64,000 nt of DNA, taken from the IMG/VR virus record IMGVR_UViG_3300042894_007649, positions 1-64,000 of that record; one strand, written 5' to 3'. The translations under genes were made by a program, and so were the position numbers. Positions 1-64,000 of this stretch are shown here, one piece after another. Position 1 is the first letter of the stretch, and each line of letters begins with the position of its first letter. This DNA comes from a virus. Under the pieces are notes generated by a model, which saw nothing but the letters and a program-made list of their open reading frames with translations, had not been told where the DNA came from and ran no database searches.

Positions 1-171
1 ATCGAATGGCAGTTTGAAATAGCCAAGACAATTGGATTCTTTGGTCTTGGCTACTGGTCTTGGCAAGCTTATCACAATTGGCTTTTTACTTTGTTCTGCT
101 GTCTAATGGGTTCCGCAATTGTTTCGATAGCCTATAGGCTATCAGAAAGGAATGAAAATGTACGAGATTAG
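1..171 (+). CDS. 5'-truncated small membrane protein
   Basis: Frame 1 is open from the window edge to TAG at 169-171; hydrophobic (IGFFGLGYWSWQ..WLFTLFCCLMGSAIVSIAY). Confidence 0.5.
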   Translation: MEWQFEIAKTIGFFGLGYWSWQAYHNWLFTLFCCLMGSAIVSIAYRLSERNENVRD

Positions 172-376
172 CTTCTCAAATGGAGACAAACCAGCATTTT
201 ACACGAACTATGAAGAAGCATGTGGAGTTCTACAAGAAATTTACGGAGAAGACATCGTAATTGGTCACGATGGCGACCTAGAAAATGGAGGAGATAGAAC
301 ACTAGTCTGGGAAAATGAAAAAGATTCGGAAAATGACGATGGTAAGAATGCTATAGCATCTATAAGCAAAGTATAA
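152..376 (+). CDS. hypothetical acidic early protein
   Basis: ORF with AAGGA SD (start 152 or 158), followed by a terminator. Confidence 0.75.
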   Translation: MKMYEISFSNGDKPAFYTNYEEACGVLQEIYGEDIVIGHDGDLENGGDRTLVWENEKDSENDDGKNAIASISKV

Positions 377-391
377 TCTAATAAATTCTAT

Positions 392-434
392 AACGGGGCT
401 ATCTGATTAAATCATCAGATAGCCCCGTTTTTTT
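392..434 (+). terminator. intrinsic terminator
   Basis: AACGGGGCTATCTGAT-loop-ATCAGATAGCCCCGTT plus T-run. Confidence 0.85.
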
Positions 435-502
435 GTTATAACTTCGTTCGTGCTTCAACGATTAGAGGTTAGTGATCATTTAACCAACAGAAGGAGTCAG
501 AA

Positions 503-1048
503 ATGCTTGCAAATCAAGATGTGCGCCAGCGTGTCGATGCTGGTAAGAAACAAGAATGCCTGATAATTCAAGCCCTAAACAGGGCTGGAATGAATCTGTC
601 CAACCCAACCAACTCTGAAGACCTTCTTGAGAAGGTTGACGCTTGGGGCCAACATAATGGCCAAAGAATGGGCATCCAGATTAAATTCAGGGAAACAGGC
701 AAAGATTTGTTGTTTGAAGTCTTTGATACTTTCTTTGGTTTTAACAACCCAAAGAACAAGATAGGCAGAGATATGAAGGGAACTGCCTCCCACTACGCTG
801 TAAAGTTCGACAAAAACATAGTTCTTGTCGAAAAGAAACAGGCCGAAGAAGTAATTCAAGAAATGCTCGACGAGGCCCGATGCAATGGATGGTCTGAAAG
901 GAATCAATCTAGCCAGACCTTGTATTACGAGTCAAACAATCATGAGCTTCAACTTAAACTTCAAAACGACCCAGCAGACGGGCGTAAAAAGATTGTTGCC
1001 TACATTCCTAAAGAATTCTTCAGTAACTGCAAATCATATGCAGCATAA
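503..1048 (+). CDS. putative PD-(D/E)XK-fold nuclease-like protein
   Basis: AAGGAG SD; pattern G..QE.....EKVDAW.....GIQIKFR resembles the E/D/(Q)xK nuclease core. Confidence 0.5.
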   Translation: MLANQDVRQRVDAGKKQECLIIQALNRAGMNLSNPTNSEDLLEKVDAWGQHNGQRMGIQIKFRETGKDLLFEVFDTFFGFNNPKNKIGRDMKGTASHYAVKFDKNIVLVEKKQAEEVIQEMLDEARCNGWSERNQSSQTLYYESNNHELQLKLQNDPADGRKKIVAYIPKEFFSNCKSYAA

Positions 1049-1060
1049 GGAGTTATATCA

Positions 1061-1426
1061 ATGGAATTTGATAGTAATCAAGAGATAGCAAACGCATACG
1101 GATTGCCGTATATGTTTCAAGAAGCTGAAGACTATGTAATGGAGGAACCTGACGTTTCGCTTAAGCGGATCGTTGGGATGAATAAAGTGGTATCTAGGTG
1201 GATAGAACGCCATCGACGCATACCAAGCAGTAACCCTAATGCCCAACCAGAAGAAAGGAAGATGGGTATATGGTTAAAGGTACTGATGTTCTATTCAGAC
1301 GTTATGGTAGACCCAACAGATGAAAACAAGAAAGAACGGGAGGAAAACGAAACATGCCATAAGTCATGTCAATTCACTATAAGATCAGGGTGCTATCCAG
1401 ATTCAAAAGATGAAGAATTTAACTGA
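1061..1426 (+). CDS. hypothetical protein (helicase-associated-domain-like motif)
   Basis: AAGGAG SD; WIERHRRIPS...EERKMGIWL. Confidence 0.55.
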   Translation: MEFDSNQEIANAYGLPYMFQEAEDYVMEEPDVSLKRIVGMNKVVSRWIERHRRIPSSNPNAQPEERKMGIWLKVLMFYSDVMVDPTDENKKEREENETCHKSCQFTIRSGCYPDSKDEEFN

Positions 1427-1447
1427 GTCCCAACCAAGGAGAATAAG

Positions 1448-1672
1448 ATGAACAATCGTGATCGATACTATGAATTCGTTGTACGAAGGCCTTTTGGAAC
1501 AGTTGAGAATATATTCAAAAAGGATTCAACCTTCAAAGCAATTGTTCGACCTCTGGTTAAAGACCTGAAAGAATACTTCGCTATCCAGCCAGAAGGCGAA
1601 ACTGATTTCACAGTCATCCCTTGTGTCAATATCAAGTTCAAAGAAGAAGAAGCCGAAGTGAATGACATCTGA
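1448..1672 (+). CDS. hypothetical protein
   Basis: AAGGAG SD, operonic. Confidence 0.75.
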   Translation: MNNRDRYYEFVVRRPFGTVENIFKKDSTFKAIVRPLVKDLKEYFAIQPEGETDFTVIPCVNIKFKEEEAEVNDI

Positions 1673-1687
1673 TTAAAGGAGAATCAT

Positions 1688-1873
1688 ATGCCAAAGATAA
1701 CAGTTTGGTTCGACGATATATCGCAAGATAAAGGATTTATCGTCGATATAGTGGAAAAAGACAACTGCATTACACTAAACGTCTTCAATGACATGATCGA
1801 TGCCATAAATTGGGCAAAACAATATGCCAATAAACGTAATATAAAATTTGAAGACCTTACGCAGTCTTGGTAA
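1688..1873 (+). CDS. hypothetical protein
   Basis: AAGGAG SD, operonic. Confidence 0.7.
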   Translation: MPKITVWFDDISQDKGFIVDIVEKDNCITLNVFNDMIDAINWAKQYANKRNIKFEDLTQSW

Positions 1874-2024
1874 TTTGGTAAAGAATTATCAGAAAATACT
1901 TTGCCCTGATAATGCTTTTGAGAAAACCATGATCGTTGTAAGAAAATCAGTAGGAAAAACAGTATAATCAAGGATGTAGACGACAAGCATATTGTCGTCT
2001 ACATCCCCCAAAGGAATAAGTGTC

Positions 2025-2120
2025 ATGGAAAGATACTTCATAATGCTAATGATAGTCTTCACGTTTATCCTTTTTTTTAAGGATACGATGAAAGCATCTT
2101 CTTACCTGAATAACAATTAG
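2025..2120 (+). CDS. 31-aa hydrophobic peptide
   Basis: AAGGA SD; MERYFIMLMIVFTFILFFKD...; preceded by TATAAT and hairpin GATGTAGACGACAA/TTGTCGTCTACATC. Confidence 0.45.
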   Translation: MERYFIMLMIVFTFILFFKDTMKASSYLNNN

Positions 2121-2130
2121 GAGCAAAGCC

Positions 2131-2529
2131 ATGAGAAGCATGATGCTTTTGGCCTTGTTCACAACAGGTTGTGCGAGTTGCTGCAAGAGAGTGGAGATAA
2201 TTGAGGTTTATGTACCAGAAAGACTCCCACATATCATCAAGCAACTCCCAGATCCTGATCTGTATGATGAGCAGAACAAGCCATATCACTTTACTCCTCC
2301 CATCATCCTCGAACCATTCAGACCAACAATCCAATCTCCTGAACCATTGCCATTCAGGAATACAACACCAATCGAACCAGCACCAAGATCAACCATGAAC
2401 ACCGAACAGAAAGATCGGTTCACGGTTACATCAAAAAAGGTTGAGACTATTCTCAAAGTATGTCTCACAGAGAACGGACCTAACTACGGTCCACCAAATA
2501 TATATTGTGAAATAAACTGGAAGTGGTAA
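2131..2529 (+). CDS. putative Pro-rich lipoprotein
   Basis: AGGAG SD; MRSMMLLALFTTGC lipobox-like N-terminus; terminator at 2551-2584. Confidence 0.6.
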   Translation: MRSMMLLALFTTGCASCCKRVEIIEVYVPERLPHIIKQLPDPDLYDEQNKPYHFTPPIILEPFRPTIQSPEPLPFRNTTPIEPAPRSTMNTEQKDRFTVTSKKVETILKVCLTENGPNYGPPNIYCEINWKW

Positions 2530-2638
2530 TATAACACAATATAAAAACATAAAATATCCTGCCAATATGGCAGGATATTTTTTTACTTATAACTTCGTGC
2601 GCTTCCTAGCGATTAGTAATTGTACCAAGGAGGTTGAA

Positions 2639-2839
2639 ATGAATAACTTGAATGTGCGAATGAAGGCCCATGTGACATTCATTTGGAACAACAACGAAAC
2701 CCTAACCCTTGCTGCTGATGAAACAGCAAGGGATAAGGTCATGGAATTGAAAATAAAGATTGATGCTTGGGGACAACCAAGAATCATGACGGGTGTATCA
2801 TGCAGCGTCGAATCAAGAAACACTTCAAGAAACACTTAA
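2639..2839 (+). CDS. hypothetical protein
   Basis: Start reassigned to ATG 2639 after AGGAGG and the promoter at 2589. Confidence 0.7.
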   Translation: MNNLNVRMKAHVTFIWNNNETLTLAADETARDKVMELKIKIDAWGQPRIMTGVSCSVESRNTSRNT

Positions 2840-2850
2840 GGAGCAATTCA

Positions 2851-3099
2851 ATGCAACCAGTCATTTTTCTACAAGGCGACGAAGCATATGATATCATCGA
2901 TCTTGACGATAAAGATCGTGATATCATGATCAAAACCTTGATGGAGTACCTACCAGATGTACTACCAGAACCCGAAAATATAAAACCCGAAAACCTAAAC
3001 TATAGAATTGTCTTCACTCATAGTGAAGGTGATAGAAAGTATACAATTGGATACACGACAGGCGATGGTGGATGTGTTGGTGTCTATTTGGCAAAATAA
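2851..3099 (+). CDS. hypothetical protein
   Basis: Start reassigned to 2851 after AAGGAG. Confidence 0.7.
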   Translation: MQPVIFLQGDEAYDIIDLDDKDRDIMIKTLMEYLPDVLPEPENIKPENLNYRIVFTHSEGDRKYTIGYTTGDGGCVGVYLAK

Positions 3100-3173
3100 A
3101 TTGCCTATAACATCGTTCAGCCGTGAACGATAAGAAAGTGTAAGGGTTTTGATCCAACCAACAGGAGAGAAAG

Positions 3174-3440
3174 ATGCCTATATTCGTGACAATGACCGAC
3201 AAATTTATGTCGGGATGGGGTGAAGCGGAAGGAAAAATAAACAAGTACGTTATTGAGTGTTCTTGCCATCAAGAGGCCCAAATCTGCGCTAAAAACGCTC
3301 GCTTAAGAAGCGAGATGAAATATGTCAACATCGTTTCAAAGAAGCCTTACTACAATCAAGAAAGGTATCTGGTTTCACTTAAAAAGTTTTCAGAACTTGG
3401 TTCTATATGGACACAAGACCCAGACAACAAAGGAGATTGA
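3174..3440 (+). CDS. hypothetical phage protein
   Basis: AGGAG SD after promoter 3107; MTDKFMSGWG motif. Confidence 0.8.
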   Translation: MPIFVTMTDKFMSGWGEAEGKINKYVIECSCHQEAQICAKNARLRSEMKYVNIVSKKPYYNQERYLVSLKKFSELGSIWTQDPDNKGD

Positions 3441-3441
3441 T

Positions 3442-3615
3442 ATGAACCGCTCAGAATTCATACATATATCCGAAATAATAGATGCTTTAAATAAGCATAA
3501 AATTGTTTTAAAGTCAATACTGTACGATTTGGACTTTTCAGAAAAATATTATGATGCCTTAAGAAACGAAATGGATCGTATGATAGCGAGAAGAGAGTAC
3601 ACGATAGAAGATTGA
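3442..3615 (+). CDS. hypothetical protein
   Basis: Start reassigned to 3442 after AAGGAG. Confidence 0.65.
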   Translation: MNRSEFIHISEIIDALNKHKIVLKSILYDLDFSEKYYDALRNEMDRMIARREYTIED

Positions 3616-3639
3616 CAAACACCACTTAAGGAGATTGAT

Positions 3640-3945
3640 ATGAAAGAGTACTACGAGTTTGAAACTACGCCTTCTGAAGAACCTTGTCAGCAACTTGGTC
3701 CAAAGTACGACCAAGACCTAGCAAGAAAGGAAGCAAGGCGAACTATTGATCAGATCGTTCGCCAATTTGGTGAACCACCAGAAGGATCAAGGTTCAGCAT
3801 AACAAGCAGTCCACACGAATTCGGAAGCTACTATAGCATCCGATTCAAGTATGACGACAATAATGAAGAACACTATAAGTATCTAACCAATGTAGACGAA
3901 AACTGGCCCAAAGAATATGATAATCAAGAATGCTCAACAACGTAG
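3640..3945 (+). CDS. hypothetical protein, paralog of 4067..4399
   Basis: AAGGAG SD; shares TP.EEP..LGP.YD...A...ARRT.DQI.R..G.PPEGS with the next gene. Confidence 0.8.
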   Translation: MKEYYEFETTPSEEPCQQLGPKYDQDLARKEARRTIDQIVRQFGEPPEGSRFSITSSPHEFGSYYSIRFKYDDNNEEHYKYLTNVDENWPKEYDNQECSTT

Positions 3946-3952
3946 AGTATTC

Positions 3953-4009
3953 AAAAAGCCTCGTAGAATATTCCACAAGACATGTGGATTATTCTACGAG
4001 GCTTTTTTT
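3953..4009 (+). terminator. long hairpin terminator, duplicated at 4408-4463
   Basis: GCCTCGTAGAATATTCCACA-AGACA-TGTGGATTATTCTACGAGGC plus T-run; near-identical copy after the paralog. Confidence 0.8.
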
Positions 4010-4066
4010 ATCTTAACATATCATTATGCTAGTAGTAATTGTAATTAACCACAAGGAGTAATTAAG

Positions 4067-4399
4067 ATGATCTGGACACCATTCCATCTGGTTGAATCGT
4101 GTGACTTCGATATAACACCAAGAAAAGAACCTATACATGATAAACTTGGTCCAAATTATGACCTAAATGCTGCCATGGCAGATGCAAGACGCACACTCGA
4201 TCAAATCCTGAGAGTCTCCGGTCAACCTCCAGAAGGATCGCTCCTTCGTATCGATGAGACCCTTCGTATCGATGAGACATTGGAACCACATATTTTAATA
4301 TGTCTTACAATAAGATTTACATTTAACAAAGAATCAAAAGAACACTCAGATTATCTAGTCAAAATTTTTGATAACTTTCCTGAAAAATACGATTCATAG
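4067..4399 (+). CDS. hypothetical protein, paralog of 3640..3945
   Basis: AAGGAG SD; internal in-frame duplication LRIDET-LRIDET. Confidence 0.75.
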   Translation: MIWTPFHLVESCDFDITPRKEPIHDKLGPNYDLNAAMADARRTLDQILRVSGQPPEGSLLRIDETLRIDETLEPHILICLTIRFTFNKESKEHSDYLVKIFDNFPEKYDS

Positions 4400-4577
4400 T
4401 ATTCAACAAGCCTCGTAGAGTATTCCACAAGACATGTGGAGTATTCTACGAGGCTTTTTTTTTATAAACAGATATAACAATAATTAAGAAAACACACATG
4501 AATTGCCTATAACTTCGTACTGGACTCTACGATAAGAAAGTGTGGCGAGAACGATTGTTGTTTCAAGGAGTCTGAAA

Positions 4578-5033
4578 GTGAACATCATTTCTAAAGAGTT
4601 CGTTGTTGCTGGCAAGTCAACCTTCACGCTGGCACTGCCAGAAGCTTACGCAACAGAGAACGGCCTAAAGCCGCACTACACATTCAAAGTGCGGTTTAAA
4701 GAAGGCCAGAATGGATTCAATGACACGTTCTTCGTGTCACTGCTCACTGGCCCAGACAACAACAGCAGTTACACTTATCTGGGCATACTAAACCCAGATA
4801 ACGGGCAGATCAGGACTACTGCAAAGTCCTGCCTGAATGGCGAAAGCCTTCAGGTGAAACTAATCAACCGTGCTTTGAAACTGGTCTGGGAAAACAATAC
4901 CCAGCCCCTGATCGATAAGGGCTTCGCTCTCCACCATGAGGGCAAATGTGGTCGATGTGGAAGGAAGTTAACGGTTCCTCTCTCGATTGAGACTGGAATC
5001 GGGCCAGAGTGTGCCAGTAGAATGGCTGCGTGA
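4578..5033 (+). CDS. DUF6011-like zinc-finger protein
   Basis: GTG start after AAGGAG; C-terminal CGRCGRKLTVPLSIETGIGPECA; terminator at 5041-5078. Confidence 0.8.
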   Translation: MNIISKEFVVAGKSTFTLALPEAYATENGLKPHYTFKVRFKEGQNGFNDTFFVSLLTGPDNNSSYTYLGILNPDNGQIRTTAKSCLNGESLQVKLINRALKLVWENNTQPLIDKGFALHHEGKCGRCGRKLTVPLSIETGIGPECASRMAA

Positions 5034-5099
5034 TCAGCCAATCCCCCTTGCCAAACAAAGGCAAGGGGGATTTTTTTATGTCAAAATTAATTTGATATA

Positions 5100-5465
5100 C
5101 TAAGATACCTCTTCAACAACACCTGATAAATGAATTTCTTTTGGTACAGGTTTCCATACAACAAGTTTATTAGCCATGAATGGTTTACCTCCAGCTTTTC
5201 TGTTTACTGCGATTGTTATATGCTTTTTACTATTGACGCTTGGCACTTCTGTTTGCACACCAACTGCCATAACCTTGTCATCGACAGCAACAGAATTAAC
5301 AAACAAGTCAACTTCTTGGCCAAGATATTCTTGTGCAGGACCACTGCTTGATGAACCAATGTTTATTGTCATGTGATGACATATTAATTCCCAATCAGGT
5401 GGCAAAGGGAATTCATTTATCAATTGTGACCTGCTGTTCTCGTCCAACACAATCGCTGTATACAT
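5100..5465 (-). CDS. 2H phosphoesterase (RNA-repair type)
   Basis: Two HxT motifs: HHMTINIG and KHITIAVN. Confidence 0.75.
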   Translation of the reverse strand: MYTAIVLDENSRSQLINEFPLPPDWELICHHMTINIGSSSSGPAQEYLGQEVDLFVNSVAVDDKVMAVGVQTEVPSVNSKKHITIAVNRKAGGKPFMANKLVVWKPVPKEIHLSGVVEEVS

Positions 5466-5566
5466 TTTAAATAAACCTCAGTAATATATAAATAAAATTT
5501 AATTGCTAAACCAACAACCTTCATGATAGCATTGAACCAGCATAAGGCAAAACAGGAGAAAAACTC

Positions 5567-5716
5567 ATGTTCAAAGTTCTAGACTGCCAATATAATCGTG
5601 ATCACCATCCAAACATAGTTGGATATATACTAGAACTCAAAGAAATACCAATAGACTGCATAGTAATGTACAACTCAGGATACAAAAAACTCGTAGAATA
5701 CTCAACAAGCATGTAG
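5567..5716 (+). CDS. 49-aa hypothetical protein ending inside a tandem repeat
   Basis: AGGAG SD; MFKVLDCQYNRDHHPNIVG...YSTSM*. Confidence 0.5.
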   Translation: MFKVLDCQYNRDHHPNIVGYILELKEIPIDCIVMYNSGYKKLVEYSTSM

Positions 5717-5810
5717 AATACTCCACAAGACCGTAGAATACTCAACAAGCATGTAGAATACTCAACAAGCATGTAGAATACTCCACAAGACCGTAGAATA
5801 CTCCACAAGC
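5691..5810. repeat. 6 x 20-bp tandem repeat NNGTAGAATACTC(A/C)ACAAG(C/A)
   Basis: Six contiguous 20-mers directly visible; same motif as the arms of the 3953 and 4408 hairpins. Confidence 0.95.
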
Positions 5811-6056
5811 ATATATGATATTACACAAAAACATATGAAGCTAAACAAATATATCAAAATATAAAAGTCTATATCACAATATAATGTGTTGTTGAAGTAC
5901 AAGACTTCAATAATTTTTCAAGTCTTGTACTTTACGATTAACTCTTAAAGTCTTGTACTTTACGAACATCCTAATCCAGCATAGAATGATTTGCTTATAA
6001 CTTCGTTCGTCTTCGTGCGATTAGAAGGTGTACCTATAACCAACAGGAGTGTTAAC

Positions 6057-6350
6057 ATGCCATCCTTTGTGCGTGAGTATGACGAAGTGAAACTTGAAAA
6101 CAACCTTTACGGCGTGAAGGTTGAAGGCGAGTACTGGGTATCCAGTTTCGAGCGTCAGCAGGGCGACTATGAGTCGTCCTGCTTCGGAGAGGTAGACATT
6201 GAGGTAGAAGGCCAAATCGTTGAGATCATCGATCTCAACGACGAAGAACGCAAAATTGAGGGACAGGAATTCCTGTCCCTCACAGAAAAACTAAAACATC
6301 TAATTGATATCGAAGACGACCAAATCAACTGGGAAAAACTGGAAGGATGA
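6057..6350 (+). CDS. acidic hypothetical protein
   Basis: Start reassigned to 6057 after AGGAG and promoter 5997; terminator at 6360-6397. Confidence 0.75.
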   Translation: MPSFVREYDEVKLENNLYGVKVEGEYWVSSFERQQGDYESSCFGEVDIEVEGQIVEIIDLNDEERKIEGQEFLSLTEKLKHLIDIEDDQINWEKLEG

Positions 6351-6546
6351 TGTGAAACAAAAAGATAGCAGGACTAAACATCCTGCTATCTTTTTTTATT
6401 TTAAGGTTCTCATTATAGTACAAGACTTGAAGAATTCTTTTATTCCTCTGCTTCACAAATAACCTGCTTATAAATTACTTATAAGTTCGTTCATCCTTGT
6501 GCGATAGGCAAGTGTGGCAATTACTATTGACTGAAAGGTGAAAACC

Positions 6547-6972
6547 ATGAACGCAGCAAACGAAAATAGCATCATCGACTTATCCAAAAACAGCAGTATC
6601 CGAGAAAGAATCCGAGAACAAGAAGAAATAAACAGGAAAGACAATGAGAAGAGACGGCAAACGGAACGGATCATCGTCCGTGCCATTTTGACCAAAGCAA
6701 AGAGGGAGGGCTATGCCATAGCCCTCGATAACGGGGAGGAGATCATAAAGCTGTCTCCCCTAAAAACTGTGAAGGCAATGATTGAAGAATGCTTCAGCGT
6801 CGATGACGAAGCATTGCTGTTAGAAAAAGACGGCAAAAAAGGTTGGGTTCGACTTGTGTACGGAAACACAGGTTTTGATGTCATATGTGATTACTCACCG
6901 AGACTCGATGACTTCCTAGACACAATTCTAGAGAAGTCTCTGTATCACGAAAGGAAATACTTTAATGACTGA
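6547..6972 (+). CDS. hypothetical phage protein
   Basis: After promoter 6481; GWVRLVYGN.G.DVICDYS motif; start 6538 or 6547. Confidence 0.8.
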   Translation: MNAANENSIIDLSKNSSIRERIREQEEINRKDNEKRRQTERIIVRAILTKAKREGYAIALDNGEEIIKLSPLKTVKAMIEECFSVDDEALLLEKDGKKGWVRLVYGNTGFDVICDYSPRLDDFLDTILEKSLYHERKYFND

Positions 6973-7132
6973 TGTTAGACAGGAAGTAAAGTGGGAAGTA
7001 CAAGGTGTTATATTCTGGACAAGATATAACATCTTGATAGATTGGGATCAAGATACCGCTGAGACATTTCCAAAATGGCTCAGAAGCAATCTAGAGTCCA
7101 TTAACGTGGACTGCTCATATCTAGATGTGTGA
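6965..7132 (+). CDS. 55-aa ORF overlapping serial hairpins (CDS or structured RNA)
   Basis: AAGGA SD, overlaps the previous stop; followed by a 19-bp-stem terminator at 7141-7194. Confidence 0.45.
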   Translation: MTDVRQEVKWEVQGVIFWTRYNILIDWDQDTAETFPKWLRSNLESINVDCSYLDV

Positions 7133-7494
7133 ACAAACACATATTGATATAGCATACTATCTTCTGTGTAGTATGCTATATCAATATTTTTTTTGTTTTA
7201 TTTTTCTGTGTAGTACAAGACTTTAAAAATTCTTCAAGTCTTGTACTATAAAATAAATTTTAAAGTCTTGTACTATAAAAACAACTCTTCAAGTCTTGTA
7301 CTATAAGTACATCCTAAATAAGTAAAACAAAATAAAACTTATAACCTCGGTCGGCCTTGTGCGATAGGTAAGTGTAGGGAGGACGACCCTACACGACCGA
7401 AGTTCAAATAATTGCTTATAACTTCGGTCGGCCCTGTACGATAGGTAAGTGTAAGGGGGCGATTGATCCACCTTACTTCATTGGAGTCTGCGCC

Positions 7495-7695
7495 ATGTTG
7501 ACCAAGAAAACGATTCTTGTTTCCCTCACTGGTGGCCGCAAGGCCACCGTAAAAGCCCTTTCAAAGGGCGATCTTTGGGATGTGCTCCGTACCCACGGGT
7601 ACGAGCCACGGGAAATCAAGGGATATAAAGTTTTATCCCACGAAATTGTGGATTCGTGGACCAAGCCTTCGGCTTGGTTCCACATAGCAGAATAA
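7495..7695 (+). CDS. cassette ORF, hypothetical
   Basis: GGAG SD after promoter and hairpin; followed by terminator. Confidence 0.8.
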   Translation: MLTKKTILVSLTGGRKATVKALSKGDLWDVLRTHGYEPREIKGYKVLSHEIVDSWTKPSAWFHIAE

Positions 7696-7698
7696 AAC

Positions 7699-7908
7699 AA
7701 AAAGATAGCAGGACTAAACATCCTGCTATCTTTTTTTATTTTAAGGTTTTCATTATAGTACAAGACTTGAAGAATTCTTCAAGTCTTGTACTATAGGTAC
7801 ATCCTAAACAAGTAAAACAAAATAAAACTTATAGCTTCGGTCGTCCCTGTACGATAGGTAACTGTAGGGAGGACGATTGATCCCCCCTACTTCATTGGAG
7901 TTTGCGTT
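7699..7908 (+). repeat. ~210-bp intergenic module (terminator-palindrome-A-rich tract-promoter-hairpin-SD)
   Basis: Near-identical copies at ~8286-8490, 8726-8987 and 9250-9428; partial copies at 6360-6440, 7210-7494, 9757-9926 and 10067-10147. Confidence 0.95.
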
Positions 7909-8277
7909 ATGAAGACTGCCTTCCTTGCCAAGGACCTTCACAATCTCCCTGATATCCAGATGGCACTTTCTGATGCCCTGAAAAGTGGCCACGATGAGCT
8001 ATGGCTCACGGGCCACTTTCAGTGGCTCTTTGAGGACCACCCCAGCAGCCAGTGGGTCGGGCGATCTGGCCCAACTTTTAGTGTCAAATTTAATTTAGCC
8101 ACGAATTCGTGGCTAACTGGTGATGGTAAACGCATCATCAGGACCGCATCAGCTACCACTCAGGCGGTGGCTGAGTTGATCCAGATGTCTGCTATAAAAA
8201 ATGATAGCAGAATTGTCATACCCATCAGCTTCAGTGTTGGCGACACTGAAGATTATAGCGAAGGCGATGATGATTAA
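7909..8277 (+). CDS. cassette ORF, hypothetical
   Basis: Lies between two modules, with SD. Confidence 0.8.
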   Translation: MKTAFLAKDLHNLPDIQMALSDALKSGHDELWLTGHFQWLFEDHPSSQWVGRSGPTFSVKFNLATNSWLTGDGKRIIRTASATTQAVAELIQMSAIKNDSRIVIPISFSVGDTEDYSEGDDD

Positions 8278-8490
8278 ACATAAGAGATAGCAGGATGTAA
8301 CATCCTGCTATCTTTTTTTATTTTAAGGTTTTCATTATAGTACAAGACTTGAAGAATTCTTCAAGTCTTGTACTATAAGCACATCACAAACAAGTAAAAC
8401 AAAATAAAACTTATAGCTTCGGTCGGCCTTGTACGATAGGTAAGTGTAGGGGGGGCGAGTGATCCACCCTACTTAATTGGAGTTTGCGCT

Positions 8491-8718
8491 ATGGCAAATG
8501 TTAGTGCCCTCATCCGCATGGGGGCCGATAAGGCTCTCGTGTCATCCGTCATGGGACGTGAGTCCCGATGCGTGACGGGGTCAATTAAAGGGTCACCCGT
8601 GCGGGTGATCCTGCGTTTTGGTCAGGCCACACATATAATGGGCAGCGATGCCTGTTTATGTGATGCGGTCAAGGCCGCAATTGGCAACCCAAGAACGGAA
8701 ATCAGGCTAGTGGCCTGA
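8491..8718 (+). CDS. cassette ORF, hypothetical
   Basis: Lies between two modules, with SD; GC-rich relative to flanks. Confidence 0.8.
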   Translation: MANVSALIRMGADKALVSSVMGRESRCVTGSIKGSPVRVILRFGQATHIMGSDACLCDAVKAAIGNPRTEIRLVA

Positions 8719-8987
8719 TTCCCTTAGATAGCAGGATGTTACATCCTGCTATCTTTTTTTATTTTAAGGTTTTCATTATAGTACAAGACTTGAAGAATTA
8801 TTCAAGTCTTGTACTATACAAAAATTCTTCAAGTCTTGTACTATAAAAACAATTCTTCAAGTCTTGTACTATAGGTACATCCTAAATAAGTAAAACAAAA
8901 TAAAACTTATAACTTCGGTCGGCCCTGTACGATAGGTAAGTGTAAGGGGGACGAGTGATCCACCTTACAACACAGGAGGCTGCGACA

Positions 8988-9161
8988 ATGGCTGATTCAG
9001 ATTGGTCCGTGCGGGACGAAAAGTCACTCCAACTGGAGGCTAAGGCCCTCCTGCTAGAGCAGGAGGCCCTCTGGAAGTACGGGGGAAACCCCAAAAACTT
9101 CCCGCAGGACGTGCGGGAAGCCATCAACGCAGCATGGGCTGCGTACGAGGCCTCCCTGTAA
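8988..9161 (+). CDS. cassette ORF, hypothetical
   Basis: Start reassigned to 8988 after AGGAGG. Confidence 0.75.
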   Translation: MADSDWSVRDEKSLQLEAKALLLEQEALWKYGGNPKNFPQDVREAINAAWAAYEASL

Positions 9162-9428
9162 ATTGTGATAGAGTGAGATAGAGGGAGATATCTCCCTCTA
9201 TCTTCTTTTTAACTTTGATATCACAAGATATTTAAATATATCTTGTGATATCTTTTTTTATTTTAAGGTTCTTATTATAGTACAAGACTTGAAAAATTCT
9301 TCAAGTCTTGTACTATAAGCACATCCTAAATAAGTAAAACAAAATAAAACTTATAGCTTCGGTCGGCCTTGTACGATAGGTAAGTGTAGGGGGGACGAGT
9401 GATCCCTCCACTTAACAGGAGATGCGAC

Positions 9429-9737
9429 ATGAAAAATTTCATCAATCTTACCCCACACACCATTAACCTGACCAATGGGGCCGCTTATGCGGCCTCTGGT
9501 CAGGTCGCAAGGGTGTCAAGCACCCACACACCATTCGATGCGGATGGTGTGGCGAGCATTCAATGGGGGGAGGTGACAGGCCTCCCCGCCCCACAAGATG
9601 GGGTGATCTACATTGTCAGTGCCTTGGTAGCGCAAGCTGCCAAGAGATCGGATGTAGTATCTCCTGCAACTGGGCACCCCGCATGTGTGCGGGAAAATGG
9701 ACAGATACAATCTGTCCCCGGATTCGTCCGTTCATAA
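9429..9737 (+). CDS. cassette ORF, NLTPH-motif phage protein
   Basis: Start reassigned to 9429; INLTPHTI...GLPAPQDGVIYIVS.LV motif. Confidence 0.8.
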   Translation: MKNFINLTPHTINLTNGAAYAASGQVARVSSTHTPFDADGVASIQWGEVTGLPAPQDGVIYIVSALVAQAAKRSDVVSPATGHPACVRENGQIQSVPGFVRS

Positions 9738-9926
9738 AAAGCAACTAGATAGCAGGACATTATGTCCTGCTATCTTTTTTTATACCTGTTATTCTTCAAG
9801 TCTTGTACTATAAGTACATCCTAAATAAGTAAAACAAAATAAAACTTATAGCTTCGTTCGGCTCACTACGATAGGTAAATGTAGGGGGGACAAGTGATCC
9901 CCCCTACTTCAATGGAGGATGCGAAA

Positions 9927-10043
9927 ATGATTGCTATCATTATGTTGATCGGTATAGGTTGGTACTCTGGCTGGCGTATAATAAAGGAAGATTGGTCATG
10001 GCAATCTATATCTAGCACCGTTGATATCAATGAACGGTACTGA
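9927..10043 (+). CDS. cassette ORF, 38-aa membrane peptide
   Basis: GGAGG SD; MIAIIMLIGIGWYSGW... Confidence 0.6.
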   Translation: MIAIIMLIGIGWYSGWRIIKEDWSWQSISSTVDINERY

Positions 10044-10147
10044 TAAGAAAATATCAGTACCAATTACTTATAACCTCGGTCGTCGCTGTACGATAGGTAA
10101 CTGTAGGGGGGACGAGTGATCCCCCCTACTTAAAAGGAGTATGCGCT

Positions 10148-10240
10148 ATGAACATTAATGATTGGCTTCTGATTCTGACGGTAGTGCTTTCAGTTGGCGT
10201 CTCAATCGAGACTCTTGGTATCTGGTGGCACGGTAACTAA
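10148..10240 (+). CDS. cassette ORF, 30-aa membrane peptide
   Basis: AAGGAG SD; MNINDWLLILTVVLSVGVSIETLGIWWHGN. Confidence 0.6.
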   Translation: MNINDWLLILTVVLSVGVSIETLGIWWHGN

Positions 10241-10259
10241 CTATAAGGAAGGAGCTATC

Positions 10260-10445
10260 ATGAAGATCAATGTTGATATTGAAACAGTAATGTCTGCTAT
10301 CGAAGATGGCGACATGATAGGATTCTGTATAGCTTGTGGGGAGGAAGCATCTGGTTGCGAGCCAGATGCTCGCAAGTATACCTGTGAGTCATGCGGAGCT
10401 AAGAAAGTGTACGGTGCGGAAGAGATACTTATGATGATTGCATAA
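10260..10445 (+). CDS. zinc-ribbon protein
   Basis: Start reassigned to 10260; CIACG...CEPDA...CESCG; terminator at 10453-10483. Confidence 0.8.
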   Translation: MKINVDIETVMSAIEDGDMIGFCIACGEEASGCEPDARKYTCESCGAKKVYGAEEILMMIA

Positions 10446-10477
10446 AGATATATAGCCATCCTTTCGGGGATGGCTAT

Positions 10478-10890
10478 TTTTTTATGTCTATATAAAATAG
10501 ATATAAAAATATATCAAAAGATATTATTTAAAAAATATTTTTACAAAGATATAAATTAAAAAATTATTATTGAAAAAGATAAAAAAGTATAGCTACCCCC
10601 CCCTGCCGTCCCCTGCTATGACGGTCGCCTTTTTATTTAACTGTTACTTTTTTATTTTTACAGGGATTGATTGCATTGAATTTTAACTTTTTGCAAAAAT
10701 TTCTTCTGGACAATTTTGGATATATGCGAGAAAAGTTTGGAATCTTATAATTAGTGGATTTTAAAAAAAGTGGCGGGTGAAAAATCTGATTTGGTGGGTT
10801 TACATTTTAATTATTATTTGCCATATTTGTAAAAAATTTAGTTTTATTTAATTGATAATATATAAAAATATCTGATTGATTAAGAGGAAT
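10478..10890. other. AT-rich non-coding region at skew inversion (candidate replication origin or genome junction)
   Basis: ~110-bp very AT-rich tract, then a C-rich island; the + strand changes from A/C-rich to G/T-rich regardless of gene strand (judged by eye). Confidence 0.45.
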
Positions 10891-10892
10891 TT

Positions 10893-11582
10893 ATGTTAAC
10901 ATTTTTTGAATATGTTATGAATAGAGATTTTTATGAATCTGTAGATCCAGACGATGCTCAGAGGCGTTTTGAGTGTGATAGGAATTTGCAGGATTTATTT
11001 TTATGGTATTCTGGCAATTTGGGTAAGAAGGGAGAGTTTTATGAGAGATTGGACAAGAATATAAGAGATTGTTTTAGTAATAGTCTTTTGTTATATCAGC
11101 GTAGAATGGTTAGAAGAAACATTGTTGATGAAGAGGACGTTATCAACAGGACATTGATGAGGGTTCATGATACGGTTGAAGAAAAAATAAGAAATAGAAA
11201 ATTGAATTACAACACAATTGGTGGTTTGATTACAACAATGATTAGAGCATCTGTTGTGGACATTATGAGGCGTAATAATTTGAAGAGGGAGAAAGGGAAT
11301 GTGCGTTTTAGCACAGTTGGTACTGTTCATGAGCCGAGGTCATTAGCTGGAGATCCATCGTTTGAAAAGATAGGATTAGAGGATGCTTTAAGTGTTCCGA
11401 GTTTGAGTCCGAGGCAGAAGATTATTTTGACTCGCAGGTCTGAGGGTGCAAAGAATCAAGATATTGCTAAAGAATTGAATATCAGGCCTCCTTATACAAC
11501 GATGCTTTACAATGATGCGAAGGATAAGATTAAAAAGCATTATGGTATAGGTTCTTATTCCTCAGGTTTTTCAGAAGATTAA
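10893..11582 (+). CDS. sigma70-family (ECF/group 3-like) sigma factor
   Basis: Region 2-like EEDVIN..L.RV...LITTMIRASVVDIMRR and region 4 HTH LSPRQKIIL..RSEG..NQDIAKELNI. Confidence 0.75.
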   Translation: MLTFFEYVMNRDFYESVDPDDAQRRFECDRNLQDLFLWYSGNLGKKGEFYERLDKNIRDCFSNSLLLYQRRMVRRNIVDEEDVINRTLMRVHDTVEEKIRNRKLNYNTIGGLITTMIRASVVDIMRRNNLKREKGNVRFSTVGTVHEPRSLAGDPSFEKIGLEDALSVPSLSPRQKIILTRRSEGAKNQDIAKELNIRPPYTTMLYNDAKDKIKKHYGIGSYSSGFSED

Positions 11583-11607
11583 TAATTGGGTTGATTCTTG
11601 ATTAGTT

Positions 11608-12078
11608 TTACTTATAAATTTTATTCATAAGTTCTTGGTGTTGTGGGCTATTTTCAAAGGAGCCTTGTGAGTAGATTCCTTTTGTGTTTGGTGATTTGTA
11701 TGTTGTTTCGCCATCTTGTGATATCATGGTAGTGCCATGTCCTTGGTACATATCTGGTGATTTTGCTCCAAATTTTGGTTGATCATCGACTGAGCTTGTC
11801 ATTTGTTTTGCGTATTTGTTTGTGAGGTCTTGTGCCATTTGTGGTGTTATGTCTTTTGCGAAGTGTTTGTGATAGATTGGTTCAAACATATCGAAGTTCA
11901 TGATTCCTTTTTGTCCTTGGATTGTGTACATGATTTTCCCATCTGTGTTGAGAAAATATTGTCCAGCATTTGTTTTGGCCCAAGGTGGAAATCCTAATTT
12001 TGAGTAATCTAGTTCATGTTCTTTTCCCAGTTGAATAATTTCTTCTTTATTTTCGACAAATTGTTTAAATGTTTTCAT
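11608..12078 (-). CDS. putative internal virion protein
   Basis: MKTFKQFVE N-terminus; TATAAATA 4 nt upstream. Confidence 0.7.
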   Translation of the reverse strand: MKTFKQFVENKEEIIQLGKEHELDYSKLGFPPWAKTNAGQYFLNTDGKIMYTIQGQKGIMNFDMFEPIYHKHFAKDITPQMAQDLTNKYAKQMTSSVDDQPKFGAKSPDMYQGHGTTMISQDGETTYKSPNTKGIYSQGSFENSPQHQELMNKIYK

Positions 12079-12082
12079 GTTT

Positions 12083-12090
12083 TATTTATA
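12083..12090 (-). promoter_or_regulatory. T4-type late promoter TATAAATA (representative of ~15 boxes)
   Basis: TAAATA 4-6 nt before ATG at 12083, 12495, 13102, 13960, 15280, 15454, 16888, 19092, 22055, 36074 (-) and 22085, 23690, 25082, 28934 (+); TACATA variants at 26829 (-) and 44116 (+). Confidence 0.75.
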
Positions 12091-12106
12091 GTTGAATGGA
12101 TTAATT

Positions 12107-12490
12107 TTATTCTATTTTAAATTGTTCTAGTTCATTTTGGTTAAGCACATATGATTTCATAGTTTGTTGGTTTTGGGAGTGTGCTTTGTATAGTCTATGG
12201 ACACCGTCAGCTATAAAGAGACCGTCTGGGTATTTGACGATGATGATAGGGTATTTGAGATCAGTTTGGTTAGCTCTTTCGATAAATTCTGGATGGTTGG
12301 GCAGTTCTGATCCTGATTCATGTGGGGATGGTTCTAGGTTGTGTAGAAGTTTGGACATTGGTATTTCTTTTATTTTTTTATTTTCTGTTGCGTAGTGGAC
12401 TATTTTTGGAACTGAGTAGGTTCCGTTGTTATCGGAGAAGGTTTGGTCTTCCATTTTGAATGATTCAAGGAATTGTTTGAAGGTGATCAT
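12107..12490 (-). CDS. ParB/Srx-like domain protein with CTS-like N-terminus
   Basis: YPIIIV....FIADGVHRL.KA; MITFKQFLE. Confidence 0.75.
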   Translation of the reverse strand: MITFKQFLESFKMEDQTFSDNNGTYSVPKIVHYATENKKIKEIPMSKLLHNLEPSPHESGSELPNHPEFIERANQTDLKYPIIIVKYPDGLFIADGVHRLYKAHSQNQQTMKSYVLNQNELEQFKIE

Positions 12491-12497
12491 GATTTAT

Positions 12498-13097
12498 TTA
12501 ATCTTCTTGTTGTAGATCTTGTATTGATTGAGGTATAACTTCTTTTCTGAGGTCTATTAGTTCTGTTCCTGTTTTGAAGTTACGAATTGGTTCGTTTAGG
12601 ATAATGATTGTATTATAGTTTTGTTGTTTAGCTGCTGAGGTGATGTAGTAGTCGAATTGATCGAATGATGATGATTTTCTAGTACCTGTGAGGAATGGTT
12701 GTAGTAGTTGGTCTTCTTTTTCTGGTGATCTTTCATTTTTGGGTATATCTGAATAGTAGTTGAGTTTTTTGAGTATAAATTTTTGATTAAATCCTAATAG
12801 GTGTGCTGCGTGGACTTTGGTTTGAGCTATTAGGGATTTTCCGAGTTCGAGTTTATGGTCATTTTCATCTCCTATGAAGTAATATATTCCACGATTTCTT
12901 GGTTTTAAGAACATGCTGAAGTCTTCTGTTCTGTAGACATTTATGAAACCTTGGGAGATGTATTTTCCGATATTTTCTGAATTGAGTTTTTTGGGTATTT
13001 TATTTTCTGCTTCTTTTGATGATATGGTTCCTATTGGTGTTATGTCTCTAGTTTCTGTATAGAGTTCACTTTCTAGGAATAGTTTGAAGGATATCAT
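12498..13097 (-). CDS. putative internal virion protein (possible ART-like fold)
   Basis: MISFKLFLESE; VYR...RGIYYF...YNTII...ELIDL. Confidence 0.6.
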   Translation of the reverse strand: MISFKLFLESELYTETRDITPIGTISSKEAENKIPKKLNSENIGKYISQGFINVYRTEDFSMFLKPRNRGIYYFIGDENDHKLELGKSLIAQTKVHAAHLLGFNQKFILKKLNYYSDIPKNERSPEKEDQLLQPFLTGTRKSSSFDQFDYYITSAAKQQNYNTIIILNEPIRNFKTGTELIDLRKEVIPQSIQDLQQED

Positions 13098-13118
13098 GAT
13101 TTATTTAGAATTATTGGT

Positions 13119-13955
13119 TTATAAATCGGAGAATATTAAGTCGAATGATATTTTTAGTTCTCTGATAAAATCTTGTAGGTTGGATTTATTTTGGTCGAAG
13201 TAGTGCATTTTTCCAAAACCGTATGATTTTTTCTTTCTATTTCTTACGCCGATGATATTATTTGGGAATGATTTCATTTCTGCTTCATCTGGTTTTATTC
13301 CTATTTTTTGCAGGTCTAAATCATTGTTTTTTTCTATTGGTTTTTCTATTGATTTTTCTATTGGTGTTGATTTTTTTATTTTTGAGAAGAATGATTCTAG
13401 TTGGTTGTTATTTTCTCCTCCGTCGATGAATATGTATTTTCCTTTTCCTAGTTCTTTTTGAAGGAATTGAGTTGGGTTCATTCCATTTTCTTGAAATCTT
13501 GAGTCAGCCACTTGTCCATCGACTATGACATATTTTATTTCTTCATGTAATGTTTTTCCGGGTGTTGCGACGATTATGAATAGTCCATCTCTATATGCTG
13601 TTCCGCTTGCTGTTCCTATTCCTGCTCCGAAGCTTTCGTTTCTTCCTTTTAGTAGAGGTGCGCTGTGCATACTTGTTGGTATTTTACCGTCTTCCAAGAA
13701 TTTAATTAATGAGTTAAGTTGAAATGAGCGAGAAATTTTTGAAATTCCATGTGAATCTAGGTTTGGCAAATCCATATTGTCGTATTTTGGCATTAGGTGG
13801 AAAAGTGTATTTCTGTCAGATTGTCTATTATAGTTATTAACAGCTTTGAAAAGTTCTTTTAAGTTATCTGGAATGGAAGAGTTGAAAATATCTTGTCTTA
13901 CATCTTGTTGTGAAGAATTTTCTTGATCTTCTAGGAATTGTTTGAAGGATATCAT
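13119..13955 (-). CDS. putative internal virion protein
   Basis: MISFKQFLED. Confidence 0.65.
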   Translation of the reverse strand: MISFKQFLEDQENSSQQDVRQDIFNSSIPDNLKELFKAVNNYNRQSDRNTLFHLMPKYDNMDLPNLDSHGISKISRSFQLNSLIKFLEDGKIPTSMHSAPLLKGRNESFGAGIGTASGTAYRDGLFIIVATPGKTLHEEIKYVIVDGQVADSRFQENGMNPTQFLQKELGKGKYIFIDGGENNNQLESFFSKIKKSTPIEKSIEKPIEKNNDLDLQKIGIKPDEAEMKSFPNNIIGVRNRKKKSYGFGKMHYFDQNKSNLQDFIRELKISFDLIFSDL

Positions 13956-13958
13956 GAT

Positions 13959-14561
13959 TTATTTATTGTCTAAAATTTTATCTATATTTAGACTCCCTAA
14001 ATCAAACCTTCTTCTAAATCTGTCTCTTTTCATGTTAATATCATATGCAGCACCCGGTGCGTGGCTTTGCATCCAGTCTTTACCACCTTCTTGCATAGCT
14101 TTTTTGAATTCTGGATGTATCTTAAATACGAATTTAACAACAGGATCATTTAGATCAAGTTTATTATTAAAATTACTATCATGGTAATGTTTTTCTTTTA
14201 ATATTTCTAATGCAACACTTGTATTTCTTCTTATAAGGCTATCCATCCAATCCATAAAAACTTTTTCGTCATCTGTCAAATTAGTTTTCATTAAAAGTCC
14301 ATCATATGCTCCATCTTTTAGTTTTTTTATTTCATTATGAGCATCATTGTTATCAGTAATGCCTTGGTCGATTTTTTTTATTATTGACGCAAGTTTTTTT
14401 TGATCTGGACTTTCGGCGGTTGATTTTCCACCAAATCCTGCCAACACGCCCAAAGCTCCCAATCCCAAAAATCCTCTTCTTGACATTTTTGATTGTTCAT
14501 CTCTTATTTCTTCGTAAAGAATAGGATCACGGTTTCTTAAATAGCTTTCAAATTTATTCAT
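13959..14561 (-). CDS. hypothetical protein with internal twin-arginine-like motif
   Basis: MSRRGFLGLGALGVLAG after a 25-aa leader. Confidence 0.65.
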   Translation of the reverse strand: MNKFESYLRNRDPILYEEIRDEQSKMSRRGFLGLGALGVLAGFGGKSTAESPDQKKLASIIKKIDQGITDNNDAHNEIKKLKDGAYDGLLMKTNLTDDEKVFMDWMDSLIRRNTSVALEILKEKHYHDSNFNNKLDLNDPVVKFVFKIHPEFKKAMQEGGKDWMQSHAPGAAYDINMKRDRFRRRFDLGSLNIDKILDNK

Positions 14562-14636
14562 TTTTACCTTTTAACGCATCTAATTAAAACTTATTATTTT
14601 TAAATTTTATCATATTTATGATTACCAATTAAAATT

Positions 14637-15275
14637 TTATGTCTTGGTATCTGGATCGGTGGTTTTTTGATTGAATTCGTAATAGTATTGTTCATCATCT
14701 CCATTGATTATCCATTTTTCAGAAGAACCTTCGCATTGGAATATTTTGTCATCGACTTTATAGTCTGGTTTTTTTGGAAAAGGTTTAGTTGTGAATGACA
14801 TATGTTTCCAATAGATACGATTATTTGGTTGTAATGTATAGAGTCCGTTGTCTAGTTGTATGAGGTGAAGGCACTTGTATTGAGTTGGTTCGTCGCTGTA
14901 TGGATTGTCGTGCCAGTCAAATGTCATCATATATTTGCCCCAAAATTCGCTTGCATCTTTGAAAACGACTTTGGCTCTTGATGCTTTCAAATAATTATAT
15001 GTTATGCACGATGCATTGACAGAAAAGCAGTCCCATAGTTGTAGGAAATCAAGTGGCATTCTAGGTGAGTCTATTTTATGAACAAGCATATGGATTGGAA
15101 CACGGCTTCTGACTATGCCTTCATCTGTCATAACGTGGAAAAGAAGAGCATTGTCAGGATTTGATTGTGCTGCAAAAACCGTGACTTTTACTAATTCGTC
15201 TAAGTGATCCTTGTGTTGGTACATTTGTTCTTTGCGGAGATAGCAATAGAAATGTGGAATGTTTACATTTAGCAT
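14637..15275 (-). CDS. conserved phage hypothetical protein
   Basis: LNVNIP..Y..LRKE, LQLWDCFS and QPNNRI motifs; late box upstream. Confidence 0.75.
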   Translation of the reverse strand: MLNVNIPHFYCYLRKEQMYQHKDHLDELVKVTVFAAQSNPDNALLFHVMTDEGIVRSRVPIHMLVHKIDSPRMPLDFLQLWDCFSVNASCITYNYLKASRAKVVFKDASEFWGKYMMTFDWHDNPYSDEPTQYKCLHLIQLDNGLYTLQPNNRIYWKHMSFTTKPFPKKPDYKVDDKIFQCEGSSEKWIINGDDEQYYYEFNQKTTDPDTKT

Positions 15276-15287
15276 ACTTTATTTAGA

Positions 15288-15449
15288 TCAGCAGTTAAAA
15301 TATTCTTCACAGATTATGTACAAAAAGAATAAGGCTGCAACTGGCATAATGGTGATGAATGATAGGGTGCTGATTAATTCTTGTTGAGAATCAGGCAGTG
15401 CTGGGTTATTTGTGGTGATGTGTTGAATAATGTATATGATTTCTTCCAT
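15288..15449 (-). CDS. 53-aa membrane peptide
   Basis: TAAATA-N4-ATG; C-terminal hydrophobic stretch; not in the ORF track. Confidence 0.55.
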   Translation of the reverse strand: MEEIIYIIQHITTNNPALPDSQQELISTLSFITIMPVAALFFLYIICEEYFNC

Positions 15450-15547
15450 GCATTATTTATTGAAATTTTATTCTTAAAAGTATGAATTCTAGATGAAATT
15501 ATGTTTAAGCAATAAATATAATAATGTGTTAATCAAGGAAATAAAAA

Positions 15548-16375
15548 ATGATAAGTTTTTTTGAGTGGTTGAAATTAAATGAGATGGCATTGGGTCATAC
15601 ATTTAATCCAGAAAAATCAGGTTATTTTAGTGGCAATGACCAAAAAATAGTGGGTCAAATGTTTCCCAAGATTAAAAGCAAGTTGAAATCATTTTTAAAA
15701 AAACTGGATTTTGTAACAATTCACATGTATTTTGGAATTCCTCCTGTTATGGCGTTTGGAGATAGTGGCGAACAATTTGTTAAAAAATTACGCCAATATT
15801 TCTTTGATGGTGAGACTTTTTATGGAAATAATCTTGGTATAAAAATACCTAAAAGTGATATAGTTTTTGTAAAGCAAGGTACTTTTGCTGATTCTTTAAG
15901 TCCTTGGATGATTTTGCATACTTTCGCACATGCTGCAATTGATTCTGTCATAGACGGAACATTTATAAATGTAGATTTTGGTAATTTTCAAAGACCTGCA
16001 TTAGAAAAGGCGGTATGGTCAGCTATTGCGGCAAACCGTAAATTAAAAAATTTAGGAGTGGGAGAAAGTCTGCTTTACATATTTTTCCCTATGGGTTCTT
16101 TAAGAAAATCTATAAAAATGAACAAAGGAGAAAAAGTTCAAAAAGGTTTTGAGCTTAATGATAACGAATTGTTTCGTGAGATGTTTGTTTACTATTTGAC
16201 AAAGGGTGGCAAGATACCTATTCCTAGTGATTATAAAGAGAAACTTGCTGGTTATGGAAAATCAGAAAGTGAAGTTAGCGAAATTTTAGCAAGCATACAA
16301 GAACTTTCTGATGCGTTTAAGAATATTTTAGAAGCTTGCAGAGGAGATGTGCTTACCGACAGTAGATCATACTAA
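15548..16375 (+). CDS. putative internal virion protein, paralog of 16977..17834
   Basis: MISFFEWLKLNE; PWMILHTFAHA (HxxxH without Glu). Confidence 0.75.
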   Translation: MISFFEWLKLNEMALGHTFNPEKSGYFSGNDQKIVGQMFPKIKSKLKSFLKKLDFVTIHMYFGIPPVMAFGDSGEQFVKKLRQYFFDGETFYGNNLGIKIPKSDIVFVKQGTFADSLSPWMILHTFAHAAIDSVIDGTFINVDFGNFQRPALEKAVWSAIAANRKLKNLGVGESLLYIFFPMGSLRKSIKMNKGEKVQKGFELNDNELFREMFVYYLTKGGKIPIPSDYKEKLAGYGKSESEVSEILASIQELSDAFKNILEACRGDVLTDSRSY

Positions 16376-16388
16376 ATATTTATTATTT

Positions 16389-16883
16389 TTACAGAATTGG
16401 GTTTGTTACTTTGTTAATGAAGTCTGAGTACTCGATATCTTGGTTTGGTTCTTTGTTAATTATTTTTATTTGGCTGGGGTTAAACACAAGAACTTCTACC
16501 ATTCTTCCGTATATCATACCTGTTCCTATTCCCAATACGATTACGGAGTCGTAGCCATCGTCTTTGATTTTTTGGGTTAATTCTTTTGCGGCGCTTATTT
16601 CATTTTTTGGGTATCCCTTTATTTCATATTTTTCGGCTAATTCTTCTTTTCCTTTTTCCCATATGAGTGGGTTGTTGAGAGTTACATGGCACTTATATAT
16701 TTTGTGTCCGTAGTATTTGGCGTATCTTGGGTTTGAAGACAAATAAATTCCGTATCCGTAGTATCCGTAATCTGTATTCATTCTTTTGGGATTTTCTTGA
16801 AATTCGTCGAAATCGGCATTTGTGCCGTGATATAGAGTTAGTTCCATTATTGACTCTATTATGAGCCATTGTTTAAATTTCAT
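16389..16883 (-). CDS. ADP-ribosyltransferase-like protein
   Basis: LYHGT...GYGIYLS...A..Y...GYDSVIV...EVLVF; MKFKQWLIIE. Confidence 0.75.
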   Translation of the reverse strand: MKFKQWLIIESIMELTLYHGTNADFDEFQENPKRMNTDYGYYGYGIYLSSNPRYAKYYGHKIYKCHVTLNNPLIWEKGKEELAEKYEIKGYPKNEISAAKELTQKIKDDGYDSVIVLGIGTGMIYGRMVEVLVFNPSQIKIINKEPNQDIEYSDFINKVTNPIL

Positions 16884-16976
16884 GAACTATTTAGTTTTCA
16901 AATTATGTTTTTGTTTTGATAAAATTATTATAAAACAAATGTAAATATAATGATGTTTTGAGTAAAGGATTAAAAA

Positions 16977-17834
16977 ATGAAAAGTTTTCTTGAGTGGCTC
17001 AAATTTAACGAGATGGCATTGGGCAATACATTTGTTCGGAAAGTGAAAAATGCCGATGGAGAGGAAAGAGCCGATATTGGTTTTGGTAAAAATGACGAAA
17101 AAATATTAAATAGAATGTTTCCCAAGATTAAAGAAAAGTTGAAATCATTTTTAAAAGGACTGGATTTCGTTGATATTCACATGTACTTTGGAATGCTTCC
17201 AATTTATGATTGGAATGACACTCCTGAAACTAGGACAGAAAAAGCAAACAAATATTTCTTTGATGGTGAGACTTTTTACGGACATAATCTTGGTGTAAAA
17301 ATACCTAAAAGTGATATAGTTTTTGTAAAGGAATCAACTTTTGCGGATTCTCTTACTCCTTGGATGATGTTGCATACTTTTGCACATGCTGTGTTTGATT
17401 CTGTCGAAAAAGGAACATTTATACATGCTGAGTATCCTAAAAAAATAAGGCCTGAATTGATGAAAGCAGTAAATTCATCCTTGGGTATTATGAGATATTT
17501 GAAAAATAAATTAAGTTCAGAAGAGCTTTACATGTTTTTTCCTATGGGTTCTTTAAGAAAACTTATAGATAAACAGAAGGGGAAAAAAGTTCAAAGTAGA
17601 TTTGATCTTATTGAAGACGAGTTATATCGTGAGATGTTTGTTTATTATTTGACAAAAGGCGGCAAGATACCGACTCCTAGTGGTTACAGAGAGATGTTTA
17701 AGTCTAATAAAAGAATGGACAATGAAATTGATGAAATTTTATTGAAAGTACAAAGTCTTTCTGATCAATTAAGAAATGTTTTAGAGGCTTGTAGAGGTGA
17801 TGTGGTGATTGATACTAGAAGCAACAAGGGATAG
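16977..17834 (+). CDS. putative internal virion protein, paralog of 15548..16375
   Basis: MKSFLEWLKFNE; shared blocks YFFDGETFYG and REMFVYYLTKGGKIP. Confidence 0.75.
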   Translation: MKSFLEWLKFNEMALGNTFVRKVKNADGEERADIGFGKNDEKILNRMFPKIKEKLKSFLKGLDFVDIHMYFGMLPIYDWNDTPETRTEKANKYFFDGETFYGHNLGVKIPKSDIVFVKESTFADSLTPWMMLHTFAHAVFDSVEKGTFIHAEYPKKIRPELMKAVNSSLGIMRYLKNKLSSEELYMFFPMGSLRKLIDKQKGKKVQSRFDLIEDELYREMFVYYLTKGGKIPTPSGYREMFKSNKRMDNEIDEILLKVQSLSDQLRNVLEACRGDVVIDTRSNKG

Positions 17835-17836
17835 TT

Positions 17837-19087
17837 TCAATTTTTTTTCACATATTTTCTTTCTAGTATTTCTCTGGCTTGTATTACAGCATTGCTGAGT
17901 CTTTCGAGGACTTTGCGTTTTATTTCTGGTGTGAGTTGTTTCGTGTATAAATCAAAATCAGGATCTGACTTTAAAGGACTGATATAATTTTGCGCTTTTG
18001 CATCAACAAAAGGTGCCGTAATACCGCTAACAATACCAGTTTTAACATCTCTAAGAATACTTTTAAACTCGTCAAAAAAGTCTTTCATCCAATTAACAAA
18101 AGGAGAATTATCATTTCTTGATGTGTTTGTTAGATTAGGTCTTGGTGCGCCTCTTAGTTGTTGTGCTATAATTTCGATTTGATATTTAGTTTTTTGATAA
18201 TCTGTTGAATTGTTGACCAGATCGAATATTTTTTGAACCATTTCTCCAATATTAGCTTCTATTTCCATTTCGTTTGACTTATATGTTTTAAGGTCTTCGT
18301 AATTATATTTATTTCCATATGGTGAATAATATTTATCAGCCCGAATATTGTAAATTAATTTTGGATCAATGCAATGTATTATTTCGTGTACTAGCAGTGT
18401 TTTTATTTCTTCTTTGTTTTTTCCACACATGTATTTTTCGTTTATATGTACTGTACCTAATATTTTTATTATTTTTGTTTCTTCATCAAAGTAATATTTA
18501 ATTTGACGAATACCAATATTTTTACCATAAATAATTTCGTCTCGATGACCTTTCAAATCTGATTGTAATTCACGCATATATTTGCCGTATTGTTCGGAAT
18601 AGTATTTGTCAAAAATTTCAGTTATATTTTTATAATTGTTATCAATAATTTCATCTACTTTTTCTTTTAATTCTAAATAATCTGTTTTTATTTCTTCTGT
18701 GTTTGCCCATCCTGCTGCGTGTGTCATTGTTTCAGTTTTTTCTGGATCAATTATAATTTTTATGATTTGATTTGGTGTTTGTGGTGTTTGTAATTGATCT
18801 ACTTGTTTTTTTATTTCTTCAATTACTGGATCTTTTTGCATTTGATCCCATTTAAAAATTAAGTTTAATCTAGAAATTTCAGGATTCTCAACATTAGATT
18901 TTTTTATATATTTGTTATTAAATTCTACTAAATTCATTTCAAATTTTTTGCCTGTATTCTTAGATTCACAAATTTGGCTCATGATTTCTGGCAAGTGTTG
19001 ATCGATTGCTGCTAATACTTCTGGAGGAAGAGTTATGTTTTTCCCTTCGTTGAGTTCTTGTTGATAGAAAAATTGTTTAAAATTCAT
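17837..19087 (-). CDS. zincin-like metallopeptidase domain protein
   Basis: LVHEIIHCID plus downstream EIEA; MNFKQFF...LNE. Confidence 0.7.
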   Translation of the reverse strand: MNFKQFFYQQELNEGKNITLPPEVLAAIDQHLPEIMSQICESKNTGKKFEMNLVEFNNKYIKKSNVENPEISRLNLIFKWDQMQKDPVIEEIKKQVDQLQTPQTPNQIIKIIIDPEKTETMTHAAGWANTEEIKTDYLELKEKVDEIIDNNYKNITEIFDKYYSEQYGKYMRELQSDLKGHRDEIIYGKNIGIRQIKYYFDEETKIIKILGTVHINEKYMCGKNKEEIKTLLVHEIIHCIDPKLIYNIRADKYYSPYGNKYNYEDLKTYKSNEMEIEANIGEMVQKIFDLVNNSTDYQKTKYQIEIIAQQLRGAPRPNLTNTSRNDNSPFVNWMKDFFDEFKSILRDVKTGIVSGITAPFVDAKAQNYISPLKSDPDFDLYTKQLTPEIKRKVLERLSNAVIQAREILERKYVKKN

Positions 19088-19238
19088 AATTTATTTAGAA
19101 TAATGTTAATTATTTTTTAATGTGCAAGTGAACATTGTCAATATAAAATTTAATTTTCAATTTATTTATTATAAATAACATTAAGTTAAAATGTTTTGGA
19201 GGATGCAGATTTATTCACGTTGTTGAAAAACGTGTTTT

Positions 19239-20576
19239 ATGCTTAAAAATATGATAAACAAATATAATCCTAGAATAAATCCATATCTTGAATTTGTTTA
19301 CAAAAAGAATTATGGCGTTGTTGACAGTTATCTTTTTGAACAAGATGATGTTCTAACAGGAAATCCTTCACAGGGAGATTTTCAGCAAAGTGGATCTAAT
19401 GCACAGCCACAAAAAATACCAAAATTTGATGCTGGAAAAATTCTAGGTTCCTTCACATCTGGATTTAAGAAGTCTTATGATGCTTCCAGTGTTTTTAGTC
19501 CAGAAGAAATACAGATGTATGAGGGCATGAAGAGTAAAATTGATCCATATGTTAAAAAGGCTATCGACTTTTGTAATAACCCTACTATGCAATTTTTGTT
19601 GAAATATCTTAAAATTTCATTGCCTCTTGGCGTTGCTGTAACCGCTGCTGCGCTTGTGGGCGGATCTGTACCAATGGTTACAGTAGTTTATTTTGTGCAG
19701 AAATATTTTGCCTCTGCTACGGCTTGGTTGATAGGACTAAAACATCATAAAGAAGAAAAGCATGAGTCTTTTAGTTTTAGTGATTATTATCATAGAAGAC
19801 TTTTAGAAGAAGGCATTTATGACGACATAACTGCTGGAGCGGGAATGGTTGGTGGAGCATTGGGCAATGTCGCTGGTAATGTTTACAAGTATGGTAATTT
19901 AGCTCGTAAAAATTTAGTATCAATGGGATCTTCTGCGCTATCAGCGGCATCATCAATAGGATCTTCTGCCAAAAAATTATTTTCAGACATATGGAGTTCA
20001 ATGAAGTCGAATCCTTATTCTACTACTGTTACTGCTATGAAAATAAGTATTGTTGTTGCTGTTGCCGTTGCATCTGGAGGAGCAGCCGCAACTGCATATA
20101 AAATGTTAACATCACCAGAAGGTTTGTCAACTATTTCTGGCATTGTTGCTACTATGGGAGTTGCTAGTGCTGAAGAAGCAACTAAAACACTTGCAGATGT
20201 TGGCCATCAAATGGCAGCAGGTCATGCAATCGATGCTGCTGGTCATTCAATCGATGCCGCTGGCCATGCAGGTCATGCCGCTCATGCTGCTGGCCATGCT
20301 GGTCATGCCGCTCATGCCGCTGGCCATGCAGGTCATGCCGCTCATGCCGCTGGCCATGCAGGTCACGCTGCTCACGCTGCTCACGCTGCTGGCCACGCTG
20401 CTCACGCTGCTGGCCATGCTGCTCATGGTCATGGTTTGGCTCATGATTTATTACACATGGGTACTCATGGAGCGTCTGATGCTGCGGCACACGTTACTGA
20501 TGCCAGCAAAAAGAATCATCCTGAATTAGCAAAATTGGCCAAAACAATTCATGGATTTACCTTAGGTGGAACTTAA
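19239..20576 (+). CDS. membrane-helix protein with His/Ala/Gly repeat; paralog of 31999..33483
   Basis: Hydrophobic segments; (AAGHAGHAAH)n near the C-terminus. Confidence 0.75.
   Translation: MLKNMINKYNPRINPYLEFVYKKNYGVVDSYLFEQDDVLTGNPSQGDFQQSGSNAQPQKIPKFDAGKILGSFTSGFKKSYDASSVFSPEEIQMYEGMKSKIDPYVKKAIDFCNNPTMQFLLKYLKISLPLGVAVTAAALVGGSVPMVTVVYFVQKYFASATAWLIGLKHHKEEKHESFSFSDYYHRRLLEEGIYDDITAGAGMVGGALGNVAGNVYKYGNLARKNLVSMGSSALSAASSIGSSAKKLFSDIWSSMKSNPYSTTVTAMKISIVVAVAVASGGAAATAYKMLTSPEGLSTISGIVATMGVASAEEATKTLADVGHQMAAGHAIDAAGHSIDAAGHAGHAAHAAGHAGHAAHAAGHAGHAAHAAGHAGHAAHAAHAAGHAAHAAGHAAHGHGLAHDLLHMGTHGASDAAAHVTDASKKNHPELAKLAKTIHGFTLGGT
20214..20445 (+). repeat. coding tandem repeat (30-bp unit, degenerate)
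   Basis: GCCGCTGGCCATGCAGGTCATGCCGCTCAT-type units. Confidence 0.9.
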
Positions 20577-20593
20577 AATTCATTGAGATTTTT

Positions 20594-22048
20594 TCAAATA
20601 ATTTGATCTAATTCTTTTGTTTCAAGTTCATTAACGATATTAATATGTGTACCCATAAAGTTATAGGTTATGTCTAGTAATATCTTTTTTTGTGCATATG
20701 TTATCAGTCCGTATTCATAATTTTCTTCATGGTTAAATTGGTATAACATTCTATTTTCTGGATATTCTATATTTTGTGTGAATAGGTTAAAGAATTGATT
20801 TTTTATTCCCTTATATGATATATTTACACCTTTGAATTGTTTGTCATCTGTTTTCTGATGAGTCATTAAAAAGTCTATTACTATATCATCTGATGGATTT
20901 ATGTTATTTTTCTTGAGCATATAATATACTTTTGCTGGGTAAAAATCTCTATTATTGTTAAATAGCGCATTGTCTGCTTCCATTGCGAACTTTCTTAGCC
21001 ATGTTTTATCTCCTTCATTTTCTTTTTTTATTTGTTCTTCTTTTATTTTCATTTTATTTTGTATTTCTGAGTTATTTTTACCTTTTAATTCACGACCAAT
21101 ATATTTGAAACCATATTTCCATAAAAATCTTTTCATTTCAAGTGAGTCATAAATATTATCTTTATTTGATGCGAAAATATTAAATGATGATGATGGAATT
21201 ATAATTTTACCTTTCATTGATTCTTTTTCAGGTGAATTTTGTATTGTTTCTTCAAACTGAAAGTATGAGTTTTCAAAGAAATTCATTTTTATGGCTCTGT
21301 TCATAGCCGTTTTTACAAGATCTAAGTATTTTGGTTCTTCTGGTTTGCCCAAGTATCCTACTCCTGCTGATCTGATTAATTCTTTAACGGAAGGAGATGC
21401 AATAGATGCCAAGTAAGCTGTTGAGGCATTATCTCTTGTTTGCAATGCCTTATCGAATTCATTTGGAAGATATTCCAATATAGATCCATTGTTGTGGATT
21501 AACTGTGTCAGTTCGTTTACTTTATATACAATTTGATTAACATTAAATATTGGTGTTTGTTCTTTTGTTTTTTTGATTAATTGTAATATTTCTTTCCATG
21601 GATTTTGATTGCTATATATGTCCATAGATACTTCTATAATGTTGTCTTTATCTTTATTTGTAAAATTATGCCATATGTCGAAAAATTGATTATCTTGCCA
21701 ATTTCTTGAGAATCCTGTTCTAATTCTTCTTTCTTCTGGAATTTTTTCAAAAGTCTCTGGATATTTTTCTTGCATTATTTCTATAAAAATTTCTGTTCTC
21801 ATATGTCTTTTTAGAACTATAAAAGACATATCGTCGATAATTTCGTCGATTACTTTGTTTCCTTTGTCGATTATTTTGTCTTCAATTTCCTTGTCATATT
21901 CTGTTCTTTGGGTTGATAATTCTCCATGGATGTTCGGCATTTTTTGTATTGCTGCAAGAGTATAAAAGTCATAGAACTCTTGAGCCTTAAATTCCAATAA
22001 TGGTTTCTTATGGTTTTTAAAAAACCATTCTTTAAAATTCATTTTCAT
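20594..22048 (-). CDS. putative internal virion protein
   Basis: MKMNFKEWFF...LLE; FYDFYTL and IHNNGSILEY motifs. Confidence 0.7.
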   Translation of the reverse strand: MKMNFKEWFFKNHKKPLLEFKAQEFYDFYTLAAIQKMPNIHGELSTQRTEYDKEIEDKIIDKGNKVIDEIIDDMSFIVLKRHMRTEIFIEIMQEKYPETFEKIPEERRIRTGFSRNWQDNQFFDIWHNFTNKDKDNIIEVSMDIYSNQNPWKEILQLIKKTKEQTPIFNVNQIVYKVNELTQLIHNNGSILEYLPNEFDKALQTRDNASTAYLASIASPSVKELIRSAGVGYLGKPEEPKYLDLVKTAMNRAIKMNFFENSYFQFEETIQNSPEKESMKGKIIIPSSSFNIFASNKDNIYDSLEMKRFLWKYGFKYIGRELKGKNNSEIQNKMKIKEEQIKKENEGDKTWLRKFAMEADNALFNNNRDFYPAKVYYMLKKNNINPSDDIVIDFLMTHQKTDDKQFKGVNISYKGIKNQFFNLFTQNIEYPENRMLYQFNHEENYEYGLITYAQKKILLDITYNFMGTHINIVNELETKELDQII

Positions 22049-22096
22049 AATGTTTATTTATCAAAAAATTAATTCTTTTTTCAATAAATAAACATT

Positions 22097-23683
22097 ATGA
22101 ACTTTAAACAATGGTTGATTTTATCTGAAGAACTGTATACACAGAATAACACTGCTACTATATTCCATAGAACAATTTTTGAATATGTACGACAAATGAT
22201 GAACGATGGATTTCGAGCAGGTGAGGGTGATTTTCATGGACCGGGACTTTATACCACTTATACATTAGAAGGTACAACAAATTTAGGCTATGGAGATTAT
22301 GTTGTTAAATTAAAAGTAAATAATTTAAATAATTACTTTGTTCTTGAGCCAGATGTTGCCAAACAAATACATGGAAATAATTGGAAATTAAAAGATCAAG
22401 CAAGAATTCTTAAATTGACATTAAAATTAACTGATGAACAATGGCAGAAATACCAAAAAATAAGCGAAGATGGAGAATTTGGAAGTGCTGCTGCATCAAG
22501 AGCATTAAAAGATGATGAACATTTTTTATGGGAACATAAATGCAAAGGTATTGTTTATAATGGAGCGCAAGACGGCAAATGTATATGTGTGTATGCACCT
22601 TATGAAGGACTTAAGTTTTTGGCATATGCATATGCACCAACACCTACGACTGTAGATTTTATTGAGAAAAATTGGATTAAATCTGGTCAAGGTGTAAGTA
22701 TTAGATCAATATCTGATCTTAAGTTCCCAAATGAGAAAATTGGTTTTACTTCAGTTGAAAAACAATATGACCTTGAAGAAGAAAAAGTTATTCCTTCACA
22801 AATTTTAGATGATGTTCGCAAAAGTGAATATGTAAAATTAAGATTTTATATGAAAAAAAATAAATTAACTGGCGATAATGTTTTTCATTTGCTTCTTGGC
22901 GCACCTGACAAAGAAAAAATGGCAGAAATATTAGGTTCAGACAATATTAATAAAATAAATCGTGAATATGTAAGATTTTTGCTTGATAGCGCATCTAACA
23001 GACAGGAAATGATAAATTTAATAATTAAATATAAAACAGAATTTTCTGGTGAAGATGTTCATAATTTGCTTAGTGGTGCATCTGACAAGGAAAAAATAGC
23101 AAGAATATTAGGTCAAAATAATATTGATAAATTAACTGTTCGTCATGTTCATAATTTGCTTAGTGATGCATCTGACATAGAAGAAATGGGAAGAATATTA
23201 CGTCAAAATAATATTGATAAATTAACTGATGGTCATGTTCATAATTTGCTTAGTGGTGCATCTGACAAGGAAAAAATAGCAAGAATATTAGGTCAAAATA
23301 ATATTGATAAATTAACTGTTGGTTCTTTTTATGGTTTGCTTAGTGGTGCATCTGACAAAGAGAAAATAGTAGAAATATTAGGTCCAGACAATATTAATCA
23401 ATTTTCTGATCATCATGTTTATTATTTGCTTAGTGGTGCATCTGACAAAGATCAAATGGCAAGAATATTAGGGCAAGAAAATATTGAAAAATTATCTAGC
23501 GATAATGTTCATAGTTTGCTTTATAGAACACTTGACAAAGAGAAAATGGCAGAAATATTGGGTCCAAAAAATATCGCTAAATTATCTGACGATTATGTTA
23601 AATATTTTATTGATAATGCAAAAAATCCAGAAGAAATGGCAAGAATATTAGGTAAAGAAAATATTGAAAAAATACACAAGTAA
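22097..23683 (+). CDS. ART-like N-domain plus ~9 variable 30-aa helical repeats
   Basis: IFHRT...HGPGLYTT...YGDYVVK; repeats KL(T/S)xxxVxxLLxxAxDKxxMARILGxxNI. Confidence 0.75.
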   Translation: MNFKQWLILSEELYTQNNTATIFHRTIFEYVRQMMNDGFRAGEGDFHGPGLYTTYTLEGTTNLGYGDYVVKLKVNNLNNYFVLEPDVAKQIHGNNWKLKDQARILKLTLKLTDEQWQKYQKISEDGEFGSAAASRALKDDEHFLWEHKCKGIVYNGAQDGKCICVYAPYEGLKFLAYAYAPTPTTVDFIEKNWIKSGQGVSIRSISDLKFPNEKIGFTSVEKQYDLEEEKVIPSQILDDVRKSEYVKLRFYMKKNKLTGDNVFHLLLGAPDKEKMAEILGSDNINKINREYVRFLLDSASNRQEMINLIIKYKTEFSGEDVHNLLSGASDKEKIARILGQNNIDKLTVRHVHNLLSDASDIEEMGRILRQNNIDKLTDGHVHNLLSGASDKEKIARILGQNNIDKLTVGSFYGLLSGASDKEKIVEILGPDNINQFSDHHVYYLLSGASDKDQMARILGQENIEKLSSDNVHSLLYRTLDKEKMAEILGPKNIAKLSDDYVKYFIDNAKNPEEMARILGKENIEKIHK

Positions 23684-23701
23684 TTTATCTAAATAAACAT
23701 T

Positions 23702-25075
23702 ATGAACTTTAAACAATGGTTGATTTTATCTGAAGCGATAACTGTTGATGGAAAAGAATTTCGTGAGCCATTGAATGCATTGAGACACATACAAGAAACT
23801 CATCCAAACCCAGAAAATATTTTTGTTACATTTACAGCAATTGACAAAGTTGGAATCAATCCAAAAAGTGGATACGATACGCCTCTTGGAATTTACTTTT
23901 ATCCATTAGATTATGTGGTTAAAAATGAAATGAATGTTCCATTTGCTGGAGATAAACCTTATATTAATGTTTGCGAGTTTACAAGACCAGACAAAATATT
24001 GCATATGAATCCTGATATAGAAAATCAGAAGGGATTGGAATTACTTGATATATTTCCAAAAGAAGAAGTTGATGCTGCAATAGAAAGCCTTGAGAACAAT
24101 TATGAATTGCGTAGTAATTATTCTAAATTATGGCTTATCACAAGAGAAATAGCAGGAAATAAACCTGTTTTATGGAATGCTAATTTAAGAAAATGTGGGA
24201 TTGATGGATTTGTAGATCATAATACTAAAACAATTCATGAAAGCGAGCCAACTCAAGGTGTTGTTTTTACTGGTACTGCGTTGAGAAGGATACTTGTGAT
24301 TCCACAAATATTGAGGAAGCCATTACCTGATATAAACAAAATTACTGTACATCAGATTGAAAACTTGTTAAAAAATAGAAATTTGTTTAATACTGATATT
24401 CAAAAATTTCTTGATGACGCAAAAAACAAAGATGAAATAGCAAGAATTATAATTCAATATAAACCAGAATTGTCTAATGAAGATATTTATACTTTGCTTT
24501 ATTATGCAGAAAATAAAGATGAAATAGCAAGAATATTGGGTTCAGACAATATTAATAAATTATCTAATGATGATATTTATGGTTTGCTTAGACTTACAAA
24601 AAACAAAGATGAAATGGCAGGAATATTTTCATCAGACAATATTAATAAACTATCTGATGAAAATGTTTTTAATTTGCTTATTTATACAAAAAACAAAGGT
24701 CAAATGGCAAGAATATTAGGTCCAGACAATATTAATAAATTAACTGCTAAAAATGTTTCTGATTTGCTTGAGTATGCATCTAGACATAAAAAAATGGCAG
24801 AAATGGCAGAAATATTAGGGCAAGAAAATATTAATAAATTAACTAATAGTGGTGTTTATAATTTGCTTCGTAATGCATATGACATAGAAGAAATGGCAAG
24901 AATATTAGGTAAAGAAAATATTGATAAATTATCTGGTAATACTGTTCTTGGTTTGCTTCGTTATGCATCTAACAAAGATCAAATGGCAAGAATATTAGGT
25001 AAAGGTTATGCATCTAACAAAGATCAAATGGCAAGAATATTAGGTAAAGAAAATATTGAAAAAATACACAAGTAA
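23702..25075 (+). CDS. repeat protein, paralog 2
   Basis: Identical MNFKQWLILSE start; KVGINPKS.YDTPLGIYFYPL domain; ~7 repeats. Confidence 0.8.
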   Translation: MNFKQWLILSEAITVDGKEFREPLNALRHIQETHPNPENIFVTFTAIDKVGINPKSGYDTPLGIYFYPLDYVVKNEMNVPFAGDKPYINVCEFTRPDKILHMNPDIENQKGLELLDIFPKEEVDAAIESLENNYELRSNYSKLWLITREIAGNKPVLWNANLRKCGIDGFVDHNTKTIHESEPTQGVVFTGTALRRILVIPQILRKPLPDINKITVHQIENLLKNRNLFNTDIQKFLDDAKNKDEIARIIIQYKPELSNEDIYTLLYYAENKDEIARILGSDNINKLSNDDIYGLLRLTKNKDEMAGIFSSDNINKLSDENVFNLLIYTKNKGQMARILGPDNINKLTAKNVSDLLEYASRHKKMAEMAEILGQENINKLTNSGVYNLLRNAYDIEEMARILGKENIDKLSGNTVLGLLRYASNKDQMARILGKGYASNKDQMARILGKENIEKIHK

Positions 25076-25093
25076 TTTATCTAAATAAACATT

Positions 25094-26299
25094 ATGAACT
25101 TTAAACAATGGTTGATTTTATCTGAAGCGATAACTGTTGATGGAAAAGAATTCCGTCAGCCATTGGATGCGTTGAAATACATCCAGAATAATCATCCAAA
25201 TCCAGAAAATCTTTTCATTACATTTACAGCAATTGACAAGGTTGGCATCAATCCGAAAAGTCAATATGATACACCTCTTGGAATTTACTTTTATCCATTA
25301 GATTATGTGGTTAAAAATGAAATGAATGTTGAATTTGCTGGAAATCAGCCTTATATCAATCTTTGTGAATTTATAAGGCCAGACAAAATATTGCATATGA
25401 ATCCTGATATAGAAAATCAGAAGGGATTGGAATTACTTGATATATTTCCAAAAGAAGAAGTTGATGCTGCGTTGCGAAGTATCGAAGAAAAATATGAATT
25501 GCGTAGCGACTATTCAAAATTATGGCTTGTGACGAAAGAACTTGCTTCAGATAAACCTATATTGTGGAATGCCAATTTAAGAAAATGTGGCATTGATGGA
25601 TTTGTAGATCATGGCACTAAAACAATTCACAGAAGTGAGCCAACTCAAGGCGTTGTTTTAACAGGTACTTCATTAAAAAGAATACTTGTGATTCCACAGG
25701 TATTATTTAGCAAACAAGGCGACAGTATACCAGTAAGAAAAACATCAATTGATATAAGCAAAATTCCTAAAAGAGATATTGAAAAATTATTTAAAAATAG
25801 AATCATAACCAATAGTGATGTTATTAGGTTCATTAGTTACTCATCAGATAGAGATAAGGCTATAAAAATTATAATTCATTATAAAAAAGAATTATCTAGC
25901 GATAATGTTCATTGGATGTTTGAATATGCTGTTGATAAAGATGAAATTGGAAGAGAATTAGGTCCAGACAATATCAATAAGTTGTCTGAGAATCAGATTG
26001 GTAGTTTAATTTATTCTCCAAATACCAGAAATAAAATACTAAGAATTATAGTTGGATATAGAAAAGAAATACCAAATCGTAATATCAAGTTTTTGCTTGG
26101 AAGTGTTTATTCTAGGCCTGAAATAGAAGAGATGGCAGAAATATTAGGTTCAGGCAACATCAATAAATTATCTCACAATGATTTTTCTCAAATAATTGAT
26201 TATTCATATTCAAAAGATTTATTGAAAAGCGTATTGAGAAACCATTATACAGGATCAGATTCACAAATAATTTCTTTACTAACCAGTGAGTACCAGTGA
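25094..26299 (+). CDS. repeat protein, paralog 3
   Basis: N-domain highly similar to 23702; repeats more diverged. Confidence 0.8.
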   Translation: MNFKQWLILSEAITVDGKEFRQPLDALKYIQNNHPNPENLFITFTAIDKVGINPKSQYDTPLGIYFYPLDYVVKNEMNVEFAGNQPYINLCEFIRPDKILHMNPDIENQKGLELLDIFPKEEVDAALRSIEEKYELRSDYSKLWLVTKELASDKPILWNANLRKCGIDGFVDHGTKTIHRSEPTQGVVLTGTSLKRILVIPQVLFSKQGDSIPVRKTSIDISKIPKRDIEKLFKNRIITNSDVIRFISYSSDRDKAIKIIIHYKKELSSDNVHWMFEYAVDKDEIGRELGPDNINKLSENQIGSLIYSPNTRNKILRIIVGYRKEIPNRNIKFLLGSVYSRPEIEEMAEILGSGNINKLSHNDFSQIIDYSYSKDLLKSVLRNHYTGSDSQIISLLTSEYQ

Positions 26300-26350
26300 T
26301 TAATCATTTATTGTTAATTGAATAAAAATTTTATTATCTTGGGCCGATTT

Positions 26351-26824
26351 CTATGCTTTTTTTGCATTTGCTGATTTATTTTGTATATATTCAATTGCTA
26401 TATTGTTAGCGAATCCCTTCATATTTTCTGGTGTAACTGATTGTGGGTTGGCCGCAATTTTTTGCAATCTGGTTTGCACGAGTTGTAGGATTTCGTTTTT
26501 TGCTAATTGACTGAGCATTCCTGTTTTTTCGTCCCATAGTGAGTCATTTATGTCGAATATTTCTGCATTTGCTACACCTCCTCTTGTGGAGTCGGGTAGA
26601 GACATAGCTTGTTGTATTAGTTTTCCTGCGTCTTGACGATTTTTGATGAGGTTGAAAATTTGTCCAGCTATTTGTCCTGCTTGTATTATTGAATCTATTC
26701 CCAATAATCCTGTGACCATTCCTGCTGCTTGGCCAGCGACTCCTTTTGCAATTTGTCCTACTGTGTTTGTTTGTGTGATATTTGCTTCACGCATTTGAAC
26801 ATAATTTGAGAATGAAAGTTTCAT
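26351..26824 (-). CDS. putative internal virion protein
   Basis: MKLSFSNYVQMRE; TACATA-N4-ATG. Confidence 0.65.
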   Translation of the reverse strand: MKLSFSNYVQMREANITQTNTVGQIAKGVAGQAAGMVTGLLGIDSIIQAGQIAGQIFNLIKNRQDAGKLIQQAMSLPDSTRGGVANAEIFDINDSLWDEKTGMLSQLAKNEILQLVQTRLQKIAANPQSVTPENMKGFANNIAIEYIQNKSANAKKA

Positions 26825-26840
26825 AACTTATGTATTATTT

Positions 26841-27515
26841 TTATGTGATTATTTTTAGTTCTTCTTGTGACATTTGAAATGGATGGATTAATTCATAGAG
26901 TTCTTTTACTGCTAGTTTTATTGATTTGGTGTTATCGATAGGTGCTGGTTTGATCCAATAGTCTTTTTCGACGCTCATATATTTTTTTATTTCTTTCATT
27001 ACTTCTGGTTCGATGTCATCGAATTGCATTTCGTAGTTGTTGTTCCATAGTATTAAGCCTGACAGGTGATCGATTACATCGAACCATTTTTTTTTATTAT
27101 TTGGGTTGAATTCAATTTTTTCTTCGCATATTTCGTGATAAATTTTTAATATAGTTTCTCTTATTTCGTTTGTATTGTTTAGTTTTATTTCGTTTATGAT
27201 TTCATCATTGATTGAGTCGAATATAGCTTTTACTGTTGCTTCGTTCCATGCGTATTGTTTTGGTGGTTTATTTATTGAGAACATATCGTTGCATACGTTG
27301 TGTATGGCGACGATTTTTTGTGTATCTGGCATAGAGAGGAATACGCTTGGTGCATTGCCGCAAAATTCTTTATCATTTTCTATAAGGTTTTGGAATGCTT
27401 TTATTGGGTTAATTTTTTCGTTGCAAATTTTTTGAGTTATTGATTTGACTCCGATCATGATTAATTGTTTATTTGTTCCTGATATTTGTTTGATTCCTAG
27501 AGGTGTGTTCCACAT
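26841..27515 (-). CDS. hypothetical protein
   Basis: AAGGA SD, 224-aa ORF. Confidence 0.7.
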   Translation of the reverse strand: MWNTPLGIKQISGTNKQLIMIGVKSITQKICNEKINPIKAFQNLIENDKEFCGNAPSVFLSMPDTQKIVAIHNVCNDMFSINKPPKQYAWNEATVKAIFDSINDEIINEIKLNNTNEIRETILKIYHEICEEKIEFNPNNKKKWFDVIDHLSGLILWNNNYEMQFDDIEPEVMKEIKKYMSVEKDYWIKPAPIDNTKSIKLAVKELYELIHPFQMSQEELKIIT

Positions 27516-27669
27516 TTGCTTATCCTTCTGGTTTAGAAGATTTTAAGCGATTTTTATTGTGGAAGCAATATGGATTTGTTGTAGGTTGAGAAAATTATTT
27601 AATAGTGGTGGCGATAATGCAACAAAAAGGGACATGTTTTTAGGCATGTCCCTTTTTGTTTGGTTAGTT

Positions 27670-28797
27670 TTAGTTGATTTTCAGGTTAATCAATTCCCAA
27701 GGGAACTGATCTCTTCCGAAGTGACCTCCTGTTGCCGTAGCCGAGTAGATAGGACGGCGAAGTTGGAATCGTTCGATAATGGCCTTGGGGCTGAGTGGCA
27801 CATTATTTTGAACTAGTTTGGTCAATTTGGCATCGTCTCCTGTTCCGAAGGTTTGGACACGGACTGAGACTGGTTCTGCCACTCCGATTGCGTAAGATAT
27901 TTGGACTTGGCATCTTGTTGCAAGTCCTTGAGCGACGATATTTTTAGCCACATGACGTGCTGCGTAGGCTGCACTACGGTCAACCTTGGTTGGATCTTTA
28001 CCGCTGAAGCTACCTCCTCCAATTGGGCAATCTGCGCCGTAGTTATCGACTACGATTTTTCTGCCGCTTAGTCCTGTATCGGCTCCGGGTCCTCCGAATG
28101 TCCAAAGGCCTGCTGGGTTGTAAAGCCACTTCGTATTATTGGTGATATACCTTTCATATAATCCAGCAATCGAGGGACGAACTATTTTGTGCAAATAATC
28201 TTTTAGTTCAGAAAGATTATTGAATGTTTCTTCTTTGTGTTGTGTTGAAACAAGCACTGTGTCGATGTATTTTGGTGTTCCGTTGTCATTATAGGCGATT
28301 GTCACCTGTGATTTTGCATCTGGAAGTAAGGCAGAGTCAGATGAAGTCCTATCTGTTTCAAGTGCATTGATAGCCTTGAATGAAAGGTGGTGAGCGAGAG
28401 GCATGAGAGAAGTTGTTTCATCACATGCAAATCCGAACATAATTCCTTGGTCACCTGCACCGATATCGCCATTTTCTTTGGCTACGGCGTTGGCGATTTG
28501 ATCTGATTGGGTGTTGATGAGATTAAGCACTTTGACGGTGTTACCGTCATAGCTTGTATCAGGATGATTGTATCCGATTTCTTTGATCTTATTGCGGACG
28601 ATAGAGTCGATATCAACAGACTTGCTGCTGCTTACTTCTCCAGTGACGAGAACGACTTTCTTACAGCATGTCACTTCACATGCGACACGTTGTGTTGGGT
28701 CAACTGTAAGGTATGCATCGAGAACTGAGTCTGCGATCTGATCAGCGACTTTGTCTGGATGGCCTTTAGAAACTGCTTCGCTTGTCCAGAGATACAT
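27670..28797 (-). CDS. metK: S-adenosylmethionine synthetase
   Basis: TSEAVSKGHPDK, GAGDQG, GGGSFSGKDPTKVDRSAAY; terminator at 27624-27657. Confidence 0.97.
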   Translation of the reverse strand: MYLWTSEAVSKGHPDKVADQIADSVLDAYLTVDPTQRVACEVTCCKKVVLVTGEVSSSKSVDIDSIVRNKIKEIGYNHPDTSYDGNTVKVLNLINTQSDQIANAVAKENGDIGAGDQGIMFGFACDETTSLMPLAHHLSFKAINALETDRTSSDSALLPDAKSQVTIAYNDNGTPKYIDTVLVSTQHKEETFNNLSELKDYLHKIVRPSIAGLYERYITNNTKWLYNPAGLWTFGGPGADTGLSGRKIVVDNYGADCPIGGGSFSGKDPTKVDRSAAYAARHVAKNIVAQGLATRCQVQISYAIGVAEPVSVRVQTFGTGDDAKLTKLVQNNVPLSPKAIIERFQLRRPIYSATATGGHFGRDQFPWELINLKIN

Positions 28798-28853
28798 GAT
28801 GTTACCCTCTTTTTGCGTCAGTTGATGACGTGCTTCTAAAAATGAACACTCAT

Positions 28854-28882
28854 ACCATAGATTAGTTTTTCTTGATTGTAAA
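28854..28882 (-). promoter_or_regulatory. sigma70-like promoter of metK
   Basis: TTTACA-N17-TATGGT; the same TTTACA-N17-TATAAA lies upstream of the 36121 gene. Confidence 0.55.
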
Positions 28883-28943
28883 GAAAAAATGTTTGGATTT
28901 ATCTTTTTTTTTAAGTTTGTGTTTTTGGGTTCATAAATAGGTT

Positions 28944-29102
28944 ATGGGAAGTGATAAGGAAAAAGTAAAAATTCAATCTGTGAGTTGGTTGTTGGTATTT
29001 TTTTTAACACAAATAGCTAGCACCGTTATTCAATATATTACTATTTATTTTTTAAGACCCATTTGGGATAATATTGTTAATTCTTGGGTTAAAAAGAAAT
29101 AA
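28944..29102 (+). CDS. 52-aa membrane peptide
   Basis: TAAATA-N4-ATG; one hydrophobic segment, basic tail; not in the ORF track. Confidence 0.6.
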   Translation: MGSDKEKVKIQSVSWLLVFFLTQIASTVIQYITIYFLRPIWDNIVNSWVKKK

Positions 29103-29144
29103 TTATATTTATAATGGTTAGTTTTTGATTAAAGGGAAAATTTA

Positions 29145-29786
29145 ATGTCAAACTATGAATCTTTGACTGCTAAAATTAAAGAATTATACAATGATCTTAA
29201 TCAGGCAAGTATGTCTGAGAAGTTGCCTCCTAGTTATCGAAGCTTGCAAAACAGTATAGGTGATTTTATTCATGGTCGTGGAGAATTTAAAGCAGTAACA
29301 CAGGATGATGCTGTTGGTGCAGGTGGTGCATTTAGTTTTGATGCTTTCAATAGGGGTGAATCTGGTCGAAAGTCTGTTCCAACATTTGTTAGACCAACTG
29401 CAATTGGAAAGTTTGGCACATCGTCGGATAGTTTTGAAATCAAAGAACCAAAAGAGGTTCGTCCAAAGGTTGTGAAGAAAAAAAATGCATCTGGTGAGAT
29501 TGATCCTGCTGATCCTGCTGACATTTATGCTAATGTATCAAGTAAAGCGAACAATAGGCTTCAAGGTGAAGTTTATGGTCGTAGCGGCACAGGTGAAGAT
29601 GGAGACTTTACTAAATTTGAAAATCCAACTGCTGCGAGAGAATATTTTATGCAGCATTTTTCAGGAAAGTCAGCAGACCATCTTCATTTTGCACGATTTT
29701 TGAGGGCATTCAAGCATAGGGAAAGAAATATGCAAGAATCGTTCATTGAAACATTGTGCAGATACAATAAAAAACATTGGTTATAA
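29145..29786 (+). CDS. hypothetical protein
   Basis: 213-aa ORF with AAGGGA SD. Confidence 0.7.
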   Translation: MSNYESLTAKIKELYNDLNQASMSEKLPPSYRSLQNSIGDFIHGRGEFKAVTQDDAVGAGGAFSFDAFNRGESGRKSVPTFVRPTAIGKFGTSSDSFEIKEPKEVRPKVVKKKNASGEIDPADPADIYANVSSKANNRLQGEVYGRSGTGEDGDFTKFENPTAAREYFMQHFSGKSADHLHFARFLRAFKHRERNMQESFIETLCRYNKKHWL

Positions 29787-30401
29787 TACTTCGGCAATTT
29801 CTTCTGGTTTTAAAGAAGTGGCAATTCTTGCTATTTTGACGAGATCGATTCGATCATTTTCTGGGCTATCGTAGTAAGTACGATGTGCTGCATTAGCTGC
29901 AAACATATTGGCATCTACTGTTATTGCCATGATACAAGATATAGCTGGACCAACGTATCCATCTTCTTCTTTTGTTGATACAATTTCAATTTTTTCAAGT
30001 TGTTGTCGCACAAGATCGGCTGTTTCTTTTGTTTTATTGTTTCCGAGCAAATAGTTTTTGGCCCACATTTTGAATGCTGTGTTATTGACTAAATGTGTGG
30101 CACATAATATAGCAAATGATATTCTTTGTTCATTTGTTGGTGCTTTTACATCTAATTTTTCGATAGAGGTAATTTTTCGACATTCGTAGCGAAGTCCGAA
30201 ATTATTGGTTATTTCACCTTCAGCTGTCCAAATGCATGGGTTGTTATATCCTTCGTATGCTGGATTAAGTAGGTGTGCCAATATTGGATCAGTATAAGTG
30301 CTGAATAAATAATTTGGGTTATTTTGTTCATGGGTTATATTTTCGCTCCATTGGATATTGCCCCATGTTTTGTTTTCACCATCAGTAATTAGGTATTGCA
30401 T
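29781..30401 (-). CDS. hypothetical protein
   Basis: Start probably MQYLIT at 30401, after GGAG. Confidence 0.7.
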   Translation of the reverse strand: MQYLITDGENKTWGNIQWSENITHEQNNPNYLFSTYTDPILAHLLNPAYEGYNNPCIWTAEGEITNNFGLRYECRKITSIEKLDVKAPTNEQRISFAILCATHLVNNTAFKMWAKNYLLGNNKTKETADLVRQQLEKIEIVSTKEEDGYVGPAISCIMAITVDANMFAANAAHRTYYDSPENDRIDLVKIARIATSLKPEEIAEVL

Positions 30402-31017
30402 GTTATTCTCCAAAACAATTAGAGTTATATTTTTTACAGTTTCATTTTTATTTGTTTTAGTATGTTACAAAAATTTCCAAACAATTCATCCGTCTTATTT
30501 TATGAATAATTTTATGGATTTATTACAACAGCCTGATGATATAACTTGCGGTCCAACTTCAGCTGTTATGTTGATGAGATTTTATGGTATTAATTCTAGT
30601 ATTAGTGATGTTAAGAAAAACACTAGAACTGTTTGGTATTCTTATGATGGCAAAGACATTGGCATGACAGCGCCTGAGATGATTAGAATTTCTTTGATTA
30701 GTTATGGATTGAATGCTAAGTTAAACACTGGAAACATGCGTGATTTGAAGAATAAAGTTTCTTTAGGAAAACCTTGTATTGTATTGGTTAGGAGTTGGGA
30801 GTGGGGTTGGCATTATGTGGTTGTATTTGGTTATGGTGATGGTGTTATTTATTTTGCCAATCCGAGTGATGGAGAAGTTGATGCTCTTTCTTACAATGAA
30901 TTTTTTAGAGCTTGGGATTGGGGTGGTGATTTGCAAGGAAGAAAGTGTAGTTGGTGGCAAGCTTTTTGGTTAAGGTCTATTGAAATTTATCCTTGTTCTT
31001 ATGTTTATATTGATTGA
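30400..31017 (+). CDS. C39-like cysteine peptidase
   Basis: QQPDDITCGPTS...WHYVVVFGY....YFANP; start uncertain. Confidence 0.8.
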   Translation: MLFSKTIRVIFFTVSFLFVLVCYKNFQTIHPSYFMNNFMDLLQQPDDITCGPTSAVMLMRFYGINSSISDVKKNTRTVWYSYDGKDIGMTAPEMIRISLISYGLNAKLNTGNMRDLKNKVSLGKPCIVLVRSWEWGWHYVVVFGYGDGVIYFANPSDGEVDALSYNEFFRAWDWGGDLQGRKCSWWQAFWLRSIEIYPCSYVYID

Positions 31018-31052
31018 CATATATATAATTGTCAAATTTTTGAGGTAATCAG

Positions 31053-31973
31053 ATGAAATATTTGGCTGTTTTTCTTGTTGTTATTTTTGCTGTTATTTTT
31101 TTCTGGCCACAGTCGCCAGAAAAAGAAAAATTGGTTGAAAGAACATTTGAAGTATCGGATTTTAAAATATCAGATTCCAGTTGGAAAAAGTACAATCCTT
31201 TAAGAGAAGTTAGAGATCCTGCTCTTGGTGTTATTCTTGGTGACTTGGAGAGTCACATTGCGAAGGAACACAAATATTTTGATACAAATAAAATCACTTG
31301 GGCGCATCAAGTGTCTCATGGAATAAATGCAAATTTAAGAAATAGAATTCAGGACAAAGAATTGTGCAATTGTTTTTATGTTTTGCGTGATCGATACATT
31401 AGTTTGCGTGAGCCTAATATTTCTATTAGAGACATTGCTTTAGAGGTTCCTGAAAAATTGCGTGGTCCTAGTTTTAACATGTATTTAGTTGATTCAATGG
31501 ACAGATGGAATGATAAGCCTCTTTATATTTTTGATGAATGGGTTGCATTTACTAATGGTGCTGAAGTTGGCAAGGAGTTAAATTTTGAAGGTTGGTATTT
31601 TGAGTTATTTCAAGCTCATAATTTCAATGTTTACTGTTTGTATTTAGCTATGGTTGTGAATAGGGATGTTAGCAATTACAATGATATGGAAATGAAAAAG
31701 TTTTTACGCTGGAATATTGAGCGTGTTTTTATGATAAGTAATCCTAGTGATAGAGATGAAATTGACAAAGATATTTTGAAAAAAACAGTAAGCTTTAACA
31801 GTAATCATTTTTGTCCGCATTGTAGAATTGATGGATCTGGTTCTAAGTTCGATTTAAATCGCAGCAAAGAATACGTCAAAATGATTCGCAATTCTCCAGA
31901 AGCTGAAAAGCTACGACAATTTGCAAAAGAATATTTTGGTGAAGATTGGTGTAAAAAGACATATGGTTTTTAA
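31053..31973 (+). CDS. exported or membrane-anchored protein, degenerate zincin motif
   Basis: N-terminal signal/TM; ITWAHQVSHGIN, YIFDEW. Confidence 0.7.
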   Translation: MKYLAVFLVVIFAVIFFWPQSPEKEKLVERTFEVSDFKISDSSWKKYNPLREVRDPALGVILGDLESHIAKEHKYFDTNKITWAHQVSHGINANLRNRIQDKELCNCFYVLRDRYISLREPNISIRDIALEVPEKLRGPSFNMYLVDSMDRWNDKPLYIFDEWVAFTNGAEVGKELNFEGWYFELFQAHNFNVYCLYLAMVVNRDVSNYNDMEMKKFLRWNIERVFMISNPSDRDEIDKDILKKTVSFNSNHFCPHCRIDGSGSKFDLNRSKEYVKMIRNSPEAEKLRQFAKEYFGEDWCKKTYGF

Positions 31974-31998
31974 TCATATTGACAAATTAATCATTATT

Positions 31999-33483
31999 TC
32001 ACTTTAATTTGATGATATTTTTACCGTCAAATTTCCATTCAGGTGTTCCATCTGAACCGTAGAACATATGATCACTCTTATTGTAATAGTTGGTGGTAGG
32101 AAGGTTTCCGCCAAACTGAGAAGTATCTGTTCCATGAGGTAAAGAACTCATTTTCAGGCTATGATTATTTCCTCCAAAAGCACGTTTGATTGCACTGAAT
32201 AAACTTCTTGTTTCAGCTTTGTCTTGGAGGTCGGCAAGTGATCTTCCAAATCTATCATAACCAGTTGGTCTGTCGGCAGCATTTTTAATTTCATCGGCAA
32301 GTCTTTGCTTATCAATATCACTATCAGGAATGAACTTATGACGGTGATCTATTGGAGGTTCGTTTCCAGTTTCATTGTCTATTCTTCCAGATTGAAAACC
32401 ATGAACTGGTCCCGGTGATGGTGGTCCTTCTTGTGCTTGGTCAAAGTCGCCAGATGATTCGCTACCATCTGAAAAGTCGCCTGATCCTTTTTCAAGAGCT
32501 ATATTGCTAACAGTGTTATGAATTTCTTCTGCTGGCACATTTGCAATTACTGATGCTATTTTATCTGATACAGCTTGAACAAGATCATGGGAAATTTTTC
32601 CAACAAAGCCACCTGTGGCCATAGACACTCCAACTATTGCGGCCATTTTAACTGCTTCTCGTGGATTTTTAGTTATAAATTGAAAAATTTCACCAATACG
32701 ATCTTTAAGTGCAACTAAAAGATTTTTGAAGAAACCATAAACGCCGCCAGTCATTCTTCCTAAGAATTTACCAGCACCTTCCCAACTTTCATCTATTTCA
32801 AGCCATTCTTTAAAAGAAATATGTTCTATTTCTAGTTTTTGATTAGAAAAAGTAGTTCCTGTTAAGTTTTTTCCATATCCAGTTGTTGCTGCAAAATTAT
32901 CAACACTTACAGGTTTTTGAGGAAATGTTTTAACTTGAGTTGGACTAGCCATTGGACTTGGACTAGCCATTGGACTTGGACTAGCCATTGGACTTGGAGT
33001 TCCAGTTACTGGAGTTGGACCCGCCATTGGAGTTGTTGGAGGTGTTTTTTGATTAGCGGGAATATTAGCATTTTTATTATTTCCTGCTGCTAGATCAAAA
33101 GACATGTCAACTAATCCTCCGACTCCTTTGCTAATTGCTAGATTTAAATATTTTCTAGAAAAATACATAGCTGCTATCATTGGCATAGCGGAAGCGCCGC
33201 CAGAAGCTCCTGCCATAACTAGAGCCAATGTTACAGGCAAAGACAATCCAGTATTTTTGCTTAAATAATCAGCTAAACCTTTTGTTTTTTGTATTAATAA
33301 TTGAGCAGCACCTTCTAAATGATCAAAACTTTTTCCTCCAAATTCAGATCCTTGATCGAAACCTTGTCCAAATCCAGTAAAAAATTTAGAAAAAGATTCA
33401 TCATACATTTCTTCAAAATCATCTGAAATATTTCTTTTATAATATAAGTCTAATGTATCCATACAATTATTTATAGATGCCAT
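31999..33483 (-). CDS. membrane-helix protein, paralog of 19239..20576
   Basis: Shared hydrophobic blocks; PSPMAS x3 repeat; internal ISFKEWLEIDE. Confidence 0.75.
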   Translation of the reverse strand: MASINNCMDTLDLYYKRNISDDFEEMYDESFSKFFTGFGQGFDQGSEFGGKSFDHLEGAAQLLIQKTKGLADYLSKNTGLSLPVTLALVMAGASGGASAMPMIAAMYFSRKYLNLAISKGVGGLVDMSFDLAAGNNKNANIPANQKTPPTTPMAGPTPVTGTPSPMASPSPMASPSPMASPTQVKTFPQKPVSVDNFAATTGYGKNLTGTTFSNQKLEIEHISFKEWLEIDESWEGAGKFLGRMTGGVYGFFKNLLVALKDRIGEIFQFITKNPREAVKMAAIVGVSMATGGFVGKISHDLVQAVSDKIASVIANVPAEEIHNTVSNIALEKGSGDFSDGSESSGDFDQAQEGPPSPGPVHGFQSGRIDNETGNEPPIDHRHKFIPDSDIDKQRLADEIKNAADRPTGYDRFGRSLADLQDKAETRSLFSAIKRAFGGNNHSLKMSSLPHGTDTSQFGGNLPTTNYYNKSDHMFYGSDGTPEWKFDGKNIIKLK

Positions 33484-33529
33484 TAAACTTTTAACAAAGA
33501 AAATTGTTTTTTAATATGCTATTTTTTCA

Positions 33530-34450
33530 ATGGATTTATTCACCATGAAAGTGCTTTATATTTTAAATGAGTCTTCATTTTATATGAAAATGGCACTTTT
33601 CAGCATTTCCACCTTGAGAAAATATAATGACAGCATTCCAATAGAAGTTCTTTATATTTGCGATAATGGAAGAGACAATCGTTCAATTGGATATCTTAAT
33701 TATTCTGAATTCAATATTGAAAGTTTAGATAAAATTTCATTTTTCAAAAAATGCAAAAAATTTAATGTTAAATTAATTGTTGTTGATGATATTGATCTCC
33801 ATGATGAAAATGGATATCATCCAGTTCAAAGAAAAGAATTTGTTAGGATTGCAGATGATAAGATACTTTTATTAGATGCTGATACATTTATTTTTGGTGA
33901 TGTATCATGCATGTTTGATTCTTTAAATAATTATGACATGGTGATGGACAAGAATGAATGGGGTCATTTTGGTGGCAAGTTCCCTTATCATGGACAAATG
34001 ATAAGTCCATTTAATTCTGGTGTCGTTTTATTTAACAATGGTATATTACAAGAATATGGCCGTCAGGTTTACGATCTTTCTATGAAAGTGAAAGGAAACG
34101 ATCATCCAGTTGGTAATTGGCTGGATAAATATCAAAAATATGAGGGATCAAAAGGAAAGTTAGGTCGTGAAGAAATTGCATTTACATTATTTGTTTATGA
34201 CAATAAAATTAATTTTCGCTATTCAAATCCAAAAGAAATACAAACTTCAAAATGCTTTTGTAAGACAATGATACATCATACTCATACTCAAAATTACATT
34301 AAGTATTGGAGAAAATATTTCAAGAGTGGTGTATTCAAACCTTATTTGAATTTAAAATATAAATTATTTTCTCAGAAAGGTAAATATACTAGAAGATCAA
34401 CAATTAATGGGCTAAAAAATGAAAAAGAAAAAATTAAAGATGTATCCTGA
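33530..34450 (+). CDS. GT-A fold glycosyltransferase
   Basis: LLLDADTF (DxD) and FNSGVVLF. Confidence 0.8.
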   Translation: MDLFTMKVLYILNESSFYMKMALFSISTLRKYNDSIPIEVLYICDNGRDNRSIGYLNYSEFNIESLDKISFFKKCKKFNVKLIVVDDIDLHDENGYHPVQRKEFVRIADDKILLLDADTFIFGDVSCMFDSLNNYDMVMDKNEWGHFGGKFPYHGQMISPFNSGVVLFNNGILQEYGRQVYDLSMKVKGNDHPVGNWLDKYQKYEGSKGKLGREEIAFTLFVYDNKINFRYSNPKEIQTSKCFCKTMIHHTHTQNYIKYWRKYFKSGVFKPYLNLKYKLFSQKGKYTRRSTINGLKNEKEKIKDVS

Positions 34451-34580
34451 CAAGACTATTCCGATGAAATTTCATGATCCTGTTGCTCCCATGCCAATGT
34501 GTGGAGAGGGTTACATTGGCTTTCAAGAATGGTTAATTAAAAAAGAAAAGAAACATTCCGCTAAAAAGAAAAGACATTGA
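34419..34580 (+). CDS. 53-aa basic peptide with internal FQEWL motif
   Basis: MKKKKLK...IGFQEWLIKKEKKHSAKKKRH; followed by a hairpin at 34587-34617. Confidence 0.5.
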   Translation: MKKKKLKMYPDKTIPMKFHDPVAPMPMCGEGYIGFQEWLIKKEKKHSAKKKRH

Positions 34581-34616
34581 GGAGCAAACTAAGCACATCG
34601 GTCGATGTGCGTTAGT

Positions 34617-36068
34617 TTAATATTGACTGTTTAATTGTTTAAGATAGTTTTTATTTATTTCTTCATCAGAAAGAATAGGTTCTGATACTTTTTCACTTAT
34701 GGCTTTAAGTTTTTCTCCTGCATTTTTGATTAATGCTGTTAGTCCAAAGTGTTTTGGTTCCAATTCAATTAGTTCATTGTATGTGACCCATCTATCTTTT
34801 CCTGTTGTTTCCCATTCACTATCTTTTTGTGCTTGCGGGTTAAATTCTTCCCTTACAATTCCAAGGAAATTATAATAGTGAAAATCACAAACATCGTCTT
34901 TGTATATGAATAAATTTTCTAATTTAATTGAACCAGAAAAACCTGACTCTTCTTCTAATTCTTTTGTTGCATGAATTTTAAATGCTTCTGGTGTTTGAAG
35001 AAGTTCTTCGTGAGATTTAATTCCAAAATTGACCAAATCTCTAAACAATATACCTCCTCCAAATATTCCATATGTATTTGGTTGCATAACTTGTGCGCTT
35101 CTGAGATTTGGAAGAAATCTTTTTGTTTTTTCGCAAAAAGGCAAAATGCCTGCTCCAGAAATTCCCCAATATTTTCTTTTGCATTCTTCTGGTATTTCTT
35201 TTATTTCTTTTGGTATAGTTTCATCAACCCAATCATCACCCTTTAGAACAAGTATTTGTTTTACTTTTAGCGGTTTTTCTCCTGTATATTTAATGGTTAA
35301 ACTTTTTTTGCCGTAGTTTGTATTAAACCACCAAGCCTCTAGTTTATGGTGCAATGTTGGATTTGCGTCTTGATGCAATTGATAAAGACGGGAAATATTA
35401 GGAGCCCCATCCATATCTGCATCTCCTTCAAGACCAATTCTCAATTTTGGTATTCTTTGCTTATTTTCTGGATCATCAGTAATTGGATTAAAAGATACTT
35501 GTTTATCATCAAAAGTTGGATTTGATAAATCGTATCCTTGTATGGTGCCTTGGCGTTTAACTTTCATATCACGAAGAACATCATCAGTTCTAAAATCTCT
35601 TTGAAAGTATTCTTTTGTTTTTGGTTTATAATAAGCTTTTCCTAGTTTTTTTAGTTTTTCTATATTACCGGGATGTTTTATCAATTGGATAATTGGACTT
35701 TGTGCATTTTTTTCAGAGGAAACTTTTTCAATTTCGATATCATAATCCCATTCATTAAAATCAATTTGTGGAACTTCAACCACTACTACCATTGGACTTC
35801 CATCACTTGATCCAGATATCGCCATATCTCTGTGACTTCTACCTTTTGCGTGTTTTTTTGCATCATCAATTCCATTTGGATCAGTCCTGACAAAAAATCC
35901 TCCTCCTTGTCCATGTCCATGTCCTAAAGGAAGTGCTCCATCTCTCTGAAACGATTTAAGGTATGAGTCCTTTGGACCAGTTGTTGCTCCGTGGTATAAC
36001 AGGAATGGTCCTTGAACAATAGATGTAAGTTCTTCTGCAAATAACCATTCACGAAATGAAATATTCAT
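34617..36068 (-). CDS. ART-like domain fused to Nudix hydrolase
   Basis: Start MNISFREWLFAEE (late box 5 nt upstream); LYHG..GQGGGFFV; C-terminal GAGIL...FGG...ATKELEEESG. Confidence 0.7.
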   Translation of the reverse strand: MNISFREWLFAEELTSIVQGPFLLYHGATTGPKDSYLKSFQRDGALPLGHGHGQGGGFFVRTDPNGIDDAKKHAKGRSHRDMAISGSSDGSPMVVVVEVPQIDFNEWDYDIEIEKVSSEKNAQSPIIQLIKHPGNIEKLKKLGKAYYKPKTKEYFQRDFRTDDVLRDMKVKRQGTIQGYDLSNPTFDDKQVSFNPITDDPENKQRIPKLRIGLEGDADMDGAPNISRLYQLHQDANPTLHHKLEAWWFNTNYGKKSLTIKYTGEKPLKVKQILVLKGDDWVDETIPKEIKEIPEECKRKYWGISGAGILPFCEKTKRFLPNLRSAQVMQPNTYGIFGGGILFRDLVNFGIKSHEELLQTPEAFKIHATKELEEESGFSGSIKLENLFIYKDDVCDFHYYNFLGIVREEFNPQAQKDSEWETTGKDRWVTYNELIELEPKHFGLTALIKNAGEKLKAISEKVSEPILSDEEINKNYLKQLNSQY

Positions 36069-36120
36069 AAACTTATTTAGAAACAAGTTTATGAATATTT
36101 TTATTTTTGGTTATGATTTA

Positions 36121-36420
36121 TTAACCAATGTGGAATTTTCGGTTAGCATATTCTTGTGCTTTTTCGATTTCGCCTTCACTCATAAATCGATTGAATTTCT
36201 TGCGTTGAAGAAGTTCAACAACTGCTTCGATTTCGGCAAGTGAGGCTGGTTTTGGGAAATAGATTTGATCTTCATCATTTTTCTTAGCAATGAAACAGAT
36301 GACTTGATCGACATCTGCGTCAATGATTTTAACTGTTTCCTCACCTAGACCAAAGCATTGATCAACTGCTTTGGTTTCGACGATTCTCTTTGGCTTGGGT
36401 GTCTTTGTGGCCTTGTTCAT
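36121..36420 (-). CDS. hypothetical protein
   Basis: sigma70-like promoter and AAGGA upstream. Confidence 0.65.
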   Translation of the reverse strand: MNKATKTPKPKRIVETKAVDQCFGLGEETVKIIDADVDQVICFIAKKNDEDQIYFPKPASLAEIEAVVELLQRKKFNRFMSEGEIEKAQEYANRKFHIG

Positions 36421-36499
36421 GGCTACCATTCCTTGTGTTGAGTGCAAGTTTCTTCACAAATTCTTTATACTCGAAAAAGAATGTTTTGTAAAGCCAATT

Positions 36500-37102
36500 T
36501 CAACTGAAACTATATGTTACACCCACATGAACTTTTAGTTCGGGGATTCCTATGTGAGTGCAGATTTTATGTTTTTTAGCTTCTTTTGCAGTAAGGAACC
36601 AATCGGCGTGACCTTTTTCGTGGATGATTTTGTTGAAATAATCATCTTTTTGGCAGCAATTTTGAGCGAAGATAGTAAAAATTAGCTTGTTGAGTCTTTC
36701 TAATTCTTTTGAAGTACTTTTGATTTCTTCTGTTTTGCCTGCTGTCCAAGTTGCCGCATCGTGGAGCATAAGTGTTGCGTTTTCGGCCATATATCTTGTT
36801 TGTCCCATTCCGAACAAGATAGCTCCTGCGCTCATTGCCTTTCCTGTTATAATTGTGTGGACTGGAAGTTCTGATTTTTTTAGATGGCTTATCATATCAA
36901 GACATCCGTATACGCTACCTCCATAGCTATCGATTAGAACTGGTATGAGTGGTTGTCCTGTGTGGTGTGCCTTTTCCATTTCTTCACGAAAGTTTTTGAC
37001 ACCTTCGTCATTAAAATTATTTACTACGACAATTACGGGTTGATCAAGTAGTTCGCTATGTTTGGCCCTGATAATTGGATCGACTGTTAATTTTTTATAC
37101 AT
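36500..37102 (-). CDS. clpP: ClpP-like protease
   Basis: IDSYGGSV, GKAMSAG (Ser), LMLHD (His), DWFLTAKEA. Confidence 0.9.
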   Translation of the reverse strand: MYKKLTVDPIIRAKHSELLDQPVIVVVNNFNDEGVKNFREEMEKAHHTGQPLIPVLIDSYGGSVYGCLDMISHLKKSELPVHTIITGKAMSAGAILFGMGQTRYMAENATLMLHDAATWTAGKTEEIKSTSKELERLNKLIFTIFAQNCCQKDDYFNKIIHEKGHADWFLTAKEAKKHKICTHIGIPELKVHVGVTYSFS

Positions 37103-37356
37103 TGTTTTTCCTGATATTTGATGAATTCTTGTCGAGCGTAATGGAGCAAATCGATTGCGATCATTTTTCGCTCAAAGAAACATTGTTCGTCAATATCATA
37201 GGAAATATTTTTTATTTTGTTTAATACTTTCAAAAATTCTTTATAATTACTTACTGTAAAGTTATCACCTTCATAGTTTATGTGAATGATGCCGTTTTCA
37301 TGATAAATTTTTGGCATGATTGATATTCCTGTGCTGATGATTTTAGATAGCAACAT
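37087..37356 (-). CDS. hypothetical protein
   Basis: ORF overlapping the clpP start; start uncertain. Confidence 0.5.
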   Translation of the reverse strand: MLLSKIISTGISIMPKIYHENGIIHINYEGDNFTVSNYKEFLKVLNKIKNISYDIDEQCFFERKMIAIDLLHYARQEFIKYQEKQCIKN

Positions 37357-37378
37357 ATTATGTTTTTTTTGAGGAAAA

Positions 37379-37765
37379 ATGGAAAAAAATCACAAGCACA
37401 TGATTCTTAATGCAACAGTTAGGAATCCTATCGTTTCTGAGGAATCTTGCAAAAATTGGTTAAAGAAACTTGTCGAAATTGTTGACATGAAAATTCTTAT
37501 AGAACCTGTGGCAAAATACTGCGATACATGTGGAAATGAAGGAGTTACAGGAACTGTCGTTATTGAAACGAGTCATAGCAGCATTCATGTTTGGCACAAA
37601 GAGGAAGAGCCTTACATAAAAATGGATGTTTATTCTTGTAAAGATTTTTGTCCTGATGTAGTTGTCGATTTCGTCAAGGAAACGATGGACATTGTTCATG
37701 GTGGATACATGATTATTGATCGCAATGGATCTTTGCCAGAATTAATTCAAACTGGTATTATTTAA
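37379..37765 (+). CDS. speD: S-adenosylmethionine decarboxylase proenzyme
   Basis: GVTG.VVIETSHSSIHVW...DVYSCKDF pyruvoyl cleavage motif. Confidence 0.9.
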   Translation: MEKNHKHMILNATVRNPIVSEESCKNWLKKLVEIVDMKILIEPVAKYCDTCGNEGVTGTVVIETSHSSIHVWHKEEEPYIKMDVYSCKDFCPDVVVDFVKETMDIVHGGYMIIDRNGSLPELIQTGII

Positions 37766-38627
37766 TTTTTCCTCGTTGATCCAATATACTTTTTGCTAAA
37801 ATAGCCATATAGTGTGCGTTTGGCGTATTCATACATTCGGAAATTATTTTTATTGGGTCGCCAAATGAAAAATGTTCTGGTGATGGGTAGGAAAACATAG
37901 ACTTATTGAAATGAGGTGGTACGCCATGTTCGTAATCTATGAACATGGTTTTCTTCCCATCATTCATAATTGAGCAAAGATTATCGACATTTAAAATTTG
38001 AATATCTTTTTGATAATCAATCATTGCTATGATCCAAGACAATCTGATTGTTTCTTTCCAAATTTCTTTATTTTTGATAATTTGTCCCAACATAATTTCT
38101 TCTGCGATTAAAATAATTTTCCAAAGAATGGCTGGATGAAATGCATTTATGACAAAAACATTACCGAGGTTTATCCATTTTTCTTGGTAATATTCTTTGG
38201 TGTTTTTCATTTTTTCCCAAAATCCATTACAGTTTTCTTCGGCAAAATCAAATGTAAAAAATGGATCTTGAGCATATAGAAAAACACGCTCTTGTTTTAT
38301 TTTTTTTATTTCATCAATTGGATTTTGTAATACAACATGTGATTTCATTATTACAACTGGCGCATCGATAAGTTTCTTTTCTACAACAAAATAAATTTGA
38401 TACAACTCATTGAGGCCAGAAAATCCTTTTTTCTTGCCAAAATCTTCAAAAGCAAATATTTTTTTATGATTTTTAAGATTAATTATTTGATCATATCTGT
38501 ATCTTTTGTCTGAATTATAACAAATTGCAAGATCTTTTTCTATTCTATTTTTTTTGAAACTTTCAATTAAAAGTTCCATTTGCCAATCATGATAGGCGCA
38601 TTGGTTAACACTTACGAAGTAATTCAT
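37758..38627 (-). CDS. glycosyltransferase-like protein (HPAT/SERGT-like N-terminus)
   Basis: FVSV..CAYHDWQMELLIESF; no clear DxD. Confidence 0.45.
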   Translation of the reverse strand: MNYFVSVNQCAYHDWQMELLIESFKKNRIEKDLAICYNSDKRYRYDQIINLKNHKKIFAFEDFGKKKGFSGLNELYQIYFVVEKKLIDAPVVIMKSHVVLQNPIDEIKKIKQERVFLYAQDPFFTFDFAEENCNGFWEKMKNTKEYYQEKWINLGNVFVINAFHPAILWKIILIAEEIMLGQIIKNKEIWKETIRLSWIIAMIDYQKDIQILNVDNLCSIMNDGKKTMFIDYEHGVPPHFNKSMFSYPSPEHFSFGDPIKIISECMNTPNAHYMAILAKSILDQRGKIK

Positions 38628-38642
38628 AATATAAAATAGTAA

Positions 38643-38987
38643 TTATTTACAGTCTTTTGTAAAAAGATAAAACTGTTCATATGTTCTATAAACTTCGCTA
38701 TATGCTACTCCCCAAGAAGCATCATGCGATCTTAGTTCAAATTCTTTATCATTTAAAGAATCATGAAGGTGGTTCCATGCTCGTGCGTGTGCCCATTCGT
38801 GAAGAAGAGTGTCAATTGCTGATCCTTCACTCATTTGATTATTGATTCTTATATAGAATTTTTTATTTTCCAACATGCAGTCGCCGTCTAGTCCTTTCAT
38901 TTTCACTCGACGAACTGTAACTGGATAAGCGGGAGGTAATTTTTCCCTTAGCATGGAAACAATTTTTCTATAGACTTCATATCCCAT
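38643..38987 (-). CDS. small HExxH metallopeptidase-like protein
   Basis: TLLHEWAHA...HDASWG. Confidence 0.75.
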   Translation of the reverse strand: MGYEVYRKIVSMLREKLPPAYPVTVRRVKMKGLDGDCMLENKKFYIRINNQMSEGSAIDTLLHEWAHARAWNHLHDSLNDKEFELRSHDASWGVAYSEVYRTYEQFYLFTKDCK

Positions 38988-39002
38988 TTGCCTCCAATAG
39001 GA

Positions 39003-39554
39003 TCAGAACTCGTGCATGTTACCTGTTACTGCATCATGTATAATTATTCTTTCGATGGTTGATTTTTTTTGTTTTAATTCTTTTGCTAGTTCAGAAAATT
39101 CTTTTATATGTTCTGGTCGATCTTCCCATATTTTTAAAACATTATATTTTGGACTCATTAGTTTAATTAAATTATTTTTTTTAATTTCAAATATTGTTGA
39201 TCCAACAGAACCATGTTGTCCAGAAAAAAAATAATGATCAAAAATCATGTCATTGTATTTTAATATTTGAATTATTCTATTTTTAAAAAAATATGGTCTA
39301 CCAGTCATTAGGACTACGGTGGAATTTTCATCTGCTGAATCTAATTTTTGATGATTAACAACATTGTTGACATACCAATTTTGATCTGGTTTTTCTGGAA
39401 CAACAGGAGGGGACAACGATTCTTTTCGTCCCCACCAGCCTTTAAAGGGCCATTTTTTTCCAGTTGATTTTTCATAGAGTTGCTCGCCTAATTCTTTATT
39501 AGGCGAGTGAAATAAAGTACCATCAAAATCATAAATCATTAGACTTTTTGGCAT
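39003..39554 (-). CDS. HAD phosphatase (RNA-repair-like)
   Basis: YDFDGTLF, LMTGR, K, WEDR motifs. Confidence 0.85.
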   Translation of the reverse strand: MPKSLMIYDFDGTLFHSPNKELGEQLYEKSTGKKWPFKGWWGRKESLSPPVVPEKPDQNWYVNNVVNHQKLDSADENSTVVLMTGRPYFFKNRIIQILKYNDMIFDHYFFSGQHGSVGSTIFEIKKNNLIKLMSPKYNVLKIWEDRPEHIKEFSELAKELKQKKSTIERIIIHDAVTGNMHEF

Positions 39555-39588
39555 TTCCGATTCTTTCTGTTAATGTGTGAATCGAATT

Positions 39589-41058
39589 TTAACATTTATT
39601 ATTTTTAATTGTATCTTGCCAACGATTCGTTAGCAAGAGTTTATTGATAGAATCAAATTCATTTCCAACTGGTTCTCTTCCTAAAGCATGAATATAAATT
39701 GGATTAATTTTTTGAACACCAAAGGCATCAATGTTATGACTATTGAGGTCATCACCGTTGAAATTCATGAAATTATCAACTTCATGGCTATAGTTGTTGG
39801 TAACGTGCATCCACTCTTTAATTTTAGATTTTGTTAAACCAGTGTGGCTTTTTATCATATTGTAAAATTCTGATGAATCGAATTTGTTTTTACCCCACTG
39901 ATAAAATTTAACCAGATAAGAAATATCATTTGCTTCTTGTTTGTTCCATCCGCCAGCAATTAGAAGATCTTTTACATCGTTTGGGTTATTTTTTCTTAGT
40001 ACCCAAGCACAAGCCATCCAACGGTCAGACCTTAGATCGGCAGGTATTTCGCTGGGATCAAATTCAATGTTTGGGAACATAAGTCCCATAAGCCCTGTTG
40101 AATGATATGTGTTTAAAAATTTCTTGGCATCAACATCAGGATTTTCTAAGCCTTTAACAAATTCATCTTTCATTTGTTTTGGATCAATGCTGGAAAAAAT
40201 TTCATTTGAATCAATTTTCTTGTTGTATTTTTCGGGGAATTTGCCTTTGCCGTAACGATTGAAATGATTGACCATTCTGAAAATGGTGAGTGGATCTTCT
40301 TCCATTCTTTCACCAAATTTTTCCCCAACAACCTTTAGTTCTCCTGATTTAAGGTGATGAGCGCCGCCAAATGGATCGACTAGATCGCTATTTTCTCCAT
40401 CAGCTTTGGTCAATGGAATATACATGGCATTGATTGTTAAGTCACGATTGGAGGCATCTTCTTCAATGCTGGATGCCATTTTAGCATCTTCTGGATTAAA
40501 GTTTTTACTTTTTGGTGATTTAGATAAAGTTGAAATACGAAAAGGTTGACTTTTGACAACAGCCAGTATTTCCATTTCTTTGCCACGCTTGTCCCAGCGG
40601 CTTGCATAGAAAATTTTTCCACTCTCTACTGTATTGGGCAACTTATCATTTTTTGGTTTATCGCCTTGTGATTTTACTTCTTTAAAGCCAGCGTTTTTAA
40701 GAATCATGCGTATTTCACTGGGAGTTGCATCTGTGACAAGATCATAATTTTTTGGTGTTTTGCCAACAAGGTGATCTCTGACAGCACCACCAGTTAAATA
40801 TAATGATTTCTTTTTTAGTTGTGGCTCAACTTCTCCCTTGTTTTTTTCAATTGTGGTGTAGCCTAAACCAACTTTATCTGAATTAACAAATGCTTTGACA
40901 ATTTTAGCTAAATTAGCATGATTAGACTTATCGATAACAAATGGTAAAAACTCATTATTTCCTTGTTTTTTTTGAAGCTTAACGTGTGAAGTTACTGTGT
41001 TAGAAGAATTTTCTTCACTTTCTTCACGAATTCTAAAATATCTGGAGAATAGGCTCAT
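39589..41058 (-). CDS. CCA-adding/poly(A) polymerase family nucleotidyltransferase (degenerate motifs)
   Basis: GGAVRDHL.G..PKNYDLVT, RDLTINA, DPFGG, EDPL. Confidence 0.85.
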   Translation of the reverse strand: MSLFSRYFRIREESEENSSNTVTSHVKLQKKQGNNEFLPFVIDKSNHANLAKIVKAFVNSDKVGLGYTTIEKNKGEVEPQLKKKSLYLTGGAVRDHLVGKTPKNYDLVTDATPSEIRMILKNAGFKEVKSQGDKPKNDKLPNTVESGKIFYASRWDKRGKEMEILAVVKSQPFRISTLSKSPKSKNFNPEDAKMASSIEEDASNRDLTINAMYIPLTKADGENSDLVDPFGGAHHLKSGELKVVGEKFGERMEEDPLTIFRMVNHFNRYGKGKFPEKYNKKIDSNEIFSSIDPKQMKDEFVKGLENPDVDAKKFLNTYHSTGLMGLMFPNIEFDPSEIPADLRSDRWMACAWVLRKNNPNDVKDLLIAGGWNKQEANDISYLVKFYQWGKNKFDSSEFYNMIKSHTGLTKSKIKEWMHVTNNYSHEVDNFMNFNGDDLNSHNIDAFGVQKINPIYIHALGREPVGNEFDSINKLLLTNRWQDTIKNNKC

Positions 41059-41113
41059 ATTTATTTCCTAGCATAAGATTATACTTTATTTATCAATAGA
41101 TCAGCTTTTTTAG

Positions 41114-41410
41114 TTAACTTGGTGGAGATTGTAATTTTAAAAAATACAAAATAGTTGCACCTATAACCATTAATGCTAATTTCCACGCACTATCAAAAAC
41201 TTTTTCCCAAAACCCATTCATATTATCAATTTTTAACTTATATGATTCAAGAGACAACTTCAAATCTATCAATTCTTTTTTTAAGGCTTTGATTTCTTCA
41301 GAAATAGAATCATTGTTTCCAATTAAGTTGTTGATACGTTCATCATGCCTTGAAGATGTCTCAACAAGTGAGTCGATACTTTCTTGTGTTTGATTTTTAG
41401 GCGGTGACAT
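41114..41410 (-). CDS. coiled-coil protein with C-terminal TM
   Basis: Heptad pattern followed by a hydrophobic tail. Confidence 0.65.
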   Translation of the reverse strand: MSPPKNQTQESIDSLVETSSRHDERINNLIGNNDSISEEIKALKKELIDLKLSLESYKLKIDNMNGFWEKVFDSAWKLALMVIGATILYFLKLQSPPS

Positions 41411-41451
41411 AATTTTCCGTTTCTAGTTCTTTAAACCTATATATTCTAGCC

Positions 41452-41973
41452 ATGAATAACTCAGAAAATATAAAAGAAAAGCCAGAAGTGGTGATTGCAG
41501 AAGAAGTAGCGAATGATATTTCGCAAAACGACGAAGACACCATTGAATCAATGATTCCTTCTATGAATTTAAGTGTTCCTGAAAATGGAGTACCCAAGGA
41601 AAACCATTTGATTTCTGATGAAAAATATTTGGAAGTAATTGATGAAATCATGACCAATATGCGAGAAGATCGAAAAGAAGTCACGAATTTCATCGATACT
41701 TTTTCTAATATGGTTATAAATGATGGCGATGCAACAACTTCAACCAAAGAAGCCTTGGTTAATTTAATTAAAACAAAAGTTGACTTGCAAGATAAAATGC
41801 TCAAGGCAGCAGACTTAATGACAAGACTAAAACTTAAAAACACTTATGCTTATTCTGGCCCACATTTAAATGCTCTACAGCAAAATAACATAAATATTGG
41901 GACAGACAATACAAATTTTAATCGCAAAGAAATAATTAGAGCAATCAACCACGCTAAGAAGAAAAAGGAATAA
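41452..41973 (+). CDS. hypothetical protein, possibly small-terminase-like
   Basis: Helical core EALVNLIK...DKMLK followed by QQNNINIG tail. Confidence 0.35.
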   Translation: MNNSENIKEKPEVVIAEEVANDISQNDEDTIESMIPSMNLSVPENGVPKENHLISDEKYLEVIDEIMTNMREDRKEVTNFIDTFSNMVINDGDATTSTKEALVNLIKTKVDLQDKMLKAADLMTRLKLKNTYAYSGPHLNALQQNNINIGTDNTNFNRKEIIRAINHAKKKKE

Positions 41974-41975
41974 AA

Positions 41976-43298
41976 ATGTCAAGACACGCAATCAATTCAT
42001 GGCTGGCTGAAGCTTCTGGAGATGTTGCTTCTGGTCAATCCCCAATGGGGCAACCAGATTCTCCTCCTAGTGCTGGTGGGCCACCTGCTGGCGATCCAAA
42101 TGCTGCCAACCCATCAACTGAAATGACGCCTCCTGTTGCAGGCCAACAACAAAATAGTCCAGATGCTGCCAATAAATCACAAGAAATGCCAGATGTGAGT
42201 AATGATCCAGCCGCTCCTGACATGCCTGAAAATAAACAAAATCAAGATTTTGAAACTTGGAAAAATGAATTTTTCAAAGAAAGCGTTCGTGGCGATGTAG
42301 GTAAACTAATTGAAATGATTCAAAATATTCGTGACGCAAAACTAGAGCCATATCCACGAAAATTTGTAGAAGACAATCTTCAAATATGTTTTTTACGTCA
42401 AAATGCAAATATAGATAAGGCTTGTAAAAATATTCGCAACAATATAAAGCAAAACCTTGATCAGAACAATCCTTCCGTTAGTGTTGTCAATCATATTAAC
42501 ACAGCATTGCAAACTACACCTGATATGAATAATATTTTCATAAAACTTAAAGGATTGCTTGGCATGAAAGGTGATCTACATAGAAAATATTTATGCAGCC
42601 TTTTAGGAGCCGTTCAAGTTGGAAGCGGTGGCAACAATGAAGATTTAATTTATAACGAAAGAGATTATTCTATTCGTATTTCCACTAGATTTAACGATAA
42701 GTGGGGTAAGGTTGATATTGGTAAATGGAGCTTGCGTGAAGATGATCCAGAAAGATATTTGACTGAGCCTGAACAAAAAAGAATGGACGATGGAAGCCCA
42801 GAAGAAAAGGATGTTTTGCGTCGTCGTGTTGTAATGGAAGCAATAGCAGAAACATTCAAAAAACGCTCGTTTATCATCAATGTCGTTGGCACAGATGGAA
42901 CCATTCACACACTTGGCTGGGACATGGCGGTTAGTCTGAGAAACGCTTACGCAAACGGCAAATTAATTGTAAAAACAATTCTAGGCGATAACAGCGAAGC
43001 CATGATTGATGAAGAAGGAACAATCATTCCTTATGTTGACATAAAAATAAAATATGTCAAAGACGCAGAAGGAGGAGTCGATGATGACGGAAGACCAGCC
43101 AAAGAAGAACATGAGTTTATGGAAAGAATTGATGGAATTCTTTTTTTAACAGCACAATTCCCAATTTTAAAAGAAGCCTCTACTTCATTTGGAGGAATTG
43201 TTTTAAAAGAAATTCCATATACAGGAAACCCAAGTGATTTGAATGTTTTAATGAGATGCGTTCCATCAGCACCAGAAATTTTACTTCGCAATTGTTAA
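41976..43298 (+). CDS. hypothetical (probable structural) protein
   Basis: 440-aa ORF with Pro-rich N-terminus after INSWLAE. Confidence 0.7.
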   Translation: MSRHAINSWLAEASGDVASGQSPMGQPDSPPSAGGPPAGDPNAANPSTEMTPPVAGQQQNSPDAANKSQEMPDVSNDPAAPDMPENKQNQDFETWKNEFFKESVRGDVGKLIEMIQNIRDAKLEPYPRKFVEDNLQICFLRQNANIDKACKNIRNNIKQNLDQNNPSVSVVNHINTALQTTPDMNNIFIKLKGLLGMKGDLHRKYLCSLLGAVQVGSGGNNEDLIYNERDYSIRISTRFNDKWGKVDIGKWSLREDDPERYLTEPEQKRMDDGSPEEKDVLRRRVVMEAIAETFKKRSFIINVVGTDGTIHTLGWDMAVSLRNAYANGKLIVKTILGDNSEAMIDEEGTIIPYVDIKIKYVKDAEGGVDDDGRPAKEEHEFMERIDGILFLTAQFPILKEASTSFGGIVLKEIPYTGNPSDLNVLMRCVPSAPEILLRNC

Positions 43299-43375
43299 CA
43301 TATTTGACTTAAAGATCGTAAATAGTAATTGATTAGTTTTACAGAAATATAAACCAAAAAGCAATTAGGGGAAAA

Positions 43376-43852
43376 ATGAAAGTTTTTCTTGAATTTATTG
43401 ATAGAAAACAGCGGGAAGCAAAAAGACAATTGAAAATTGTCGAAAAATCTCTTCGCAAAGGTAAATTGCACGTTTATTCACACATAGAAGACGATGATCC
43501 ACATCTTTTTGTCAAAGCGAATAATAAAAAGTTAAGTTTTGAAGGTATAAGAATTTATCATATTGGCGATGGGATTGCATATAGAGTGCAAAAACTTGAA
43601 AAAACAGAGCCTTATGGTAAATCATATGCGCTCAATGTCGAAGAAATGTACAATGACTTCATGAGCGAAAACATGGATGAAAAAGAAGCCGCCGAAAAAG
43701 TTATGGAGGCAATGGTAAATGAAATAAAGAAATTTTTCCACCATAGCGCACAAGCAGAAGATAAATTGAGAACTGGACAGAAAGATGGAGTAGGAATGAT
43801 TGTAAAAACAGGCGGATCTGATTACAGCAGCACTGTTTTAAATAGAATCTAA
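43376..43852 (+). CDS. hypothetical protein
   Basis: MKVFLEFID N-terminus. Confidence 0.7.
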   Translation: MKVFLEFIDRKQREAKRQLKIVEKSLRKGKLHVYSHIEDDDPHLFVKANNKKLSFEGIRIYHIGDGIAYRVQKLEKTEPYGKSYALNVEEMYNDFMSENMDEKEAAEKVMEAMVNEIKKFFHHSAQAEDKLRTGQKDGVGMIVKTGGSDYSSTVLNRI

Positions 43853-43860
43853 GGAGCAAT

Positions 43861-44052
43861 GTGGAAGACAAAGTAAAATATCAAAATGAAACTGATGACA
43901 CAATAGCTTTAATTATGGCTATTTTTCTTCCGCCACTTGGCGTTGTAATTAAAAGAGGAATAGATATTCAACTTGTTATAAACATTGTTTTGACTATGTT
44001 TGGATGGTTCCCGGGAATAATTCATGCTCTTTATGTTATTTTAAAAAAATAA
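43861..44052 (+). CDS. YqaE/Pmp3 family membrane proteolipid
   Basis: AIFLPPLGV...INIVLT.FGW.PGIIHALYVI; terminator at 44069-44099. Confidence 0.9.
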   Translation: MEDKVKYQNETDDTIALIMAIFLPPLGVVIKRGIDIQLVINIVLTMFGWFPGIIHALYVILKK

Positions 44053-44126
44053 TTTGCCCAATTTCACTAAAAGCCCTGCATTAATGCAGGGCTTTTTTTA
44101 TTTAAACATTTTAAATACATAAAATT

Positions 44127-44612
44127 ATGGCAGTACCTTTTATTGACGCAATGTTGCCGGGAGATAAGGCATCACCAAATAAACCAATAGGTCGTGGAAG
44201 TCTTATTACATTTAATTATATTTTCCACAAATCTGGACACGATCCCTATCCAGTAGTATTGGTAACAGATATTTGGCCTAACTATATTCGTGGTATAAAC
44301 TTAAATTATTTAACATTCCCAACTATCAAAAAAATGGTATTTCCAGCACCAAATCAAACAGTTTGCGATAACCCATCATTCACATATCAATATATAAAAG
44401 GTAGTGAATATATAGTTTCAGCATTCCGTCAGTATAAGCGCAATGGAATTCAGCGATTAAAAAAACTAGACTGCGCTTTTATAGTAAAAGCTCTTGGACT
44501 TTCTCGGTCTTTTGATCCAAATGAGATAGAAGCAATTCGTAGATCAGTTCGAGAGCAAATTCGCCAGCTAGCTAATGTAAGAGCAGCACCCACTGGTGAA
44601 ATGACGGTATAA
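44127..44612 (+). CDS. T4 gp2-like DNA end protector
   Basis: GSLITFNY...DPYPVVLV.....GINLNYL....FRQY. Confidence 0.65.
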   Translation: MAVPFIDAMLPGDKASPNKPIGRGSLITFNYIFHKSGHDPYPVVLVTDIWPNYIRGINLNYLTFPTIKKMVFPAPNQTVCDNPSFTYQYIKGSEYIVSAFRQYKRNGIQRLKKLDCAFIVKALGLSRSFDPNEIEAIRRSVREQIRQLANVRAAPTGEMTV

Positions 44613-44696
44613 ATAAATTATCTTTTTATTCGATAAGTGTTTTATCGAATACTAAATACTCATATAAATAAAGACAATTATTTAATTTAGGCGTTC

Positions 44697-47600
44697 ATGG
44701 ATCAACCCATATTAGACAATCTTAATCGTAATGTTGGAAGCGTTATAACAAGCCTTCAAGCATTAAAAAGTGCATTAGATACTGCTTCTACTGGCACAGC
44801 ACAACCTGCTGGCGGTGGAAACGTAAACATGGATGACTTAAAAGACATACTAGGAAAATTCGTCAAAGATTTTAAAGAAGTATCAGAAGAGCAAAAAAAA
44901 TATACAAAATCTGTCGTCAAAGCAATGAAAGATGTTATAAAAGCTCGTAGCAGTGGCGGCGGTGGCGGCGGTGGTGGCGGTGGTGGTGGTGGTGGTGGTG
45001 GTGGTGGTGGTGGTGGTGGTAAAAAATCCAAAGCAGACCAAGAAGAAATTAAAAATCTTCAAAGTAAATTGAGCTTAGAATCTCAACTTATCGATTTTGC
45101 TGAAAAAAATAGTTTTTATGGTGAAAATAGTGTCGATACTTTAACTGAAGCATTAAAAATAACTGTTGCTCAACATAAAGTAAGAGCCAATGCTTTAGTC
45201 AGCATACAAGGAATTAGTGACGTTGAAAAACAAGCATTGAAAACAGAATATAAGCGTTTAGAAGCTATTAAGAATGGCCAATATGCTTATTATAACATGG
45301 TTAACCAGTTAAGAGAAATTACTGGTTACATGAATACATTTGAAAGTGGCCTTGGTCTAAAAACCATGGAAACACTGACAAGCGGAATTGTTCAAGAGGA
45401 AATGAAATTTACTCAAGAAGTTCGCAAAGCAGCTTATGAAACAGCAGGACTAACCAAAAATAGTCAATCTCTTCAAAGAACATATGAAGAAATTGGCACT
45501 TCTGTTAAAACAACTGGCTTTGATAGAACTAAATTTCAACAATCTTATTTAAAATCTTTAAAGAGTGGTGTTAAAGATTTAAAGCAAGCTGTATCATTAA
45601 CAACAACTCAACTTAACACTGAAAGCCAATTGGGTCTTGAAGCAGGATCATTACAAGAAACATTCCAATCATTTGCCCAAACAGGAAGAATGACTAATGG
45701 TCAACTTGCTGATATGGGTCGTGGTATGCGTGATGTAGCTAAAAATACTGGATTAACAGGCGAAGCATTAAAAGGAGCAGTTGATTCAAGTCGTGAAATA
45801 ATTAATCAACTCAGAAATGCAGCAAGCCTAACAAGCACTGCTGCTAAAAATGTTATAGAAATGAATGCAAATGCCAAAAAACTTGGTGTTGATCAACAGA
45901 TGTTGCAATTGCAAGGTGGATTGACAAGCGGCGCTAAATTACTGATGGACTCATCTTCACAAACTCAGTCAATGATATTTTTAGCAGCAAGTAAAGTTGG
46001 AAAAGTAAACGAAGCAATGAACGGAACTCTTCTTTCAACAAAAGAAGGAATTAAATCTCTTGGCACTGGATTGCAAGGAATTCTTAAAGATTTCGGTGTC
46101 GGAAGCCTTGAAGAAATTGATCAACTGTCAGCAGAAGCAAAAACAAGATTAAATATTCAACTAAAATCCGTCGTTGGAATGGAATTAGGAGAGTTCCGTT
46201 CTTTGATAGAATCTGTAAATGAATCAGGAAAAGGTCTTGGAGACAGACTTGGCGATATCAATAAGAAAATGAAAGATAATATAACCGCTGATGAAAAAAG
46301 AGCTTTAGTTGAACAAAAGCGCCAGTTGAAAGCTAGCAAGCAACTTGAAATATTGACAGCACTAGATGAAGCAGCAAAAGGCGCAAAAGATATGAATGGT
46401 GCCTTAGCTAAATTTGGCGAAAGAAGAAAAGATTTTGAAGGCGATTTACAAGCATTAGGATCAAGCTGGCAGAATGAAACACAAGTTGCTAAAGATGCAA
46501 TCAAGGGAGCAATTGAAAGCGTTAACAAAGGGCTGAAAGAGGCTGGTAAATCAGAACTTAAAATAGATTCTTCAGAAATAGAAAAGGCTGTTAAAGACCC
46601 ATCTATGTTAAGGGAATTGACTGCTAAAATAAGCAAGGGTGAACAACAATTAGCCACTGCACAGAAAGCACAACTTGATCCTGTAACAGAGACAAATCAA
46701 AAACTAACTGAAATAAATGACACTCTAAGAAATATGTCTCAAAATGTTATATCAAAAATAATGAGCAGCATTTTTGGAAAGTTATTGGTTGTTGGAGCAG
46801 TAATTTCTGGAATTGCAGCTTCAGTTATTGGTCTTGGAATTCAATTAATTGCGATTAAGAAGACATTGCAAAAAATTGCCTTTGGAGATATGAGCAAAGG
46901 AGAATCTGAACTAAGTCTTTTAGATAACCTAAAATCTGTTTTCACTAGCAAAAAACCAATTGAAGGCGTTAATATTGGTAAAACAGAAACGGAAAAACTA
47001 ACAGGTCAAACATCTCCAACTAGTACTGTTACATCAGAAGCGCAAAAGAAAACAAAAGCAGAAACGCAACCGCAAACTCAAACTGTTGCACCTAAACCAG
47101 AATCAGTAAACGTAGAAGAAAAAATAAGCAAGTCATCAGAAATTCTTACAAAAATTTTAACTACTTTAGATACAATTAAAGATTGTATTTGTAAACCTTC
47201 TACACCATTGACTCAACCACCAGCAGCAGCACCTGATCCAATGGCTGCATTGACACAAGCAAAACCAGCAGCAGCACCTGATCCAATGGCTGCATTGACA
47301 CAAGCAAAACCAGCAGAGCCAGAACCTGTGCAAGTTGCTGAAAAAGCTGCTGGAAAAGCAGCTAAAAAGAAAAAGCTAACTCCAGAAGAAATTGCAGCAC
47401 TTAAAGCTGAAGGTCAGGCAAGAAAAGAAGCCGCCAAAGCTAAAGGACTTGATCCAGCAGTTGAAAAATCCATCAGAAGAAATCAAGAAAAGAATATAAA
47501 GATGGATACGAAATTAAACAATATAGAGAGAAAAGAACAAATAAAAGAAATAAGAAGAGGCAAAAAAGACGATAGAATATTAAGATTAGAAGAGCAAGCT

Positions 47601-50600
47601 GTAAAACATGAAAGGAAAATGCAGAAAAAAGAAACAGCTATGCCTAAAGAAGTAGATGCTCCTAAAGAAGCAGCTACGCCTTGTCCTAGTGTTCCAGATG
47701 ATGGTTGCCTCGATCCAAAAGCAATGGCGGCTAGTGGCGGAAGCATGGTTAAAACAGCAGCCGCTGTTGCTATTTTAGCCGCTGGAGCTTTGGTGTTGGG
47801 AACTGCATTGATATTCCTTGGCAGTAAAGTTCTTAAAGCACTTGGTCTTGATTTAAACAAAATAATGGAAACTGCTGCTGCAATCGCTGCGGTCATCGGC
47901 GTTGCTGTAGCCATTTCAGTTGCTGGCGCTCTTGCAATGAATTGCTTGTCTGAAATTGAACCTGAAATTTCAAAAATACAAAAAAATCTTGGCAAGGCCG
48001 TAAAAACAGGAGCAATTCTTGTTGTCATGGGAACTATTTTGGTCATTCTTGGCGCAGCAATGATTTACTTGGCACGGATGGTTCTAAAGGCACTCAATAT
48101 GGATGCCTCTACAGCAATTGAAGTTGCCACTACAGTTGGAGCAATTGCTGGCGTTGTAGGAACAGTTGCCTACGCAACTGTTAAGTTTTTAGAAGCACTT
48201 GAAGAACTTGACGCAAACCCAATGTGGAAAAAAATTAAAACAAATTATCCAGCAATAGTAAAGAATATTGCCTTGGGAGGATTAGCACTTTTAGTCATAT
48301 CAGGCGCAATAGTTATCCTTGGCGCAGCATTGATAAAATTTTCTCAATATATATTAGGAGCATTAGGAGTTGATGCAGCTACTGCTTTTAAAGTTGGATC
48401 AACAATAGCCGCAATTATGGTCGCTGTGGGATTAATTGCACTTGCCACAATTGGATCAATTGGTGGATTACAAGCTCTCGGACAATTAACTGCTTACCTT
48501 GTAACACCAGTACCGGGTCCATTTCCTATTCCTGCTGGTGCCTTGATGCTACTTGGCGCTGACGTTTTGCTTAAACTTGGTCTACCAATTCTTTTGCTTG
48601 CTACAGCACTTATGTTTTTTGGCAAAATAATTCTTGGGGCAGCTGGAATTAATGCAGCTACAGCAATGAAAATTGGAATGACAATTTCTGCCATATTTTT
48701 AGCAGTTGGTCTAATTTCTTTGGCTTTAGGGTTTGCTATGGAAGGCCTAACGTATCTAGGAGCAATAGCAACTATAGTTTTAACTAGTCCTCTGGTAGTA
48801 TTAATGGAACTAGGAGCATGGGCATTATTGCTTGGAGGAGGAGGAATTCTTCTTCTTGGAGTCGCAATAATGTGGCTAGCTAAAACTCTTTTAGCTATTT
48901 CGGGATTAAATTTAGCTTCAATTGCAATGACAACATTGACCGTATATGCATTATTTGCTGGAGTTGCATTAATATCGATTGCTTTGGGTGCTGCGATGGA
49001 AGGCCTAATGTATCTAGGAGCAATAGCAGGTATACTTATACTTGCAATTCCTTTAATGGAGATTGGCGCAAGAGCTTTATTATTTTTCACACCAGCAATG
49101 CTTCTTCTTGCATCTGCAATAATATTGATGGGAATGTTAGTATCGAAATTTATTGTATCGCCAAAACTAGCTGGTCAAACTGCTTACGCTATTGCAACTA
49201 TTCTTGGCGCTGCTGCACTTATTGCTGCCGCTGTTGTCGGATTCGCAACTATCGGAATAGCTTTAGGACTTATTGGACTTCTTTCTCCACTTATTGCAGG
49301 TCTTATGTTGCCTGCCGCATGGGGTCTTGGCGTATTGGCTTTCCCAATGATTGAATTTGTACAAGCTGCTGTAAGAATAGCCAAAGATTTGGCAGGAGCA
49401 ATGCCATTAAACAAAGTAAATGAATGTGTTGGCGCTATAGCATCAATTCTTGGTGCTGCTCTGTTAATAGCAGGTATAATACTTGGATTTGCTACAATTG
49501 GCACAGGCTTGGGACTTATTGGACTTCTTTCTCCACTTATTGCAGGTCTTATGTTGCCTGCTGCATGGGGTCTTGGCGTATTGGCTTTCCCAATGATTGA
49601 ATTTACACAAGCTGCTGCCAATGTAGCCAAAGATTTGGCAAAAGCTTTGCCTCCAGCACAAGTGGAAGAAGTAGTTAATGCTGTAACAACAATTTTGAAT
49701 GGAGCAGCAAAGATAGGCGAATCAGTATCTGGAATGATTCCTTCAATGCAATATATGTCAATGATAGGACTTATTGCGCCAGTCATTGCTTGGTCAATGA
49801 GTGGTGCTGGTGGAGCACTTATCACACTTTCTAAACCACTTGCTTTTTTTGCAATTGCCGCACTATATGTTGCGATTTTACTTAATTCTATAATGAAACC
49901 CAAAGATGCAGAAGAAGCTGCAAATGCTGTGACAACAATTCTGAATGGAGCGGCTAGTATTTCGGATTCCCTGATGAAAATGGTTCCTAAACTTACGGCA
50001 ATTGGATCAACTGCACTCATCATGTTTATGATTGCTCCTATTATGCGTCTTGCTGCTTCAGCACTTTATATCATGTCATGGCCTGTTGTTGAATATGCTA
50101 AAGCAATTGTTAGTTTTGCAATGTCATTGGCAAGTGTAGTTCATCCCGATAAGGCTAAATCTTTATCGCAAGGTGTTGCTTCTATGCTTAGTGCTATAGG
50201 AGAAGTGTCGGATGAGTTCCAAAAAATTAGAAATAAAATTGTCAGTATAGGAATGGGAGAAGGAGTTTTCAAACTTTTCCTTTTTACTTTGCCTGCACTT
50301 CGCATGGGAGTCTTTGCTTTCAAAGCAATGAAAAAACCAATAACTGATTTTATAATTGAAATTGTAAACTTCAGTACTTCCTTGTCAACTATTGTAACTC
50401 CAGCTGTTGCTAAAACTGCCACAAAGACAATAAATGCTACATCTGAAATAATTGCAAAAGTATCAGATATTATGAAGAATTTGAATGAAAAGATTGTTCC
50501 CATGACAAAAGCTGGATGGTTTACAAAATCTCCTGTTGACATATTGATAGAAGCAAAAAATAAACTAGCAACTTTCTTCCCAGCAATGTTTGGTTTAATA

Positions 50601-53600
50601 AAATCAATTGTTCTTCAAGTTAACGCTAGCTTTACCGAAACGCAAGGCATTAAATCTGCTTTGAAAATATTGACCTTAATTGGCATGGTTGTAAATGAAG
50701 TTTCTAACGCAATTAAATCTCTTTCAGAAAAGGTTGCTCCATTTGTTAAAAAGGGATGGTGGAGTGGTAAATCGGCATCAGATGAGATAATTGCTGCCAA
50801 GACTGACATTAAAAATTTAATATTGGCAATTGTAGATTTGATGGGAACTGGAATTGTTGGTCCAATTGCAAAAATGGACAATATTGAAGAAATGAAAAAG
50901 GCTGCAAAAATAATGGCCGTAGTAGCCGTTCTCATGGAATTGACTGGTAAGGCAATTAAGGGGATGGCAGAAGTTGTAGGGACAATGAAATCGGGTTATA
51001 TTAAAAAAGGTTCTGCTGACATAATAAAAGAAAATAAAGATACATTTAAAGAATTTTTTGGAGAAGTTACAAAATTTATCGGTGAAGGAATTGTTGATTC
51101 TATTTCTATTATTCCTGATAGTTCAAGTTTAAGCAAGGCATCATCAACTATGATTGATGTTGCTAGGCTTCTTTGTGCTACAGGATCTACAATCAAGTCT
51201 CTTGCTGAAGTTATGAAATTAATGGACCCAGTTTCACTTTTCGATAGAAAATCACCAATGCAAAAAATTGTTGAAAAAACTGATAAATTTACAGATTGGT
51301 TTGGTAAAATTGGAAAATTTGTCAAAGAAGGAATAGTAGATCCAACAAATTTAATTTTCACTGACTCAAAAGACATTAATTCTGCTTCGATAATTATAGT
51401 TGCTATGGCTAAGATTGCAGCATCAATTGTTCCGATGATTAAGAATCTTGCTGAAGCCGTTGCTTTAGCCACAGAAGGTAAAGGAATTTTTGATGCGGCT
51501 CCAATGAAGAAAATTGTTGATAGTAAAGATAAATTTACATATTGGTTTGAGATAATTGGCGTATTTGTGCGTGATGGTATAGTTAAACCAACTTTGAGCG
51601 TCATGAAAGATATAGATATAGGAAAAGCCACTCAAATAATTGTTTCGATGGCAACCATTGCCGCACAAATTGTTCCAATGATAAAAAATCTTGCTTCTGC
51701 TGTTGGATTAATGAGTGAAGGAGGCGTTGACAACATTGATACTGAATGTCCTGTCGATAGAATAATCTCATCAAAAGATAAGTTTACTGATTTTTTCACA
51801 CAAGTAGCAATGTTTATGCGTGATGGAATTGTCAATCCAATTTTGAATGAGTTGAAAGATTTAGACGGAATTCAAAAAGCAGCAAGAATAATGAATGCAA
51901 TGAATCAATTAATTATAATGATTCCACAAGTTATCAATAATTTTGTTACAGGACTAATTCCTTTGGTGGAAAACAGTATACAAGACATAGCCAAAGACAC
52001 ACCTGAAGAAAAAATTAAGGCAAACTCTGAAAAGCTTAAAGCATTTTTCACAACAACAGCAAGATTTATGCGTGAGGGAATTGTCAATCCAATTTTAAAG
52101 GAATTGGATGATTTGGACAGTATTCAAAGGGCTGCAAGAATTCTTAATGCTATGAATCAATTGTTGATAAATGTTACAGGTGTAATTAGAAGTTTGGTTT
52201 CATTGTTTGGTCCGCTTGATCCTAATCAGTGTCTTAAAGAGGCACCTATTCAAATGATTTCGAGAATGGCACCTCAATTTACCTTGTGGTTTACAAATGT
52301 TGCTTTGTTGATGAGAAATGGCATTTTATATCCAATTTTGTTACTATTCCCATCTGAAGAAGAAATGAAAGAGGCTGTTGCTCAGTTGGCAAGAATGATT
52401 GAGTTGGTTAAATTGTTACCTGCATTTTTAATGCAATTATCCAATTCTATGGATATGTTTTCTGGAGTTGTAGGTGCCTTCAACATAGGACTAAAAGTTA
52501 CATTTTTTGCAAGTGTATTTACTTATTTGGCTGATACTTTGAAATATGGAGTTATTAATCCAATATTTGAAATGCCTACTGTTGACGAATTAGATGATGC
52601 TATTGATCGCATGAGTGGAATGGCAGATGTAACTGCGACTGCATCTGGTTTAATGAAATTCTTGTTTGACGTGTTTAATGATTTCAGTAATTCTATTGGC
52701 TTATATACAATATTTTTTGGTGCAAGAAATACAAATTATTTTGCGGACACATTTACTTATTTGGCTGATACTTTGAAATATGGAGTTATTGGTCCAATAT
52801 TGTATATGCCTACTGTTGATCAATTAGATGATGCTATTGATCGCATGAATGGAATGGCTAATGTAACTGAGACTGCATCTGGTTTAATGAAATTCTTGTT
52901 TGACGTGTTTAGTGATTTCAGTAATTCTATTGGCTTATATACAATATTTTTTGGTGCAAAAAATACAAATTATTTTGCGGACACATTTACTTATTTGGCT
53001 AATGTTTTCATGGATGGAATTATCGTACCGATTAGAAAATTACCTAGTGTTGATGAATTAAGAGATGCTGTTAATAGAATAGAAGGAATGTCGAATGTTT
53101 GTAGTGCGGCTTCTTACGCTATGGGTAAAATGTTCCGAATATTTGGCGAATTTTCAGAAAAGACAAGCTTTTTTGGAATGATTTTTGGTAGATTTGATCA
53201 ATACTTCTTCAATAAGACATTTACAACTATGGCTGACAGTTTGAAGTACGGTATAATTCAACCAATTCTAAAAAACATGCCTGCTGTATCTGAATTGAAT
53301 TTAGTTGTTGATAAGTTAAAGGGATTGGTTAATATTCTTGATGAAGTTCAAAAAATCATGAATAAAATGCAGGAAACTGTAAGTAATATTGGAAATATTG
53401 GTTTTGATTTTAATGCAATTAAAGAAATGCCTATTGATAAACTTTTGCTTCTTGCAAATCATGCAAAGAAGGGTCTTGATATAGCACAGAGTGTAGAAAC
53501 AAGTGTATCAAAAACAAGTGTGAAAGAAGAGCCTTCTGTTGCGGCAACTAAAAAGGCAAACGCAGAGATTTCTGCAATTGTTGAAAATAATTCAAGTAAT

Positions 53601-53972
53601 AAAAATATTACATCTGTAACAGCAACTCCAACATCTAAAATTGGAGGAGAATCTTCTATTCAGAGCAAGATAGCTGCCAAGAAGGCATCTGAAGAACCTC
53701 AAGCTGCTAAGATTACTGGTAAAGAGTTGACTGAAATTTCTGAATCTTCAAAAGAACAAACTGAATTAACAGGAGAGCTTGTTGAGTTATTCAAGAAATT
53801 CTTAGACTTAATGAAGCCAACATCTGGTGGTGGAGGATCTGGCGCAGATACTCCTTCAACTGGACTCAATAGAATCAAGGGTAAGCCTCCGAAAATTTAC
53901 AAAGCAACTAGTGGATTATTGTCTAAGGGACCACAAAGACAAGTTGTTAACATGAGTCCATTGCCATCTTAA
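44697..53972 (+). CDS. tail tape measure protein
   Basis: 3091 aa, helical and Ala-rich with long hydrophobic region and internal repeats; directly upstream of baseplate genes. Confidence 0.85.
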   Translation: MDQPILDNLNRNVGSVITSLQALKSALDTASTGTAQPAGGGNVNMDDLKDILGKFVKDFKEVSEEQKKYTKSVVKAMKDVIKARSSGGGGGGGGGGGGGGGGGGGGGGKKSKADQEEIKNLQSKLSLESQLIDFAEKNSFYGENSVDTLTEALKITVAQHKVRANALVSIQGISDVEKQALKTEYKRLEAIKNGQYAYYNMVNQLREITGYMNTFESGLGLKTMETLTSGIVQEEMKFTQEVRKAAYETAGLTKNSQSLQRTYEEIGTSVKTTGFDRTKFQQSYLKSLKSGVKDLKQAVSLTTTQLNTESQLGLEAGSLQETFQSFAQTGRMTNGQLADMGRGMRDVAKNTGLTGEALKGAVDSSREIINQLRNAASLTSTAAKNVIEMNANAKKLGVDQQMLQLQGGLTSGAKLLMDSSSQTQSMIFLAASKVGKVNEAMNGTLLSTKEGIKSLGTGLQGILKDFGVGSLEEIDQLSAEAKTRLNIQLKSVVGMELGEFRSLIESVNESGKGLGDRLGDINKKMKDNITADEKRALVEQKRQLKASKQLEILTALDEAAKGAKDMNGALAKFGERRKDFEGDLQALGSSWQNETQVAKDAIKGAIESVNKGLKEAGKSELKIDSSEIEKAVKDPSMLRELTAKISKGEQQLATAQKAQLDPVTETNQKLTEINDTLRNMSQNVISKIMSSIFGKLLVVGAVISGIAASVIGLGIQLIAIKKTLQKIAFGDMSKGESELSLLDNLKSVFTSKKPIEGVNIGKTETEKLTGQTSPTSTVTSEAQKKTKAETQPQTQTVAPKPESVNVEEKISKSSEILTKILTTLDTIKDCICKPSTPLTQPPAAAPDPMAALTQAKPAAAPDPMAALTQAKPAEPEPVQVAEKAAGKAAKKKKLTPEEIAALKAEGQARKEAAKAKGLDPAVEKSIRRNQEKNIKMDTKLNNIERKEQIKEIRRGKKDDRILRLEEQAVKHERKMQKKETAMPKEVDAPKEAATPCPSVPDDGCLDPKAMAASGGSMVKTAAAVAILAAGALVLGTALIFLGSKVLKALGLDLNKIMETAAAIAAVIGVAVAISVAGALAMNCLSEIEPEISKIQKNLGKAVKTGAILVVMGTILVILGAAMIYLARMVLKALNMDASTAIEVATTVGAIAGVVGTVAYATVKFLEALEELDANPMWKKIKTNYPAIVKNIALGGLALLVISGAIVILGAALIKFSQYILGALGVDAATAFKVGSTIAAIMVAVGLIALATIGSIGGLQALGQLTAYLVTPVPGPFPIPAGALMLLGADVLLKLGLPILLLATALMFFGKIILGAAGINAATAMKIGMTISAIFLAVGLISLALGFAMEGLTYLGAIATIVLTSPLVVLMELGAWALLLGGGGILLLGVAIMWLAKTLLAISGLNLASIAMTTLTVYALFAGVALISIALGAAMEGLMYLGAIAGILILAIPLMEIGARALLFFTPAMLLLASAIILMGMLVSKFIVSPKLAGQTAYAIATILGAAALIAAAVVGFATIGIALGLIGLLSPLIAGLMLPAAWGLGVLAFPMIEFVQAAVRIAKDLAGAMPLNKVNECVGAIASILGAALLIAGIILGFATIGTGLGLIGLLSPLIAGLMLPAAWGLGVLAFPMIEFTQAAANVAKDLAKALPPAQVEEVVNAVTTILNGAAKIGESVSGMIPSMQYMSMIGLIAPVIAWSMSGAGGALITLSKPLAFFAIAALYVAILLNSIMKPKDAEEAANAVTTILNGAASISDSLMKMVPKLTAIGSTALIMFMIAPIMRLAASALYIMSWPVVEYAKAIVSFAMSLASVVHPDKAKSLSQGVASMLSAIGEVSDEFQKIRNKIVSIGMGEGVFKLFLFTLPALRMGVFAFKAMKKPITDFIIEIVNFSTSLSTIVTPAVAKTATKTINATSEIIAKVSDIMKNLNEKIVPMTKAGWFTKSPVDILIEAKNKLATFFPAMFGLIKSIVLQVNASFTETQGIKSALKILTLIGMVVNEVSNAIKSLSEKVAPFVKKGWWSGKSASDEIIAAKTDIKNLILAIVDLMGTGIVGPIAKMDNIEEMKKAAKIMAVVAVLMELTGKAIKGMAEVVGTMKSGYIKKGSADIIKENKDTFKEFFGEVTKFIGEGIVDSISIIPDSSSLSKASSTMIDVARLLCATGSTIKSLAEVMKLMDPVSLFDRKSPMQKIVEKTDKFTDWFGKIGKFVKEGIVDPTNLIFTDSKDINSASIIIVAMAKIAASIVPMIKNLAEAVALATEGKGIFDAAPMKKIVDSKDKFTYWFEIIGVFVRDGIVKPTLSVMKDIDIGKATQIIVSMATIAAQIVPMIKNLASAVGLMSEGGVDNIDTECPVDRIISSKDKFTDFFTQVAMFMRDGIVNPILNELKDLDGIQKAARIMNAMNQLIIMIPQVINNFVTGLIPLVENSIQDIAKDTPEEKIKANSEKLKAFFTTTARFMREGIVNPILKELDDLDSIQRAARILNAMNQLLINVTGVIRSLVSLFGPLDPNQCLKEAPIQMISRMAPQFTLWFTNVALLMRNGILYPILLLFPSEEEMKEAVAQLARMIELVKLLPAFLMQLSNSMDMFSGVVGAFNIGLKVTFFASVFTYLADTLKYGVINPIFEMPTVDELDDAIDRMSGMADVTATASGLMKFLFDVFNDFSNSIGLYTIFFGARNTNYFADTFTYLADTLKYGVIGPILYMPTVDQLDDAIDRMNGMANVTETASGLMKFLFDVFSDFSNSIGLYTIFFGAKNTNYFADTFTYLANVFMDGIIVPIRKLPSVDELRDAVNRIEGMSNVCSAASYAMGKMFRIFGEFSEKTSFFGMIFGRFDQYFFNKTFTTMADSLKYGIIQPILKNMPAVSELNLVVDKLKGLVNILDEVQKIMNKMQETVSNIGNIGFDFNAIKEMPIDKLLLLANHAKKGLDIAQSVETSVSKTSVKEEPSVAATKKANAEISAIVENNSSNKNITSVTATPTSKIGGESSIQSKIAAKKASEEPQAAKITGKELTEISESSKEQTELTGELVELFKKFLDLMKPTSGGGGSGADTPSTGLNRIKGKPPKIYKATSGLLSKGPQRQVVNMSPLPS
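44955..45020 (+). repeat. (GGY)22 microsatellite encoding poly-Gly
   Basis: Directly visible. Confidence 0.95.
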
Positions 53973-53993
53973 TTAATTTAAAAGGAATAATAA

Positions 53994-54566
53994 ATGAACG
54001 CTACCATACCTGATGGTCAAATGAATGTACTGGAAAAATGTTACATTGATATTCCATCATTATCAATTACACTAAAGATGCAATCTTTGCCAGATATTAG
54101 TGATGGAAAAGGCGCACAATATGGAGATGAAACATCAATCGGTAGAAGTACTCCTTTCAAAACTTATCAGAATTCTGATAATAGGACAATTGGATGGACT
54201 GCTCATTATATGGTAACTCAAGAAAAAGATATACCATTGCTTTTTAGTTACATAAGAGCAGTTCAGGCGGCAGTTTATCCATTTGACTCAAAAGATTCAA
54301 ATTTAGGCGGCAATGTTGCTGGTAATGGAGGTGCTCCATATGCTCCTCCTCCTGTTTGTAAGCTTCAGTGTGGCGATCTTTTATCAAAAGTAGGACCAAT
54401 TAATGCTGTGTTAAAATCATATAGTATTAAATTCGACCCTTCTGTTCCTTGGGATGAAAAAACTTATTTGCCTTATAAATTTGATTTAGACTTAAGTTTT
54501 GATGTTATTTATAATCAATCGGATTTGCCGGGTGCAAATAGAATTTTTAATGATAGTAGTCTTTAA
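53994..54566 (+). CDS. tail tube initiator-like protein
   Basis: IGRS.P...Y..S..R.I, PPPVCKL..G, VLKSYSIKF; synteny. Confidence 0.7.
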   Translation: MNATIPDGQMNVLEKCYIDIPSLSITLKMQSLPDISDGKGAQYGDETSIGRSTPFKTYQNSDNRTIGWTAHYMVTQEKDIPLLFSYIRAVQAAVYPFDSKDSNLGGNVAGNGGAPYAPPPVCKLQCGDLLSKVGPINAVLKSYSIKFDPSVPWDEKTYLPYKFDLDLSFDVIYNQSDLPGANRIFNDSSL

Positions 54567-54579
54567 TTATCGAGGAAAT

Positions 54580-54906
54580 ATGGCTAATTTAATAGAAGAG
54601 ACGGCAATAAACCCTAAAAGATTTGTTCCAGTATCTAGCAGATATTCTGATGCTACTGTCATTTATTATACTGAAAACAAATTAATGACATATAAAATTT
54701 ACAAAAAAAATATTATACAAACGAGTAACAGAGATAGATATTATGTAGTAACAGCAGGATCTGAATATCGTCCTGACTTAGTTTCAAATAAAGTTTATGG
54801 TTCTCCTGATTTTTGGTGGAAAATAATGGAGGCCAACAATATAAAAGATATTTTTGATTTCAAGACGGGTATTAATATTCGTTTACCAGATGCTATTTTA
54901 GGATAA
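54580..54906 (+). CDS. LysM/gp53-like baseplate protein
   Basis: YRPDLVS.KVYG....WWKIMEANNI; start reassigned after GAGG. Confidence 0.8.
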   Translation: MANLIEETAINPKRFVPVSSRYSDATVIYYTENKLMTYKIYKKNIIQTSNRDRYYVVTAGSEYRPDLVSNKVYGSPDFWWKIMEANNIKDIFDFKTGINIRLPDAILG

Positions 54907-54908
54907 CT

Positions 54909-56480
54909 ATGCCCCCAAAGCCTTGTCAATTAAATAAAGAATGTTTGGAATCATATGCATGTTCTGCTCCGATGGCAGTAATGGAAGGTGCTATTTATTC
55001 TCCTTATGTGGAATTATCTTTTGGTGCTGCGAAAACGATTACTGGACAAGATCCAGAAAGATTAATTCTTACGGTTGGCAATCAATCTCAACCAAATGCT
55101 AATTTAGCTGCAATTACTTCTTTTAGTTATGGTTTTCAAAATGGTGGTGGAACTGGTCAGGGCGCTGAAATTGAGGTTATAGATAATGGTGGGGCAATGT
55201 ATAGAAGCATTATTAGGGCTTTGAACAAATCTGCTGTAACGAAGAAACAAGAAGTATCTTTTACTGAATTTGATTTTGGGTGGATTGTTACGGATACATC
55301 TGGGAATAGTATGCCAAAATTAATTACAGCGAAAAGAATTAGTGGAAAAATAATCAGAAGTATATTTTTAGAAGCCGAGACTAATTTTGATGGAGGAAAT
55401 GTTAAAATAAAGATTAAACTGGCACCTCCCTCTAATGAAGACACATCTGTGCCTCAAACTGGTAGTATTGGAACATCAGATCAGCCTGTTGATCTTAAGT
55501 ATGCAATTACTCAGCTTTTGACTAGACCTGAGGTTGGTTATTCTGGTGTTGATTTTTTAGCGGCTGGTTATTATGACGCAGACAAAAAGTATGTTCCAAG
55601 TACATCAGAGCTTAATTTTCCTGCAAACATTGGTGGTGCAAAAGGACCGAAGGCAAGCTGGCCTTTAGAGCAACAGAGTGCGTTGAATGTTGTTCGCAAC
55701 TGGTTGTCAACAATTACAACAGAAAATGGAAGAGGAATTTTAATTCTTTACAATAATGAAAATAATAAAATAATTATTCAGGAAGATCCTACTGATCCAA
55801 ATGGAAAATGTTGTGCTGGTCACATTGCCACATATGTTGTTAATGGTGGAGGTTGTTCACCAGTTCTTGAATTTAATCCATCAATAAGTTGGCCAAAGGG
55901 TTTAATTCCCGGTAATGGTGGTACTGGTGGTGGTGCGTCAGGAGGAGGAGGCCAGAATATAAATCCTATGATTGATATTCAAAAAACTGGTGCCCAAACA
56001 AATCCTGTGCTTCAGCAGCATGAATGGCAATTTAGACCTCCTGAAGAGCATGTGGAAGCTGCTGTAATTGGTTATTCTACAAATACTAAGTCTGAGCAGT
56101 CTAGTGGAGCAGCCCCTTCTGGTGGCAAGCCAGCTTGGTCGGCAGATTTAAAAATAATGGGTGATCCTTTTTATTCTAATCCAATTTTATTTGTTGGTAC
56201 TAAATTTGTTTCAATAGTTTTTATAAATCCATATTTTTTTGGTGATGCTGCTAGTGGAACTTGGCTACAAACTTCAACATGCAATAGTATGTTGAGCAAT
56301 AAAAAATATCAGGTAACTGGCGTGAGCCATAATATTGGAAATGGAACTTATACCACTACATTAAAATTAATGCTACCCGTGCCAAATATTGATGTACCAT
56401 CTGGAGATTCAGCAGGAGGCAATGGTTGTGGTAGTAAAGATCAAAACTTTGTTGATGCTTCGGGCAAATCAACAACTTAG
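54909..56480 (+). CDS. baseplate hub (gp27/gpD-like)
   Basis: Synteny; C-terminal LKIMGDP...YQVTGVSHNI..G.YTT.LKL. Confidence 0.7.
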   Translation: MPPKPCQLNKECLESYACSAPMAVMEGAIYSPYVELSFGAAKTITGQDPERLILTVGNQSQPNANLAAITSFSYGFQNGGGTGQGAEIEVIDNGGAMYRSIIRALNKSAVTKKQEVSFTEFDFGWIVTDTSGNSMPKLITAKRISGKIIRSIFLEAETNFDGGNVKIKIKLAPPSNEDTSVPQTGSIGTSDQPVDLKYAITQLLTRPEVGYSGVDFLAAGYYDADKKYVPSTSELNFPANIGGAKGPKASWPLEQQSALNVVRNWLSTITTENGRGILILYNNENNKIIIQEDPTDPNGKCCAGHIATYVVNGGGCSPVLEFNPSISWPKGLIPGNGGTGGGASGGGGQNINPMIDIQKTGAQTNPVLQQHEWQFRPPEEHVEAAVIGYSTNTKSEQSSGAAPSGGKPAWSADLKIMGDPFYSNPILFVGTKFVSIVFINPYFFGDAASGTWLQTSTCNSMLSNKKYQVTGVSHNIGNGTYTTTLKLMLPVPNIDVPSGDSAGGNGCGSKDQNFVDASGKSTT

Positions 56481-56494
56481 TAAAGGCTATAAAA

Positions 56495-58882
56495 ATGGGA
56501 TTTGTTAGCGATTCAGATTTTTCTTCTCTTAAAAAAAGACTAGAGACCATTGAAAATCAAATGGGTGGCATGACTTATGATATGCGTGAAGTCGTTAGAA
56601 ACGAAATCATGATGAATGCCGATGTTGTTGAGCAATCACAGACTCAATTTGGGCTATACACAGGACTATGCGTTGATACAATTGATATATGGAAGCAAAA
56701 TAGAATAAGATTTTATTCTCCGATATTTCATACGCCTAACATGAAGATAGAAGAATTGCCTTGGGCACATGCTGTGAGCAATATGGGTGGTTTTGATGAT
56801 TGTGGAATGACATGGGTTCCTCCTGCTGGATCGACTGTTTGTATTTTATTTGAAAATGGAAGTAGAACATCACCTTTTTATATTGGAACAACTTGGCATA
56901 GAAACAGAGGTCCTGATGGAAAGCACAATTGGGGATATAATATTGATGAATATTATCGCATATGGGATGGAAAAAGAAAAGGATATTTAGTTGGACCAGA
57001 TGATGGTTCACAAGTCTTTCCGCCTTGGAACACTGAAAATTACAATGGTTTTGATTTAACTTCTTTGGTTGATTTTGATAGCAATACTGAGGCTCAAAGA
57101 CTAATTACTTATCCTCATATTTATGGATTTAAAACGCCTGAAAAGCACATGATAAAGATGGTCGATGGCGATGCAAAATGCAATCGCAAGTGGAAAAGAT
57201 TCGAGATTATGTCTAGTTGCGGCAATTGGATCATGCTTAAAGATGATCATCTTCATTATTCAGGTCAATGGGCGCATCAAGATTGTGGTGGTTCAGTTAT
57301 TGATGGTGAAACTAGTTGTGTAGAAGATGCGTATAATCAAAGTCAAATAGATAAATATCGTTTAAATCAAGGAAAAGATGCTTCTGATAAAAATAGTCCG
57401 AAGCAAATTTCTAATGTTGCAGCAACAAACCCAGCATCTGTGACATCTGACGGTCATGGTTTACAAACTGGTGATCAAATACATATTAGAGACACAAATT
57501 CAAATCCACCTATTGATGGATTTTATTCAATTAATGTAACTGGCCCTAATTCATTCACAATTGACTTAGATCTTTCTGGTGGAGCTTCAGGTTTTAGTGG
57601 AACTTTTGATTTATATAATAGTCCAACAGCAAGTGAAGAGGATTATTTAAGTGCAAATACAAAAGATATTTCTCCAGAAATTGGCAAAAAATTAGAAGAT
57701 TTCGATTGTGAAGGTAAATTAAGTAATAGAAAAATTATTGGTGGTCATCCTAGAACTGGCGCTCCTAATACAACATATTCTTATAATTCTCAAATTGGAG
57801 CTAATCCTTATTTTAAACATAGGCAGGAGTGTCGTCCATACAGGGGATCTCCAACCCCTCAAAACAATCAATGTGATTTGCCGCAAAGTGGTATTCAGTT
57901 GCAATCAATTTCTGGACATACATTTGTAATGGATGATTCTGTTGAAGAACCGAGTGGTTCTCCAACATGGGATCGTGAATTTGATTTTGGATGTAATAAT
58001 AAGTATGTTGGCAGAACATATTGGAAGTCGGCTACTGGTCATTATATTGAAATGAGTGATGTTGAAGGTCAGGCTGGAGACAGCAATTCAACATTAAGAA
58101 ATCAAGATAACTTTATTCGTATAAGATCAGCAACTGGAAACAGTATTGAACTTAATGATCATACTGAATCGCAGCCAGATTGTTCAGGTTGTCCGCCTAA
58201 TATTGCAGGAAATCGTCGTGGTATTCATTTGAGGAGTACCAGCAATCATACCATTGACATGTCTGATGAAGGCAATGAACAATGTGGATCATGTCGTGTT
58301 GAAGGTGGTGTTCCAAAATCGAAGGCTAAAAAGGCTTATGTTAGGATTAGGACTGGCTATGGTCTTGAAATGAATTTTTCTGATGATTCAAATCAGGAAA
58401 TAGCTGAAAATCAACACATACAAATATTTTCACCTCACAAGGGTAATATAAAGGGTCCTCATATTTTGAGGTTTCAAGAATCTGCTCCAAGTAATTCTGG
58501 ATTAGTACTACTAAGAGTTGGTGGTAATTATGTTTGTTATACGGTAGATAATCATTACACAGTTGTTGGAACTGAAGACGATCCGAATAATTTAGTTGAA
58601 TATGTAACTAAATTCAATGTAGTATATACTAAAAATGCTTATGTAAATGTTACTGAAAAGTCTCATTTATTTTTAGCTAAAAGTAAAATATTCCTTTTGG
58701 CTGGAGAAGATTGTCCTAGTCCAGAAGGAATACTTGGTCCTTGTTTGGCTCCAGTATGCGTTTTGAAAGATGGCGCAATTAGGGCTAGTGATCGTGTTTT
58801 TGCAAGTGCATCACCAAGTGCTCCTGTATTGAGTATTTTCCAATTGAAACCGTTCTATAAGACACCACCAGCAACAGGATGA
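56495..58882 (+). CDS. baseplate spike gp5/VgrG-like
   Basis: OB-fold D....RIR....LPWA....VPP.GS.V.ILFENG...PFYIG; repeated SxxGH.I.M.D beta-repeats. Confidence 0.85.
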   Translation: MGFVSDSDFSSLKKRLETIENQMGGMTYDMREVVRNEIMMNADVVEQSQTQFGLYTGLCVDTIDIWKQNRIRFYSPIFHTPNMKIEELPWAHAVSNMGGFDDCGMTWVPPAGSTVCILFENGSRTSPFYIGTTWHRNRGPDGKHNWGYNIDEYYRIWDGKRKGYLVGPDDGSQVFPPWNTENYNGFDLTSLVDFDSNTEAQRLITYPHIYGFKTPEKHMIKMVDGDAKCNRKWKRFEIMSSCGNWIMLKDDHLHYSGQWAHQDCGGSVIDGETSCVEDAYNQSQIDKYRLNQGKDASDKNSPKQISNVAATNPASVTSDGHGLQTGDQIHIRDTNSNPPIDGFYSINVTGPNSFTIDLDLSGGASGFSGTFDLYNSPTASEEDYLSANTKDISPEIGKKLEDFDCEGKLSNRKIIGGHPRTGAPNTTYSYNSQIGANPYFKHRQECRPYRGSPTPQNNQCDLPQSGIQLQSISGHTFVMDDSVEEPSGSPTWDREFDFGCNNKYVGRTYWKSATGHYIEMSDVEGQAGDSNSTLRNQDNFIRIRSATGNSIELNDHTESQPDCSGCPPNIAGNRRGIHLRSTSNHTIDMSDEGNEQCGSCRVEGGVPKSKAKKAYVRIRTGYGLEMNFSDDSNQEIAENQHIQIFSPHKGNIKGPHILRFQESAPSNSGLVLLRVGGNYVCYTVDNHYTVVGTEDDPNNLVEYVTKFNVVYTKNAYVNVTEKSHLFLAKSKIFLLAGEDCPSPEGILGPCLAPVCVLKDGAIRASDRVFASASPSAPVLSIFQLKPFYKTPPATG

Positions 58883-58888
58883 TAAAAA

Positions 58889-59305
58889 ATGGTAATATTT
58901 GCAGGTCTACCTTATCCAACTCAAAAAACACCGAGAGGTTACTGGTATTCACAAGGTGGAGTCAATCAAATAAAATCAGACTTATTATGTCTTTTGCTAA
59001 CAAACCCCGGCGAAAGAGTAATGCTTCCTGAATTTGGGACTCCTCTTAAAAAACTTTTGTTTGAACAAAATGATTCTACATTGCAGAATGAAACTCTTCG
59101 TGTAATTAGCAATTCAATATCCAAGTGGGAGCCAAGAATAGCAGTTAGAAATATTGAAGTTTCTTCGACAGTTGACTCATCTTCTTTAGACTCAGATGAT
59201 GATGGAACTGAAAAAGAACATATTTTGTTTATAAGAATAATTTTTGTCGATCCACAGAATATAAAAGAAGTACAAGAATTAACGCTAGAAATGCCGTTAA
59301 CATAA
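58889..59305 (+). CDS. baseplate wedge gp25-like
   Basis: LLLTNPGERVMLPEFGT.L..LLFE...WEPRI. Confidence 0.92.
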   Translation: MVIFAGLPYPTQKTPRGYWYSQGGVNQIKSDLLCLLLTNPGERVMLPEFGTPLKKLLFEQNDSTLQNETLRVISNSISKWEPRIAVRNIEVSSTVDSSSLDSDDDGTEKEHILFIRIIFVDPQNIKEVQELTLEMPLT

Positions 59306-59316
59306 AAGGAGAATAA

Positions 59317-60876
59317 ATGGCAACCACAAATAATTGTCCATTTGATATTGCACCGTATACGCAATCACAGTTGATTACGACTCCGAACATTTTTAATTTG
59401 AATTATACTAATCAGGACTTTTGGTCCATGAAAACACGTTTGGTTGAATTTACCAGACAAAAGTTCAGTAATGATTTTGCTGATTTTGTAGAATCATCAA
59501 TTGCTATCATGTTGATTGAAAACTGGTCATTTATTGCAGACACTTTAAGTTTTAAGATGGATCAGATTGCGAATGAAATATTTATTGATACAGTCACTGA
59601 GTTGGAGAATGCTTTTCGTCTTGCGAAGCTTGTTGGTTTTGAGCCACAGCCGCCGATTGCTGCAAGATCATTATGGACAGCCAGTTTAAATAATTCAATT
59701 TTATCTGACTGTGTAATTGCTACTCCTTTCAATATTACTGTTAATGCTGGCGGAACAGCTATTACGGTTGAATTATTTCCAGCAGACTCAGATAATAATC
59801 CTATTTTTGATGATCAAATTGTTATTCCAGCAGGAAGTCTAGTTAACGCTAGTGTTGTTGGTCTGGAAGGTTCGACTCGTCGGATAAATACTGTGGGCAA
59901 TGGCATAGTTGGTCAGACGATTACTTTGGCTGAAAGTCCTGTTATTTTTGATTCAATTAGAGTTTATGTTGATGGTGTTAAATGGCAACAAGTTCCATTT
60001 TTCACTGATTCTCAGCCTAGGCGTGAGTATAGAGTTGAATATGATTCGACCTATACTGCTTTTGTAATATTCGGTAATAATAGAGCGGGACTTATACCCA
60101 ATCAGGGAAGTAATATTTTAATTGTATACCGTCAAGGTGGTGGTTCGGTTGGTAACATTGTCAGTGGAACCATTGAAAAACAAGCTATTGTCAATGTTCC
60201 CGGTATTCCTTATGGAATTCCCGTTTCATTTAGAAATTACACTAAAGGTGAATTTGGTTATGATGGAGATACAATTGATGATATTAGAAATAAGTTACCA
60301 GCTTGGTCAAGATCACAAAACAGGGCAGTAACAGGCCTTGACTATAAAACTTTAACTGATCAATTTGCGACTCCATATCAAGGTCAAATTGGTAAAAGTA
60401 CAGCTGTTCTTAGAAATCATGGTTGTTCTGGTAATATCATTGACATTTATATTTTAGCTAGGAATGGTGTTGATGGCCTTCAAGAAGCAAGTAGTGATCT
60501 TAAAGTTTCATTGGAAAATTATTTAAATAATGTAAAAATGATTACTGATTTTATTTGTATTAGAAATGGTTTTGTCGTAGCCGTAGATATTACTATTGAT
60601 ATAACAATGGATCGTTTGTACAAAAAATTTGAAGAAGAATTTAAAGTTAAAATACAAAGAAGGATAAATCAATTTTTTGCTATTTCTAACTGGGAATTTG
60701 GCGAACAATTAAAAGAAATTGATATTACGAAAGTTCTTTCTGATTTGAAGGAAATTACGAATATAGACATTACATTTACTACAGACGATCCAAATAATGG
60801 TGGAAATATTGTACTCGCAAGATTTTTTGAAATCATTCGTCCAGATGTAACAACAATTGGGTTTACATTTGAATAA
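59317..60876 (+). CDS. baseplate wedge gp6/J-like
   Basis: YTNQDF..MK, LAKLVGF.P, FGNN..G.IP, QNRAVT..DY. Confidence 0.9.
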   Translation: MATTNNCPFDIAPYTQSQLITTPNIFNLNYTNQDFWSMKTRLVEFTRQKFSNDFADFVESSIAIMLIENWSFIADTLSFKMDQIANEIFIDTVTELENAFRLAKLVGFEPQPPIAARSLWTASLNNSILSDCVIATPFNITVNAGGTAITVELFPADSDNNPIFDDQIVIPAGSLVNASVVGLEGSTRRINTVGNGIVGQTITLAESPVIFDSIRVYVDGVKWQQVPFFTDSQPRREYRVEYDSTYTAFVIFGNNRAGLIPNQGSNILIVYRQGGGSVGNIVSGTIEKQAIVNVPGIPYGIPVSFRNYTKGEFGYDGDTIDDIRNKLPAWSRSQNRAVTGLDYKTLTDQFATPYQGQIGKSTAVLRNHGCSGNIIDIYILARNGVDGLQEASSDLKVSLENYLNNVKMITDFICIRNGFVVAVDITIDITMDRLYKKFEEEFKVKIQRRINQFFAISNWEFGEQLKEIDITKVLSDLKEITNIDITFTTDDPNNGGNIVLARFFEIIRPDVTTIGFTFE

Positions 60877-60882
60877 GGAGTT

Positions 60883-63800
60883 GTGGTGCCAGTAGAATTA
60901 GATCAAAATCCGAAAATTACTGATGATGTAAGATTTTTACTGCAAACACCAGATGCAGATGGTTGTTTTTTAACATTTCCTTACAAAATTGATAATATCA
61001 CAATTTATTATGTTGAAAGAAACTTTTCAAGTGGAAATCAAAATGAATATGCTGATAAAACTTATGATCCTAAAAAATTAGTTTTAGCGGAATCAGCAGA
61101 AGTTAACGCATGTTTAAATCCAACTTCTGAAAACATATCAATAGCTAAAAAATTAAGATTAGATGCAGAACAAACTGTAACAAATAATTCTTTTTACTTT
61201 GATCAAGCCAATCCTGTAAAAATAGTAGGAATTCCAACCAATCCAGCTTGGTTGACAGGCAAGCAAATTACAGGAATTAGCACTACTAATCCATCAATTA
61301 TTACCTCTCCTTCTCATGGTCTTAATACAGGAGACAAGATTTTAATTTATGGTTCAAATTCTGTCCCTGCAATAGATGATGAATATGTAATAACCTACAT
61401 ATCAGCTAACACTTTCTCAATTCCTTTTAATCTTAATGATATTTCATATACAGCAGGAACAAGTGGTATTTGGTTTACTCAACAACAAAATGTAGATAAC
61501 ATACTAACTCCAATTGTTATTGACAATAAAACTACGATAGGAACATTCGAGTATATTTGGAGTCCTTTGGGTTGCAGAGAAGGAGATTATTTTATTTGTT
61601 GGACTTGGACGCCTTTAATTGGAGGGACAAGTTTATCATCACATATAAGATTTTCTCTTGCTGGAAACACTCAAGTCACAACAAGTATACCAACACATTT
61701 TACTAATCCTGAAAAATATAAAACATTGCTTGAAAAGTATACGCCTGAAATGTTCAAGACAATGATTTCCGACAAAGATTTAACACCAATAGTTTTGAAT
61801 AATTTCAATCAAGCAGTTGCGATGGGATTCACAACTCTTGAAAATCTTGCCAATCAAATTGTTGACTTACAAGATGCTAATTCATTACACGAAGCTTTAC
61901 TTCCATATCTTGCTAATTTATTTAACTTGAAATTAAAAACAGCAGATCCAACTAAATGGCGTGGTCAAATAAAACGTGCTATACCTTTATTTAAAACCAA
62001 AGGAACAAGGAAATCACTTGAAGAATCATTCTTTCAAGCTGGAATGAGACTCGTAAGTTATAAGCAACTTTGGCAAGTAATTTCAAAATACACTTGGCAA
62101 GAATCTTTTTTATACGAAAATTTAAGTTTTGATTTTATTTTAGAAAAAACACTGATAACTCCTTTGGATAATGATAATTTTGAACTTTACATTAGACCAG
62201 TCAATAGTGATTTTTACACAACATTAACATCTGATTATGTAACATTTTCAACTGTTGATGGCGTAACAACAATGACATGGGTTGGAGACACTCTTCTTGT
62301 TGATCCAATTGTTTTGGTTGCTGGAGACATTATAAGAGTTTTATATCAGTATCAGACAATTCCTTCGCCAACAGAACAATCACTTGAAGATTACGTTCGA
62401 CTTTTACCATTAATTGATAATAGAGATGAAGTAAATCAAACCTATCCTCTTAAAAATTGGAATGTTCGTGGGATAGAGCCAGATGATGTTTTGTTCAACT
62501 TGATTATACCATCTAGACATCCTTATCATGATTTTATTGTTTATGGTAAAGTAAGAACAGAATTTCCATATAGTGAAAATATTTACAATATGGAAGAATA
62601 TAATGGCAGTATTCGCAATTCCAAAGCACCATGTGATATTGATAAAAACTTTGTCGATACATGTTTTTCTTGCATTAGTAGCAGTTATAACATTGATGTC
62701 GAAATAGAAAACATATCAGATGATAGAATTAGAGAGTTTCATGAAGTTATAAGGGAATTTGTTCCATTTCATGCTGTCCTAAACACAGTTAGGTTTTATG
62801 GAGGTCTACAAGAGTTTATTACATCACCAATTGAAAATATTGAAGTTTTAATTAAACATAGTATTAATCAATATTGTATTTCAGGTGAAGGACAAGTGTA
62901 CTTTAATAGAACAATGAAGGGAAGCAATTTAAATAATTTATCAAATAGCAATTGTGTTTTCAGAGATGAATTGGCGGATAAGACACAAATAGTTAATTCC
63001 GTTTCAGGAACTGCTTATAATAGCGACATTGTAGTTTATTGTCCTTCTGCCAAATTGACTAATCGTGGAATGAGAAATGATGGGAGCGCCATCATGGAAA
63101 TTCTTAGCGGATCATATATTGGATCATATCTTATCGATAGAGTAGAAGACAATATCGTACATTTTACAACATCGCCAACTGAACCTATTGATGAGTGTAA
63201 TAATTTATTTGCATATGATGGAACACAAAGCACTTGCTCTTTTGCTTTTAGGATTATCAATCCTGTAATTGATAATTTTAATTATGGTTCGCTTTGTGAA
63301 ATTTATCAAGATGATTATGTTGTTTTTACAGATTCAGATAAAGATTTTGCCGATCTTGGCGTTGAGTCACAATTTGATGTTAATCAGGGAACATCAGTTT
63401 CGGCGTGGGAGATTCAAATACCAGCTTATAGTATGACTAATTATACTATTTTGAATATTGATCCAAATGGTAAATTAATTTTATCATATGATGGTACAAT
63501 GCCAACATCTTCTGTTAGTGGTTTAACTTATACAATTTATAATGGATTGACAGCAGTGGCTACGGGAACAATTGGTGTTTTAACTGTTACAAACAGAGGA
63601 AGAACAATTGTAAATAATCCAGATTTATTGCCAATTAGTAGTATGATCAGAGGGTCAAATTTTTATCAGAAAATTTCTTCAGTTGATTATCAAATTACAA
63701 GTCTTGTAACTGGAACAGATGATCAGTTTTATATTTCTGGTTATATTGGCGGCACAATTGTTGGAACAAATTTATTGGTAAATCAAAGACTTATTGAAGA

Positions 63801-64000
63801 TGTTGTTGGCTACATGACACATCGTGGATTAAATGTTGAAATTTCTGGTGTTGATTACGAAACAAATTTTGGAATTCAAAACGGTGCCAATACTATACTA
63901 CCTTATACAGATCCAATCATAAATAATTTTAAAGAAAATTATATTGTTCAGGTGAATGGTGAAGATTATTGGATTGCAGATATTGATGGAAATGATCCTA
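60883..64000 (+). CDS. large baseplate wedge/tail protein (gp7/I-like), 3'-truncated
   Basis: GTG start after AAGGAG; frame appears open to the window end (skimmed); LLPYLANLF...IPLFKTKGT motif. Confidence 0.8.
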   Translation, partial: MVPVELDQNPKITDDVRFLLQTPDADGCFLTFPYKIDNITIYYVERNFSSGNQNEYADKTYDPKKLVLAESAEVNACLNPTSENISIAKKLRLDAEQTVTNNSFYFDQANPVKIVGIPTNPAWLTGKQITGISTTNPSIITSPSHGLNTGDKILIYGSNSVPAIDDEYVITYISANTFSIPFNLNDISYTAGTSGIWFTQQQNVDNILTPIVIDNKTTIGTFEYIWSPLGCREGDYFICWTWTPLIGGTSLSSHIRFSLAGNTQVTTSIPTHFTNPEKYKTLLEKYTPEMFKTMISDKDLTPIVLNNFNQAVAMGFTTLENLANQIVDLQDANSLHEALLPYLANLFNLKLKTADPTKWRGQIKRAIPLFKTKGTRKSLEESFFQAGMRLVSYKQLWQVISKYTWQESFLYENLSFDFILEKTLITPLDNDNFELYIRPVNSDFYTTLTSDYVTFSTVDGVTTMTWVGDTLLVDPIVLVAGDIIRVLYQYQTIPSPTEQSLEDYVRLLPLIDNRDEVNQTYPLKNWNVRGIEPDDVLFNLIIPSRHPYHDFIVYGKVRTEFPYSENIYNMEEYNGSIRNSKAPCDIDKNFVDTCFSCISSSYNIDVEIENISDDRIREFHEVIREFVPFHAVLNTVRFYGGLQEFITSPIENIEVLIKHSINQYCISGEGQVYFNRTMKGSNLNNLSNSNCVFRDELADKTQIVNSVSGTAYNSDIVVYCPSAKLTNRGMRNDGSAIMEILSGSYIGSYLIDRVEDNIVHFTTSPTEPIDECNNLFAYDGTQSTCSFAFRIINPVIDNFNYGSLCEIYQDDYVVFTDSDKDFADLGVESQFDVNQGTSVSAWEIQIPAYSMTNYTILNIDPNGKLILSYDGTMPTSSVSGLTYTIYNGLTAVATGTIGVLTVTNRGRTIVNNPDLLPISSMIRGSNFYQKISSVDYQITSLVTGTDDQFYISGYIGGTIVGTNLLVNQRLIEDVVGYMTHRGLNVEISGVDYETNFGIQNGANTILPYTDPIINNFKENYIVQVNGEDYWIADIDGNDP

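Follow-up and report, generated by a model that had tools for sequence, protein, structure and literature searches.

A cassette array of small unrelated genes linked by repeated control modules in an uncultured freshwater phage

Results

The window considered here is a stretch of 64,000 nucleotides from an uncultured freshwater phage. It belongs to a record estimated to hold about 19% of the genome, and the contig searched is a fragment of 81.6 kb. Between positions 5887 and 10480 of the window, about ten small unrelated genes, probably early ones, are arranged as promoter-gene-terminator units connected by nine joints. The joints are near-identical control modules of about 200 bp with one common grammar: an intrinsic terminator is followed by 18-bp half-sites, an A-rich tract, a bipartite promoter, a G/C hairpin and the sequence GGAG. 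They range in length from 190 to 360 bp and are 61-100% identical over segments. The cassette ORFs are mutually unrelated by all-against-all BLASTP, and their GC3 is 39-72% (at least 50% in 7 of 11), compared with 15-33% in the rest of the contig. Full, truncated and 'empty' (7338-7414) copies of the module are found side by side. An earlier note on this DNA had described such an array, with unrelated, GC-richer small ORFs between complete, truncated and empty modules. The array is real, every element named there was confirmed, and the BLASTP and GC3 values and the mixture of copies bear out the description. The start given to the array needs correction: the same promoter type makes transcription units from position 437.

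All joints and cassettes are on the plus strand. Seven tandem 20-bp iterons with the 14-bp dyad GTRGARTAYTCYAC (5683-5822, no strand assigned) lie just 5' of the first palindrome-bearing joint. The iteron motif also makes the terminator stems at 4409-4455 and 3958-3988, and in the related contig L072 it is located within the joints. Joint M0 (5893-6056) has a degenerate palindrome (5893-5934), an extra direct half-site (5945-5962), a promoter (5994-6030) and an SD sequence, without a 5' hairpin; cassette c0 (6057-6350) encodes 97 residues of no known family. Joint M1 (6359-6546) contains a terminator (6359-6397), a promoter (6478-6514) and only the left palindrome arm, and its homology with the other joints stops at the dyad centre. 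It is followed by c1a (6547-6972, 141 residues, PHROG 4158, with an L072 homologue at 4580-4900) and c1b (6965-7132, 55 residues), whose start overlaps the stop of c1a. Joint M2 (7141-7494) is the most complex, with a terminator (7141-7194), one inverted and three direct half-sites (7209-7305), an A-rich tract, the 'empty' unit, in which a promoter (7338-7374) and a short hairpin are followed by no ORF, and a second promoter (7415-7451) with a 5' hairpin (7451-7476) and SD. Cassette c2 (7495-7695) encodes 66 residues and has a GC3 of 55%.

Joint M3 (7699-7908) consists of a terminator (7699-7737), a perfect 42-bp palindrome (7754-7795), an A-rich tract, a promoter (7828-7863), a 5' hairpin (7864-7890) and SD, and precedes c3 (7909-8277), a 122-residue ORFan whose sole relatives are 87-94% identical. 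Joint M4 (8282-8490) is built in the same way (terminator 8282-8319, perfect palindrome 8336-8377, promoter 8410-8445, hairpin 8446-8472, SD) and leads to c4 (8491-8718, 75 residues, GC3 58%), which has an L072 homologue of 77% amino acid identity. In joint M5 (8726-8987) the terminator (8726-8760) and a palindrome with one mismatched pair (8777-8818) are followed by two further direct half-sites (8828-8873), a promoter (8906-8941), a hairpin (8942-8968) and SD; c5 (8988-9161, 57 residues, GC3 72%) has an L072 homologue of 68% amino acid identity. Joint M6 (9175-9428) has two terminators (9175-9204 and 9217-9259), both common to L072, and a palindrome (9276-9317) again with one mismatched pair, then a promoter (9350-9385), a hairpin (9386-9411) and SD before c6 (9429-9737, 102 residues), a predicted ring nuclease. 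Joint M7 (9747-9926), with terminator 9747-9781, a junction ATACCTGTTATTCTT common to L072, a single direct half-site, promoter 9845-9880, hairpin 9881-9907 and SD, precedes c7 (9927-10043), a 38-residue hydrophobic peptide whose start was assigned by analogy with the GGAG-TGCG-ATG context. Joint M8 (10044-10147) is reduced to a promoter (10067-10102) and a hairpin (10103-10129), with neither a T-run terminator nor a half-site. The last cassettes are c8 (10148-10240), a 30-residue membrane-like peptide, and c9 (10260-10445), which is zinc-ribbon-like (CxxC..CxxC); a terminator at 10452-10483, also on the plus strand, closes the array.

The terminator GATAGCAGGA..TCCTGCTATC with seven T residues is present in five copies (6364, 7704, 8286, 8727 and 9748), in addition to the terminators of M2 and M6. 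The terminator RNAs fold with -20 to -43 kcal/mol (z from -8.8 to -10.4), and terminator-like sites are enriched (37 compared with 8.4 expected). The element ATTTTAAGGTT occurs five times and the A-rich tract CATCCTAAATAAGTAAAACAAAATAAAA six times. The bipartite promoter TATAAC-N16-CGATAGG, searched as TATAAS.TCG-N11-RCGATW, has 14 copies, all on the plus strand, all before an SD-ATG and all within 437-10100. Four of its copies lie further upstream, at 435-4541 (437, 2588, 3106 and 4508), each directly 3' of a terminator and without half-sites or a conserved joint. These four diverged copies have nothing conserved but the -35, the -10 and their distance of 16 nt, which fits a selected bipartite promoter. 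Sites of sigma70 type are not enriched (29 found, 34.5 expected). Judged by its sequence, the array promoter is of a non-sigma70, ECF 'AAC...CG' kind. The 5' hairpin GTAGGGGGG..CCCCCCTAC (seven copies, -10 to -20 kcal/mol) is followed by GGAG-N-TGCG-N2-3-ATG; among 12 copies from two genomes 82% of cells pair, and G-C to A-U compensatory changes are seen.

The 18-bp half-site TTCAAGTCTTGTACTATA has 19 copies, 12 direct and 7 inverted, all within 5893-9812, and none was found elsewhere across the 81.6-kb contig. The 42-bp palindrome of the earlier note is present; however, it is not a single unit but a pair of half-sites, of which each joint has from 0 to 4. Four pairs make 42-bp palindromes (two perfect, two with one mismatched pair), and the palindromes at 5893-5934 and 7209-7250 are degenerate. 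In the window the half-site always lies 50 nt from the promoter, but in L072 this distance ranges from 51 to 100 nt, which does not fit a phase-dependent activator. The half-site core TGTACTATAGGTA and the promoter's own -10 region TGTACGATAGGTA are 12/13 identical in the window.

For an array of the window's own type the comparison was made with one fairly distant relative, L072, which has a parallel array upstream of its own sigma gene. Its 12 promoters have the form TATGTC-N16-CGAGTA and its dyad GGAGTACAATGCCC..GGGCATTGTACTCC differs, while the hairpin and terminators are as in the window. The blocks of homology extend from the start or hairpin to the T-run of the terminator, at 78-79% identity; promoter, A-tract and half-sites are specific to each lineage, with other promoter and palindrome sequences throughout L072. 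These hairpin-ORF-terminator blocks are reordered in L072, with gains and losses: the c4 homologue comes after the c5 homologue, the c1a homologue is found elsewhere, and many cassettes occur in one genome only. In a sister clade, two phages, L079 and L078, share 99.85% identity across 17.9 kb and differ in that one cassette is replaced by two others, with the left junction inside a 57-bp upstream repeat and the right one inside a terminator stem. The joints of the window are themselves mosaic. The promoters of M4 and M6 are identical and their UTRs only 76% alike. The upstream part of M5 is nearest to that of M2a, and its promoter matches M2b without a difference. Terminators with 72-81% likeness are followed by 46 bases with 100% identity. 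These sequence comparisons support cassette shuffling at the module in related phages. The plastic set of single-gene units proposed earlier is thus what the relatives present, differing in content and order with breakpoints in the module; comparing them, as the earlier note had suggested, gave the predicted outcome in two lineages.

A candidate cognate sigma factor of 229 residues, two-domain and ECF-like, is encoded next to the array (10893-11582, plus strand). It matches PHROG 1740 (1.9e-7) and, in residues 170-198, Sigma70_r4_2/GerE; a JGI homologue carries the name 'sigma24 family', and the gene of L072 is 85% identical. The AF2 model is of low confidence (pLDDT 63), and its top Foldseek matches are nearly all ECF or sigma28-type sigma factors (best E 0.015). 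No Pfam region-2 match and no PDB sequence match were found, the array-type promoter is absent before the gene, and no anti-sigma gene was seen. The assignment, from sequence and model, is weak. In addition, L079 has a 76%-identical sigma gene, yet its cassette array has sigma70-like TTGACC-N17-TAGAAT promoters, which weakens the link between sigma factor and array.

Cassette c6 is predicted from sequence and model to be a Crn4b-family ring nuclease that degrades cyclic oligoadenylates, and may counter type III CRISPR and CBASS signalling. Its family profile matches PDB 9r7b (E 6.9e-12), and its model (pLDDT 97.7) matches the same entry by Foldseek with TM 0.81/0.73 and a probability of 1.0. 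Near its N-terminus c6 has an NLTPH motif that aligns with the one in Crn4b, where the conserved Thr and the catalytic His of the family are located (PMC12830947). The two proteins share the Crn4 fold, the T-x-H motif and the Crn4b length class; however, c6 is only 29% identical to Crn4b and is phage-borne, in an early expression cassette. Crn4b homologues occur in phages and plasmids, and for these an anti-CRISPR role has been proposed (PMC12830947). Viral ring nucleases such as AcrIII-1 are a close kind to c6. Of the host-takeover or anti-defence cargo expected earlier, at least this one predicted anti-defence enzyme is present; the other cassettes have no known function.

Discussion

The array is probably a hyperplastic early region of insulated, mostly single-gene units with accessory cargo, in which the joints serve both regulation and exchange of the PeSL type (promoter-early stem-loop). 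The terminator of each joint would end the upstream unit and the bipartite promoter would start the next one, possibly read by the host core RNA polymerase with the phage's own ECF-like sigma factor. We infer start site, reading sigma factor and timing class from the sequence. With the -10 at CGATAG, transcription would start at or next to the G of GTAGGG, and the mRNA would then begin with the G/C hairpin. In this position the hairpin most likely shields the message from 5'-end-dependent decay, given the known behaviour of 5'-terminal stem-loops, and GGAG 7-9 nt before the ATG would drive translation. For the half-sites the most likely role is to bind a protein, of the phage or of the host, by which the units are modulated or switched off. 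This operator role is the weakest part of the model, and it leaves the likeness of half-site core and -10 region unexplained. Given their length and identity, the joints would be open to ordinary homologous recombination. When they exchange unequally or between genomes, cassettes could be deleted, duplicated, reordered and imported, and gene conversion could keep the joints alike within one genome.

The likeness to the -10 region (12 of 13 positions) would be accommodated if the half-sites were promoters of another class, read by another sigma factor or a phage RNA polymerase, giving tandem promoters and two temporal classes. The half-site and its flank (ATTCTTCAAGTCTTGTACTATAGG) together measure about 23 bp, and their last letters are ACTATAG(G), the word next to the initiation site in T7/SP6-type promoters. 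The half-site copy number varies, as in tandem promoters, and several terminators are preceded by A-tracts and score in either orientation, so that an inverted half-site would fire into the upstream bidirectional terminator. However, the L072 counterpart ends in TCCAAG/TCTAAG without the TATA word, five units run on the bipartite promoter alone, and direct reading of the sequence gave no -35 partner at the right distance. A search of the fragment for a T7-like RNA polymerase gave no match, but it also matched in no control genome and therefore says nothing for or against one. We regard such promoters as unlikely. Plain tandem duplication of one early unit, with divergence of the ORFs and no role of the joints in gene flux, would account for the clear relationship of the joints by duplication, but is hardly credible: identity between joints reaches 100% while the ORFs have no detectable similarity, replacement and reordering distinguish the relatives, and the c6 family has 2,596 cluster representatives elsewhere.

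The earlier note had also compared the array to an integron. In a full reading of this kind the palindrome or another part of the module would be an attachment site, the recombinase would be encoded in the unsequenced 80% or so of the genome, and circles would be excised and reinserted site-specifically. Two joints are indeed cut exactly at the dyad centre (left arm 6414-6431, right arm 9795-9812), the dyad symmetry is kept in both lineages despite differing inner bases (GACTTG and TGCCCA), and for PeSLs 'homologous or site-specific recombination' has been left open (PMC4122927). The analogy is not supported as a mechanism, however, and site-specific exchange seems quite improbable. The earlier observation that no recombinase is visible extends to the 81.6 kb, where no tyrosine or serine recombinase gene was found in a record only about 19% complete. 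A promoter and a terminator of its own accompany every cassette. Unlike attC, the dyad is perfect, and its half-site is also present as one to three direct copies. The blocks shared with L072 stop at the start or hairpin and at the T-run and do not end in the dyad. Ordinary homologous recombination is sufficient: the joints, at about 200 bp, have the length and similarity that it requires, and their mosaic is of the kind that gene conversion leaves. It is important to consider also whether short reads of this metagenome were mis-joined across repeats of 190-360 bp with identical stretches of 45-98 bp, making the cassette order unreal. This is very improbable. The joint copies differ by 7-39%, which is enough for assembly, all ORFs are intact and correctly placed after SD-ATG, the grammar and ORF-terminator linkages recur in independent assemblies from other samples (L072), and homologues of c1a, c3 and the sigma factor are on several other contigs.

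Among known systems, the promoter resembles those of ECF (group 4) sigma factors, with 'AAC' in the -35 and 'CG' in the -10, 16 nt apart. As with phage-encoded alternative sigma factors, a small two-domain sigma gene adjoins its presumed regulon; the array differs from ECF systems in that this gene lacks the promoter and no anti-sigma gene was seen. With integrons (IntI, attI, attC, Pc) the array shares an ordered set of small unrelated accessory genes, differences in content and order between relatives, and a palindromic element between genes. However, the 81.6 kb yielded no integrase, and the cassettes carry promoters. The palindrome, a perfect dyad whose half-sites are reusable, precedes the promoter, whereas attC is imperfect and lies at the cassette end; moreover, the breakpoints seen in the array are not limited to the palindrome.

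The closest known kind is the PeSL, and the comparison made in the earlier note was apt. PeSLs are mobile regulatory cassettes described in the pairs RB49/phi1, PST/T4 and nt-1/KVP40, and their definition and mechanism were given by Arbiol et al. 2010 (PMC2839356) and Comeau et al. 2014 (PMC4122927). Both systems repeat a composite motif of promoter, stem-loop and terminator, in which the -35 is preceded by an AT-rich tract, the stem-loop is of the poly-G/poly-C type and the 3' edge carries an SD and a start codon. In both, the motifs are concentrated before ORFans in a hyperplastic early region, indels, replacements and reordering between relatives map to them, and these changes are proposed to be driven by homologous recombination between copies. 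PeSLs belong to T4-type phages. The array would evolve by the PeSL mechanism on a module that is wired differently and two to three times longer, in which a strong terminator, operator-like half-sites (0-4 copies, 42-bp dyad) and a 5'-terminal hairpin are distinct parts. Its promoter is of the ECF kind and not sigma70-like, a phage sigma gene is adjacent, and its regulatory half has been swapped wholesale between lineages while the hairpin-ORF-terminator blocks persist.

Organization of the array

Direct reading and a repeat search gave nine intergenic joints of one grammar between 5887 and 10480, which confirms the description, in the earlier note, of single-gene cassettes lying between copies of one multipart module. 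Truncated copies and an 'empty' copy (7338-7414) are present as described there. The parts of a joint follow one another in the order terminator, ATTTTAAGGTT, half-sites, A-rich tract (CATCCTAAATAAGTAAAACAAAATAAAA), a 36-nt bipartite motif, a G/C hairpin, and GGAG-N-TGCG-N2-3-ATG. The sequence AAGTAAAACAAAATAAAA is found upstream of the -35 box in six joints. Nine promoters and eight terminators were counted inside the array. Five of the terminators are of the intrinsic form GATAGCAGGA-loop-TCCTGCTATC followed by a T-run (T7), with three others. The terminator RNA folds at -20 to -43 kcal/mol, with z-scores of -8.8 to -10.4, and a scan of 12 kb found 37 terminator-like sites, where 8.4 were expected.

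The 18-bp half-site TTCAAGTCTTGTACTATA occurs in 19 copies, 12 direct and 7 inverted, every one within 5893-9812; elsewhere in the 81.6-kb contig there are zero copies. One inverted and one direct copy form the 42-bp palindrome. Two such palindromes (7754-7795 and 8336-8377) are perfect, and in two others (8777-8818 and 9276-9317) a single pair is mismatched. The left arm stands alone at 6414-6431 and the right arm at 9795-9812, and the number of half-sites per joint ranges from 0 to 4.

With the -10 box at CGATAG, the predicted start of transcription is the G of GTAGGG or a base beside it, and the hairpin would be 5'-terminal. This GGGGGG..CCCCCC hairpin folds at -10 to -20 kcal/mol. Over 12 copies from two genomes its positions pair in 82% of cells, compared with 52-66% when the partners are slid, and two of the pairs show compensatory changes. 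Rfam gave no match at gathering score, all matches being generic hairpins.

The cassette ORFs, of 30-141 amino acid residues, have no mutual similarity. Their GC3 is 39-72% (at least 50% in 7 of the 11), compared with 15-33% for genes elsewhere on the contig. Over the whole early region (1-10500) GC3 ranges from 28 to 72%, against 15-33% in 10501-81623, and the overall GC contents of these two segments are 40.5% and 33.5%. The high GC3 of the early region could indicate foreign origin or an adaptation to the codon usage of the host, at a time when phage functions have yet to appear.

Promoter and candidate sigma factor

The contig carries the promoter motif TATAAS.TCG-N11-RCGATW 14 times, on the + strand throughout and never outside 437-10100. 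Four copies lie outside the array, at 437, 2588, 3106 and 4508 (+), directly after terminators and before an SD-ATG. Apart from the two boxes and their 16-nt spacing, these four share nothing with the array copies, as one expects of a bipartite promoter under selection and not of a recent duplicate. The array promoter, TATAAC-N16-CGATAGG, is not sigma70-like in sequence, and the region shows no enrichment of sigma70-like sites. Candidate sigma70 promoters within the dyad (TTGAAG-N16-TACTAT) were rejected, being neither conserved in the relative L072 nor enriched. Promoters of group-4 (ECF) sigma factors have the look 'AAC ... CG', with 16-17 nt between the boxes; the window promoter has AAC in the -35 box, CG in the -10 box and a 16-nt spacing. 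In L072, where the promoter is TATGTC-N16-CGAGTA, the AAC of the -35 box is not retained.

A candidate sigma gene of 229 residues (10893-11582, +) begins 400 bp past the end of the array. Its product matches PHROG 1740, 'RNA polymerase sigma factor', with an E-value of 1.9e-7 and carries a region-4 HTH match, and one JGI homologue is named 'sigma24 family'. The AF2 model is modest (pLDDT 63); the top Foldseek matches are nearly all ECF or sigma28-type sigma factors, with weak E-values. No Pfam match to sigma region 2 was obtained in the 229-residue protein, and no further sigma domains were found on the contig. Since the promoter does not look sigma70-like and the matches of the gene next door are of sigma type, we infer that this putative sigma factor reads the array promoters.

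An inverted repeat in the promoter spacer, of the kind known in PeSLs (the promoter-early stem-loop cassettes of T4-type phages), is not above chance in the window. In L072 it is clear, with 6-8 bp and a compensatory variant GTCCAACT/AGTTGGAC. The L072 unit at 3656-3720 has this compensated repeat, 8 bp long, in its spacer, and right behind the promoter its leader carries GTAACGA four times in tandem (GTAACGAGTAACGAGTAACGAGTAACGA).

Comparison with related loci

No DNA similarity to deposited phages was detected among 50,697 phage records. Pattern scans of IMG/VR with the half-site, promoter and hairpin returned single chance matches or none, and the exact joint of the window was found by these scans in no other IMG/VR genome. 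Single-sequence locus searches of IMG/VR with the sigma candidate, the c6 protein and the c1a homologue P0177 gave no array relatives. Homologues of the sigma candidate in metagenomes are 67-90% identical; the loci obtained by scanning are L072 (85%) and those of a sister clade, L073-L079 (76%). The closest homologues are 90% identical for sigma (P0002), 94% for c1a (P0177, on a 25.5-kb contig) and 94% for c3 (P0020/P0021); P0011, also among the closest, is encoded on a 304-kb contig.

Upstream of its own sigma gene, L072 has a parallel array. The 12 promoters of this array (TATGTC-N16-CGAGTA) keep the window geometry with different boxes. Its dyad, GGAGTACAATGCCC-AAAAGAATCTTT-GGCCATTGTACTCC, also differs, and the half-sites are again single, direct and inverted. 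The half-sites, A-tract and promoter hold equivalent positions in both genomes and are lineage-specific in sequence. BLAST and pairwise alignment give homology blocks of 78-79% identity that run from just past the -10 box, through hairpin and ORF, to the T-run of the terminator. The window-type 5' hairpin is present in five L072 units, and two L072 terminators are identical to those at 9175-9259 in the window.

The order of cassettes is different in the two genomes. Cassette c4 precedes c5 in the window; in L072 the c5 homologue (8007-8174) comes before the c4 homologue (CDS end 8708), and the c1a homologue sits between homologues of the window ORFs 3322 and 3640. The L072 locus lacks counterparts of c0, c3, c6, c7, c8 and c9 and has cassettes of its own. 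The window gene 4542-5033 (+) encodes an early protein of 163 residues with a C-terminal DUF6011 (6.5e-14; PHROG 20259), and the DNA of this unit is 82% identical to L072:937-1524.

Within the window, the joints are mosaic. Joints M4 and M6 have identical promoters and UTRs 76% alike. Joint M5 is 97% identical upstream of the promoter to M2a, one of the two promoter units of joint M2, and 100% identical within the promoter to the other, M2b. Three terminators that are 72-81% alike are followed, past the T-run, by 46 bases with 100% identity. This is the pattern that recombination or gene conversion among the copies would leave.

The cleanest shuffling event is a cassette replacement between L079 and L078 of the sister clade, whose sequences are 99.85% identical over 17.9 kb. 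Their array unit consists of a terminator, one to three copies of a 57-bp repeat (GACAACACTAGGATACTAAAATGTGGATGGGAGGAATC..), a TTGACC-N17-TAGAAT promoter, a structured leader and a GC-rich ORF. Where L079 has an ORF of 226 residues, L078 has two others, of 128 and 109 residues. On the left the two sequences part within the 57-bp repeat, which goes from three copies to two, and on the right they rejoin within the terminator stem. The earlier note had proposed comparing relatives for cassette gain, loss and order and for breakpoints in the module; this comparison, between the window and L072 and between L079 and L078, favours a shuffling array.

The sister-clade arrays (L079:540-3300, L078:300-3200, L076:1-4800) have sigma70-like promoters and structured leaders of about 75 nt without a clear SD. 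A further motif in this clade, TATTTATGTATGTTGATTTAATTTGTGTAGAGG, has the form TTATGTA-N16-GTAGAG and five copies, one of them before the sigma gene. It may be the counterpart of the window's bipartite promoter.

Palindrome and half-sites

The palindrome and its half-sites are candidates for a protein-binding operator. The dyad keeps its symmetry in the window and L072 lineages even though the inner bases of both arms differ, half-site copy number varies, and a second dyad motif exists, a 14-bp iteron (GTRGARTAYTCYAC) that is in tandem at 5683-5822 and inside joints in L072. A phase-dependent activator is disfavoured by the spacing between half-site and promoter, which is fixed at 50 nt in the window but is 51-100 nt in L072. 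The half-sites could also be a second class of promoter. Their core TGTACTATAGGTA is identical at 12 of 13 positions to the window -10 region TGTACGATAGGTA, a likeness reached in about 1 of 500 shuffles (7772-7812 against 7826-7880); none is seen in L072. The core ends in ACTATAG, as T7-type promoters do. Because of the -10 likeness and this ending, the second promoter class stays a live rival of the operator. A profile search for a T7-like RNA polymerase (PF00940) gave no match on the contig, but the profile matched no control genome either, which makes this negative uninformative. Two joints are cut off at the dyad centre, which lends some support to the dyad as a breakage point.

The 14-bp dyad GTRGARTAYTCYAC has seven tandem copies at 5683-5822 with a period of 20 bp; the period is 21 bp in L072 (845-990). 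Inverted pairs of it form terminator stems in the window (3958-3988 and 4409-4455), and single copies lie between palindrome and promoter in L072 (2998, 4466, 6408, 6429 and 6932). In form it resembles an operator, an iteron or a centromere-type site.

Cassette cargo

The earlier note had expected host-takeover or anti-defence genes in the array, and this is supported for one cassette, c6 (9429-9737), by profile and fold. The other cassettes are without assignable function: c0, c1a, c2-c5 and c7-c9 gave nothing usable in searches of Pfam, PHROGs, PDB sequences and the ESM Atlas. The profile of the c6 family, which has 2,596 cluster representatives, matches the ring nuclease Crn4b (PDB 9r7b) with an E-value of 6.9e-12. 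The N-terminal NLTPH of c6 aligns with the NLTPH of Crn4b, which bears the conserved Thr and catalytic His of the family. Residue H10 of c6 is nearly invariant in its family; the conserved Thr and His of Crn4a are T13 and H15. Residue R88, in CVRENG, is a candidate equivalent of the conserved C-terminal Arg. The AF2 model of c6 has a pLDDT of 97.7 and superimposes on 9r7b with TM-scores of 0.81/0.73 (Foldseek probability 1.0). Crn4 chains (9r7b, 9sma and 9qs9) make up the seven top Foldseek matches (E ≤ 0.001). Cassette c6 is thus predicted to encode a Crn4b-type ring nuclease that degrades cyclic oligoadenylates, as is reported for Crn4; phage-borne Crn4b homologues have been proposed as anti-CRISPR, and possibly anti-CBASS, proteins (PMC12830947). 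Another contig, L071, has a gene of the c6 family in an unrelated context.

The sole minus-strand gene of the early region (5100-5465, -) encodes a 2H phosphoesterase of 121 residues, with a PF08302 (tRNA_lig_CPD) match of 5e-6, above the cut-off, and two H-x-T motifs. No block is better conserved relative to L072 (94% at the nucleotide level), and the protein has no PDB sequence match. Possible identities are an RNA-repair enzyme and an Acb1-like cyclic-nucleotide phosphodiesterase.

Genome context

The 81,623-bp record is a fragment of a virus genome, about 19% complete by CheckV. Among the genes of the fragment are one for a gp6-like baseplate wedge (PHROG 219, 4e-27) and many whose products have a T4-like N-terminal leader, but none for capsid, portal or terminase. 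An N4-like reading, with an ORF of 3091 residues as virion RNA polymerase and the palindromes as hairpin promoters, was dropped because this ORF weakly matches just a tape-measure PHROG and stands next to baseplate genes. The ORF (44697-53972, +) lies upstream of those genes; the match is 1.9e-4, and the protein is very long for a tape measure.

Genes with the T4-like leader (M.FKQ[FW]L..E) have CTAAATAAA 3-6 nt upstream of the ATG and no Shine-Dalgarno sequence. This element precedes ORFs starting at 12078(-), 12490(-), 13097(-), 13955(-), 15275(-), 16883(-), 19087(-), 22048(-), 22097, 23702 and 25094. It resembles the T4 late promoter (TATAAATA), and from this position the mRNAs would have little or no leader.

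Implications

To our knowledge, descriptions and tests of PeSL-type shuffling have been confined to T4-like coliphages and vibriophages. A PeSL-like device is now seen in an uncultured freshwater phage clade, with a more elaborate joint and a promoter not of sigma70 type. The joint has two halves: the 5' hairpin, ORF and terminator travel, while the operator-like repeats and promoter are homogenised in each genome. This gives a concrete picture of how accessory or anti-defence genes are kept expressible while moving between phages. It is also a pointer for gene discovery. One of the 11 array ORFs is the predicted ring nuclease, and its neighbours, which share its expression context and atypical GC3, are reasonable candidates for new counter-defence or host-takeover functions. 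In addition, the joint offers a compact set of natural parts, in which a terminator and a ribosome-binding site are combined with a putatively orthogonal promoter and a hairpin that probably stabilises the mRNA.

In a more far-reaching reading, the joint would be more than a passive patch of homology. The block of hairpin, ORF and terminator may be a portable unit that circulates in a clade of freshwater jumbo-type phages, plugged in behind the promoter and operator set of the recipient. A dedicated protein may act at the 42-bp dyad and its half-sites, be it a packaged regulator or a nuclease that is structure-specific or promotes recombination. The whole anti-defence array may be fired at once on infection by a capsid-delivered sigma factor. 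That portable blocks, a dedicated dyad protein and a delivered sigma together make up a self-regulating gene-capture platform, distinct from both PeSLs and integrons, is improbable in our estimation. The most valuable leads are the two-part joint, the dyad with its -10 likeness, the possible link to a delivered sigma, and the cassettes beside the ring nuclease.

Comparison with known systems

The array had been likened to an integron-like plug-in array. Cassette shuffling at the modules agrees with this, but the integron features do not, and the analogy was rejected since each defining feature fails. No recombinase had been visible in the window, and IntI-type tyrosine (PF00589) and serine (PF00239) recombinases are absent from the whole 81.6 kb of the record, itself about 19% complete, so that a distant recombinase gene may lie in the rest of the genome. 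Integron cassettes are promoterless and depend on one common promoter, whereas each array cassette has its own promoter and terminator. The attC site is an imperfect palindrome at the 3' end of a cassette; the array dyad, in contrast, is perfect and built from a reusable half-site that also occurs in direct repeats.

The mechanism that fits best, judged from the sequence comparisons, would be PeSL-type recombination between joints. PeSLs recombine between repeated promoter/stem-loop/terminator motifs that flank ORFans in hyperplastic regions (PMC2839356, PMC4122927). In PeSLs, adjacent copies can also give rise to mini-circles by exchange. The comparison with PeSLs made at the outset is apt: joint layout, ORFan context and breakpoints at motifs agree. 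The array likewise has a repeated intergenic composite of promoter and stable stem-loop/terminator that ends in an SD and start codon, an AT-rich tract upstream of the -35 box and a poly-G/poly-C stem-loop. It is concentrated in a hyperplastic region ahead of ORFans, and the indels and replacements between relatives (window and L072, L079 and L078) map to the motif.

However, the PeSL promoter is a host sigma70 consensus, which the window promoter is not, although that of the sister-clade arrays is sigma70-like. The array joint is longer and multipart, with operator-like half-sites, and the regulatory half of every joint is replaced wholesale between lineages. The array is a PeSL-like array of mobile regulatory cassettes that differs from PeSLs in the build of its joints and the class of its promoter.

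Follow-up and report, generated by a model that had tools for sequence, protein, structure and literature searches.

Tandem two-helix repeats with hypervariable NNT codons in three candidate effector genes of a giant freshwater phage

What diversifies seven hypervariable codons per 90-nt repeat, nearly all of them of the form NNY, in three neighboring phage genes, and does their pattern call for a diversity-generating retroelement (DGR)? The window analyzed is a stretch of 64,000 nt (positions 1 to 64,000 of IMG/VR record IMGVR_UViG_3300042894_007649); the complete record, from a giant freshwater phage, spans 81.6 kb, or ∼19% of the genome (CheckV size estimate of ∼430 kb). Three adjacent genes on the plus strand, here A, B and C, each carry a C-terminal stack of 30-residue helical repeats. 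Gene A (P0001, 528 aa; 22097..23683, from the ORF list and translation) encodes a leader, an N-terminal domain unlike that of B and C, and nine repeat units (array at 22862..23668; TRF period 90, codon register and nhmmer), which start at 22862, 22952 (degenerate, 29 aa), 23039, 23129, 23219, 23309, 23399, 23489 and 23579. Gene B (P0002, 457 aa; 23702..25075) encodes a leader, a conserved N-terminal domain (approximately residues 12 to 205) and an array at 24388..25059 (codon register and nhmmer), composed of a degenerate unit (24388-24447) and units from 24467, 24557, 24647, 24737, 24836 and 24926. The unit at 24737 holds a 3-aa insertion, and the array terminates in a half-unit duplication, a perfect in-frame 45-nt tandem repeat at 24960..25049 (TRF: period 45, 2.0 copies, 100% match). 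Gene C (P0003, 401 aa; 25094..26299) is a paralogue of B, with 72% identity across the N-terminal part, and its repeats (25808-26163, nhmmer) are more degenerate. This layout of 90-nt units (TRF and codon layout) agrees with the first-pass annotation, which had placed 30-aa repeats at 22860-25075. PHROGs and Pfam searches of A to C returned nothing above noise; a 29-bit SLED score for these genes was rejected as the sum of weak repeat matches in which no single stretch passes, and Rfam and tRNA scans of the window gave no matches.

All three genes open with the identical leader MNFKQWLILSE (A, 22097..22129; B, 23702-23734; C, 25094-25126; plus strand), and related leaders open at least 15 ORFs of the contig. 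The leader has the features of T4-type internal proteins (∼10 residues, an [LIM]-x-E end and occurrence on otherwise unrelated proteins), resembling a capsid-targeting peptide ending in L-x-E, and its sequence suggests that the proteins are probably packaged and cleaved after Glu. In T4, the internal head proteins and Alt, an ADP-ribosyltransferase, bear a capsid-targeting sequence and are packaged and injected. The likeness would extend from the short leader with its [LIM]-x-E end to the probable ART-type domain that follows it in B and C. Unlike A to C, T4 internal proteins are not known to carry a hypervariable repeat module. No gp21-type prohead protease (PF03420) was matched in the available 81.6 kb, about a fifth of the genome (19%). 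The N-terminal domain of B and C had no Pfam match at E ≤ 1, and a Foldseek search of BFVD with that of gene B returned ART-PolyVal-like proteins at weak fold similarity (E = 1.8e-3 to 3.4e-2, TMt = 0.35 to 0.47). It is therefore predicted to be, probably, an ART-PolyVal-like enzymatic domain. Of the earlier proposal that the repeats are attached to packaged ART-like domains, the attachment stands, the arrays following the 11-residue leader and, in B and C, the domain with the weak ART-PolyVal fold match, whereas packaging stays a reading of the leader. Homologues of gene B fall into 259 clusters, and three of these proteins (P0094, P0099 and P0102) join its N-terminal domain to true ankyrin repeats; conversely, the repeat module is joined to other N-terminal domains in 94 clusters. 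Every cluster in both sets is named hypothetical. No relatives of P0002 were found among GenBank phages, and a metagenome scan for close orthologues found none, the best match having 53% identity.

The repeat unit reads K L T/S x x x V x x L L x x A S D K E K M A R I L G and onward, and amino-acid entropy is 2.47 to 2.71 bits at columns 4, 5, 6, 8, 9, 12 and 13 (the x positions), compared with 0.35 to 0.9 bits at core columns; columns 15, 26, 27 and 30 are moderately variable (1.8 to 2.1 bits). Two helices per unit were predicted at pLDDT ∼90 in the AF2 model of gene A, in which the N-terminal part was poorly predicted, and the model of gene B, built with an alignment, reached pLDDT 87. In the predicted structure the seven x positions are every non-core position of helix A (positions 4 to 13): the helix is modeled as burying V7, L10 and L11 and exposing 4, 5, 6, 8, 9, 12 and 13. 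Judging from secondary structure and repeat geometry, the stacked helices A are predicted to form a continuous, single-faced surface with many Tyr, Asp, Asn, His, Ser and Gly residues, which most likely would select a host target. The suggestion that the repeats form a variable binding surface thus held in so far as the x positions fall in helix A of a two-helix repeat that was predicted with confidence, target binding being an interpretation of that geometry. The best structural matches of the array were ankyrin-repeat (ANK) proteins (AnkX, K1 and RNase L; VIA Z of 7 to 9.3), and VIA-align superposed it on solved ankyrins with an rmsd of 3.5 to 6.3 Å over 210 to 230 residues, Z values below ∼13 being common for helical repeats. 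Ankyrin membership by sequence was rejected: no Pfam Ank family scored above threshold (Ank_2, in P0002 only, scored 12.4 bits where 27.3 is the cut-off, with E = 0.25), and the unit profile, compared by hhalign with the ANK portions of P0094, P0099 and P0102, gave probabilities of ≤0.2%. A solved natural homologue was likewise rejected, the only significant PDB sequence match being 8VD6, a de novo designed repeat. The repeat is best read as a new two-helix type that is ankyrin-like in architecture only. Like ankyrins (DARPins and the ANK effectors of poxviruses and Legionella), it is predicted to form a helix-turn-helix solenoid whose variable residues lie on the side of the first helix that faces outward; unlike them, its unit has 30 rather than 33 residues and lacks the TPLH motif and the beta-hairpin loop.

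In genes A and B, 95 of 105 x codons are NNY and 90 are NNT, whereas 77.4 (z = 5.7) and 56.5 (z = 7.5), respectively, were expected given their amino acids and the codon usage of the contig. The estimate that about 90% of x codons end in a pyrimidine was therefore accurate, and the excess persists against background with the amino acid controlled. Where the amino acid permits either ending, 38 of 41 codons in A and B end in Y (GGT 12, GGC 2, GGA 0; AGT 7, AGC 2, TCT 2, TCA 0; CGT 4 versus AGA 3; CTT 3). There was no Y excess in scaffold codons (134 of 323 NNY versus 147 expected), nor in the three N-terminal domains. The bias recurs family-wide: at least 10 phage lineages contribute 102 unique units, and of the 215 choice codons in these, 180 (84%) end in Y against 109 expected (51%; z = 10). 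An origin in a few recent duplicates was rejected, as the bias holds on these unique units and without G000 and L006 (z = 8.1). A by-product of amino-acid composition or strand skew was also rejected: the bias survives amino-acid conditioning, and local AT skew is positive at 22 to 26 kb, so that strand skew would favor A and not T. The contrast drawn in the first-pass annotation between ggt, agt and ctt at x positions and gga, tca and tta elsewhere in the genes applies to the N-terminal domains and to the rest of the contig; it fails against the scaffold, where the conserved Gly25 and Leu11 also use ggt and ctt.

Comparison with relatives showed how the variable codons change and are passed on. 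When gene B was compared with its orthologue in L006, the x positions carried most of the differences: non-synonymous change affected 17 of 42 x codons but, of 125 scaffold codons, only 5, and in the N-terminal domain 36 of 210; the third positions of x codons had changed in 4 of the 42, three of them non-synonymously. Alleles at x positions (e.g., GDH-VYN versus DEN-VFN) occur as mosaics across different homologues, and identical 18.4-kb loci with five paralogues were found in three samples. P0125 is P0001 minus exactly two units and 100% identical otherwise; one unit is deleted in P0009. Synonymous codons are homogenized within lineages (column 2, tta versus ctt; column 23, ata/att/cta; column 17, aaa/aag). 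Together with the two-repeat indel, the one-repeat deletion, the mosaic alleles and the 45-nt duplication, this homogenization upholds the half of the original proposal that invoked gene conversion.

We consider it probable that the new two-helix repeat is the target-binding module of leader-tagged, probably packaged effectors and that it evolves by point mutation under diversifying selection together with unequal crossing-over, with no retroelement. A, B and C would be three-part phage effectors, composed of a leader (a putative capsid-targeting peptide removed after Glu), an enzymatic domain and a C-terminal alpha-solenoid of 30-residue two-helix repeats. The helix-A surface would diversify by ordinary point mutation at codon positions 1 and 2, and at position 3 when the change is non-synonymous, with diversifying selection retaining changes in x codons. 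Units would be added, deleted and shuffled, and the remaining unit DNA homogenized, by unequal crossing-over and gene conversion operating between units, between paralogues and between phages that circulate together. The NNT signature would then stem from NAY codons (gat, aat, tat and cat/cac) at the exposed positions of the ancestor, of the kind still present in the low-diversity arrays of the relative G014; the codons for Gly, Ser, Arg, Leu, Val, Thr and Ala that derive from them lie one step from NAY and would have inherited its T. The third base of an x codon would be kept in the same way as the other synonymous sites of the unit, retroelements playing no part.

That conservation is itself extensive. 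Scaffold codons are fixed family-wide (S3 tct, 96%; V7 gtt, 97%; L11 ctt, 98%; A14 gca, 96%; A21 gca, 99%; background, 26 to 52%), and because synonymous codons of the scaffold are equally frozen, third-base T at x codons belongs to a more general conservation of the unit at the DNA level. Within the same genes, the same-codon fraction is 0.73 to 0.78 in repeats versus 0.48 to 0.57 in the N-terminal domain, and third-position differences number 4 of 125 versus 28 of 210; this excess synonymous conservation of the repeats is incompletely explained. Toy simulations in which one site experienced amino-acid selection, either constant or fluctuating, yielded 48 to 64% Y-ending codons among choice amino acids, short of the 84% observed. 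Steady-state positive selection alone was therefore dropped in favor of young or homogenized units, and the best explanation requires either persistently young units or direct constraint on synonymous sites. Under the latter, nucleotide-level selection, rather than young age or concerted evolution, would hold the third bases of x and scaffold codons while positive selection acted on positions 1 and 2 of x codons, and the selected feature could be inter-unit homology for recombinational shuffling or an mRNA or translation-rate feature. Such selection would account for position-specific codons conserved at 96 to 99% in at least 10 lineages whose N-terminal domains are just 42 to 60% identical, for synonymous divergence that is lower in the repeats than in the gene's own N-terminal domain, for helix-A codons that almost uniformly end in T beside helix-B codons that end in A, and for a bias beyond the reach of stationary-selection simulations. 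However, the lineage-specific synonymous switches at columns 2, 16, 17, 23 and 24 are homogenized within arrays, which is a hallmark of concerted evolution and not of fixed constraint, and horizontal exchange of repeat modules between phages would look alike. We judge direct nucleotide constraint unlikely. Because simple selection models miss the observed codon bias, it is also conceivable, if improbable, that a templated or targeted process, as yet undescribed and other than a canonical DGR, lets only bases 1 and 2 of seven codons in each unit change, leaving the remaining unit DNA, synonymous sites included, constant across many phage lineages.

It is very doubtful that the arrays read nucleic acid as TALE, PUF and PPR proteins do, one base per unit through the variable residues, and so aim the enzymatic domain at host DNA or RNA. 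TALE arrays consist of units with near-identical DNA and few hypervariable residues, a pattern that these units recall, and a language-model search of the ESM Atlas placed the array nearest to clusters of TAL-effector repeats (0.79 to 0.83), although scores below 0.9 are leads only; PUF and PPR appeared among many helical repeats in fold searches. The resemblance to TALEs, RipTALs, Bats and MOrTLs lies in a recombining two-helix unit of ∼30 to 35 residues, near-identical in DNA bar a few hypervariable codons, and, probably, in delivery into other cells. On the other hand, Pfam TAL_effector gave no match at E ≤ 1, and at 30 residues, with seven variable columns, the units depart from the 33 to 35 residues and two hypervariable residues of TALEs. 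Seven high-entropy positions are unlike a small discrete code, and the acidic residues D and E, common at x positions, are unfavorable for nucleic-acid binding.

Least probable of all is a DGR. DGR variable regions of the Bordetella phage BPP-1 Mtd type are defined in PMC8632793, and we looked for a template repeat (TR; ∼90% identical, usually non-coding), a DGR-type RT, variation at template adenines and a GC-rich 3′ IMH. The arrays share with such regions NNY hypervariable codons, a repertoire of Tyr, Asp, Asn, His, Ser and Gly, adenine-free scaffold codons inside the variable block (gtt, ttg and ctt) and location in a phage gene with probable host contact. These likenesses, an NNY excess that survives amino-acid control (z = 5.7 here, z = 10 family-wide), sequence covering just 19% of the genome and the presence of a DGR in the distant relative G014 are what could be said for a DGR-like retroelement acting in trans, from the unsampled ∼80% of the genome or from the host, and rewriting codons 4 to 13 from an AAY-rich template. 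However, an adenine-free block scaffold has a chance of ∼0.08 by our own estimate from background codon usage and is not significant. Outside the x codons, each 90-nt unit has 19 adenines with at least 90% invariance, including one that lies 3 nt past the variable block; the third bases of x codons vary (T 74, A 6 and C 4), and no GC-rich IMH was found 3′ of the block, where the flank is AT-rich (∼33% G+C; gca tct gac aaa gaa aaa atg gca aga ata tta ggt). Among family-wide units, 17% of x codons have a purine as their third base; preferred residues are column-specific (D4, N6, Y8 and Y13) instead of Asn throughout, A is retained at codon position 2 in 61% but at position 1 in 31%, and x alleles are inherited and recombined. 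Searched with the nhmmer unit profile, the 81.6 kb contained copies solely inside genes A to C, and 41 related loci (566 kb) contained them exclusively inside arrays; BLAST with unit DNA against the complete 369-kb G014 gave matches confined to its two repeat genes. RVT_1 was absent from the nine repeat-carrying records (the 81.6-kb record and eight related fragments, each 5 to 23% complete), and the complete large records behind L016, L018 and L026 had neither repeat nor RT, which makes them uninformative here. The one RT of G014 belongs to a complete cassette that also comprises two Mtd-like targets, bAvd and a TR (L063); this TR matches only the Mtd-like variable regions and is unrelated to the 30-residue repeats, while the repeats of G014 are the least diverse, their x codons reading gat aat aat / tat aat / cac tat. 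The arrays further differ from DGR variable regions in having no adjoining TR, RT or Avd and in comprising six to nine tandem 90-nt units rather than a single C-terminal region in a C-type-lectin or Ig fold. A canonical or nearby DGR was thus rejected on unit anatomy and on the template and RT searches of the records above, and we regard trans-acting DGR-like diversification, for which an RT and an AAY template had been the proposed check, as highly improbable.

If point mutation, diversifying selection and recombination among units are the source of this diversity, the arrays carry a warning that a statistically solid NNY signature can arise without a DGR, and the true DGR in G014 offers a side-by-side contrast. 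It is an evolutionary oddity that synonymous sites are frozen family-wide beside codons that are hypervariable. The arrays appear to form a family of natural binding scaffolds that has gone unannotated, seen only in uncultured phage and metagenome sequences and borne by leader-tagged, probably injected effectors of giant freshwater phages. Their interchangeability with ankyrin arrays suggests a modular design, in which an enzyme is coupled to an evolvable targeting domain, and such a design points to host takeover or the countering of host defenses.

The window takes up positions 1 to 64,000 of an 81.6-kb IMG/VR virus record. CheckV completeness for this record is 19%, which makes it a piece of a very large phage genome, and the baseplate genes that it carries indicate a myovirus. 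Three neighboring plus-strand genes (gene A, 22097-23683; gene B, 23702-25075; gene C, 25094-26299) start with MNFKQWLILSE and end in 30-residue repeats. Genes B and C have a common N-terminal domain (72% identity across it) that is unlike that of gene A. Leaders resembling MNFKQWLILSE open at least 15 other open reading frames (ORFs) of the contig (e.g., MKTFKQFVENKEE, MISFKQFLEDQE, MNISFREWLFAEE); the leaders follow the pattern M-x-x-F-(K/F)-(Q/E)-(F/W)-(L/V)-...-E, and the ORFs, whose bodies are unrelated, lie at 10893-43852 of the window and 65675-66397 of the whole record. The common leader is consistent with a capsid-targeting-type tag, a role that we presume by analogy with T4; no gp21-type protease was found in the 81.6-kb fragment. 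Elsewhere, positions 1-10000 of the window have a higher G+C content (0.38-0.45) and only short ORFs; no Rfam or tRNA matches were found there, which excludes an rRNA or tRNA region. Within the ORF at 19239-20576 lies a dense tandem repeat (20220-20427) with periods of 9, 21, and 30 nt and units like CATGCTGCT, richer in GC than its AT-rich neighborhood.

Arrays of 90-nt repeats were delimited by TRF on the plus strand at 23055-23589 and 24420-25000. In codon register, entropy was 2.5-2.7 bits at columns 4, 5, 6, 8, 9, 12, and 13 (the x positions) and 0.35-0.9 bits at the hydrophobic core columns. The first-pass annotation had described the codons at these hypervariable positions as almost all NNT or NNC, and this was confirmed when amino acid composition was controlled for: 95 of 105 variable codons were NNY (90 of them NNT), against 77.4 expected given the amino acid (z = 5.7), as were 38 of 41 where the amino acid permits a choice. 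Scaffold codons (134/323 NNY; 147 expected) and the N-terminal domains of genes A to C showed no such bias. Because local AT skew was positive, it cannot be the source of the surplus T. The same excess was seen in independent lineages, where most choice codons ended in Y (L009, 21/21; L011, 35/43; L040, 38/46; L042, 18/22; L044, 15/19), and among 102 unique pooled units they did so in 180 of 215 cases versus 109 expected (z = 10), with scaffold NNY at expectation. The codon observation is thus real and robust. L011, L012, and L013, IMG/VR contigs from three samples, share a base-for-base identical 18.4-kb stretch with five tandem paralogues bearing the 30-residue repeat.

AlphaFold2 modeled the arrays as two helices per unit (pLDDT ∼90), helix A at positions 4-13 and helix B at 17-29. 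The seven variable positions make up all of predicted helix A except V7, L10, and L11, which form its buried stripe, and the proposal that the repeats present a variable binding surface holds in this model. The closest structural neighbors of the array were ankyrin-repeat proteins (Z of 7-9.3, not a decisive range for helical repeats). Sequence comparison did not place the array among ankyrins, with no Pfam Ank match and no hhalign similarity to genuine ankyrin arrays; its sole PDB sequence match was a de novo design. In P0094, P0099, and P0102, homologues of gene B with its leader and N-terminal domain, genuine ankyrin repeats take the place of the 30-residue ones, a swap of the targeting module, and the 30-residue module follows other N-terminal domains in 94 clusters; judged from these architectures, the array therefore behaves like a targeting module that can be exchanged. 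Weak fold matches to ART-PolyVal proteins, a family described in PMC5512222, were obtained for the N-terminal domain of gene B. Residues 15-205 of its product P0002 (23744-24316) aligned weakly with 9k3a_B, a pre-ejectosome chain of cyanophage A4 (VIA Z of 6.7, 16% identity), a match that would be in keeping with packaging or ejection of the protein.

Codon-by-codon alignment of gene B with its L006 orthologue (82% identity) yielded 17 nonsynonymous and 1 synonymous changes in 42 x codons, 5 and 3 in 125 scaffold codons, and 36 and 14 in 210 codons of the N-terminal domain. The third position accounted for 4 of the 22 nucleotide differences at x codons. Seven close homologues had two or three x-position alleles per unit with mosaic sharing, indicating that alleles are inherited and recombined. 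P0125 equals the gene A product minus exactly two units, and P0009 lacks one unit. At the end of gene B, a 45-nt half-unit is perfectly duplicated, in tandem and in frame (24960-25049), as it also is in the 99%-identical homologue P0007. The recombination or gene-conversion component of the earlier reading is upheld by these patterns.

The alternative proposed with it was a process like that of diversity-generating retroelements (DGRs). These need an RT, a template repeat (TR), and a variable region (VR) ∼90% identical to it; changes arise where the template has adenine, and the 3′ end of the VR bears a GC-rich IMH (PMC8632793). Each unit here has 19 invariant adenines and a 3′ flank of ∼33% G+C. 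Outside the arrays, neither the 81.6 kb nor the 566 kb of related loci contained a further copy of the unit, and RVT_1 was absent from nine repeat-carrying records, all fragments. A repeat-seeded scan recovered G014 (IMGVR_UViG_3300025162_000016), a related jumbo phage whose 368,758-bp genome is complete and has terminal repeats; it carries two repeat genes and a textbook DGR (L063:5639-10216, ∼113.6-118.2 kb of G014) comprising two paralogous Mtd-like targets with C-terminal VRs (L063 6912-7016 and 8376-8480), bAvd (8553-8903), a 105-nt TR (8923-9027), and RT (9218-10216). Its TR-VR differences fall on adenines of AAY codons, its TR bears no relation to the 30-residue unit, and no unit DNA was found in the genome besides its repeat genes. 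Taken together, these results leave the DGR-like reading unsupported; a trans-acting element encoded in the rest of this phage genome, beyond the 81.6 kb, is formally possible.

Scaffold codons are position-specifically fixed across all lineages, with family frequencies far from background (S3 tct, 96 versus 26%; V7 gtt, 97 versus 52%; L11 ctt, 98 versus 26%; L10 ttg, 80 versus 21%; A14 gca, 96 versus 43%; A21 gca, 99 versus 43%). Some columns show synonymous switches homogenized inside each lineage, a mark of concerted evolution. The T of x codons is thus one case of general DNA-level conservation of the unit; if anything, the third base is held more strictly in the scaffold than at x codons. 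In G014, whose arrays have diversified least, the x codons are gat aat aat, tat aat, and cac tat, which suggests descent from NAY ancestors; GGT, AGT, CGT, CTT, GTT, ACT, and GCT would each be reached from such an ancestor by a single step. Single-site simulations under constant or fluctuating amino acid selection gave only 48-64% Y endings, so the bias needs either persistently young units or direct synonymous constraint. Duplication and homogenization that keep units young may be one route to it, and direct synonymous constraint would be the other; within these genes, conservation of synonymous sites is higher in the repeats than in the N-terminal domain. Of the ideas in the first-pass annotation, those of a binding surface and of recombination hold, and that of a retroelement does not. 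The array is a new helical-repeat version of a familiar theme, recognition domains built of repeats that evolve under diversifying selection and concerted evolution, and its codon signature is unusually clean.
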